This document shows, piece after piece, positions 1 through 32,000 of a DNA stretch of 32,000 nucleotides. The position numbers and the translations under genes were made by a program. The notes beneath the pieces are model-generated. The model saw only the letters and a program-made list of their open reading frames with translations, was not told the origin of the DNA and did not search any database. How positions within the stretch are numbered: position 1 is the first letter of the stretch; each line of letters begins with the position of its first letter. Location: assembly GCF_000341895.1 (NCBI RefSeq), contig NC_020409.1, positions 2,370,001 to 2,402,000 of the forward strand. The letters are read 5' to 3'. This stretch comes from Pseudodesulfovibrio piezophilus C1TLV30 (lineage in GTDB: Bacteria > Desulfobacterota > Desulfovibrionia > Desulfovibrionales > Desulfovibrionaceae).

Positions 1-295
1 GGTTCGGAGCCATCGCACCGCCCAATTGAGACACGCCGGGGGCATCGCCGTTGTTGATGATGACACCCGAGCTACCGACATTGAAGTCGGTGAACATGTT
101 GTGGGACATGCCGTTAGCGCCCGGAGCAGCTATGTTGACCACGTCCACGCCGTTGGGGGCAGTATCCATGGTCGCTTGATTGGCGGCAGGTGCAGCGGCG
201 TCTGGGGTTATGCCCCCGGCGTGAACCATGGAGGGCGGGCAGAGAATGAGACTGATAAGGAAGGCGATGAAGAGCTGTTTGATGGATTCAAGCAT
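1..295 (-). CDS. Two-partner-secretion exoprotein (TpsA / filamentous haemagglutinin family), N-terminal fragment that runs off the window start
   Basis: My own minus-strand translation from ATG 295-293 gives MLESIKQLFIAFLISLILCPPSMVHAGGITPDAAAPAANQATMDTAPNGVDVVNIAAPGANGMSHNMFTDFNVGSSGVIINNGDAPGVSQLGG... This is a signal peptide followed by the TPS-domain signature (NGV.VVNIA.P...G.SHN.F..FNVG...VI.NN). It starts 15 nt after the tpsB stop. It is absent from the ORF track because it is open at the window edge. Confidence 0.75.
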   Translation of the reverse strand, partial: MLESIKQLFIAFLISLILCPPSMVHAGGITPDAAAPAANQATMDTAPNGVDVVNIAAPGANGMSHNMFTDFNVGSSGVIINNGDAPGVSQLGGAMAPN

Positions 296-310
296 GATGA
301 TTACTCGCAG

Positions 311-2050
311 CTAGAAGGAGTATTTGATGGAGGTGTAAATTTCGATGTCGTCTTTTTGCAAAAAGGCAGGCGCGTCGATGGGACGGGCTACGGCAAAGTC
401 CATGACCAGTCGTCCACCGCTGGTGCGCATACCGACCACCGCGCCCTGGAGCGAACCGCGCTCCTCCAAATCCTTGGGATCGGATCGAATGACGCCCGTG
501 TCGTATCCGGCATAAAACTGCATGGTGCCCAACCAGTCGGATGCAGTCGGCGATTTCTTTTTGATATTCGGCAGATTGAGCGTCAGTTCGTTGCGCATGT
601 ATGCGCCGATATCACCGCTCAGGCTGTCGTCATGAAAGCCCCGGACGGTGTAACGGCTGCCGATGCTGATCTGTTCTGCGCTGTAAAGGGTATGAGGAGC
701 CCACTGGCCAGTGACGGAGGTATTCCACGAAAGGTTGAGATCCTTGACTTTCAACGGGCGAAAGAAGCTGCCGTTGAACACAAACTTGTTGAACTCATTA
801 CGCGCGGTATCGAGTGAGGGAGATATATCCCGTTTAGCTCCCAAAAGAGGCAGGCCGTGGCTGTATCCCACCTGTGCGCTTGCTACACCGCCGAGTACTC
901 GGTGCGTATGTCCGAGGGTGGTCCCAATGGAGGTAAGAACCTGACTGGTAGCGACCAGTCGTCCGCTATTGAAGTAGTTCTGCGTATCCCGATGGGTGAG
1001 GGAGACATTCAGCGATGTTTTGCCGTTCTGATCACGGTGAAGCACACGATCAACGCTCAGGGATGTCGTCGTTGTGTCGCCTTCCGAGGGATAGTTAGCA
1101 CCGCCGCTGGTCACTTCCGTGCGGTATTTATAGTGGCTGAAAGATCCGGAGAAGGTCCAGTAGCCTAGTGGCACCGAGTAGAAGGCGTTGTAGGTGGCGC
1201 TCTTCTGATGCTCATCTGTCAGCCAAGAGTCTGAATCGCCGTTGATGGTGATGTTGAGCAGGTCATTAATGCCAAACAGATTGTCCTTAGCAAGGGCAAG
1301 GACATACTGATTGCGGCCGGTAGAATCCTGCCCCGTGTTATCCAGACCAAATGAGGCGCGCCAGGTCTTTTTACGCTCGTTGGAGACAACAACACGGCTG
1401 GCACCTTGCTCTCCACCAGGAAGCAACTCCATCGATGCATTGTTGGAAGGAAGGCGGTTGATCTGATCAAGCCCCTGTTCAATGTCTCTCAGGTTCAGAT
1501 ACTTTCCGGCCAGTCCTGGAAACGCGCCCTTGATCTCCCGCTGGCTGCCCTGCCCCTCTTTGAATTCGATCCCCTCGACCTTTCCCTCTACAACCATGAT
1601 TACCAGATGTCCGCTGGAGAGATCCTGCTCCGGAATGGCCGCACGGGTGGTGACATATTCCTTTTCCACATAGGCATTGGTGATGTCGTGGACGAGATTA
1701 TTGACGTCGTTAAGCGTCAGGCAACGGCCTATGTATTTGGCAGTAATAGCGTCGATCTCTTTTTGATCGAGAAGGGTTACGCCCGTAATTTCAATGGACT
1801 TGGTCTCCATACATGGAGCATCAGGAGCCGCCTCCGGGATCTCCGACAATCGTAAATCCTCGCCGGTGGGAGCTTTTTGCAGCTCTTCACGATGCTGCCG
1901 CTCCAATTCCAGCCTGCGCTGCTCCTCCTGCCGCTGAAGCTGTTGCTGTTGACGAATGGCGTCGTCGACAGGAGCAGCCCAAGCCATAGGGCAAACAATA
2001 AGAACAATCAGAACGGCAAACGTTGCCGTAGAACAGAGAAAACCGCGCAC
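311..2050 (-). CDS. TpsB outer-membrane transporter (ShlB/FhaC/HecB family haemolysin activation/secretion protein)
   Basis: The ORF spans 311..2068. It has a signal peptide (...CPMAWA/APVDD), a Q/E/R-rich linker, POTRA-like segments and a long beta-barrel ending in the aromatic ...IKYSF. It lies directly upstream of the TpsA gene. I placed the start at GTG 2050, 5 nt after a GGGGAGG SD (2056-2062), rather than at GTG 2068. Confidence 0.85.
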   Translation of the reverse strand: MRGFLCSTATFAVLIVLIVCPMAWAAPVDDAIRQQQQLQRQEEQRRLELERQHREELQKAPTGEDLRLSEIPEAAPDAPCMETKSIEITGVTLLDQKEIDAITAKYIGRCLTLNDVNNLVHDITNAYVEKEYVTTRAAIPEQDLSSGHLVIMVVEGKVEGIEFKEGQGSQREIKGAFPGLAGKYLNLRDIEQGLDQINRLPSNNASMELLPGGEQGASRVVVSNERKKTWRASFGLDNTGQDSTGRNQYVLALAKDNLFGINDLLNITINGDSDSWLTDEHQKSATYNAFYSVPLGYWTFSGSFSHYKYRTEVTSGGANYPSEGDTTTTSLSVDRVLHRDQNGKTSLNVSLTHRDTQNYFNSGRLVATSQVLTSIGTTLGHTHRVLGGVASAQVGYSHGLPLLGAKRDISPSLDTARNEFNKFVFNGSFFRPLKVKDLNLSWNTSVTGQWAPHTLYSAEQISIGSRYTVRGFHDDSLSGDIGAYMRNELTLNLPNIKKKSPTASDWLGTMQFYAGYDTGVIRSDPKDLEERGSLQGAVVGMRTSGGRLVMDFAVARPIDAPAFLQKDDIEIYTSIKYSF

Positions 2051-2577
2051 CAGCACCTCCCCGAGCACACAGGAAAAGACCTGTGTTCAACACACAATCG
2101 TCGAATCAAAAGCACGTGAGAGGAAGTGGAAGCTGTGACAACGCTCCGCTCGGCAACCCGGCTGTCTCCCGCAAGAGACCCGTGGCTTTCCGTCTCCACC
2201 TCACGATGGATTTGGTTTTTATCGATAAATCAGTTGGTTGGAGCTCCACCCCTGGAATGCCCGCCCAATGAATCATTTGGTGCCTAACAGTTGTTTAACA
2301 AACTGGCAAATTGATATTTATCGGTGGTTTAATGTTAACTCATAGATTAGGGGGAATATATTTTGCGCTAGAGCTATATGCAAACAGTGAATTGTCGGCG
2401 GGAGCATCCCAATCCTTCGCAGGCCAAACTTGCCCTCCAAATTTAAAAAGCCGCATCCGACCTGCTCTCATTTGCGCAGGTCAAGAACGGCTTGAATTAA
2501 CAACTTTATTACTTGCTAAAGAACTTTAATACTCACTTAAAAACTATATTACTCACCCACACTTGTGAGACCAAAAA

Positions 2578-2606
2578 ATCCCCGTCCGGACGGGCCGGGC
2601 GGGGAT
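2578..2606. terminator. Bidirectional rho-independent terminator downstream of the PaaK-like gene
   Basis: A 12-bp GC-rich stem (ATCCCCGTCCGG / CCGGGCGGGGAT) is flanked by an A-run (2573-2578) and a T-run (2609-2613). It lies 24 nt past the stop at 2630. Confidence 0.6.
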
Positions 2607-2629
2607 GATTTTTGGGGGAGCCTGAGCGG

Positions 2630-3895
2630 TTAATCCCAGGTGCGTTTGTCTTCGATCGGGCGGATTTGCGGGGGCAGGGTTCCGGGAGCGAGGACTTTGA
2701 GGATGGGGCGCAGTTTGATTTTCTCGCGGAAGAGGTGGAGCATTTCATCTTCCTGATGGAATTGTCCAGCCTCGATGGAGAGGATCATTTCGTCAATACC
2801 ACCTGGGTTGGTGACTTCGATCTGCCAGCGTTTGACTTCCTCAAAGCGGGCCATGACCTGCTCGACCTGGTGGGGGTAGACGAACATACCTTTGATGCGT
2901 GCCGTGGTATCGACCCGGCCGACAATGCCGCCAAGGCGTGGGGACGTTCGGCCACAGCTACATGGCGCGCGATTCAGGTAGCCAAGGTCGCCCGTGGCGA
3001 GCCTGATGAGTGGATATGTTTTGTTGAATGCGGTTACCACGATTTCGCCGACCTCGCCATCCTTGAGCGGGATACCGGTATCCGGATGGCAGATTTCAAC
3101 AAAGGCGCGGTTGGAGAGATGCAGGCCGTCTTTGTGGAAGCATTCGTATCCGATACAGCCGACATCTGCGGTGCCGTATCCCTGTCGCATGATGCAGTCG
3201 AATTTCTTTTCGAGCGTAGAGCGCAATTTTTCAGAGAACTTTTCGCCAGTCACGAAAGCGACTTCAAGGAAGAGGTCCTTGCGCAGGGAAAGGCCCATTT
3301 CCTCGGCTTTTTGGGCCAGGTGCATGAGGTAGCTGGGGGTGCCGACATAGCCGGTCACGCGCAGTTTCTGCATGATTTCAATCTGGGAGTTGGTATTGCC
3401 CGGTCCGGCAGGAACGACGGCGCAGGCCAGATTGCGCAGTGGCTCTTCAAACATGAGTCCCGCAGGAGCAAGGTGGTAGTTGAAGGTGATCTGGGAAAGG
3501 TCGCCGGAGCGGAATCCTGCTGCGTAGAAACCCTCTGTCCAGCCCCAATAGTCCTCAGTGCGATCTTCGGGATCGAAGATGGGACCGGGGGAAAGGAACA
3601 CTCGCTGAAGCTCTCCAAGATCCTTGGTGAGCAATCCGCCGAGACGAGGGCCCATGGATTGGAGGAAGATCAGTTCTTTTTTCTTGATAATGGGGATGTG
3701 TTTGATATCGTTCAGTGTGCGGAATTTTTCCACATTGAACTGCGCGCGGTCAAAGCGCTTCTTGACGTCTTCGGAATACCTGTACGCGTATGCAAGCAGT
3801 TCCTTGAGCTGAAGCTGGCAGTACTGTCTGCGTTCCGATTCGTCGAGTACTTCGCGTCGGGAATAAATTCCTTCAGTACGATCTTTTCTTGTCAT
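2630..3895 (-). CDS. Phenylacetate-CoA ligase (PaaK / coenzyme F390 synthetase) family adenylate-forming enzyme
   Basis: The 421-aa ORF is collinear with PaaK as I recall it (…GDLSQITFNYHLAPAGL…VVPAGPGNTNSQIEIMQKL…YVGTPSYLMHLAQKAEEMGL…GYGTADVG…). The position of the usual S-S-G-T-T-G P-loop reads LSPGPIF, so it may be a divergent subfamily. Confidence 0.75.
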   Translation of the reverse strand: MTRKDRTEGIYSRREVLDESERRQYCQLQLKELLAYAYRYSEDVKKRFDRAQFNVEKFRTLNDIKHIPIIKKKELIFLQSMGPRLGGLLTKDLGELQRVFLSPGPIFDPEDRTEDYWGWTEGFYAAGFRSGDLSQITFNYHLAPAGLMFEEPLRNLACAVVPAGPGNTNSQIEIMQKLRVTGYVGTPSYLMHLAQKAEEMGLSLRKDLFLEVAFVTGEKFSEKLRSTLEKKFDCIMRQGYGTADVGCIGYECFHKDGLHLSNRAFVEICHPDTGIPLKDGEVGEIVVTAFNKTYPLIRLATGDLGYLNRAPCSCGRTSPRLGGIVGRVDTTARIKGMFVYPHQVEQVMARFEEVKRWQIEVTNPGGIDEMILSIEAGQFHQEDEMLHLFREKIKLRPILKVLAPGTLPPQIRPIEDKRTWD

Positions 3896-3941
3896 ATTCT
3901 TACTCCTGTGTGGATATTTTCATTTTTTCGACAGGCCCGGG

Positions 3942-3969
3942 ACTATACCATTTGGGAAGTATTTTGCAA
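3942..3969 (-). promoter_or_regulatory. Putative sigma70 promoter of the PaaK-like gene
   Basis: On the minus strand the sequence reads TTGCAA (3969-3964), a 16-nt spacer, then TATAGT (3947-3942). It lies about 45 nt upstream of the ATG at 3895. Confidence 0.4.
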
Positions 3970-4043
3970 GAAAAAAATGATAAAATGTTTGATATCAGTG
4001 AGTTGAACGAATAAAAAAGAATACGGTGGTTTAAAATTTATGC

Positions 4044-4072
4044 TTGACACCGAATGAGCAAATGGATAGACA
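4044..4072 (+). promoter_or_regulatory. Possible promoter of the tRNA-Lys/tRNA-Glu pair
   Basis: A perfect TTGACA (4044-4049) is followed by a 17-nt spacer and a weak -10 TAGACA (4067-4072). An AT-rich stretch lies upstream, and tRNA-Lys starts at 4089. Confidence 0.3.
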
Positions 4073-4088
4073 TACGCTCCTTGAACGC

Positions 4089-4164
4089 GGGTCGTTAACT
4101 CAGTTGGTAGAGTATCTGACTTTTAATCAGAGAGTCACTGGTTCGAACCCAGTACGACCCACCA
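4089..4164 (+). tRNA. tRNA-Lys (anticodon UUU), CCA encoded
   Basis: I folded the cloverleaf by hand: acceptor GGGTCGT/ACGACCC, D arm ACTC/GAGT, anticodon stem TCTGA/TCAGA with loop CTTTTAA, T arm ACTGG-TTCGAAC-CCAGT. Length is 76 nt. Confidence 0.95.
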
Positions 4165-4168
4165 TCGC

Positions 4169-4244
4169 GTCCCCATCGTCTAGTGGTCTAGGACTCTGGC
4201 CTCTCACGCCGGCAACAGGGGTTCAAACCCCCTTGGGGACGCCA
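4169..4244 (+). tRNA. tRNA-Glu (anticodon CUC), CCA encoded; integration target of the island
   Basis: The fold is acceptor GTCCCCA/TGGGGAC, anticodon stem CTGGC/GCCGG with loop CTCTCAC (U33, anticodon CTC, A37), and T arm AGGGG-TTCAAAC-CCCCT. Length is 76 nt. Its 3' 44 nt are repeated at 29486-29529. Confidence 0.9.
4201..4244 (+). repeat. Left att core (3' 44 nt of tRNA-Glu)
   Basis: Identical to 29486-29529. Identity stops 1 nt upstream (C versus T). Confidence 0.9.
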
Positions 4245-4282
4245 TGAATTTCAAGCGGTTAGAGAACGTTTGTTTCTGCCGC

Positions 4283-4321
4283 GTCAGAACGGAAACGGTT
4301 TCGGAAACGGTTTGTTCTGAC
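4283..4321. promoter_or_regulatory. Candidate integrase/Xis arm-type binding sites (left arm)
   Basis: The sequence is GTCAGAAC-GGAAACGGTTTCGGAAACGGTTT-GTTCTGAC. An 8-bp inverted repeat brackets two tandem GAAACGGTTT(C) units. Nearly the same tandem, GGAAACGGTTTCGGGAACGGTTT, occurs at 29393-29416 inside the other island end. Confidence 0.45.
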
Positions 4322-4331
4322 TTCCATATTT

Positions 4332-4364
4332 AAACCGCCCTTAGCTAATCGCTTTGGGCGGTTT
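4332..4364 (-). terminator. Possible terminator hairpin overlapping the integrase 3' end
   Basis: The stem is AAACCGCCC ... GGGCGGTTT (9 bp), followed on the minus strand by TTTAAATAT. Confidence 0.35.
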
Positions 4365-5439
4365 TCATTTTGATCACTTTCCCCCCTCTTCCGCTTAAAG
4401 ACTCCAAAGCGGATCGTGTCTCTTCAAGTCCCAAGGTTTTCAGATACCTCTCGGTCGTGCTTGCACTCTTGTGGCGCAGGATCGCCTGAATGACGCTAAC
4501 AGGATGACCGAGCCTGAAAAGGATGGAAGCTGTCAGGTGTCTTATCCCGTGGAAACCGAAGGGTTTTACCTCGGCTTTTCTGCACAGTCTTTCCATGAAC
4601 TTTTGGCGATACCGAAAAGGGTTGCCAAAATGGCCACGGCAAAACTTGTAGTCTTCTTCGCAAACGAAGACATACGCACTTTCTTTGAACGTGCGATTTT
4701 CCCACCACCAAAGAAGCTCTTTCTTCAGCTCTTCAGTCATAGGAAGCCAGTCATACTCTAGCGTTCCTCCTTGTCTCTTTCTGGTTGCGAGGCGAATACG
4801 ATTGCTTCCGAAATCAATGTCTTCCCAAGCCAAGCGGAACACCTCTCCTCTTCTGGCTCCCAGATGGAGGAAGACGGTGAGCATGACTTTATCCTGTCCA
4901 GAAGTCAGATGGTATATTTTCCAAAAGTCTTCTTCTGGCGGGACATACCTTGGAGTTCTTACTTCAGGGAACTTGTCTACTAGGCAGGGGTTGGGTTGAG
5001 GCATGCCGCGATAGCGTATTCCCCAATTCCAAGCCGCCACTAAATTCTTTCTATCCTTATTGGCTGCATAGCCGGATCTGGCTTCATATTGAACTTGAAG
5101 CACATTCAAAACAATGCCTGATGTCAATCTCTCCACTGGGGCAGCGGGATCTATCATAGGCTTTCCTTTGCTGTTTTTTACGCCAAAAAATTCCTTGAAC
5201 GTCTTTCTTTTTTCTCCGTAGGTTTTTGTTGAGAACTTACGAGCAAAGTCCATATAATCCTGAGTCCATTCACCCAGTGAATAGGCCGTGTCTGTCTTTG
5301 ACCAGTCCACCTGCCTTTGTTTGGTTTCCCAAGCGAGAGCGTCCGTTTTTGTGTCGAACAGCTTCGTCTTGATTTCTCCTTGCTTTTGAACCCTCCCTTT
5401 CCAACGAATTCGCCCATTCCTCTTGATTTTTGAGGGCAT
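4345..5439 (-). CDS. int: Tyrosine recombinase / phage-type integrase
   Basis: The 364-aa ORF has a strong SD (AAGGAGG). An N-terminal arm-binding-like segment reads GRIRWKGRVQKQGEIKTKLFDTKTDALAWE. The catalytic signature is LGARRGE ... HGIRHL ... LRHKSASTTERYL (R, HxxR, H, Y). It is adjacent to the tRNA att site. Confidence 0.95.
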   Translation of the reverse strand: MPSKIKRNGRIRWKGRVQKQGEIKTKLFDTKTDALAWETKQRQVDWSKTDTAYSLGEWTQDYMDFARKFSTKTYGEKRKTFKEFFGVKNSKGKPMIDPAAPVERLTSGIVLNVLQVQYEARSGYAANKDRKNLVAAWNWGIRYRGMPQPNPCLVDKFPEVRTPRYVPPEEDFWKIYHLTSGQDKVMLTVFLHLGARRGEVFRLAWEDIDFGSNRIRLATRKRQGGTLEYDWLPMTEELKKELLWWWENRTFKESAYVFVCEEDYKFCRGHFGNPFRYRQKFMERLCRKAEVKPFGFHGIRHLTASILFRLGHPVSVIQAILRHKSASTTERYLKTLGLEETRSALESLSGRGGKVIKMKTAQSD

Positions 5440-5629
5440 TATTCCTCCTTAGAGCATCAACCACATTTCTTTCAAAGAATAGGATGCGCCCTTTGGGGCC
5501 TGTGGGCTGAATTCCACCGAGCTTTTCAAAGTGCTTTCGCACCGTTTCTTTATCAAGCCCCAGGAAGCTTGCGACCTCTTTGGTCGAAAGTCTCTTCCCA
5601 AGTTCTTGACTCAAAATATCGAATGTCAT
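5270..5629 (-). CDS. xis: Excisionase / AlpA-like helix-turn-helix protein (3' end uncertain)
   Basis: An SD (GGAGAAGG) precedes the ATG at 5629. The N-terminal 60 aa, LSTKEVASFLGLDKETVRKHFEKLGGIQP..GRILFFERNVVDAL, resemble the excisionase-type HTH. The ORF continues 170 nt out of frame into the integrase gene. Confidence 0.6.
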   Translation of the reverse strand: MTFDILSQELGKRLSTKEVASFLGLDKETVRKHFEKLGGIQPTGPKGRILFFERNVVDALRRNNALKNQEEWANSLEREGSKARRNQDEAVRHKNGRSRLGNQTKAGGLVKDRHGLFTG

Positions 5630-5722
5630 TAGCCTTCTCCCACAGTTGATGCTGTTTACTCAGAGAAGGGCGACAAAATCTGTCGCACAACGACAGTGTA
5701 CTTTTTTAGTCCAATGAGAAAC

Positions 5723-6312
5723 CCCCCAGCTCTGCTGGGGGACCAGTAAAGTTTGACTTATGCGGGAGTAATATAAAGCCTCTCCTTGTGAGCTGCTCAG
5801 AGTGAGCAGAGGAGAGGCTCTATGAAGTGCAATTCAAGCCTATGCCATACAAAATGGGACTGCAAGTATCATGTTGTGTGGATACCGAAATGTCGGCGTA
5901 AGGTATTGTTTGGCAAGTTGAAAAACTACTTGGGCGAGGTGTTCCACAAGCTCGCACGTCAACGTGAATGTATGATTTTGGAAGGGCATTTATGCATTGA
6001 TCATGTGCATATGTACATCGCCATTCCTCCCAAATACTCTGTGGCACAAGTAGTTGGTTATATAAAAGGTAAGAGCGCAATACACATAGCGCGTGAAGTC
6101 CAAAATCGCGCAAGGGGATTTGCAGGGCAAAGCTTCTGGGCGCGTGGTTACTATGTGACCACGGTTGGACGAGACGAAAAGGTAATAAGGGAATACATCC
6201 GCAAACAAGAACATGAAGACAAGCGGGTGGAGCAGTTGAAATTCCGCCTTTAGGCGGTTCTTAAAGCCACTTTGAGTGGCTCACAAGCTCAAGCCCCCGG
6301 CTTTGCCGGGGG
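5723..6312 (+). mobile_element. IS200/IS605-family insertion sequence (tnpA only)
   Basis: Related subterminal hairpins lie at both ends: CCCCCAGC-TCT-GCTGGGGG (5723-5741) and CCCCCGGC-TTT-GCCGGGGG (6294-6312). A long hairpin at 5778-5818 lies just before the tnpA start, as in IS200. The exact ends were not determined. Confidence 0.7.
5822..6253 (+). CDS. tnpA: IS200/IS605 family Y1 (HUH) transposase TnpA
   Basis: The 143-aa ORF carries WDCKYHVVWIPKCRRKVL, the HUH motif in IDHVHMYIAIPPKYS, and the catalytic Tyr region FWARGYYVTTVG. Confidence 0.9.
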   Translation: MKCNSSLCHTKWDCKYHVVWIPKCRRKVLFGKLKNYLGEVFHKLARQRECMILEGHLCIDHVHMYIAIPPKYSVAQVVGYIKGKSAIHIAREVQNRARGFAGQSFWARGYYVTTVGRDEKVIREYIRKQEHEDKRVEQLKFRL

Positions 6313-6347
6313 TGTTATGACTTCTTGAGCATGAGGTTCTTTCTGAT

Positions 6348-7814
6348 ATGAATGAAGATAATAATTTGATTTTAAGAGAAATATTGCAAGGCAGAACCGC
6401 CTGGATTCAACAGCAATTTGTCGCTAATTTTTTGCAGGGGCATATTGCGGGGTTCAATCCCAAGACGGGGCTGACTGTAAATCGGATGTATACTCACGCG
6501 AAGCCGGAATTTTCCTGCTCATATATCGAGGCGTATCTTCACAAGCCAATTGTTAGACTTGCGGCAACGCCAATGGCTGAGCCCGCCGTGATAGGGAATT
6601 ATGAGCAGGTACGTCCCGACTATGCAAAAGCCCAATCGAGGAGGCTGCAACAAGGAGCCCCTCTAAAGGGGCAAGTCCTTCTGAGGGAGCCGCCTAGAAG
6701 TTATAATCAGTACGGGAAATGCAGAATAGACTTTGGGATCGGCGTCGAGTTCCCTGTCTTATTTTTTGAATTAGATAGTCGAAAAACAAAAGCAATCAAG
6801 GCTATAAAGAGTGGAGAAAGTGTTGTCTTAACATATCCATATAAACGGATAGGATATTTCACGAAGCAGGCAGAAGCGACGGTCCTCGTCACTAATGATC
6901 CATACATGGGCATTATCGTCTCTATGGAGTGTGAAAAACGCTATTTCCGTGGAGTTAACAAGGCCTTGCTAAATGCAGCGAAGCAGTTCGCCCAACAGAA
7001 TGGGCTCAGCCTTGGATATGAAGAAAGGCACATTCTTTTTGAGGAGCTTGTGTTTGCATATTCGCTTCATGCGAATGATGGGTTTGCAGGGTACTCATCG
7101 CCTACCGAATACACTCACATACAACAGGGGGTTCGTGCATATTTGTATGACTTCATCCTAAATCTGCTCTTTGACAAAGAAGAGGCAGTTGGTCTGTTGA
7201 AAGTGCTTGAGGACAACGGTAAAGCCGAGCCCACCTATGCTCCTCCGAGCAACAATCTCTTTATTAGAAAAAATGGGCAGTGCAGAATCAAGTATCAAGG
7301 TGAAGAAATTACCACTAAAGATTATAGCGGCATGGACTACCTTCAAACAATTCTAAACTCCCAGGATAAAATGACATATCTTGAGATAATGCAATCGACA
7401 AGGGTAGTGGATTTAGTGGCAATTAAATCGGAACGTCACTTGTCTGACCATGAGAGTGAGGCTGTATCATTTGAGTCGTACACCGAAAAAATTGAAGAGC
7501 TGCAAGAAGACTATTTATGTGCAAAGGATAAGGGCGACTTCCAAGAGATGGATGCTATTGAAATAGAAATCGAAAACTTCACAAAGATAGTAGAAGAAAA
7601 CAAGCACGATGTCGCTGTACGAAACTCGCAGCTTAAAAAGATTAGAGACGCTGTGGCGGTAGCAATGGAGAGATGTGAAGAAAGGATTGAAGTCCTAAAT
7701 CCACAGCTTGGCACCCACCTGCGCGAAAGCCTCGTTAAGATTACCACGCCTGGGAGCAGAGTGGTTAGGATTGCATACAGACCTAAACAGCCGACAAAAT
7801 GGGAAAAGGGGTAG
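6348..7814 (+). CDS. Hypothetical protein, 488 aa, C-terminal acidic coiled-coil-like region
   Basis: A long ORF in a low-GC block with no opposing ORF of comparable length. I recognise no motif. It begins 36 nt after the IS right-end hairpin. Confidence 0.6.
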   Translation: MNEDNNLILREILQGRTAWIQQQFVANFLQGHIAGFNPKTGLTVNRMYTHAKPEFSCSYIEAYLHKPIVRLAATPMAEPAVIGNYEQVRPDYAKAQSRRLQQGAPLKGQVLLREPPRSYNQYGKCRIDFGIGVEFPVLFFELDSRKTKAIKAIKSGESVVLTYPYKRIGYFTKQAEATVLVTNDPYMGIIVSMECEKRYFRGVNKALLNAAKQFAQQNGLSLGYEERHILFEELVFAYSLHANDGFAGYSSPTEYTHIQQGVRAYLYDFILNLLFDKEEAVGLLKVLEDNGKAEPTYAPPSNNLFIRKNGQCRIKYQGEEITTKDYSGMDYLQTILNSQDKMTYLEIMQSTRVVDLVAIKSERHLSDHESEAVSFESYTEKIEELQEDYLCAKDKGDFQEMDAIEIEIENFTKIVEENKHDVAVRNSQLKKIRDAVAVAMERCEERIEVLNPQLGTHLRESLVKITTPGSRVVRIAYRPKQPTKWEKG

Positions 7815-7969
7815 CTCAAAATATCGGACCACCCTAGGTAAATTTTACCTGGCATACAGGCTATTGCCGCAACCTGCTTGCAGATGGATTAATTGACATC
7901 CTTTCTTATTTTATTCTGATGAGTGCATTTTTAACCACATTGGGCAAACCAAACGGTCTGCGTACTAGC

Positions 7970-7999
7970 AAGAGCCGCAAGCATGCGCTTGCAGCTCTT
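7970..7999. terminator. Hairpin between convergent genes (probable terminator)
   Basis: The stem is AAGAGC(C)GCAAGC-ATGC-GCTTGC(A)GCTCTT, followed on the plus strand by TTCTTT. It lies 4 nt beyond the stop of the minus-strand microprotein gene. Confidence 0.5.
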
Positions 8000-8003
8000 T
8001 TCT

Positions 8004-8192
8004 TTACGAAGCCCGAACGGTCAGCTTACCGTCGTCGTCCGTTTCTTCTTCGGTTTCATCCTCAACCTCTTCCATTTCGTCCTCATCGGTCTCAATAGAA
8101 CGCGGATTGTCATCCTCGTCCATAGCAAAGACGCCGGTAACTGCCAGTATGCCCACAGCCACTCCGCCGATAAAAGTCCAGAATTCTCTCAC
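8004..8192 (-). CDS. Membrane microprotein with a highly acidic C-terminal tail (62 aa)
   Basis: GTG start lies 6 nt after an AAGGAG SD (8199-8204). One TM helix (FWTFIGGVAVGILAVTGVFA) is followed by DEDDNPRSIETDEDEMEEVEDETEEETDDD. It is the last gene of the AAA+/vWA operon. Confidence 0.55.
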   Translation of the reverse strand: MREFWTFIGGVAVGILAVTGVFAMDEDDNPRSIETDEDEMEEVEDETEEETDDDGKLTVRAS

Positions 8193-8207
8193 GTTTTTCT
8201 CCTTGGT

Positions 8208-8543
8208 TTAGATTTCGAATTCCGAGCCGCATTGATTGCAGCGATATTCAGAGATGACATGCCGGTCGATATGCTCACCGACCTGGTTGCCAACTGCAGA
8301 GCCTGCAAAGAAGCCAGCTAAGGCCCCGGCCAGCCCTCCCGCAAGAAGGCCAAGCCCGGTACCTACGACCGGAATGACCGAGCCGATGACCGCGCCCGTG
8401 ACTGCGCCAGAGGACGCGCCGTAGTATCCACAAGCTCCACCGGCGACTCCTCCAACCGCCGTTCCGATTTTCTGGGTGGTGTTGACCAATACGACGTGAA
8501 TCGAGCTGTCACAGGTCGGGCATTTGGGGATCTCAGTGTCCAT
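8208..8543 (-). CDS. Split zinc-ribbon protein with a central glycine-zipper membrane segment (111 aa)
   Basis: An SD (GAGGA) precedes the ATG. CPTC (N-terminal) and CNQC (C-terminal) flank about 70 aa of G/A-rich GxxxG repeats (GTAVGGVAGGACGYYGASSGAVTGAVIGSVIPVVGTGLGLLAGGLAGALAGFFAGSAVG). Confidence 0.7.
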   Translation of the reverse strand: MDTEIPKCPTCDSSIHVVLVNTTQKIGTAVGGVAGGACGYYGASSGAVTGAVIGSVIPVVGTGLGLLAGGLAGALAGFFAGSAVGNQVGEHIDRHVISEYRCNQCGSEFEI

Positions 8544-8566
8544 GTTTTCCTCGTGATTGTGGTAGG

Positions 8567-10156
8567 TTATTTAATGAGCGCACCCCGCAGCATGCCGAAC
8601 ATGGCCGGGGCTAACTCGGGCAGGTCGTTGATGGTACGGCTGTGATGGGGAAGCAGTTGGGTGATGGCCTCGGACAGGATGCCCAGACCGTAGATCTCGA
8701 CGCCGAAACGCCTGCCTTCTTCAATGGCATCGAGTGCCACGTTGAATGAATCAGGATCACCGTCTGTCAGGAGCAAGACGATCTTTCGCGATTCGGAGAG
8801 CGGCATCATCTGTTGCAGCACCCACCAAAAGGCTTCGCCGAGCGGCGTGCATCCTGTTGCGCTGACGGCGAAGTTGTCATGCAACCTTTCACCGTGCTTC
8901 AGGATTGGGCAGATCGTAGGACCACTATCGTTGCCATTGCCTCCATCCGTCGGAGTGCCAGCCGGAAAAGCTGTAACGCCGACGTTGATCCCGTCGATGG
9001 CTGCCAAGGCTGTAGCCACAGCATGGCAAACCTGAGTGGTCAGCTTGATGCGGCGTCGCATGGAACCAGAGCAATCAAGCAGGATGTGGACGGCTGTGTT
9101 GATCCCAACTTTGCGCCCATCACGTCTGAAGACGCGAGCATCTGCCACCGACAATCGGTGCAGTTGTCGTGCGTCCAGTCGGCCATGGCGTCCGATTTTG
9201 GTTCGTTTCAGCACTGATGATTGCAGCAGTCCCTGGAGTTGCGTCCTTAGGGCGATCGACGCCCGCTTTGTTGCAGTAGCGTCTTCCGGTGCTATCGGCT
9301 TCGTGGTCTTGTTGCCCAACTGCGCCACACGCAACGACTCATTCAAGTCAGACGGTGTTTCCTTGTTCAAGCTCTCGGCCAACCGGTCTCCCAGGTCAAA
9401 CGGCAGCTCATTTTCATCGATACTCAGCAGACACTCCAGCAGCCGCCTTGAGACCTTAGAAGGTATCCCATCAGGCGCACCGTTTTTGGCTGTCCTCTCT
9501 GACTTTGAGCCCCCATTTTGCTGGGGCTGAGAGGTCGTTTTATCTTTAAGAATAGAAACGACCTCTCTTGCGTACAAGATGCAATCCTGCGTGGAATCAC
9601 AACAAGCATACACCTTTTGCAAAACCAGATTCAGCCTCGCAATGAGACCGGGAAACTCCGTTTCGACAGATGCCCCGACCTGATCCCGCTGGCCGCCCAA
9701 CGAGGGTACATCCCACGCTCGCACCGACAGTAACAGCCAATTGAGAATGGCCATGGCCGGATCATCTGTTTGCTCGGAGTCATTGCCGAACAAATGCCGA
9801 ATCAACCAATTGAAGTTCTGGCGGCAACCAGGGAACAACCGGGCCAGCCGGTGTTCAACCCGCCAATCTTCAAACGTATTCCAGACGTGCATCTCAAGAG
9901 GCGTCAGGTTGGCAAGTTTCAGCCAATCGAAGCGGGTTTCTCGGATATGGGCTGCCTCGTGATCTACAAATCCACGAGCCAAACCGATGAGCGTTTCGTT
10001 GCATTCCAACGGCAGCGCAGGGAGATGGATAATGCTTCCATCAGTATAGGCCCCCTTGCCGCCGATGACGACTTTCACGCCATACTTGCGCCCAAGCACA
10101 GATGCCACCATTGGGAGCGATTTCATAAGCAATTGGTTCTTCATGACAATCACCAC
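8567..10156 (-). CDS. vWA-domain protein with N-terminal HExxH-containing region (CobT-like / MoxR-partner type)
   Basis: The 529-aa ORF has the MIDAS motif ILLDCSGSM (DxSxS), plus GCTPLGEA and VLLLTDGDPD. The N-terminal region contains VDHEAAHIRE (HExxH). It is encoded downstream of a CobS-like AAA+ ATPase. Confidence 0.85.
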   Translation of the reverse strand: MVIVMKNQLLMKSLPMVASVLGRKYGVKVVIGGKGAYTDGSIIHLPALPLECNETLIGLARGFVDHEAAHIRETRFDWLKLANLTPLEMHVWNTFEDWRVEHRLARLFPGCRQNFNWLIRHLFGNDSEQTDDPAMAILNWLLLSVRAWDVPSLGGQRDQVGASVETEFPGLIARLNLVLQKVYACCDSTQDCILYAREVVSILKDKTTSQPQQNGGSKSERTAKNGAPDGIPSKVSRRLLECLLSIDENELPFDLGDRLAESLNKETPSDLNESLRVAQLGNKTTKPIAPEDATATKRASIALRTQLQGLLQSSVLKRTKIGRHGRLDARQLHRLSVADARVFRRDGRKVGINTAVHILLDCSGSMRRRIKLTTQVCHAVATALAAIDGINVGVTAFPAGTPTDGGNGNDSGPTICPILKHGERLHDNFAVSATGCTPLGEAFWWVLQQMMPLSESRKIVLLLTDGDPDSFNVALDAIEEGRRFGVEIYGLGILSEAITQLLPHHSRTINDLPELAPAMFGMLRGALIK

Positions 10157-10250
10157 AAGCCATGGCTATCGATCTGATGATACACCGGTTCAGGAACGAA
10201 CTTGGCCTTGCTAGGCTTCTTTTCAGGAATCGGCGGAATCGTATCCGCGA

Positions 10251-11108
10251 CTAGACCGGCCAGAATTTCGGATGAGTCCTGCCATCCAGAATTTTCTGAC
10301 CATGAGCAACAAGCGTAGTAGGATCACGAAGCAGCGAGACAACGCCTTGCAGCATCACCAGGGCACTCCCCTGAATATGCCCGCGCTTGGGCACACGGTT
10401 GAATGCCGTCTCCAGCAAATCTACCACCGGCACCACGCGAGGCTCAACAAAGCTCAGACCTGCCAGCTTGCCATGGATGGAACGCAAAGGGGAAAGCGCC
10501 TTGTGCGTCACCTTGTCTTTGCCCTCGAAGCATCGCTTCCAGGTGTCGGCAGCAGCCTTGCCAACCTCATCGAAGAGTGTGCCGCCAAGCTCATTGACCT
10601 CATCCTGCAGACCATGCCCTACGGCATTGTCCGTAGGCGGCAGCAATTTGAAAAATTGCCACCTAAAGCCCAACCGATTACGGACATAATCCGCACTCAC
10701 TGAAGACGAGCCGATCAAGCTTTCCCAGCCAGGATGCTGCACGATCCAGTTTTTGACGGCCTCATCGTACCGATTAAGGAATTGCTCTTTCGCATTCAGG
10801 AAGTCGTCCCGAATGGTAGTCAGTTCGGCCACGATCTCATCGGCCTTGTCTTCTGGAATACCCCAGCCGCCCAGAAAACGGACGCCGGTCCGATCCAACA
10901 GACTCACGGCGCGGGCCTTTAATGTACCGAAAATCCGCAACTCCCTGGGGTCGCGAATCTTTTTACTGCCAAGCGAAGCCAGTTCCTCCGGCGGCAACTC
11001 AGCACCACCAAAGTCGGCATGCGTCAGCTTCTTGCGTGCCGTCCAGATCTTCACATCGAGATTCAGAGCAATCAGGTTGTCGAGAATAGTAATATCCGTA
11101 TTCATCAT
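10251..11108 (-). CDS. Hypothetical protein, middle gene of the AAA+/vWA trio (possibly DUF3150-like, from memory only)
   Basis: The 285-aa ORF has a start that overlaps the AAA+ stop (ATGA at 11105-11108). I see no catalytic motif. The family assignment is a recollection of AAA+/DUF3150/CobT-like trios on plasmids and ICEs, and it was not verified. Confidence 0.7.
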   Translation of the reverse strand: MMNTDITILDNLIALNLDVKIWTARKKLTHADFGGAELPPEELASLGSKKIRDPRELRIFGTLKARAVSLLDRTGVRFLGGWGIPEDKADEIVAELTTIRDDFLNAKEQFLNRYDEAVKNWIVQHPGWESLIGSSSVSADYVRNRLGFRWQFFKLLPPTDNAVGHGLQDEVNELGGTLFDEVGKAAADTWKRCFEGKDKVTHKALSPLRSIHGKLAGLSFVEPRVVPVVDLLETAFNRVPKRGHIQGSALVMLQGVVSLLRDPTTLVAHGQKILDGRTHPKFWPV

Positions 11109-12094
11109 GATTTATTCTCCTCTTGTTGCGGGAATATGCGTTGCGCGAGCTCGTGTAGCACCGTCCGGGTCTCCGGCGTGGCGCGATAGGCGAGAGCGCG
11201 ATCAAGCGCATAGGTCACGGGTTGAATGCCCTGTCGGGCTAACGGTTGGAATCGGACGGTCAAATCCGCCCATCGGATGAGGGTACGAGTCGAGAAGGTG
11301 ACTTCAATGGTTTCGCGGTAATTGCCGTCCGCCTCACCCATGAAGAGCTTGCGCACCTCGTTGGCGTATTCCACCATCTTCGTACGCACTTCCTTGGGGA
11401 GATTCGGACCTTTACGATGGAGCAACTCCTGCTCATCCTCGGATTTGGGGTATCCGATTTCGCACAGCCAAAAGCGGTCCATGAAGGCGAGGTTTTGCCT
11501 TAATGTTCCTTGGTACAGGCCTGTTTCGTCTGTCCCGCCATTGGTGTTGGCCGTGGCCGCAAATCGAAACAGAGGATGCGGCTTGATGACTTCACCGCCA
11601 TTCTCAGGGATGCACAACGGATCGCCGTCCAGGATACTGTTCAAGCCAGCTGCAGTCGCCGGATCGAGCAGGTCGATTTCGTTGAGCAGGAAGAGACCAC
11701 CGAACTTCATGGCAAGCGCAAGTGGGCCGTACTGGAAGGCCATATTGGAATATTCCACGGTCAGGTGGCCGACCATATCGGGGAACTCTAGCCGACCATG
11801 CCCGGTGATATCGAAGACAGGGGAATTGAGTTTCGCGGCAAGCTGTTTGATGAGGCTCGTTTTGCCGCTGCCAGCCGGTCCGAACACATAGAGCGGGTCT
11901 GATGAGTCCATAAACCAGACAACAGCGTCACGACTGGAATCGTGGAACAGATATTCCGGGTTGAGGTCAGGGGTGAACGAAGATGCGGATGCAAAGCCGC
12001 GCACTGTTCGTTTAGAATTTTTACCGCTGAAAATTGCACCGGCATCATGTTCAGCAGGCTGCAACGCCTTAAATTCTTTGAGGATATCGCTCAT
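11105..12094 (-). CDS. CobS-like / MoxR-type AAA+ ATPase
   Basis: I placed the start at ATG 12094, 6 nt after an AAGGAG SD (12101-12106). Walker A is FGPAGSGKT and Walker B-like is LFLLNEID. The protein is collinear with cobaltochelatase CobS as I recall it (LNPEYLF, KPHPLFRFAATANT, TGLYQGTLRQNLAFMDRF, FSTRTLIRWA). Confidence 0.9.
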   Translation of the reverse strand: MSDILKEFKALQPAEHDAGAIFSGKNSKRTVRGFASASSFTPDLNPEYLFHDSSRDAVVWFMDSSDPLYVFGPAGSGKTSLIKQLAAKLNSPVFDITGHGRLEFPDMVGHLTVEYSNMAFQYGPLALAMKFGGLFLLNEIDLLDPATAAGLNSILDGDPLCIPENGGEVIKPHPLFRFAATANTNGGTDETGLYQGTLRQNLAFMDRFWLCEIGYPKSEDEQELLHRKGPNLPKEVRTKMVEYANEVRKLFMGEADGNYRETIEVTFSTRTLIRWADLTVRFQPLARQGIQPVTYALDRALAYRATPETRTVLHELAQRIFPQQEENKS

Positions 12095-12119
12095 AGTTTT
12101 CTCCTTAGGAAATAGAAAA

Positions 12120-12149
12120 GCCCCTGCTCCACATGAGTGGAGCAGGGGC
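12120..12149 (-). terminator. Intrinsic-terminator-like hairpin in the leader of the AAA+ operon (terminator or attenuator)
   Basis: A perfect 13-bp stem (GCCCCTGCTCCAC-ATGA-GTGGAGCAGGGGC) is followed on the minus strand by TTTTCTATTT, then the SD and ATG within 25 nt. Confidence 0.55.
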
Positions 12150-12382
12150 ATAATCCGCTTTGTATTGAGAGGCTAAAAAAGATTCATTCTTATATGAATA
12201 ATATATGTCTGAAATTTAGCGAAGAGCACATCCATGTCCAAAAGTTTTTTGAAAATGATTATGTTGCTCTTTAAACTTTGGGATCAATGTATACTTTATT
12301 GCTTTGGTAATACAAAATTAATAAAAGCTATATCTTACAGCACTGCAATAGAGGTCTGTCACTATAGCGAGAGGTGTTTCAC

Positions 12383-13300
12383 TTAGTTACAAAAGCCAGA
12401 TGATGAGCATTCGGCTGAAAGAGCGTGCTCGTATTTTCCGGATATATATGCGCCCGCTCCACAATACCCACTGCCAACATATAGTTTAAGTGTTCTATAA
12501 TCTTCGGAAAAATCAAAACTTGAACCTGGGATGCTGTCAAAAACCATTTTCCCATTTGATTCAACCAGCTTGCCTTCAACATCACAAGTTGAATATGTGG
12601 ACGGATTCATGCTCATTCCAAATGCAAAGTGCATTTTTTTGTCATTAATTATGACAAGCTCTGCATTCATGTCATTACTCTTGTAATAGTATGTGTGGAT
12701 TTTCCCATTGGGAAGCGAGGCAAAATATGGCTCCATCAATTCATTGACACGCTTCAACAAGGCAGCCTTCGATGGTTGGGCAGGGGCTGGAGCTGCCGTG
12801 GACGCGGGGGGAGTTTGAGAGGGGCCCTTTTTAGGCTCCGCTTCCTTAGGCAGTAAGATTGAAAAATCATTATTCGCGATTGCACAAAAGAGTAGTGGGC
12901 CTACTTCATTCTCTTTTTTTCCGCCATTTATTGAGGTGTAAGGTAAAATGCGCAGCATCCTCTCAATATCGATTGCGTATTCAAAAAGGAATCCAATTTC
13001 CATTGTTGAAATCGTCGAATTAATTTGAGGGTGCTTATCCTTTAAGCCTTCTACATCAAGGTTGATTGTTAGCAGTGTTTTCTCGATGCCGTCATTGTCA
13101 TTCAGAATTTTCCACTCGTAACTCTCTATGAAATCACAATCATCTAAAGCGTCAACTAGTGTCATACTCCTATCGAATTCACCGGAATTGCAAACCTCAG
13201 ATACAGGACTATCCCCAGCGACTTTTTCAACTTCTCCTGACGAGCAACCTAGAAGAGCGAAGAACGTGAAGATTGTCATAATACACATTGCTTTTTTCAT
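12383..13300 (-). CDS. Lipoprotein, hypothetical (305 aa)
   Basis: Signal peptide with a lipobox (FFALLGC/SSG), a P/A/S-rich linker (PSQTPPASTAAPAPAQPS) and a Cys-rich C-terminus. It sits in a low-GC block. Confidence 0.7.
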   Translation of the reverse strand: MKKAMCIMTIFTFFALLGCSSGEVEKVAGDSPVSEVCNSGEFDRSMTLVDALDDCDFIESYEWKILNDNDGIEKTLLTINLDVEGLKDKHPQINSTISTMEIGFLFEYAIDIERMLRILPYTSINGGKKENEVGPLLFCAIANNDFSILLPKEAEPKKGPSQTPPASTAAPAPAQPSKAALLKRVNELMEPYFASLPNGKIHTYYYKSNDMNAELVIINDKKMHFAFGMSMNPSTYSTCDVEGKLVESNGKMVFDSIPGSSFDFSEDYRTLKLYVGSGYCGAGAYISGKYEHALSAECSSSGFCN

Positions 13301-13497
13301 ATTATTACCTTCTGTTAATGGTTATAATTGTTTATAGCTTTCGCTTGGATGTCGCCAAGAATACTATCGCAGAAATAATAAAAATTACGGCAATATCTGA
13401 AAAATCTCCAAATGGAGACAGAAAAGATGAAAATAGCCACAATACCCCAACAAGCCCTCCTAAAAGGACAAGGCATCCCCAGAAACTCTTATTGCTA

Positions 13498-14586
13498 TCA
13501 GGCATACTGGGCCTCCCTATCTCGGTAATCCTGAGGAGGCTTGGGCTGCCACTCGTTGGCTTTCTGCTTGGCTTGGTTAACCTCTTCAGGCTTCAATTCT
13601 CTTTCCAGTGACTCTAGTAGCTTCGATGCTTCCTCACTGTGTTGTTTTTTTGAAGCGACCAAGGCGAGAGTGTACGCCATTCTCGGGTTTCGTTTTGTAA
13701 TCCATCCCTTGGCGTAGGAGTTTGCGATCCACAACTGTGATTCCGTATGGCCTTGAAGTGCTGCACGGCTTAACCAGCGCCATCCAATCTGGTCGTTTTG
13801 GTCAAGTCCATTTCCTGAGAGGTATAACTTTCCAAGATTAAAAATTGCTTCTGTTTGTCCCCGTTCAGCAGATGATCTCATAAATTCCAAGGCACGCTTT
13901 TCATTATACCACTCGTATCCATCCATTTGGTATAGTTCGCTGAGAACAAAGCAAACCTCAGGATCGTTGCTTGTGTCGCATGATTGTAGCTTTTCGAATG
14001 CCAGATAGTAGTCGCCAGCCTTAAATGCAGCTAACCCTTGAATAGGACTCTCGTCTGGTTTTATGGTTTCGTTTGTTGGTTTCTTTTCAACTTCATTGTT
14101 TGTCTGATTTATGTGTCCGCATGACGGGCATTTCCATGTCATTTGATTTTTGGCTACAGCGAAAAACCAAATAATCCCCCAAATAAGCGAGGTGGACAGT
14201 GCGAGTAAATTATGTAGGCAATAATTGGTCTTGTTTTTGGTCGGAATAACGTCTTCGTTGCAGTTCAAGCAAGTGAGTGTTTCTGGTGTTTTTTTCTCTT
14301 CTGATAAATCTACTGATTTATATATGAATTTTGCCACTAGATATGAGACACCGCCTCCAGTAAAAGTCCCTATAAACAACGGCATGAGTTTGCTAAAAGG
14401 CAAGCCCATATCGTTGATAACGTACGGTGCGCAAAATAATAGTCCAATATTTGCGATGAAAAAGAGCGAAGATATAACAAGGCCAGCCTTTCTCCAAGAC
14501 CCATATCCAGGATTTCGACGATAGTGATTCAGTGAACAAAAAGCTAAAACTATAACCATTCCCCACGCAATGCCTAACCAAAACAT
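13498..14586 (-). CDS. Membrane protein with split zinc ribbon and C-terminal Sel1-like repeats (362 aa)
   Basis: The ORF has N-terminal TM helices. CLNC and CPSC motifs flank another TM helix. Sel1-type repeats follow (RSSAERGQTEAIFNLGKLYLSGNGLDQNDQIGWRWLSRAALQGHTESQLWIANSYAKG). Confidence 0.7.
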   Translation of the reverse strand: MFWLGIAWGMVIVLAFCSLNHYRRNPGYGSWRKAGLVISSLFFIANIGLLFCAPYVINDMGLPFSKLMPLFIGTFTGGGVSYLVAKFIYKSVDLSEEKKTPETLTCLNCNEDVIPTKNKTNYCLHNLLALSTSLIWGIIWFFAVAKNQMTWKCPSCGHINQTNNEVEKKPTNETIKPDESPIQGLAAFKAGDYYLAFEKLQSCDTSNDPEVCFVLSELYQMDGYEWYNEKRALEFMRSSAERGQTEAIFNLGKLYLSGNGLDQNDQIGWRWLSRAALQGHTESQLWIANSYAKGWITKRNPRMAYTLALVASKKQHSEEASKLLESLERELKPEEVNQAKQKANEWQPKPPQDYRDREAQYA

Positions 14587-14884
14587 ATAGCCTCTCTGAA
14601 TCAGGATAAATGTTACATAACAAGCAGTAAAACACCTGTTTGCGTAAACAATTATTTAAAATAAGCATAGTGTTAATTTATTTTATACTACACATTCCAT
14701 ATTTCGTATTTGTGGAGCCTGTCGTGTAAAGACAGAGGACTCTGCCTAATTCAGAGCCTCAAAAATGTGGATGTCTATTAACACTCTTCAGATGCACATT
14801 TTGGCCTGTTTCAGATTCAAGGCAAGAAACCCATTCGTACTATCTAGTACAGATGCCTTAGAGGGCTATTTAAGCCAAAATAAA

Positions 14885-14911
14885 AGCCCCTCGGTAATGT
14901 GCTGAGGGGCT
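14885..14911 (-). terminator. Rho-independent terminator (minus strand)
   Basis: The stem is AGCCCCTC-(11-nt loop)-GAGGGGCT, followed on the minus strand by TTTTATTTT (complement of 14877-14885). Confidence 0.6.
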
Positions 14912-15219
14912 GAATTGGCTAACGGCTGAAACCAGATCATTGTGGCTGGAGTTTATAAGGAGCTAACGAGACGAACAAAACTCGTGGTAAACGCGTCGTT
15001 ACTGGAGCCCTGTTGAGTGGGATGGAGTTCCCCTGCCGTCTGGGACGCCTGTTCGCCTTTCAATGATTAATGGTAGCTCAACGGTCCTTTCGGGGGAAAA
15101 TCCGGTCACGACTCAACCCCTAACAGAGCGGCTTAATCAGAGCTTCCGTATCAGAAGCTGACGTTGACAGGATCGATATAACCTATTTGGGCCCAGATTA
15201 TTTATGGGTGGCTTAACCG

Positions 15220-15247
15220 ATCATACTGTTTATCCTCTCGTCTACAA
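15220..15247 (-). promoter_or_regulatory. Putative sigma70 promoter reading into the ORF-free segment
   Basis: On the minus strand the sequence reads TTGTAG (15247-15242), a 16-nt spacer, then TATGAT (15225-15220). Confidence 0.3.
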
Positions 15248-15275
15248 GCTTCAGGTTTGTCTGTTTGTATAACAA

Positions 15276-15307
15276 AAAGCGCATGCCACCCTTATGGCAT
15301 GCGCTTT
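15276..15307. terminator. Bidirectional terminator-like hairpin upstream of hsdM
   Basis: A perfect 13-bp stem (AAAGCGCATGCCA-CCCTTA-TGGCATGCGCTTT) has T-rich tracts on both strands (TTTTTGTTAT on minus, TTTAATTGTCTTGTTTT on plus). Confidence 0.6.
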
Positions 15308-15406
15308 AATTGTCTTGTTTTCTATAAGCATAATTCGTGTTTCACATTTCCGTGCCCGTGTATTATGACTTTTCCCAATCGTACTGAATCTGAAAAGGAA
15401 AACGAA

Positions 15407-17059
15407 ATGACAGCGTTGGAACAATATGCGTTTCTCAAGAATATGGAGAAGCGGCTGTGGGCTGCCGCTTGCAAACTCCTGCCTTCTCTGGATGCGGCTG
15501 TGTACAAGCACGTCGTGCTCGGGTTGGTCTTTCTGAAATATGTCGGGGACAGCTTCGTGCAACGCCAGGAGGAGCTGAAGGCTCAGTTCGCTAACCCCGA
15601 CCATGAGTACTTTCTCGATGATGACCTGGAAGACGAGGAACTCCTGAACGACGAGTTGGAGGAGCGCGACTACTACACCGAGGCCAACGTGTTCTGGGTG
15701 CCGGAGAAAGGCCGCTGGTCCACGTTGCTCGAATGCGTGAAGCTCAACCCCGGCTCCAAGCTGCCCTGGGGGGCGGAATTCAAGAGCGTGGGCAACCTGC
15801 TGGATGATGCCATGGACGCCATCGAGAAGGAGAACCCGGTCCTCAAGAATGTGTTGAGCAAGGACTTTGCCCGGCTTCAGGTGGAAAGCTCCAAGCTGGC
15901 CGAGGTCATGGACCTGATCAACACCATTCCGTTTGAGCATGAGAGCCTGAAGGCCAAGGATATCCTTGGGCATGTGTATGAATATTTCCTGGGGCAGTTC
16001 GCGGCGGCGGAAGGCAAGAAGGGCGGCCAGTATTACACGCCCAAATCCATTGTTACGCTGATCGTTGAGATGCTCCGTCCCTACCAGGGGCGTGTGTATG
16101 ACCCCGCTTGCGGCTCAGGCGGCTTTTTCGTTTCCAGTGAGGAATTCGTCGAGGCCCATGGCGGCAAGGTCGGCAATCTGTCCATCTACGGGCAGGAATC
16201 CAACCCGACGACCTGGAAGCTGGCAGCCATGAACATGGCCATTCGCGGCATTGAGTTCGACTTCGGCAAGGAGCCTGCCGACACCTTTGGCAATGATCAG
16301 CATGCCGACAAGCGCTTTGACTACATCATGGCGAACCCTCCGTTCAACATCAGCGGGTGGGGCGCGAACAAGCTGGCTGACGACGTGCGCTGGAAATACG
16401 GCCTGCCGCCGGACAGCAACGCCAACTTTGCGTGGATGCAGCACATGATCCACCACCTTGGCCCCAAGGGCAAAATGGCCCTGCTGCTGGCCAATGGCTC
16501 CATGTCCACCGCGACCAACGGTGAAGCGGATATCCGCCGTCAGATTGTCGATGCGGATCTGGTGGAATGCATCGTGGCCCTGCCTGGACAGCTTTTCACC
16601 AACACGCAGATCCCGGCCTGTATCTGGTTCCTGAACAAGGACAAATCCAACGGCCAGAATATTGAGACATTGCGTGACCGGACTGGCGAGGTGCTGTTCA
16701 TCGACGCCCGGAATTGCGGCTACATGATCGACCGTGTCCTGCGAGACTTGGACCGCGAGAAAGACATCCTGCGGATAGCGCATACCCTGTTGAATTGGCA
16801 GATGGGCGACAAGGCCGAGACGCCGTATGCGGACGAGGCCGGATTCTGTGCCTCGGTCGAATTGAAGGATATCCGCAAGCATGACTATGTCCTGACGCCG
16901 GGCCGATATGTCGGCGCTCCCGAAGAAGTGGACGACGGCATCCCGTTTGGGGAAAAGATGGCGGTATTAACCTCGACATTGTTTGAGCAGATGGCCGAGG
17001 GGCAGCGGTTGGATGGCGAGATTCGAGCAAACCTGGAGAAGCTGGGCTATGCCGAATAA
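15407..17059 (+). CDS. hsdM: Type I restriction-modification system, DNA methyltransferase subunit M
   Basis: Start is at ATG 15407 (SD AAGGA). The HsdM N-terminal region reads LWAAACKLLPSLDAAVYKHVVLGLVFLKYV. The AdoMet motif I is DPACGSGGFF and the catalytic motif IV is NPPFN. Confidence 0.95.
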   Translation: MTALEQYAFLKNMEKRLWAAACKLLPSLDAAVYKHVVLGLVFLKYVGDSFVQRQEELKAQFANPDHEYFLDDDLEDEELLNDELEERDYYTEANVFWVPEKGRWSTLLECVKLNPGSKLPWGAEFKSVGNLLDDAMDAIEKENPVLKNVLSKDFARLQVESSKLAEVMDLINTIPFEHESLKAKDILGHVYEYFLGQFAAAEGKKGGQYYTPKSIVTLIVEMLRPYQGRVYDPACGSGGFFVSSEEFVEAHGGKVGNLSIYGQESNPTTWKLAAMNMAIRGIEFDFGKEPADTFGNDQHADKRFDYIMANPPFNISGWGANKLADDVRWKYGLPPDSNANFAWMQHMIHHLGPKGKMALLLANGSMSTATNGEADIRRQIVDADLVECIVALPGQLFTNTQIPACIWFLNKDKSNGQNIETLRDRTGEVLFIDARNCGYMIDRVLRDLDREKDILRIAHTLLNWQMGDKAETPYADEAGFCASVELKDIRKHDYVLTPGRYVGAPEEVDDGIPFGEKMAVLTSTLFEQMAEGQRLDGEIRANLEKLGYAE

Positions 17060-18098
17060 CAACGAACGCCCGCAGGGTGAACTACTCGTCTATCAAGGCA
17101 AGGATCTGGATAAGCCGCTTCAGGTGAGGCTTGAAGGTGAATCCGTATGGCTGACTCAAAAGCTGTTGGCAGAACTCTATGGGACTTCCGTCTCTAATAT
17201 AAATCAACATATTTCGTCCATTTACGAAGAGGAGGAGCTGTTGCCTGAGGCAACTATTAAGAAATACTTAATAGTTCAAACCGAGGGAGAACGAGAGGTC
17301 AAGCGGCTGATTGATCACTACAATCTGGACATGATCATTGCCATCGGCTTTCGGGTTCGCTCCAAGCTGGGCACTCAGTTCCGCAAGTGGGCCACAGATC
17401 GATTAAGCGAATATCTCGTCAAAGGCTTTACGCTGGATGATGAGCGCCTCAAGGGCGCGTCCGGTGGCGCTGACTACTTTGAAGAACTGTTGGCGCGGAT
17501 ACGGGAGATCCGAGCCAGCGAAGCCCGTGTTTACCTGATGGTTCGCAACATCTTTTCGTTGGCGAACGACTACCGGGAGGGGGAAAAGGAGACTCAACTC
17601 TTCTTCGCGACGATGCAAAATAAGATGCACTATGCCGCCACGGGGCTGACTGCGGCTGAAATTGTCAAGACTCGCGCCAATGCGGAACTGCGGGACATGG
17701 GGCTGACGAATTACAAAGGCACTCGCGTGCTGAAAAGGGATGTCGAGACGGCCAAGAACTACCTCGACGAAAAAGAGATCGACACCCTCAACCGTATCAC
17801 GGTGATGTTCCTGGATCAGGCGGAATTCCGCGCCCAGCGTCGGCAGAATATCCTTATGGAAGACTGGCAGGGCTTCCTCGACAAGTTCCTGGGCGATGTG
17901 GATCTGCCCGTCCTTGAGGGGGCAGGAAGCGTACGGCACAAGGACGCAGTGACCCACGCGAAAGCGGAATACAACAAGTTCGCCGAGAAGCGGCGTCTTG
18001 AGGAGCAGCAGGAGGCGGATAAGGTCTACATTGAGGACTTGAGGGCTTCTGCCAAGACGTTGGAGCAGGAACGGAGGGCGGGGCGTGATGGGAAGTAG
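17049..18098 (+). CDS. rhuM: RhuM-family protein embedded in the type I R-M operon
   Basis: ATG 17049 overlaps the hsdM stop by 11 nt. LVYQGKDLDKPLQVRLEGESVWLTQKLLAELYGTSVSNINQHI ... NLDMIIAIGFRVRSKLGTQFRKWATDRLSEYLVKGFTLDDERLK matches the RhuM family as I recall it. Confidence 0.85.
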   Translation: MPNNNERPQGELLVYQGKDLDKPLQVRLEGESVWLTQKLLAELYGTSVSNINQHISSIYEEEELLPEATIKKYLIVQTEGEREVKRLIDHYNLDMIIAIGFRVRSKLGTQFRKWATDRLSEYLVKGFTLDDERLKGASGGADYFEELLARIREIRASEARVYLMVRNIFSLANDYREGEKETQLFFATMQNKMHYAATGLTAAEIVKTRANAELRDMGLTNYKGTRVLKRDVETAKNYLDEKEIDTLNRITVMFLDQAEFRAQRRQNILMEDWQGFLDKFLGDVDLPVLEGAGSVRHKDAVTHAKAEYNKFAEKRRLEEQQEADKVYIEDLRASAKTLEQERRAGRDGK

Positions 18099-19404
18099 GG
18101 GAAAAGTACGATCAGAGGAAGTTCAATCTAACAATTGGCGAACCTCTAGGCTTGAAGAACTCGCTACGGTAATCGACTCCCGTCACAAAACGCCGAAGTA
18201 CTCTGAGGATGGCTTACCGATGGTGCGAGTTGTGGATGTGAAGGCCGGTCCGATTGACTTGTCAAACGCAGTTAAAGTTACCCAAGAAGTGTACGAAGAT
18301 TTTTCAAAAGGGCGAGACCCAGAAATTGGTGACCTAATTATTTCGCGAGTAGGTAGCTATGGTAATATTTGCTACGTCAAAACAAATGAAAAATTTTGTT
18401 TAGGGCAGAATACAGCATTCATTGTTCCCAAAATCAATTGGCGGTTTTTATACTATCAATTGCTTTCTCCTCAAGTTCGCACTCAAATTGAAAGCCTTGT
18501 TGTTGGCGCCGTTCAAAAAACAATTAGTCTTAAAAATATAAAGAGCTTAGAGATTGCGACCCCCAGTAAATCTGAACAAAAAGCCATAGCCCACATCCTC
18601 GGCACGCTAGACGACAAGATCGAGCTGAACCGGCGCATGAATGAGACGCTGGAGGCCATGGCACAGGCGTTGTTCAAGAGTTGGTTCGTGGACTTCGATC
18701 CGGTCAAGGCGAAGATGGAAGGCAGGCAGCCCGAAGGCATGGATGCGGAAACAGCGGCCCTCTTCCCCGACAAGCTGGTGGAGTCCGAACTTGGGCTGAT
18801 TCCTGAGGGGTGGGGAGTTGGGCAAATCGGAAACGAAGTAACCGTAGTTGGAGGTAGTACGCCTTCAACCAAGAAGCCGGGATATTGGGATGGGGGGACA
18901 GTCCACTGGACAACGCCCAAGGATCTTTCGGGAAGCAGTGATAAAATAATAATTGAAACAGCTAGAAAGATTACGGAAGAGGGGCTGCAAAAAATTCATT
19001 CTGGCCTATTGCCTGTTGATACGGTGTTGCTTTCTTCTCGTGCTCCTGTTGGCTATCTCGCATTAGCAAAAGTGCCGATCGCAATTAATCAGGGTTATAT
19101 AGGAATGAAATGTGAGAAAGCTCTTTCCCCCGAATATGTTCTTCAATGGTGTGTTTCCGTTATGGATAAAATCCTACAGAGAGCCAGTGGGACCACGTTC
19201 GCTGAAATCAGCAAGAAAAACTTCAAACCTATAGCCGTGGTGGTGCCTTTCGCACAACTGATTAAAATATATTCTAAAATCGTCTCGGACATTTATTCAA
19301 AGATCGAAAACAACCTTAGAGAGAACTCTGAGCTTTCAAACGTTAGGGATACGTTGTTGCCCGAACTTATCTCAGGCAAATTAAATGTGAGTGATTGGCA
19401 ATGA
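18085..19404 (+). CDS. hsdS: Type I restriction-modification system, specificity subunit S
   Basis: Start is GTG 18085 or ATG 18088, overlapping the rhuM stop. Two low-GC target-recognition domains are separated by a high-GC conserved spacer (SEQKAIAHILGTLDDKIELNRRMNETLEAMAQALFKSWFVDFDP). The conserved C-terminal helix reads VRDTLLPELISGKL. Confidence 0.9.
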   Translation: MMGSRGKVRSEEVQSNNWRTSRLEELATVIDSRHKTPKYSEDGLPMVRVVDVKAGPIDLSNAVKVTQEVYEDFSKGRDPEIGDLIISRVGSYGNICYVKTNEKFCLGQNTAFIVPKINWRFLYYQLLSPQVRTQIESLVVGAVQKTISLKNIKSLEIATPSKSEQKAIAHILGTLDDKIELNRRMNETLEAMAQALFKSWFVDFDPVKAKMEGRQPEGMDAETAALFPDKLVESELGLIPEGWGVGQIGNEVTVVGGSTPSTKKPGYWDGGTVHWTTPKDLSGSSDKIIIETARKITEEGLQKIHSGLLPVDTVLLSSRAPVGYLALAKVPIAINQGYIGMKCEKALSPEYVLQWCVSVMDKILQRASGTTFAEISKKNFKPIAVVVPFAQLIKIYSKIVSDIYSKIENNLRENSELSNVRDTLLPELISGKLNVSDWQ

Positions 19405-20057
19405 ACCTTACCCGTTTTGAAGCTAGGTCTGGGCAGGTTATCGATAACAGTTCGCTTGCGCACCTAGGAGATCAAATAAAACGTTTAGAACTTGCGATTA
19501 GAGAAGATGACCCTTCGCTTGTGCTTGATACAGCAAAATCATTCCTCGAAAGCACTTTTAAAACAATACTGGAAGACTATGGGAAAGCAGTAGGGAAAAA
19601 AGAAGACTTAACAGAGCTGTATAAGAAGGTACTTGAGGTTATCGTATTAAATCATGATGATGATGCAAACATAAAATTATCCCAACTGAGTAAAGGAGTG
19701 GTTCATTGGTTAGGCCAACTCCGTAATGCCTATGGTGGAGCCTCGCATGGCAAGGATGGCCAATTCGACAATCCCATCAATATGCCAGAAGCTGAAATGG
19801 TAGCTCAATTTGCTGATGGTTTGGGTTGTTTTCTTATTAGAAAAAAACAACTTCTTGCTGATCCAATCGAAAGACAGCGTTTGCACTACACTGATTATCA
19901 AGAGTTTAATGATTATTTGGATATGACCAGAGATGGCTACGACTTAGGGATAGATCAAATGGGGCCGTTGCCCTACAGCCGGATACTATTCAACATTGAT
20001 GAAGCCGCATATAAGGAACTTCTGATTCAGTTCATGTCAGAAGAAAATGACAACTAA
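19401..20057 (+). CDS. Abi_C-like (abortive-infection C-terminal domain) protein inserted between hsdS and hsdR
   Basis: ATG 19401 overlaps the hsdS TGA (ATGA), and the stop overlaps the hsdR start by 11 nt. [15 protein letters not shown] ... [17 protein letters not shown] resembles the Abi_C family signature (RN....aHG) as I recall it. It is a low-GC insert in a high-GC operon. Confidence 0.6.
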
Positions 20058-23000
20058 CGGTAGCTCCCCCATGATTAACGAAGACGCTCTCGAAAAACTC
20101 GCCATCAGTTGGTTTGAAGACGAAGGCTACACCAACGTTCACGGCCCGGACTTGAACCCCGAGGTGGACGGGAGCGGGGCGCGGGCGCGGCTGGATGACG
20201 TGTTGTTGCTTAACCCGTTGCGTGCGGCCATCGAGCGGATTAATCCCCAGCTTCCGGCAAGCACGGTTGACGAGGTGCTCCATCTGGTTCAGAAGCTGTC
20301 CCACCCGATCACGGTCAAGGCAAACCAGGAATTTCATCGGCTACTCCGCGAGGGCGTGGATGTCAGCTACAAGCGGGACGGGGAGAACGTCGAAGACCGC
20401 GCCTTCCTCATTGATTTTCACGACGTAAACGCCAACACGTTCTGGATTGTGGATCAGCTCACCATCCGGGGAAGCAAGGGCAATCGTCGTCCCGACCTGA
20501 TCGTGTATCTCAACGGCCTGCCGCTGGCCGTCATCGAGTTGAAGTCCCCTGTCAAAGAAGACGTTGGCGTTGACGAGGCCTTTCATCAGCTCCAGACCTA
20601 CAAGCAGGAGTTGGTGGACCTTGCCATGTTCAACGAGGCGCTGGTGGCCTCGGACGGCATCCAGGCCCGTGTGGGTTCCCTGACCGCCAATCGTGAATGG
20701 TTCCTGCCATGGCGTGCCGTAAAGTCGGAAGAGGACCGCCCGTCCTTCGAGTATGAACTCAAGGGCATTGTGAAAGGCTTCTTCGATCGGACGTTGCTCC
20801 TGGAATACATCCGCGATTTCGTCCTGTTCGAGGCGGACGATTCCAGCACGATCAAGAAGATCGCCAGCTACCACCAGTTCCACGGCGTACGCCAAGCCGT
20901 GGCCGCAGCCGTGAAAGCGGCTTCGGAACATGCACCGAACGAGCTGAAAGGGCGCGGCGGCGTCATCTGGCACACGCAGGGTTCCGGCAAATCCATCTCC
21001 ATGTGCTGTCTCGCCGGAAAACTCATCCGCCATCCCGATTTGGCCAACCCGACCCTCGTTGTTATCACCGACCGAAACGACCTGGACGGGCAGCTCTACG
21101 AGACTTTCTGCAAGGCCGGTGATCTGCTGGCCGACAGTCCGATACAGGCGGACGATCGGGGCGAACTCCGCCAAATTCTCAACGAGAAGCAGTCCGGTGG
21201 CATCGTCTTTACCACCATCCAGAAATTTTCCCTCGACAAGGACGAGACCAAATTCCCGGTCTTGTCCGACCGCCGGAACATCATCGTCATCGCCGACGAG
21301 TGCCACCGCTCCCAGTACGGCTTCAAGGGCAAGCTGGATGAAAAGCGGAATGCGTTCGTTGCCGGGTATGCCCAGCACATGCGCGACGCCTTGCCCAACG
21401 CCACGTTCACCGGCTTCACCGGCACGCCCATATCCCAAGAGGACAAGAACACCCAGGCGGTGTTTGGCGAATACGTCAGTATCTACGACATCGAGCAGGC
21501 CCAGCTTGATGGCGCGACCGTCCCTATCTTCTACGAAAGCCGCTTGGCCAAGCTCGACCTCAATCAGGATGAGTTGCCGCAAATCGATGAAAAAGTAGAC
21601 GAGGTAACGGAGGATGAGGAGACCTCCCAGGCCGAAAAAACCAAGGGCAAGTGGGCAGCCCTGGCCAAGCTGGTCGGGGCGGAACCCCGTATCCGGCAGG
21701 TAGCCGAAGATCTGGTCGACCACTTTGAAGCCCGCCTGGAGGTCGTGGACGGCAAGGCCATGATCGTCTGCATGAGCCGTGATATCTGCGTTGCAATGTT
21801 CGATGCGCTCGTGAAATTGCGTCCGCAATGGGCAGGAAATCAATTGGCTGACGGCACCTATGATCCATCGGACGGGGCAATCAGGATCATCATGACGGCC
21901 AGCGCGTCCGATCGGCGGGAGTTGCAGAACCACCACTACAGCAAGACCCAGAAGAAGGCGCTGGAGAAACGGTTCAAAGACCTGGATGATCCGCTGAAGA
22001 TCGTCATCGTCCGCGACATGTGGCTGACCGGCTTCGACGCACCGTGCGCACACACCATGTACATCGACAAGCCCATGAAGGGGCACAACCTCATGCAGGC
22101 CATCGCTCGCGTAAACCGCGTGTTCAAGGGCAAGCAAGGCGGTCTGGTTGTCGACTACATCGGCATCGCCAGCGAACTGAAGAACGCGCTGCATACCTAC
22201 ACCCGGAGCGGCGGGCGTGGAGGCCAGCCGACTATCGATGTGTACGAGGCGTTCTATGTGCTGAAGGAGAAACTCCAGACGGCACGCGATATCTTCCACA
22301 AGTTCGATTACTCAGCCTATAAGACCAAGGCTGTCGAGCTGCTGCCCCCTGCTGCGGACTTTGTTGTCGCCACCGAGGAGCGCAAGAAAGAGTTTTTTGA
22401 TGTCGTGGTCGCCATGACCCGTGCCCAGTCCCTTTGCGGCACCCTGGACGAAGCCGTGGCCATACGGGATGAGATCACCTTCTTTCAGGCCGTGAAGATC
22501 TTCATCGACAAGACGACAGCCACCAAGGGCAAACAAACGCGGCAAGAAAAAGACGCGATCCTGAATCAACTCCTCGCCCGCGCCGTGGTCCCTGAAGGCG
22601 TGGACGACATCTTCGCTCTGGCGGGCCTCGACAAGCCGGATATCTCCATTTTGTCCGAAGAATTCCTCGACGACGTCCGCAACATGGAGCACCGCAACCT
22701 AGCCGTCGAATTGCTCGAAAAATTGCTCAGAGACGAAATTAGCGCCCGTTCACGCCGCAATACGACGCAGGAGCGCAAGTTCTCCGAGCGGCTCAAGGAA
22801 TCCCTGCTCAAATACCGTAATCGCGCCATCGAAACCGCCCAGGTCATCGAAGAACTTATCCAGATGGCCAAGGACTTGAACGAAGCGCTCAAGCGCGGCG
22901 ACAAGCTCGGCCTCAACCCCAGCGAACTGGCATTCTATGACGCCCTGGAAGAGAACGAGTCTGCCGTCCGTGAATTAGGTGATGACGTCCTCAAGAAGAT

Positions 23001-23202
23001 AGCCAAGGAACTGACCGAGAAGCTCAGGAAGAATGTGACGGTAGACTGGCAGCATAAGGATTCGGTCCGAGCAAAGATGCGGAACTTGGTTCGCAGGATT
23101 TTGAAGAAGTACAAGTACCCGCCGGATGCCCAGAAAGAGGCCGTGGCCGAGGTGCTGCGGCAGGCCGAGAGCTTGGCGGATGATTGGAGCGAGGCAGCGT
23201 AA
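20047..23202 (+). CDS. hsdR: Type I restriction-modification system, restriction/helicase subunit R
   Basis: The 1051-aa ORF has an N-terminal PD-(D/E)xK motif ([20 protein letters not shown]). Helicase motif I is HTQGSGKS and motif II is IADECHRSQ. Motif VI-like is MQAIARVNR. Confidence 0.95.
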
Positions 23203-23264
23203 CTATGGGGCTTAAGAGTATTTACGGCCCACTAAAAAACCAGCTAAAAGTGTTATAAAAGCTA

Positions 23265-25355
23265 ATGGCCAAGAAAAAGAATAAGAAAAATAAAAAAGAC
23301 ATAGAGTTTGTAAAGACCTTAAAGCTGTTGGCCAATGACTCTGATCAGCTGATTGCGTATTTGAAAGGCTCACAAGCAATTCTGAAGTCTAGACTTTGGG
23401 AAATGGTTCATGCCGAACTTGATGAGTCTAGTTCTGAAGAAATACGCCAATTCCTTGAAGACGGGGATATGCTACGGAAGCTTCATGACGAGGCTCTGGA
23501 GGGTGCAAACCGCTACCAATCGTTATTGAAGGAACTCTCATGGGAGATGGTTCTTGCGAGCTTTGCGGCATATCTTGAAGCTTGGTATTTTAATGCTAAG
23601 AATGACCAGCAATATGAAAGCAAGCGCAATAATTTGATTCCTGTCTTACAGAGGGTAGCGGTCAAAAAGAATCAATTTCCAAGAAAGAACTGGGGAAGTA
23701 GGCAGTCAATTGATAGTGCCTTGGATTCTATCCGCGACAGCTTGCTCAATGGAGAGCCTATCAAGGCATATTCCCTCTTTGCCGCTTGGGATGCCGTTTT
23801 AGAAGTCGAGGCCATAATTAAGGACTTTTGCTACAAGGGTTGGGAGGTCTCCCACGCAAGTGGTTTGGACATAAAACCCGAGTCCCTTGATGCTTGGAAG
23901 GCATGGGCTCTGACTAATCATAAATTTCAGATAATCGATCGATTCTACCGAGAATTTCCATATATTATCTACCCTGAGATTGTAGAGGATATTCAAGAGA
24001 GGATGGACAACGAAGTCACTGTCACTCAGAGAATTGAAGCCCTCGGTGGATACATCTTTATTCAGGAAATGCTCGGCGTTGATGAAGTTGAATTCGAAGG
24101 GGTCACTGTTGATTTACGGGAAACCATAGATCTTATTGGCCGCTTCGACTCCTGCTACAAGAGTAATTACCTTCCCTTTATGGAGAGAATGAAAAACGAA
24201 GGGCTTGATTATGCGAATTCGATCGTCCAGACTATGCAGGATCAGATATCTCAAAATATGGACGCATGTATACGACAAGGACTTAATCCAATAGCGTATC
24301 ACAAAGAAATTATGGGTAATGTTCATCACCCTTGCATTAGCGTCAGAACAAGTGACGAAATGCTTGAAATGATGATGCAATATGACCAAATTCCTCCAGA
24401 TGCTGCCAGGCGAAAAGCATGCCTTACTGCGCTAGAGCTGTTTGCTGGGCCACCTCATATGGGTGGGGTTGATAATGGGCAGTTTATGCGAACTCCGAAG
24501 AATAATTACATCATAATACCGCGTTTTTTCCATGGGGATGTAAAAACCGCATTGTTGAACCGTATAGTTAGGAAGAAAGGTAGCGAAAAAGGGAAAGGAA
24601 AAGCAGGCAACAAGCCCTATAGTGCCAATATGGAACATTCTTTGGCTCAACGTTTTGAAAGCCAAGGCTACAAGGCTATTGCCAGTTGGGACTATAAGAA
24701 TGGTGAATCCCAAAAGGGCGAGGTCGACGTTATTGCGTACAAAGATGGCTACCTCTTTATTGTTGAAGCAAAGCTCACATATTTTCGTACTGATGTTGAA
24801 GCAATCTATAGGCACGAGCAAGAATTGGAAGGTGCAGTCGGACAATTAAACAGAGCGCTGGAGGCGATTAAGGCGAACTTCAATGAGCTTAGGCAGAGTC
24901 TGATGATCAACGAAGACCTTTCTGACCTACAAATTGTCCCACTTATCGTTTCGAATTCCCCAGAGTTTGATTTTAAGAAGTACTCTGGGATTCCCAAACT
25001 GAGTCAATTTGAGCTGCAGTGTTTGCTTGATCCTGGAGCTTTTATTTTCGCAAAGACTCAAATGAGCATTTACAATGAATATTGCAAATTGACTCTATGC
25101 GGGAACCAAGAAGAGCAAAGGACAGCTGTCGAAAAGCTAATGCAAGGCGATCAATTTGTTCTTGAAAATAAAAAGAAGCAGGAGCAATATCTCGCTGAAG
25201 CTGAATTGATCGCATCTCAGCCTGAAAGGTTAATTGGTGCAATCAATTCGAAATACTTTTGGCAAGAGCTTGAAGAAAACACTGACGTTGTCAGTGGGCC
25301 AATAGAGCAAACATTTACTATGAAAAATGGTGATGAGATCCGTTACGTAGTTTAG
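23265..25355 (+). CDS. Hypothetical 696-aa protein with C-terminal NERD-like PD-(D/E)xK nuclease domain
   Basis: A low-GC ORF starts 62 nt after hsdR with a Lys-rich N-terminus. Residues ~470-505 read MEHSLAQRFESQGYKAI...GEVDVIAYKDGYLFIVEAKL, giving D488 ... E501-x-K503. I recognise no family in the N-terminal ~450 aa. Confidence 0.75.
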   Translation: MAKKKNKKNKKDIEFVKTLKLLANDSDQLIAYLKGSQAILKSRLWEMVHAELDESSSEEIRQFLEDGDMLRKLHDEALEGANRYQSLLKELSWEMVLASFAAYLEAWYFNAKNDQQYESKRNNLIPVLQRVAVKKNQFPRKNWGSRQSIDSALDSIRDSLLNGEPIKAYSLFAAWDAVLEVEAIIKDFCYKGWEVSHASGLDIKPESLDAWKAWALTNHKFQIIDRFYREFPYIIYPEIVEDIQERMDNEVTVTQRIEALGGYIFIQEMLGVDEVEFEGVTVDLRETIDLIGRFDSCYKSNYLPFMERMKNEGLDYANSIVQTMQDQISQNMDACIRQGLNPIAYHKEIMGNVHHPCISVRTSDEMLEMMMQYDQIPPDAARRKACLTALELFAGPPHMGGVDNGQFMRTPKNNYIIIPRFFHGDVKTALLNRIVRKKGSEKGKGKAGNKPYSANMEHSLAQRFESQGYKAIASWDYKNGESQKGEVDVIAYKDGYLFIVEAKLTYFRTDVEAIYRHEQELEGAVGQLNRALEAIKANFNELRQSLMINEDLSDLQIVPLIVSNSPEFDFKKYSGIPKLSQFELQCLLDPGAFIFAKTQMSIYNEYCKLTLCGNQEEQRTAVEKLMQGDQFVLENKKKQEQYLAEAELIASQPERLIGAINSKYFWQELEENTDVVSGPIEQTFTMKNGDEIRYVV

Positions 25356-25426
25356 GCAATCACATACTCGCAAAACTTCCGTCTCGCTGTCCGCAGGGCA
25401 GAACTATTAAATGAACGGAGGTTCAA

Positions 25427-26296
25427 ATGAGTACTGTGGAAACGCTGGCTACGGATCGTTTCATCCCTGCAATTAATCTGTTTGTCACTAAGCACTGCAA
25501 CATGCGGTGCAGATTTTGTTTTGGCTCATGCAAAATGCGCTCGCCCCTATCGTCTCAAGATCAAGATGGGGTCTTTGTTGATGTCATAAGACAATGCCAT
25601 CAACAGGGTATCTCAAAAATCACTTTCGTAGGCGGAGAGCCTCTACTTTATCCAAAGCTTAAACTGTTAATTAGACTTGCTCACGACCTAGGTATAACGA
25701 CCTGCGTAGTATCCAATGGGGCCTTGCTGACAAAAGAGTGGCTGCGTGAAGTGTCAGGCATGCTAGACTGGATTGGGATTAGTATTGATAGCCTGTCGGT
25801 AGATACGAATTGGTCGATTGGTAGAATTTCAAACGGTGTCCCAATGTCAAAATTAGTTTATGAGCAGTTGGTTGATTGGGTGCATGATTACGGCATGCGC
25901 CTCAAGATCAACACGACAGTTTGTCGATGGAATCATCATGAAGACATGTCTTCGTTTTACCGTGATACGAATCCTCATCGAATAAAAATGTTTCAAGCTC
26001 TCACGATCGATGGGGTTAATGACGAGGAGTCTACCAAGTTCTCTGTGTCAGACGAACAATTCACTCATTACGTTGAGCGTCATCTGAGGCAAGGGATTAA
26101 AGCGGTGGCAGAGGCCTCAAACGACATGGTGGGAAGTTATCTGATGGTTTCACCTGACGGGTGCTTTTTTGATAACACTCATGGCTCATATCGATTAAGC
26201 AGGCCAATCAGTAGGGTTGGCTTTTCCAGTGCCATTAAGGATATCTCGGTCAATCACACAAAGTTTATGGATCGTGGGGGCATGTATCGTTGGTAG
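25427..26296 (+). CDS. Prokaryotic viperin (pVip), radical SAM antiviral enzyme
   Basis: A GGAGG SD precedes the start. The radical SAM CxxxCxxC motif is in NLFVTKHCNMRCRFCFG. The protein is collinear with vertebrate viperin throughout: KITFVGGEP, VVSNGALLTKEW, LDWIGISIDS, LKINTTVCRWNHHEDM, NPHRIKMFQAL, VGSYLMVSPDG, and the C-terminal DRGGMYRW (compare KRGGKYIW). Confidence 0.9.
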   Translation: MSTVETLATDRFIPAINLFVTKHCNMRCRFCFGSCKMRSPLSSQDQDGVFVDVIRQCHQQGISKITFVGGEPLLYPKLKLLIRLAHDLGITTCVVSNGALLTKEWLREVSGMLDWIGISIDSLSVDTNWSIGRISNGVPMSKLVYEQLVDWVHDYGMRLKINTTVCRWNHHEDMSSFYRDTNPHRIKMFQALTIDGVNDEESTKFSVSDEQFTHYVERHLRQGIKAVAEASNDMVGSYLMVSPDGCFFDNTHGSYRLSRPISRVGFSSAIKDISVNHTKFMDRGGMYRW

Positions 26297-26329
26297 AAAT
26301 ACCACCCAACATGGACCACTGACACAAAA

Positions 26330-26362
26330 GAGGGCCCTTCGACGGTTGATCGAGAGGCCCTT
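26330..26362. terminator. Possible shared terminator between convergent pVip and 98-aa genes
   Basis: An interrupted stem is formed by GAGGGCC/GGCCCTT plus an inner TCGA/TCGA pairing, followed by TTCTTC on the plus strand. Confidence 0.3.
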
Positions 26363-26379
26363 CTTCAATAATTGAATAA

Positions 26380-26676
26380 TTAAGCTTCGTCTGGGCCTAC
26401 TACCTCTTCACTGCAGTCGCACATTAATTCAAGGACGCTTTCCGGAATGAGTTTGACCCGATCGTCCCTTTTCGTCTCCATAAAATGGACAGACACAAGA
26501 GCTGTTGTTTTCAGGAAGACTTCACCAAATTCACTAGTGTAGCATTGAGCCTTTGAAGGCCCACTGCTGAACTGCAGATTGACGTCGCAGCTTTCATCTG
26601 GAAGTGCAAGGAACAAGAATTCATTATCACCTCGAAATGTACTAATTGTATTAATATTTTTTTTGCTATTCTTCAT
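26380..26676 (-). CDS. Hypothetical protein (98 aa)
   Basis: The ORF lies downstream of, and co-directional with, the YfjJ-like gene. I recognise no motif. Confidence 0.45.
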   Translation of the reverse strand: MKNSKKNINTISTFRGDNEFLFLALPDESCDVNLQFSSGPSKAQCYTSEFGEVFLKTTALVSVHFMETKRDDRVKLIPESVLELMCDCSEEVVGPDEA

Positions 26677-26751
26677 GTTTTATCTCTCTTTTCATAAGAT
26701 GGTGATGTTAGGTAAGGTTGTACTTGAAACAAGAAAACACGGCCTAGTGGC

Positions 26752-27390
26752 TTATCGTCCAGGCATAATTTCAAACAGTTTCAGCAGAGCTTCGGCTTTG
26801 CTTCTTTGCGGAACCTGCGACCCGCCATACGCGTCTCCCTTAAACGGGTAGTGTATTTTCGATTCTTTTTTAGCCAGGTACTGTGCCTGATCCCAGACAT
26901 GCCACATGAGGTAATTGAAATCATGGCTGCTTTTCCGAACCATAATTCCATGGCGAGTGTATGATCCGGGTACATTCATAGCATCAATATGACCATATGC
27001 CTTGGTGCAGTCTCCAAGGGAAAGTCCCCACAAATGCTGAACTCTATGGCGCAAAGTAAAAGGGTTTCTGACATCTTGCCCATTTAAGACTACCCATACG
27101 TGATAATGAAAATTACCCACGTATGAGAGCTTGCTGAATTCCTTAGCCCAAAAATAGAGCAATTTAAGCTTGTACCGTCCCATGGAATGCTTGAAGGAAT
27201 CCATAAAGCGAGTAATCCTCATGTTATCAAGGGCATAAGGTATGTTCTCTGGGTGAGTGAGCGTTAGTCTGAACATTAGGCATTTGGGCATGTCGTCTAT
27301 GGCGAACATAATCAATGAGTAAAGCGACAACCAAAGATCAATGCGATAGTTCTGGTTGAGTATTGAAGTTGTTGTGTCGTGTGTATACAT
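26752..27390 (-). CDS. YagK/YfjJ (inovirus Gp2-like) family protein with HUH-type motif
   Basis: The 212-aa ORF contains GNFHYHVWVVLNG (His-hydrophobic-His). Size and position next to a DUF3987/YfjI-like gene mirror the yfjI-yfjJ pair of the E. coli CP4-57 island, from memory. Confidence 0.55.
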   Translation of the reverse strand: MYTHDTTTSILNQNYRIDLWLSLYSLIMFAIDDMPKCLMFRLTLTHPENIPYALDNMRITRFMDSFKHSMGRYKLKLLYFWAKEFSKLSYVGNFHYHVWVVLNGQDVRNPFTLRHRVQHLWGLSLGDCTKAYGHIDAMNVPGSYTRHGIMVRKSSHDFNYLMWHVWDQAQYLAKKESKIHYPFKGDAYGGSQVPQRSKAEALLKLFEIMPGR

Positions 27391-27533
27391 AGCTAAGATC
27401 TCTTATTTATTATTACTACTATATCCCGAAGTTGGGTTTTCAAAACTGCCGTGTATAAGCATTTCATTTTTCTGATTCCCCTGTTTAAGGGCAATTCATG
27501 TTGTCTGAAATGTTAATGAATATTGAGTGGTCA

Positions 27534-27565
27534 GGTGACATCCGGGACATGTCACGGATGTCACC
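27534..27565. promoter_or_regulatory. Composite palindrome between the YfjI-like and YfjJ-like genes (operator or origin candidate)
   Basis: GGTGACATCCG-GGACATGTCA-CGGATGTCACC is a perfect 11-bp inverted repeat around a spacer that contains the palindrome GACATGTC. The GTGACA/TGTCAC unit occurs three times (once as GTGACA, twice as TGTCAC). Confidence 0.4.
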
Positions 27566-27573
27566 ATGATATC

Positions 27574-29250
27574 CTATGCCATATGAAACAAATGAGGGTT
27601 GATGATGCAGGTCCGACTAGCGCCACTTTTGTAGATTACCATATAGCCGTGGGCCTGTAGGAGCTTCAGCGCCGGAAGGGTTTCCTCCCTCTTCCAGTGC
27701 TTCGCCCGATATATCTCCCGCACGTTGACCTCATACTCGCCTCTTTCCACCAAGTATTCGAGAATCGCGTGTGCGCGGTCCAACTTGTCTTTCGCCTTAA
27801 GGTTAAGGGCAACCTTGGTGTGCTGTTCGAAGAACCATGCCAGTTGCATCCCGGCGCTAACGGACTCTTTAGTTATAAGGGTCTCGTAGGGCTCTCCGTT
27901 CTCACAACACCTGAGAATATGGATGATCGCGATCAACCTGAGACACGTACCGGCCAACTTTCGATAAAAGGCCTGAAGGACTGGCGGGTTCACATCGTTT
28001 GCCGCCTCAGCCTTTGCGTGCGCTTCAAGTCCATGCCAACCCTGAAGAGCTTGGTCCTCAAAGTGAAGCATGATGCCTTCATCCGTCGCACTAGAGGCTT
28101 CGAACAGCTTGTTGGCGGTCTCTTCAAGCCACTTCGTACTGCTGGTAGGTACTTCGGAAGTTCCGCCACCGACTGCAGGCGAATAAAGCTCTGGTGGCAA
28201 CAAGCACAGAAAACGGGCGACTAATCCATCATCTTGGAGGGCTTCTTCGCTGAGCAGCTTGACGGCTGTGCCATCTTGAGTCGCTATCAGGATTGTCACT
28301 GACGGATTCTCGATCCGAACAGGCTCTCCTGCCTTGGTGCTGGAAAATGATTCTCCGCCATACGCTTGCAAAAGGAAGTCGTCTCTATTGGCAGGGATCT
28401 TCTTAAGCGATCCAAGCTCGGCGGCTGCAATCGCAATTTTACCATTTTGCTTGGCCGCTTCTTTTTCCAACCCCTCAGGTGTAAACTTGAAGGTAAGCAA
28501 AACCGGCAAATACTGTTTGGCTGGTATGGATTTTTGAAGTTCGAGGATTTCTTGAGCCGCAACCTCTAAATCGCCTTCCTTTGCTGCGGCATTCTCTAAG
28601 GTTCGGATACGTTTTTTGATAAGCCTTTCAGTGGTTTCGAGAAGCTCTTTATTCTCGAAAAAGGACCCTTGAAGCCTTTTTTCGATTGCCATAATTGGCC
28701 TCAGAACTTCTTCCATGAGCGGAGACTTCATCTTGCCAGACAGCATCATTATCAAAAGGTAGAGAGTTACAAGTTCAGTGTGGTTTTTGTGCCGCATCAC
28801 TTTGAACTGTCCTCGCAGCAAGATGCTGACAAAACCTAACAGCAAAGCAACCAGTATCCCCGGATGCACAGCGAACGCTTTGGATAAGTCCTCGACCCAT
28901 TTTCGGGCACGGCCTGGGAGAGCTTCAATCGGGGCAAGGAAGTCTACAACTTGCCTTTGGGCGAGAGGGAAGATTTGCACAGTTTTGATCCATGCGTGCC
29001 ATCTGCTCTTGTCCAAGTTTTCTTGGTCCTCTAGGGCAAAGGTCAGTCTTTCTTTTTCCGCTTGCCTCAGAGCCTTTTCCTCGTTGTGTTGCGCGAGGTT
29101 AACTTTGATTGCGTCGGTTTGTGAAAGAGAGAAAGAGCTTCCATGATTGTAGTTAACTAGTGGAGCCGGTATTGGCGGGTCCTGCTCAATTATGGGGATC
29201 CTGTTGGGCCCCACACCTTTGAACTTCCATTCAGGTTCAGAATCTAACAT
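27574..29250 (-). CDS. YfjI / DUF3987-like island protein (function call from context and memory)
   Basis: The ORF spans 27574..29337. I placed the start at ATG 29250 (GGAG SD 8 nt upstream) rather than the TTG at 29337. It is a large soluble protein at the int-distal end of the island, followed by the YfjJ-like gene. Confidence 0.55.
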   Translation of the reverse strand: MLDSEPEWKFKGVGPNRIPIIEQDPPIPAPLVNYNHGSSFSLSQTDAIKVNLAQHNEEKALRQAEKERLTFALEDQENLDKSRWHAWIKTVQIFPLAQRQVVDFLAPIEALPGRARKWVEDLSKAFAVHPGILVALLLGFVSILLRGQFKVMRHKNHTELVTLYLLIMMLSGKMKSPLMEEVLRPIMAIEKRLQGSFFENKELLETTERLIKKRIRTLENAAAKEGDLEVAAQEILELQKSIPAKQYLPVLLTFKFTPEGLEKEAAKQNGKIAIAAAELGSLKKIPANRDDFLLQAYGGESFSSTKAGEPVRIENPSVTILIATQDGTAVKLLSEEALQDDGLVARFLCLLPPELYSPAVGGGTSEVPTSSTKWLEETANKLFEASSATDEGIMLHFEDQALQGWHGLEAHAKAEAANDVNPPVLQAFYRKLAGTCLRLIAIIHILRCCENGEPYETLITKESVSAGMQLAWFFEQHTKVALNLKAKDKLDRAHAILEYLVERGEYEVNVREIYRAKHWKREETLPALKLLQAHGYMVIYKSGASRTCIINPHLFHMA

Positions 29251-29392
29251 TCTTGATTCTCCTGGTTTGGGTTTGGACTGGCCACAGCAGCCAGCCTCAC
29301 CCCTACAAGGGCGACATTTCGTGTCGCCCTGCGACAAAGGAGATTTTTTTCATCAAAAAAGTATGAACACGCTCCCTCCATCATATGATGAA

Positions 29393-29435
29393 GGGAAACG
29401 GTTTCGGGAACGGTTTAGGCAGGAATAAACGGTTT
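29393..29435. promoter_or_regulatory. Candidate integrase/Xis arm-type binding sites (right arm)
   Basis: GGGAAACGGTTTCGGGAACGGTTT (29393-29416) is followed by a third AAACGGTTT (29427-29435). It matches the tandem at 4291-4313 in the same orientation. Confidence 0.45.
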
Positions 29436-29485
29436 AACTCGGTAAAACTCGGTGAAATTCAGCCTAGTTAAGCTCAATAGTCGCT

Positions 29486-29529
29486 CTCTCACGCCGGCAA
29501 CAGGGGTTCAAACCCCCTTGGGGACGCCA
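29486..29529 (+). repeat. Right att core (orphan 3' 44 nt of tRNA-Glu)
   Basis: Identical to 4201-4244. No 5' half of a tRNA lies upstream. Confidence 0.9.
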
Positions 29530-29540
29530 AGAGAATTTCA

Positions 29541-29575
29541 ACGGGTTATAGCTCACGCTGTAGCCCGTTTTTTGT
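29541..29575 (+). terminator. Original tRNA-Glu rho-independent terminator, displaced by the island
   Basis: A 12-13 bp stem (ACGGGTTATAGC-TCAC-GCTGTAGCCCGT) is followed by TTTTTTG, 12 nt after the right att core. Confidence 0.75.
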
Positions 29576-29633
29576 TTGCGAAAAATGGTGTCAACCAGGG
29601 TTGGAATGCCATGGATTTCGACCTGCTCGGCGT

Positions 29634-30335
29634 TTAAGACTTTTTCCGCTCACTCTCTTTCGCCAACTCCTCGAAGTTCCGTTCGGATTCAATCTCAGCT
29701 TCATCCAATTCCCGCTGCCTACGGGCATGGTCAAAGACTTCATGCTCGTCGTGAGCGTGTCTCTTAACCTGTTTATGAGAGACCGTGTGAGCGTTGGGCA
29801 GGACTTCTCACTCGTTTGAACTCAAGGAATTGATCAGCGCTCCCGACCCTCTCTTGCATGGTGACACGGTGCCGCTGATCGGAGCTCTCTTCGGCGTGGT
29901 TAAGGAACATGGTTACGACGGCCCAGCTCAATCTGTTCATCGAAGTCGTTCCTGCCTTCGGGGTTCATCAGCCGCTTGTCATCCATGGTAAAGGCTTTAA
30001 CCAGGGACTGCCGCAGGCGTTCTGTGGGCCAGCCTTGGAATTGGATACCACCGGCAGAAGAGCGGGCGTGGTAGTCACCGCGATGATCACATCACGGTTG
30101 TAGAACAGGGTGTTGTCGTTTTTCCAGTCTCTTGCAGTCATTAAGTAATCCGTAATAACTGCCGCTTCATCTCGTTCCCATTCCTTCAAATATATGCTTC
30201 AAATGCCGGTTCATGTTGGGGACCGAAACCTGGAAAAGCTCGGCCATAAACTTTTGACTTAGCCATGCTGTTTCATCCAAGAAACGGACTCCCACACGGA
30301 TATTGCCATCGGGGTCGGGGAAAATAGAAGTGGGT
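29634..30335 (-). pseudogene. Decayed rhuM-family gene (frameshifted, internally deleted, no start codon)
   Basis: Minus-strand fragments sit in three frames and align to the intact RhuM at 17049-18098. IFPDPDGNIRVGVRFLDETAWLSQKFMAELFQVSVPNMNRHLKHIF aligns to the N-terminus. DEAAVITDYLMTA...NRDVIIAV and GGIQFQGWPTERLRQSLVKAFTMDDKRL (compare GTQFRKWATDRLSEYLVKGFTLDDERL) also align. A C-terminal piece ends at TAA 29636-29634. Confidence 0.7.
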
Positions 30336-30630
30336 TTAAGCAACCGGACCACAGCTGAAAGTGGAAGCAGGAAGCCTAATGGGAGCTTTTTCAAAGCAGT
30401 CAAGCAGCAATATTGTACTTTAGTGCCTTTTTGTGCCCCTCTGACGCCCGTTTTCGTTGTGAGCGGGAAACCCGTGCTACGCTCTTGTGGACTCCCAACA
30501 CTGGTGTTTGGGAGTAAAAACCATGGAGAAAAAAAGGATGAATACGGTGTATTCGTGTTAATTGAAGCGCGACTAGAACAATCGAATTGTGGGGAAAATC
30601 GAAAGAGTTCAGGGGAAGCCCATGCAGTAG

Positions 30631-31853
30631 AGCTATTCTTATGACAAGAAGGGGCGATTGGTTGAAGCACGGCTGGATAATCGACTCGTTTGTCAATGCT
30701 CTTATGACAAAGAGGGTAGGCGGCAACAGGATTGTTTCCCCATGACAGCAGGGCAGCAAAGGCGAAACTATCAGTATGACATGGGCAATCGACTCTAACA
30801 TGCCGGAAATAAAGGATATGCTCATGATAAGCAGGGGTTTCGTTCCATTTGGAATCACGAGGGCAAGTATACATTGTATGCCTATCGCCTGACTACCGCC
30901 TGATGAAAGTTGAGAAGCCGGATGCCGAGGTTGTTTTCGATTTTACTCATGATGAGAATGGGCAGCGTGCGGTCAAATATGCCAATGGGCAGCTGGTTGA
31001 AGGCTATGAGTGGCTTGACTTGAATCGGCTTGCAGGGTTTCATGATGGTGATGTCGGCTATCGTTTTTCTTACGATGAAGATGCGCATACTCCCAATGCC
31101 ATGCAGGATGAATATGGAGGGATGGCTATTCTGCACTATGATCAGGTCGGCTCACTGCGAGTGGTCGCCGACGAATCTGGTAACGTGATAAAAGAAATAC
31201 TCTACGATCCCTTCGGTGGTATTCTCAACGATTCCAATCCAGACCTCCATATTCCCATTGGCTTCGCAGGCGGGCTGCATGATCGGGATTTGGGCTTTGT
31301 CCGTTTTAGCTGGCGGGATTACAATACCTATACCGGGCGTTGGACCGCACCTGATCCCATGGGTGATGCAGGCGGCGATCCGGATTGGTATGGATATTGT
31401 CTGAATGATCCTGTGAATGGTATAGATCCAAATGGATTATTTGGATTTTTGATTCCTTTTATGACAGGTATGGCTGGGGCCACGGCCTTAGGTTCTGCGG
31501 GGTCATACGTCGCGGCAAAGGCCGCAGATTGGTTTGGAGGAAAGACCGACAAGAATTATGGTAAGGACAAGCCAACGGCTACTGAAGGTGTTCATAATGC
31601 CATGGATAAGGTTATAAATATCAATTCCGGTATTGTCGGTGCAGCAGGCGCTGCGTCGGGGGCAGCTGCTCTTCCTCGTGTCGCAGGAGCTGTCTTGCAG
31701 CATCCGGACAAGATTGCGGCTGGGAGCAAGGGCGCTTATGATTTCATATCAAGTTTTGCATTAGAAGGACCTCCTGAACCCTCTCTTCCTGGTTATGTGG
31801 GAATAGGTATGAGCGAAGCCTATAAATGGTACAAAAGGAATAAAGGGAAATAA
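30631..31853 (+). pseudogene. 5'-truncated, disrupted Rhs/YD-repeat toxin fragment with intact core-end motif and C-terminal toxin domain
   Basis: YD repeats are present (SYSYDKKGRLVEARLDN..CSYDKEGRR, YQYDMGNRL). There is an in-frame TAA at 30796-30798 and a frameshift near 30885. An open 3' part runs 30849/30903..31853 and carries the Rhs core end YDPFGG...RFSWRDYNTYTGRWTAPDP and DPVNGIDPNGL (PxxxxDPxGL, 31410-31439). A 137-aa Gly/Ala-rich tail follows. Confidence 0.8.
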
Positions 31854-31855
31854 GG

Positions 31856-32000
31856 TGAAGGTTACAATTTTCGAAATACTGTTGAGTGCTGTTATGACGA
31901 TACATGGAATAGGTATGATTGTGACAGAGGACTTTTACTTCAGATCGTTTCTAGTACCGGAGTGGGCTGCATATATTGACGCTTTGGTTGGTATAAGCAT
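31856..32000 (+). CDS. Possible Rhs immunity protein, N-terminal fragment (runs off window end)
   Basis: GTG lies 2 nt after the Rhs stop. The translation VKVTIFEILLSAVMTIHGIGMIVTEDFYFRSFLVPEWAAYIDALVGIS is hydrophobic. The position is typical for cognate immunity genes. Confidence 0.35.

Follow-up and report, generated by a model that had tools for sequence, protein, structure and literature searches.

The closest described counterpart of the locus analysed here is the 'hde' (host defence evasion) operon of IncC plasmids, vcrx089-vcrx095, together with its SXT/R391 counterpart (Orf70 and its neighbors). Deletion of vcrx089-090 lowered IncC transfer 25-fold into a recipient carrying a type I restriction-modification (R-M) system, a defect that was gone in an hsdR mutant and was rescued when both genes were expressed in the recipient (Roy et al., 2020, PMC7498323). 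The same deletion increased restriction by EcoKI (906-fold) and EcoBI (424-fold) (PMC11602122), and AntiDefenseFinder lists vcrx089_090 as a multi-gene system (PMC11724313); the phenotypes of the IncC AAA+ ATPase have been published jointly with vcrx090. Deletions of ssb-bet-exo and of vcrx089-090 have separable phenotypes, in CRISPR evasion and in type I restriction evasion respectively, and reverse transcription primed from the 3' end of vcrx094 captured vcrx087, vcrx089 and bet in a single transcript (PMC7498323). From its position after exo, we infer that vcrx094 is the DUF3150 gene.

A MoxR-type ATPase and a VWA protein are also encoded in the ORF100-109 operon of pCAR1, a proteobacterial conjugative plasmid (IncP-7), where transcription was stronger in the transconjugant than in the original host; ORF100-103 are conserved in R478, Rts1, SXT and R391 as well, and small membrane genes were not described (PMC2642839). 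Other precedents are the vWA-MoxR ternary conflict systems predicted by Kaur et al. (2020), with VMAP, iSTAND, FtsH or a beta-propeller as third component (PMC7159879), and the 'CobS/CobT' pair of T4-like jumbo phages, in which the Aravind laboratory described a vWA partner fused to an N-terminal metallopeptidase (PMC7824862).

A five-gene operon on an integrative element

The window, a 32,000-nucleotide stretch of Pseudodesulfovibrio piezophilus DNA, holds a 25.3-kb element bounded by a direct repeat (44-47 nt) of the 3' end of tRNA-Glu. The features of the element and of the operon within it are as follows.

4201..4247, plus strand: attL, 3' end of tRNA-Glu, direct repeat at the left boundary of the element
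4345..5439, minus strand: tyrosine integrase of the element (domain scan of window ORFs)
5270-5629: ORF overlapping the integrase, with an HTH_17 (excisionase-type) domain (domain scan)
8004..8192, minus strand: g5, 62-aa membrane protein with a single hydrophobic segment, FIGGVAVGILAVTG, and 20 acidic residues in its 39-residue tail
8208..8543, minus strand: g4, 111-aa zinc-ribbon/glycine-zipper protein, its uncharged glycine-zipper stretch of ~60 residues flanked by CPxC (N-terminal) and CNxCG (C-terminal)
8567..10144, minus strand: g3, CobT-like protein; HExxH domain at the N-terminus, vWA domain with complete MIDAS at the C-terminus, low-complexity linker between them
10153..10281, minus strand: out-of-frame remnant of the g2 C-terminal tail (…HQIDSHGLW*), whose frame-2 translation matches the C-termini of relatives
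10251..11108, minus strand: g2, DUF3150 protein, truncated, 285 aa
11105..12097, minus strand: g1, MoxR/CobS-class AAA+ ATPase (AAA_5 and CbbQ_C), Vcrx089-like
12120..12149, minus strand: terminator-like hairpin in the g1 leader
27574..29337, minus strand: DUF3987 primase/helicase-type replication protein of the element (domain scan; phrog_2373, DNA helicase)
29486..29532, plus strand: attR, direct repeat of the tRNA-Glu 3' end (46/47 nt)

The five ORFs (g1 11105-12151, g2 10251-11108, g3 8567-10156, g4 8208-8543, g5 8004-8192) are all co-directional on the minus strand, as originally predicted, and their coordinates agree with the proposed ATGA stop/start overlap at 11105-11108 and the gaps of 23 and 15 nt. 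The SD sequences noted for the AAA+ gene and the last two genes are visible, as AAGGAG 7 nt ahead of the g1 ATG, GAGGA upstream of g4 and AAGGAG upstream of the g5 GTG, and every motif that had been quoted is present in the translations (GPAGSGKT, KPHPLFRFAATANT, TGLYQGT...MDRF, HEAAH, DCSGSM and LLLTDGDPD). The observation of five real genes was thereby confirmed. Two starts were revised: g3 probably begins at the ATG at 10144 (525 aa), and g1 begins at the ATG at 12097, not ~12150, giving a product of 330 aa (327-329 aa in relatives). The 18 extra codons of the long g1 ORF overlie the terminator-like hairpin at 12149-12120, a 13-bp stem with 10 G-C pairs followed by TTTTCTATTT, whose U-tract runs up against the SD sequence and stops ~13 nt short of the g1 start codon. 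Hairpins of differing sequence lie at the equivalent leader position in five relatives (L012, L013, L003, L022 and L019), and leader hairpins were found in 12/48 distinct metagenomic leaders against 39/2000 random windows.

The att repeats at tRNA-Glu and a viperin match (pVip, 273 bits) bear out the earlier placement of the operon in a tRNA-integrated island beside a type I R-M system and a viperin. These two are cargo of the element; the island also holds a viperin-associated NERD protein, RhuM and an AbiJ-like protein, and an IS200 transposase lies near the operon. With such defence cargo on the element, the context is compatible with a defence role. No conjugation genes are in view on this small integrative element. 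The window held no homologue of ERF, Bet or exonuclease and no tblastn match to a Vcrx090-like gene, with g1 and g2 overlapping by 4 nt.

The three core proteins and their characterised relatives

The assignment of g1 to the CobS/MoxR class of AAA+ ATPases, proposed from its motifs, was upheld by Pfam matches to AAA_5 (61.8 bits) and CbbQ_C (55.1 bits); the bpMoxR model gave 12.8 bits (cut-off 27). Over 308 aa, g1 is 46.8% identical (E 6e-81) to the AAA ATPase of the IncC plasmid pNDM102337, which was assigned to vcrx089 by position as the plasmid record carries no vcrx names. Among sequences of solved structures g1 matched Midasin (166 bits), CobS (86 bits), CbbQ and NorQ, and its PHROG match was phrog_249 (194 bits).

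The vWA domain with complete MIDAS and the HEAAH motif reported for g3 were likewise present, with Pfam matches to CobT, CobT_C and VWA. Across 11 g3 homologues from two phyla the HExxH motif, E92/D93/R95/E97 and the MIDAS residues D357, S359, S361, T433 and D461 are invariant, and the vWA domain is the end of the protein in 11/11. The g3 family profile matched solved CobT (9uka_G, E 1.5e-25) and also NorD (E 1e-12), and g3 itself matched phrog_1576 (106 bits). For g2 the only Pfam match was DUF3150 (334 bits, covering the whole model); PHROG contains no DUF3150 family, and the AF2 model of P0012, a protein 92% identical to g2 (pLDDT 80.6), had no fold match in the PDB. The profile HMM searches suggested in the original prediction placed g1, g2 and g3, whilst g4 gave only sub-threshold Zn-ribbon and Gly-zipper matches and g5 nothing meaningful in Pfam.

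Weak matches to CobS and CobT models, and the alignment of the g3 profile with solved CobT, speak for a cobaltochelatase CobS/CobT of cobalamin synthesis. Yet g1 scored 81 bits against a cut-off of 558 for TIGR01650 (CobS) and g3 26.7 bits against 759 for TIGR01651, the module sits on mobile elements, and neither CobN nor any other cobalamin domain was found by Pfam in the scanned window ORFs (gene-sized ORFs taken as genes), nor any cobalamin gene among the called genes of related loci. CobNST was rejected on model scores and gene context, as the original prediction had also held on noting no cobN in the window, and we regard a cobaltochelatase as virtually impossible.

The pairs CobS-CobT, NorQ-NorD and CbbQ-CbbO resemble the g1-g3 pair through the sequence and profile matches above, and, by analogy, the principle of an ATPase ring with a MIDAS adaptor remodelling a client is likely shared. 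Unlike those pairs, the operon has no CobN, NOR or Rubisco client, misses the CobS and CobT equivalog cut-offs widely, and adds DUF3150 as a third subunit that has no solved relative; in addition, the alignment of g3 with solved CobT does not reach its invariant HExxH. The PHROG matches link g1 and g3 to the MoxR/metallopeptidase-vWA pair of jumbo phages. That pair is a proposed virion-assembly aid, whereas there are no structural genes here and DUF3150 is near-absent in phages.

Constant gene order on mobile elements

The AAA+/DUF3150/vWA trio was already known, being carried by ~1,100 plasmids, most of them conjugative (IncC, SXT/R391, IncP-7). Plasmids with DUF3150 homologues number 1158 (985 conjugative), those with g1-like ATPases 1245 (968 conjugative) and those with g3-like proteins of full length 932. 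The order AAA, (hypothetical), [ssb-bet-exo], DUF3150, VWA is kept in six diverse elements, namely IncC, the SXT/R391-family R997, a Pseudomonas IncP MOBH plasmid, and Comamonas, Rhodanobacter and Sulfuricystis plasmids. Phages are nearly devoid of the trio and of DUF3150 (1/50,697 phage records and one locus in IMG/VR).

Relatives of the window operon were collected as 80 metagenomic loci in 38 clusters. The AAA gene lay upstream in 26/26 clusters and the vWA gene downstream in 27/27; ERF (phrog_155, 1.4e-41) was present in 17/19 and exonuclease (phrog_434, 3.8e-5) in 17/20. In Desulfobacterota relatives the trio is invariant and an ERF recombinase and exonuclease almost always stand ahead, which parallels ssb-bet-exo of IncC. 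Weakly similar genes occupy the Vcrx090-like slot in 6/26 related clusters. The module, primase and integrases recur whilst the flanking cargo varies (type I R-M, BREX, patatin, AbiC, dynamin-like), and some genomes hold 2-3 copies of the module. DUF3987 and toprim primases lie near it, DUF3987 flanking it in L019 and L021.

The window operon shares with the IncC 'hde' operon the AAA_5 and CbbQ_C ATPase, DUF3150 and HExxH-vWA proteins in the same order and strand arrangement, carriage on a mobile element, the tie to an annealing recombinase and exonuclease, and a structured leader ahead of the ATPase gene; what it has in common with pCAR1 ORF100-103 is a backbone operon encoding a VWA protein and a CbbQ-domain AAA+ ATPase of MoxR type. 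It differs from IncC in lacking a Vcrx090-like gene and ssb-bet-exo, its relatives using ERF and a RecE-like exonuclease, in having two small membrane proteins after the vWA gene, and in residing in Desulfobacterota on a small integrative carrier.

One alternative is that the AAA+/vWA pair is an accessory of the element's own DNA transactions rather than of counter-defence, loading, recycling or activating ERF/exonuclease, SSB or primase on incoming ssDNA. The near-constant adjacency to an annealing recombinase and exonuclease, despite the recombinase type differing between Proteobacteria (Bet/lambda-Exo) and Desulfobacterota (ERF/RecE-like), is consistent with this, as are the nearby primases and the acidic tail with an aromatic tip that terminates many DUF3150 proteins and resembles the C-terminal DDDIPF tip of SSB. 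The separable IncC deletions, and a vcrx089-090 defect that vanishes in the hsdR recipient, argue against it, and the Pseudomonas plasmid and the window both keep the trio without an adjacent recombinase. We consider such an accessory role unlikely.

The small genes bear on a second alternative. Both g4 and g5 are real genes, given dN/dS values against relatives of 0.06-0.10 (g4) and 0.07-0.09 (g5). Of the two, which had been called small membrane proteins, g5 has its hydrophobic segment and g4 is a probable membrane hairpin with a split zinc ribbon, judging from its sequence. Conservation of g4 extends to nine Desulfobacterota loci, with only 9 homologues found among 5.8 billion proteins, and small g5-like proteins occur downstream of the vWA gene in seven relatives (L003, L004, L006, L014, L019, L021 and L022). 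Each is found in only about half of related clusters (g4 in 10/20), and both are absent from the six proteobacterial plasmid/ICE loci examined.

The original prediction was that the operon protects the host, by defence or abortive infection: on sensing infection, the AAA+/vWA pair would free g4, the glycine-zipper protein, to damage the membrane. In its favor are the company of type I R-M, RhuM, the AbiJ-like protein, pVip and the NERD protein, the conservation of two small hydrophobic proteins, and the predicted MoxR-vWA conflict systems (PMC7159879), which resemble the operon in joining a third protein to a MoxR-class ATPase and a vWA protein, and in their role in biological conflict. That precedent proved only a loose analogy, as had been allowed: the third protein here is DUF3150, the vWA domain is C-terminal without variable effector domains, and the architecture is constant. 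In PADLOC-DB v2.0.0, one of the proposed checks, g2-g5 had no match and g1 matched only at P-loop level (E 1e-3 or worse, ~30 residues). The patchy occurrence of g4 does not fit an effector, the characterised homologue has the opposite phenotype, restriction evasion, and the trio is no variable island cargo: it lies beside recombination and replication genes and belongs invariantly to the backbone of conjugative plasmids, ICEs and integrative elements. A switch with a glycine-zipper effector is thus unsupported and in our view very improbable; the operon is probably no new host defence system.

Decay of the window copy and possible activity of the module

The window copy is partly decayed. DNA alignment with four relatives (L012, L003, L013 and L005) located a 1-nt deletion in g2 between 10282 and 10281, which costs ~44 C-terminal residues; the proteins of relatives are 320-340 aa, and the lost tail motif is conserved across the clade. 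In intact relatives this tail ends a few nt ahead of the g3 start, and the frameshift accounts for the odd 94-nt gap between g2 and g3. With the DUF3150 frameshifted and the ERF/exonuclease pair missing, the window copy may not function at all. That it is a non-functional remnant in P. piezophilus, of a module family functional elsewhere, is a serious possibility, if short of an even chance; the loss of the conserved tail, the absence of ERF and the exonuclease that most related clusters keep and the nearby IS200 transposase all fit decay. Set against this, g1, g3, g4 and g5 have kept their full length and their motifs, the truncation falls after the Pfam DUF3150 domain and leaves it whole, and the 1-nt deletion could be a sequencing error.

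The operon represents, in Desulfobacterota, a variant of the AAA+/DUF3150/vWA module found in the backbone of conjugative plasmids, ICEs and small integrative elements. On balance we favor a counter-defence or establishment role for it, exerted on entry of the element into a new cell and serving the element rather than the host. Establishment or anti-defence had been the second option of the original prediction, and it is supported by the resemblance of g1 to the IncC ATPase. The role is suggested by the location of the trio on mobile elements and by the anti-restriction phenotypes of IncC vcrx089-090; restriction evasion is the best-documented activity of a homologue of the module. An identity of only 47% between g1 and the IncC protein, across phyla, weakens the case for this role, as does the lack of a Vcrx090-like gene in the window, and any activity against type I systems would need to leave the element's own type I R-M untouched.

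The mechanism is drawn by pure analogy with CobS-CobT, NorQ-NorD and CbbQ-CbbO. A g1 hexamer would bind the CobT-like g3, whose MIDAS would grip an acidic residue of a client; ATP hydrolysis would remodel that client, and the invariant HExxH domain may also cleave it. The client would be either a host nuclease complex on incoming DNA, such as a type I restriction enzyme, or DUF3150, which would then do the work itself, in the way CobN does for CobST. The clade-specific g4 and g5 would be membrane accessories, perhaps a tether or regulator. A bolder version, which we hold to be rather improbable, has the three proteins form a machine powered by ATP. Acting on DNA that has just entered the cell, it would dismantle or cleave DNA-tracking host nucleases, type I restriction complexes among them, with DUF3150 recognising the target and the small membrane proteins of the clade placing the machine at the DNA entry site. 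If true, anti-restriction would gain an enzymatic class distinct from the known strategies of DNA mimicry and methylases.

For the mining of defence islands the locus carries a caution, as a gene set beside R-M and viperin can be the backbone of the carrier element rather than a defence system. The unit conserved across two phyla is AAA+/DUF3150/vWA, to which Vcrx090-like genes are optional, and it accompanies an annealing recombinase and exonuclease even when unrelated types replace these. IncC and SXT/R391 elements carrying vcrx089-090-type genes spread multidrug resistance, and attention in type I restriction evasion turns to DUF3150 and the HExxH-vWA protein.

The operon, its reading frames and its leader

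The five minus-strand genes of the original prediction, encoding an AAA+ ATPase (g1), a DUF3150 protein (g2), an HExxH-vWA protein (g3) and two small membrane proteins (g4 and g5), were found where it had placed them, and every motif that it quoted was located in their translations. The ORF coordinates bore out the 4-nt overlap of g1 and g2 and the 23-nt and 15-nt spacers, and Shine-Dalgarno sequences were seen ahead of g1, g4 and g5. Profile searches were run on all five proteins. The CobS-like character of g1 was confirmed by AAA_5 and CbbQ_C domains (Pfam), and g2 matched DUF3150 over its full length (334 bits). Weak Pfam matches to CobT, CobT_C and VWA were obtained for g3, whilst g4 gave only sub-threshold matches to zinc-ribbon and glycine-zipper families and g5 had no meaningful match in Pfam. 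The g4 product is a split zinc ribbon flanking an uncharged glycine-rich hairpin, and that of g5 is a single hydrophobic segment followed by a tail in which 20 of 39 residues are acidic. Both genes are under strong purifying selection (dN/dS 0.06–0.10 against relatives) and are therefore genuine.

Features of the operon
12120-12149, minus strand: terminator-like hairpin, a GC-rich stem and U-tract directly before the ATPase ribosome-binding site
12097, minus strand: corrected ATG start of g1, with AAGGAG 7 nt upstream, giving 330 aa compared to 327-329 aa in relatives
10153-10281, out of frame: remnant of the g2 tail, still readable, ending HQIDSHGLW and reaching the start of g3
10144, minus strand: most likely start of g3

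Translation of g1 begins at ATG 12097 and not at the start of the long ORF, whose 18 additional codons overlie the strong hairpin at 12149-12120. Hairpins were also present about 20-25 nt 5' of the ATPase start in five related loci (L012, L013, L003, L022 and L019), conserved in position but differing in sequence, and in 12 of 48 distinct metagenomic leaders, compared to 2% of random windows. At L012 the hairpin occupies a 76-nt gap after an exonuclease gene, which leaves no room for a promoter and so suggests that the leader hairpin exerts read-through control. An Rfam scan of the operon, including this hairpin, returned no family.

Comparison of the DNA with four relatives showed a 1-nt deletion in g2 between 10282 and 10281. 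The resulting frameshift removes about 44 C-terminal residues, puts 8 unrelated ones in their place and accounts for the unusual 94-nt spacing of these two genes, g2 and g3. The copy of the operon in the window is partly decayed. Nearly all DUF3150 proteins carry a long, disordered and often acidic C-terminal tail whose final one or two residues are aromatic or hydrophobic (alignment A1; loci L001, L002 and L015-L018). This tip is GLW in the Desulfobacterota clade; on proteobacterial IncC-type plasmids it is DDDxxFF or YF, resembling the SSB tip DDDIPF; the tail missing from the window protein is the conserved one ending in GLW. Possible docking sites for such a tail are the MIDAS site, the pore of the ATPase and host proteins that bind SSB. 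The AF2 model of DUF3150, built for the 92%-identical homolog P0012 (pLDDT 80.6), was confident to residue 289 and disordered beyond; it had no Foldseek match in the PDB at E ≤0.001 (best E 0.37), and the sequence matched no PDB sequence.

Distribution and gene neighborhood of the trio

The AAA+/DUF3150/vWA trio proved to be widespread on plasmids. A tblastn search with DUF3150 matched 1158 plasmids (985 typed conjugative), the g1 ATPase matched 1245 (968 conjugative) and full-length matches to the g3 vWA protein were found on 932; megablast of the whole operon against plasmids gave no match. A common gene order was seen in all six diverse annotated elements (an IncC plasmid, R997 of the SXT/R391 family, a Pseudomonas MOBH plasmid, and Comamonas, Rhodanobacter and Sulfuricystis plasmids): the AAA ATPase, in most cases a single hypothetical gene, in many ssb-bet-exo, DUF3150 and then the VWA protein. 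A 2009 study of pCAR1 had described ORF101, a MoxR-type ATPase, and ORF103, a VWA protein, as conserved in R478, Rts1, SXT and R391; transcription of their operon was higher in a transconjugant than it was in the original host (PMC2642839). At 50% identity the DUF3150 family forms 1474 clusters in a set of 1.84 billion representatives, a modest number. A phage origin was rejected: DUF3150 has no PHROG family and matched one IMG/VR locus and one of 50,697 phage-collection records, the latter named as a Salmonella sequence and no obvious phage.

Relatives were compared at four genome loci, six loci reached through protein look-ups and 80 metagenomic loci. Pseudodesulfovibrio sp. zrk46 carries an intact version of the operon (CP051216, about 1.986-1.990 Mb). 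The metagenomic DUF3150 proteins were grouped at 90% identity into 38 clusters, and neighbors were counted only where the flanking DNA sufficed.

Genes accompanying DUF3150 in metagenomic clusters
ATPase gene upstream: 26 of 26
vWA gene downstream: 27 of 27
ERF annealing protein gene: 17 of 19
Gene for an exonuclease of about 405 aa: 17 of 20
Weakly Vcrx090-like gene between ATPase and DUF3150: 6 of 26
g4: 10 of 20
g5-like gene: 7 of 20, a probable undercount as the query is very short

The ERF protein was identified through phrog_155 (E 1.4e-41), and the 405-aa protein weakly matched phrog_434, a RecE-like exonuclease (E 3.8e-5). No ERF, exonuclease or Vcrx090-like gene was found in the window. 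Recombinase type is swapped between phyla, Bet/lambda-Exo in one and ERF/RecE-like in the other, whilst the trio is kept; this constancy argues for a functional link of the trio to DNA entry or establishment.

The genes g4 and g5 are additions specific to the clade. The g4 and Vcrx090-like genes seldom occur together (g4 only in 8 clusters, Vcrx090-like only in 3, both in 1, neither in 6; metagenomic loci L024-L103). Distant g4 homologs P0006 and P0008 have no adjoining trio and are therefore uninformative on g4 function. The Vcrx090-like proteins of IncC, R997 and L014 share only weak pairwise similarity (E 3e-4 to 6e-4), and a WGR domain suspected in them by eye matched nothing in Pfam or PHROGs.

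The flanking genes vary by locus and include type I R-M, BREX, patatin, AbiC and dynamin-like genes, with a DGR system at L003, whilst integrases and primases of the DUF3987 or DUF927 type are found repeatedly near the operons of relatives. Varying cargo around constant genes is the pattern of an element backbone. Several Pseudodesulfovibrio chromosomes carry two or three distinct DUF3150 proteins (P0033/P0036/P0045; P0017/P0020; P0047/P0048; P0015/P0024), which implies several related elements per genome. In L003 (731-8604), from a Pseudodesulfovibrio MAG, the five-gene operon directly follows a different MoxR-type system in a DGR-like arrangement (AAA_5/bpMoxR ATPase, two FGE-sulfatase-domain proteins, an HRDC protein and a reverse transcriptase), with rnf genes on the operon's other side.

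The integrative element

The description of the surroundings as a tRNA-integrated island with a type I R-M system and a viperin was correct, as att repeats and a domain scan demonstrated. The operon lies in a 25.3-kb integrative element bounded by direct repeats of 44-47 nt. Its DUF3150 protein matches an annotated Pseudodesulfovibrio piezophilus protein exactly.

Features of the element
4201-4247: attL, tRNA-Glu 3' end, left boundary
5822-6253: IS200 transposase copy
15257-23202 and 23265-26296: type I R-M operon and neighbors
29486-29532: attR, tRNA-Glu 3'-end repeat, right boundary

The backbone comprises a tyrosine integrase, an HTH_17 protein, a YagK/YfjJ-type protein and a DUF3987 primase/helicase. 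As cargo the element carries the type I R-M operon, with a RhuM-family gene (PADLOC PDC-S05, 461 bits) separating hsdM from hsdS and an AbiJ-like/Abi_C gene separating hsdS from hsdR. Next to this operon are a pVip viperin (273 bits) and a NERD protein of the viperin-associated kind. The G+C content of the operon (55%, 8001-12000) contrasts with that of its immediate flanks (40-44%, 7001-8000 and 12001-15000), and together with the IS200 copy this shows the island to be a mosaic.

A second direct repeat of 27 nt, 93% identical and built of GAAACGGTTT units, was found just inside attL and attR (4287-4313 and 29390-29416); its copies may be arm-type sites at which the integrase or an excisionase binds. 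Outside the island, a c-di-GMP-I riboswitch (RF01051; 2149-2226, minus strand; 63.5 bits, gathering score 35) was found upstream of the gene for a ShlB/FhaC-type two-partner secretion transporter (311-2068, minus strand).

Relation to known systems and proposed function

A function has been published for a homolog of g1 on IncC plasmids, where Roy et al. defined a "host defence evasion" operon. Joint deletion of vcrx089 (AAA_5 and CbbQ_C) and vcrx090 lowered transfer into Vibrio cholerae O395 25-fold, a defect that was gone in an hsdR mutant recipient; CRISPR-Cas breaks were repaired by ssb-bet-exo (vcrx091-093), and vcrx094 shares the transcript (PMC7498323). We equate vcrx094 with the DUF3150 gene because DUF3150 follows exo in the homologous IncC plasmid, that is, from gene position and not from the paper's description. 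Dimitriu et al. found that the vcrx089-090 deletion raised restriction by EcoKI 906-fold and by EcoBI 424-fold (PMC11602122), and AntiDefenseFinder includes vcrx089_090 among its multi-gene systems (PMC11724313). Over 308 residues g1 is 46.8% identical to the ATPase that an IncC plasmid encodes at the vcrx089 position.

In its defining features the operon matches the AAA+/DUF3150/vWA module of mobile elements, the usual recombinase neighbors excepted. It departs in one defining feature from the two-gene vcrx089_090 system, as it has no Vcrx090-like gene. A cobaltochelatase CobS/CobT was rejected, the equivalog cut-offs being missed by a wide margin; in agreement with the original prediction, none of the window ORFs that were scanned encodes CobN. 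The ternary systems of Kaur et al. were likewise set aside, as their third component differs and the vWA protein of the operon has no C-terminal effectors. The original prediction had favored phage defense by abortive infection. That reading was unsupported, and PADLOC run on the five operon proteins gave no usable match. A literature search on CobS/CobT and phage defense found nothing relevant. Its alternative, a function in establishment or anti-defense, is supported by homology to an experimentally characterized system and by conserved context.

How such a function might be exerted can be proposed from g1 and g3. The g1 protein matched solved AAA domains of Midasin (166 bits) and CobS (86 bits), as well as CbbQ and NorQ. 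In 11 g3 homologs from both phyla the HExxH motif, a following E-D-x-R-x-E motif and all MIDAS residues were invariant, and a profile of this alignment matched solved CobT over most of its length (E 1.5e-25) and NorD (E 1e-12). From these matches and motifs we infer that g1 and g3 are a CobS-CobT-type pair, predicted to be a hexameric motor and a MIDAS adaptor. The pair would remodel a client protein, which the invariant HExxH domain of g3 may cleave; the same domain in phage homologs was termed a metallopeptidase by the Aravind laboratory (PMC7824862). The client may be a host restriction complex. Alternatively, DUF3150 itself may be the client, acting as the working subunit.

The occurrence of the trio on plasmids was known; new are the ERF/RecE-like partner in relatives, the absence of the Vcrx090-like gene and the two extra membrane proteins. 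The main remaining interest of the family is its biochemical mechanism.

Follow-up and report, generated by a model that had tools for sequence, protein, structure and literature searches.

The window, by which we mean the whole 32,000-nucleotide stretch of Pseudodesulfovibrio piezophilus DNA that was analyzed, contains two adjacent genes on the forward (+) strand that are the subject of this report. The ORF at 23265..25355 begins with an ATG and encodes a 696-aa viperin-associated nuclease that is identical to P0001 and is named "PDDEXK family nuclease", Pseudodesulfovibrio piezophilus, at NCBI. The ORF at 25427..26296 also begins with an ATG and encodes a prokaryotic viperin (pVip) of 289 aa. 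The ORF listing places exactly 71 nt between the two, and the GC profile of the window gives ~0.42-0.45 across 23-26.5 kb compared with ~0.58 in the upstream hsdR, confirming the coordinates, gap and low GC that the first-pass annotation had reported. Directly 5' of the pair is a type I restriction-modification (R-M) operon of higher GC (15257..23202, + strand), composed of hsdM, a rhuM-like gene, hsdS, an Abi_C/AbiJ-like gene and hsdR, as judged by Pfam, PADLOC and the GC profile. The pair lies in a low-GC insert adjoining this R-M system on a tRNA-linked island, and its defense neighbors in the window according to Pfam and PADLOC are the type I R-M system, the AbiJ-like gene and RhuM. At other loci, the module is found beside R-M, GmrSD, helicase, integrase or IS genes. 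At L003 and L005, XRE-type HTH genes lie 5' of the module; they are missing at most loci. A consensus scan of the spacer between the nuclease and pVip genes found neither an intrinsic terminator nor a sigma-70-like promoter, which is consistent with co-transcription of the two.

Viperins are a leading case of immunity common to bacteria and animals, and pVips act directly as producers of chain terminators. The 289-aa protein scores 283.3 bits on the NCBIfam model NF038283 viperin_w_prok (cut-off 180), is matched by the PADLOC pVip model at 4.5e-82, and contains the Pfam domain Radical_SAM (PF04055) at 1.2e-19. Its translation has the CxxxCxxC cluster motif as CNMRCRFC and terminates in RGGMYRW. 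The nearest solved structures are viperins (9dfn at 2e-40 and mouse viperin 5vsl at 1e-36), and the alignment runs to the end of the solved viperins. On these profile and motif matches, the protein is a true prokaryotic viperin, as had been called at first pass, and by homology to tested pVips it would be a ddh-nucleotide synthase. The pVips tested by Bernheim et al. in 2021 are said to have been expressed alone, from foreign promoters, and reportedly gave protection when cloned alone, so a partner is not generally required.

The 696-aa protein carries the motif GEVDVIAYKDGYLFIVEAKL, and conservation, Foldseek and weak profile matches place a PD-(D/E)xK nuclease core at about residues 454-580 (24624..25004, + strand), with E457, D488, E501-x-K503 and Q527 as its candidate active site. 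D488, E501 and K503 are invariant in six close homologues and in 20 diverse ones. Over 119 full-length members of the family, in which proteins measure 650-800 residues, conservation is 100% for D488, K503 and Q527, 94% for E457 and 82% for E501. The AlphaFold model of the core shows a helix at 454-465, strands at 470-503, a helix, and then a strand at 556-563, in agreement with the alpha-beta-beta-beta-alpha-beta arrangement typical of the superfamily. Every Foldseek match obtained with the full-length model falls on PD-(D/E)xK nucleases and covers the nuclease core only; the matches include the R2 endonuclease domain, AF1548, R.BspD6I, Can2, Hjc, McrC and Bax1, with probabilities of 0.97-1.0 for 1y88, 2p14 and 1ob8, and also take in ligand-activated nucleases, namely Can2, a VC1899/Card1-like protein and Cdn1. 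At the profile level, the core gives weak matches to Hjc, NERD and YraN, and a profile search of PDB sequences returned marginal matches to Hjc and AF1548 only. Apart from such weak core matches, Pfam, NCBIfam and PHROGs scans of the whole protein gave nothing significant. The Pfam NERD family PF08378 reaches 15.4 bits (E=0.028) against a gathering threshold of 22.1, and even at E<=1 it is matched by just 7 of 20 family members. Conservation and fold together identify the C-terminal part of the protein as a PD-(D/E)xK nuclease whose catalytic residues are conserved. The PD-(D/E)xK/NERD-like motif that the first-pass annotation had placed at D488/E501/K503 is therefore real in its PD-(D/E)xK part, being 82-100% conserved in the alignment of 119 members, whereas its NERD part falls below the Pfam threshold; "NERD-like" would be a fair description of a protein that misses strict NERD membership by score.

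Upstream of the core, alignments and AlphaFold models (pLDDT 75.8 and 74.5) delineate a family-specific N-terminal domain of ~440 aa (23265..24599, + strand) that is predicted to be nearly all alpha-helical. The fold search that had been proposed for this domain, run with a model of the N-domain alone, yielded no match in the PDB (best E 1.7) or in BFVD (best E 0.8). Pfam is empty for the first 450 residues, the domain belongs to no NCBIfam or PHROG family, and comparison with PDB and BFVD folds and with Pfam, NCBIfam and PHROG revealed no known nucleotide sensor in it, such as CARF or SAVED. The domain is common to 114 of the 119 full-size family members, among which K220, at 85%, is its sole strongly conserved residue. 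Residues 581-696 (25005..25352, + strand) form a C-terminal helical region followed by a terminal beta-hairpin in the secondary structure of the AlphaFold model, and some relatives (P0024, P0045, P0057 and P0122) carry TPR repeats past this region.

The pairing of such a nuclease with a viperin is already catalogued in PADLOC, to judge by a profile match. PADLOC-DB v2 holds a model, PDLC02906 "Viperin-associated NERD", that matches residues 459-666 only of the 696-aa protein at E=3.5e-24; the match covers profile positions 412-541 of 542, and the first three quarters of the model have no direct match. Two relatives, P0035 and P0029, match the same model nearly whole, at positions 5-542 and 13-541, and hhalign aligns the clade of the window protein with the P0035/P0029 clade at 99.9% and E=1.1e-34 over 591 columns, with ~21% identity across aligned columns. 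The N-terminal domain, fast-evolving and a fold orphan, is on this profile-profile alignment nevertheless homologous end to end with the PADLOC-modeled family, which corrects the earlier statement that the N-terminal ~450 residues match nothing recognizable. The family is the same end to end, and the position directly 5' of pVip (PADLOC models PDLC02903-02905) is alike. Compared with PDLC02906, the window clade is divergent and very rare, with six distinct loci in all collections searched (L006 duplicates L001, L009 duplicates L005 and L010 duplicates L002). A word-indexed protein search returned the same six proteins with a single sequence and with a 20-sequence profile, and neither a new locus nor a viral locus was found when genomes, metagenomes and viral contigs were searched for related loci. 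In plasmids, tblastn detected two remote matches that cover ~140 residues of the core only, neither beside a viperin, and in phages it detected no match to the family. The PADLOC entry is a database model, and a literature search found no paper that describes or tests the nuclease-pVip pairing.

In 10 of 10 informative related loci, viperin follows the nuclease on the same strand after 52-78 nt. Nuclease identity across these loci is 24-59% and the flanking genes are unrelated. Five close homologues (44-57% identity) and five distant ones (P0009, P0035, P0016, P0041 and P0045, at 24-31% full-length identity) are each followed by a viperin gene, and the 3' neighbors at the 10 loci score 245-316 bits on viperin_w_prok, for which the cut-off is 180. 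Nuclease and pVip distances are correlated (Mantel r=0.76, p=0.002, 10 loci). Between L010 and L004, the pVips are 96% identical and the nucleases only 45% identical, a mismatch that counts against tight residue-level co-adaptation of the two proteins; a recombination breakpoint lies at or near the spacer, and spacer and pVip travel as one cassette. The first-pass annotation had offered two readings of the 696-aa protein, a functional partner of the viperin or a stand-alone single-gene defense nuclease, and had suggested a survey of the neighbors of its homologues. That survey gives viperin linkage at every informative locus, down to 24-31% identity. Because of the synteny, the co-inheritance and an RNA element that bridges both genes, the partner reading is preferred to the stand-alone one, and comparison of the loci strongly favors the 696-aa nuclease being an obligate partner of this viperin class and not an independent neighbor.

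The bridging element is a conserved RNA leader of four nested helices (25361..25438, + strand), recognized from spacer identity, from pairing relative to shuffles and from compensatory changes. This fold is a new finding, as the first-pass annotation had not noticed a conserved RNA in the spacer. The leader comprises the spacer and the first four pVip codons, and is predicted to bury the ribosome-binding site and AUG. Its outermost helix, H1 (25361-25363/25436-25438), has a 5' strand that starts ~6 nt past the nuclease stop codon. H2 (25366-25370/25428-25432) covers the UG of the AUG plus codon 2, and H3 (25376-25385/25411-25421) pairs an anti-SD strand with the pVip Shine-Dalgarno (SD) sequence GGAGG (25417..25421), which lies in the 3' strand of H3 and is invariant in six loci. 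H4 is a hairpin (25386-25392/25396-25402), and the 3' internal loop (25402-25410) is a conserved unpaired stretch, AACUAUUAA; all of these are on the + strand. The spacer core is 74% identical, compared with 48% at third codon positions and 46% at four-fold sites, and the spacer is on this measure under purifying selection. With six related sequences, from which the structure itself was also chosen, 89.9% of leader cells are paired, a level reached by 0 of 500 shuffles and compared with 29-38% in slid controls. The covariation score is reached in 1 of 500 shuffles, most of the covariation stemming from a single split between sub-clades to which both double changes in H2 trace. In H2, the helix at the start codon, pairing is complete (100%) and two of the pairs are compensatory; H3 has compensatory pairs too. 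Pairing of the SD region in single loci is only modestly above shuffles (p 0-0.3), and SD sequestration was set aside as a stand-alone statistic for being weak against shuffled controls. The segment next to the stop pairs with the start region more than shuffles do in the six close loci, in L013 and in L015; this pairing is not significant in L011, L012 and L136, making it significant in three of six independent lineages. In five further lineages the spacer sequences are unrelated and the fold topology is the same. Rfam 15 holds no family for the spacer, giving a single chance-level match (E=2.5) inside the pVip coding sequence, and a loose DNA pattern of the leader gave at least 120 chance matches in viral contigs, none of those listed having the full motif or a viperin. 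The region 5' of the nuclease gene is not conserved, and a module-wide conserved promoter region was rejected on that ground.

It could be argued that the two genes are independent single-gene defenses that are merely adjacent in defense islands. Clustering is usual for defense genes, one and the same pVip can stand next to different nuclease alleles, and the two plasmid-borne remote NERD-like proteins have no viperin neighbor. However, both of those proteins share just the ~140 core residues, order, strand and 52-78-nt spacing are fixed at all 10 informative loci while the other surroundings differ, nuclease and pVip distances are correlated, and the conserved leader pairs sequence just past the nuclease stop with the pVip start, making independence highly improbable in our judgment. 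A different objection concerns the spacer, which might be conserved at the DNA level, as an internal promoter/operator with the palindrome CTGTC-N-GACAG as binding site, or as a recombination site. No promoter-like site was found in the spacer by consensus scan, the fold persists in distant lineages where the sequence does not, and compensatory changes tie the spacer to pVip coding nucleotides, a link that would be superfluous for a DNA site. In favor of such a site, a dimeric protein could bind the inner inverted repeat, which is short. The recombination breakpoint at or near the spacer would also suit it, as would the XRE-type HTH genes found 5' of the module at L003 and L005, but these genes are missing at most loci. 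Overall, a DNA-level cause for the conservation seems unlikely.

Our favored reading, held with modest confidence, is that the locus is a two-gene antiviral module on an integrative defense island, in which translation of pVip is repressed and coupled to translation of the nuclease. Nuclease and pVip would be co-transcribed, and the nested helices would hide the pVip SD and start codon. On their 5' side the outermost helices start only ~6 nt beyond the nuclease stop, and a ribosome completing the upstream gene would therefore be expected to melt them; synthesis of pVip would then depend on that of the nuclease and would stay low. The SD itself lies in H3, which is too distant from the stop for a terminating ribosome to melt, and coupling alone may not fully open the site. 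By homology, pVip would turn an NTP into a chain terminator, the 3'-deoxy-3',4'-didehydro (ddh) nucleotide, and thereby poison phage transcription. The nuclease, predicted to be catalytically competent, may serve as a second effector, its variable N-domain, together with TPR repeats in some relatives, recognizing an infection cue or nucleic-acid substrate and its core cutting phage nucleic acid beside the ddh-nucleotide block.

A stronger proposal, about which we are rather doubtful, is that the viperin sits in a gated circuit with the nuclease, in which either a cut in the leader would unmask the viperin or a ddh-nucleotide or ddh-terminated RNA would activate the nuclease. If true, it would give viperins a new regulatory logic and the ~440-residue fold-orphan domain a function. 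In the former arrangement, the nuclease would be constitutive, sense infection through its N-domain and cut its own mRNA leader (for example at AACUAUUAA), freeing the pVip ribosome-binding site, and viperin would then be made in infected cells only. PD-(D/E)xK enzymes are mostly DNases, which speaks against this, and distant lineages retain the fold topology without the loop sequence, so the family as a whole has no conserved site for sequence-specific cleavage. On the other side, the predicted leader fold buries SD and AUG, the 3' internal loop is unpaired yet conserved in sequence, spacer and pVip move as one cassette, and sequence-selective endonuclease activity on RNA has been reported for ZwsA, a NERD-domain protein (bioRxiv 10.64898/2026.04.06.716636). 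On balance we think such an infection-gated switch quite unlikely. In the latter arrangement, the viperin would be the signal generator and the nuclease the effector, with a ddh-nucleotide, or an RNA ending in one, binding the N-domain and activating the nuclease. Cyclic oligonucleotides switch on Can2/Card1-type PD-(D/E)xK effectors, and Can2, the VC1899/Card1-like protein and Cdn1 are among the ligand-activated nucleases matched by Foldseek; the strict synteny of the pair agrees with this, and tight control of pVip translation would fit a signaling enzyme. Set against this, the N-domain resembles none of the known nucleotide sensors, CARF and SAVED included, its poor conservation (only K220 at >=85%) would be unexpected of a pocket that binds an invariant small ligand, and pVips are known to make chain terminators directly, leaving such signaling very unlikely in our estimation. 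Were a ddh-nucleotide, or RNA terminated by it, the ligand of the nuclease, viperin would both generate a signal and act directly against viruses as an enzyme.

The two-gene module with repressed and coupled pVip translation bears on how bacterial viperins are controlled and on whether they act alone. One pVip class appears inseparably linked to a large nuclease whose N-domain evolves fast and is a fold orphan, and a conserved RNA structure anchored just past the nuclease gene appears to lock the pVip start site. At ~3 kb, the two-gene system is compact and directly testable for ddh-nucleotide gating, for chain termination combined with cleavage, and for recognition by the N-domain. Relative to the single-gene pVips of Bernheim et al., the window pVip is a bona fide member located in a defense island, but it differs in having a large nuclease gene 5' of it in 10 of 10 informative loci and a start site within conserved RNA structure. 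Other partnerships also link viperin genetically to a second nucleotide or nucleic-acid enzyme: CMPK2-like nucleotide kinases accompany 12% of bacterial viperins (10.1101/2023.09.13.557418), and the RNases HicA and RelE adjoin pVips (PMC10865869). Here, the partner is instead an unrelated PD-(D/E)xK multidomain protein of 650-800 aa, a kind of partner mentioned in neither of those papers. It would be a third unrelated nuclease family beside pVips, after HicA and RelE, and hints at a general viperin-nuclease synergy. ZwsA, for which nuclease activity on RNA has been shown (bioRxiv 10.64898/2026.04.06.716636), is likewise a multidomain defense protein with a NERD-type E/D/E-x-K site, a likeness that we draw at superfamily level only; it differs in its VHS, DUF647 and S4 domains and in acting alone without a viperin. 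The predicted leader fold resembles translationally coupled operons that use long-range RNA pairing, such as the MS2 coat-replicase pair and ribosomal-protein operons, in which post-stop sequence also pairs with a downstream start region and the SD lies in a stem. Compared with those systems, in the present one the coupling is an inference, the spacer is long (52-78 nt), and the fold has an additional hairpin inside it and a loop that is conserved although unpaired.

On the plus strand, a 696-aa open reading frame at 23265-25355 is followed after 71 nt by one of 289 aa at 25427-26296, exactly as in the first-pass annotation. GC content is approximately 0.42-0.45 across the stretch containing both, and approximately 0.58 in the preceding hsdR. 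The second gene is a genuine prokaryotic viperin (pVip), as had been called from sequence: its product scores 283 bits on NCBIfam NF038283 (cut-off 180), matches the PADLOC pVip model at 4.5e-82, carries a Radical_SAM domain, the CNMRCRFC motif and a terminal RGGMYRW, and has viperins as its nearest solved structures. For the 696-aa protein, NCBI has an identical entry from Pseudodesulfovibrio piezophilus, named 'PDDEXK family nuclease'. A consensus scan of the spacer between the two genes found no terminator or promoter.

We examined loci encoding homologues of the nuclease. The close clade is very rare, with only six distinct loci in a 5.8-billion-cluster protein index, GTDB species genomes, JGI metagenomes and IMG/VR. 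In all five besides the window, the nuclease gene is followed by a viperin on the same strand, 69-72 nt away, amid unrelated flanking genes. HMMER, run exhaustively over 1.84 billion representatives, returned 262 clusters at E<=1e-3, and among seven distant members sampled from this family a viperin exceeding the curated cut-off follows after 52-78 nt in five (P0009, P0035, P0016, P0041 and P0045). The contigs of the remaining two (P0024 and P0137) stop right after the nuclease gene and were left out of the count as uninformative. A viperin therefore adjoins the nuclease gene in 10 of 10 informative loci (five close, five distant), over which the pairwise identities of the two proteins correlate (Mantel r=0.76, p=0.002). 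Many of these loci are flanked by defence genes or mobile elements, including R-M, GmrSD, helicases, integrase and IS genes. The first-pass annotation had offered the nuclease as a possible functional partner of the viperin, a reading that linkage and correlated identities support; the results it had named as fatal, namely no viperin linkage or an unconserved nuclease motif, were not what we found, given the 10/10 linkage and the retained catalytic residues. Two public gene calls at these loci are too short: nuclease P0004 is called at 642 aa (L002:8001), with 687 aa in locus L010 (L010:4998), and the viperin of L005 is called from 3412, with a conserved ATG and SD at 3304.

PADLOC model PDLC02906, 'Viperin-associated NERD', matches the window protein at residues 459-666 only, whereas in the distant relatives P0035 and P0029 the match covers the full length. 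When the profile of the window clade is compared with that of the P0035/P0029 clade, the probability of homology is 99.9% (E=1e-34, 591 columns, residues 10-644). Therefore the N-terminal 450 residues, thought unrecognisable on first reading, are instead a divergent copy of the N-domain of the PADLOC-modelled family, present by a combined profile in 114 of 119 full-size members. In AlphaFold models (pLDDT 75.8 full length, 74.5 N-domain) the N-domain is almost all-helical, the PD-(D/E)xK core spans approximately residues 454-580 and the C-terminal region is helical. Foldseek matched the full model to PD-(D/E)xK nucleases only, and the N-domain model alone gave no credible fold match in PDB or BFVD. 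Over the 119 members, D488, K503 and Q527 are invariant (100%) and E457 and E501 are kept in 94% and 82%, bearing out the motif originally noted, and the sole retained N-domain residue is K220 (85%). This pattern is that of a catalytic module held constant and attached to a fast-evolving domain for recognition or regulation, and an intact active site is solidly supported. 'NERD-like' remains a fair description of the protein, whose score on Pfam NERD (15.4 bits) is below the cut-off of 22.1 for strict membership. The 696-aa protein is thus best described as a divergent member of a catalogued, uncharacterised viperin-associated nuclease family. A second polar cluster (E567, D569, K578, S580 and E583; approximately 24963-25013) lies just past the canonical core and is kept in 80-94% of the 119 members. 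C-terminal TPR repeats in a subset (P0024, P0041, P0045, P0057, P0122 and P0137; lengths up to 1139 aa) suggest an added protein-recognition module.

The most novel observation is the conservation and structure of the spacer, which lay outside the claim of the first-pass annotation. Across loci with protein identities of 44-59%, its 71 nt are conserved as DNA: the core reaches a mean pairwise identity of 74%, compared with values, in the adjacent and best conserved coding segments, of 48% for third codon positions and 46% for four-fold sites. Upstream of the nuclease gene no conservation is seen at all. The spacer and the first four codons of pVip form a fold of four nested helices: H1 (25361-25363 with 25436-25438); H2 (25366-25370 with 25428-25432), which takes in UG of the start AUG plus codon 2; H3 (25376-25385 with 25411-25421), whose anti-SD pairs with GGAGG; and H4, a small hairpin at 25386-25402. 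The sequence AACUAUUAA on the 3' side is conserved and unpaired. In an alignment of only six related sequences, from which the structure was itself picked, 89.9% of cells are paired, a value reached by 0 of 500 shuffles and compared with 29-38% in slid controls; the covariation score was reached by 1 of 500. H2 is 100% paired in this alignment, with two compensatory pairs that split the window and L001 (pVip start MSTV) from the other four loci (MDYV), and H3 shows one G-C to U-A change. The topology recurs in the folds of five more lineages, whose spacers are unrelated in sequence: an outer stem that closes on the start region, a hairpin inside it and an unpaired stretch on the 3' side. SD-region pairing in individual loci only modestly exceeds shuffles. 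The 22 nt that follow the nuclease stop pair significantly with the start region of pVip in the close clade and in L013 and L015, and not in L011, L012 or L136. No Rfam family matches the spacer. A loose pattern for the leader gave at least 120 chance matches in viral contigs, and none of those listed had the full motif, which was found in these loci only. Purifying selection on the spacer is well supported, its helices are supported, and a conserved leader that buries the start site is new; the spacer may alternatively be a DNA-level element.

Comparison of L010 with L004 constrains all models of mechanism. The two have pVips that are 96% and spacers that are 88% identical, but nucleases with just 45% identity; spacer and pVip therefore behave as one cassette with exchangeable nuclease alleles. 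DNA identity (L010:4998-7985 against L004:164-3004) is approximately 40-65% along the whole nuclease gene and 89-100% from its end and the spacer through the viperin, a sharp recombination breakpoint.

That the two genes are a co-transcribed, co-inherited module is solidly supported, and of the explanations considered, that they merely happen to be neighbours may be entertained but is least compatible with the data. From its anatomy, the leader would keep pVip translation low. With 5' strands of H1 and H2 that begin approximately 6 nt past the nuclease stop, it would also couple pVip translation to that of the nuclease; H3 is out of reach of a ribosome terminating there, so a further input may be needed to open the leader completely. 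By homology, the viperin would make ddh-nucleotide chain terminators. The nuclease would be a second effector, its variable N-domain recognizing a cue or substrate, as the conservation pattern suggests. Alternatively, a ddh-nucleotide may switch on the nuclease, or the nuclease may cut the leader and thereby unmask pVip. By analogy with ZwsA, a NERD-domain protein recently reported to act as an RNA endonuclease and to counter RNA phages (10.64898/2026.04.06.716636), RNA is a plausible substrate.

Known viperin partners include CMPK2-like kinases, with 12% of bacterial viperins (10.1101/2023.09.13.557418), and HicA/RelE RNases (PMC10865869). In our literature search no paper described a NERD or PD-(D/E)xK partner; the name of the PADLOC model indicates that its curators had seen the association. 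The pair is not a categorically new system; compact, as yet unstudied and open to direct testing, it offers a way into the regulation and partnering of bacterial viperins.

The window is an integrative island. It opens with tRNA-Lys(UUU) and tRNA-Glu(CUC) (4089-4244), followed by an integrase and an IS200 transposase; the tyrosine integrase, on the minus strand, lies directly after the tRNAs, and the stretch 4089-5439 is likely the boundary of an integrative island bearing defence genes. Next is a minus-strand triad of MoxR-type AAA (AAA_5/CbbQ_C), DUF3150 and VWA-CobT genes (8567-12151). The same triad lies just upstream of the nuclease-pVip pair in a Desulfotalea MAG (L001:3243-6838), and may be cargo that travels along with the pair on this kind of element. 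A plus-strand type I R-M operon (15257-23202) has two additional genes inserted, a RhuM-family gene between hsdM and hsdS (16983-18098) and an Abi_C/AbiJ-like gene between hsdS and hsdR (19395-20057), each gene overlapping or abutting its neighbors. The family member P0024 (L014) is likewise directly downstream of an hsdR. Downstream of pVip, on the opposite strand, are a YagK/YfjJ_C/Rep-like gene and a DUF3987 gene (26752-29337), a pair typical of mobile elements, and a plus-strand YD-shell/RHS-like fragment (30849-31853) lies at the window end. A c-di-GMP-I riboswitch aptamer (2149-2226, minus strand; 63.5 bits, gathering score 35) is located upstream of the minus-strand open reading frame 311-2068.
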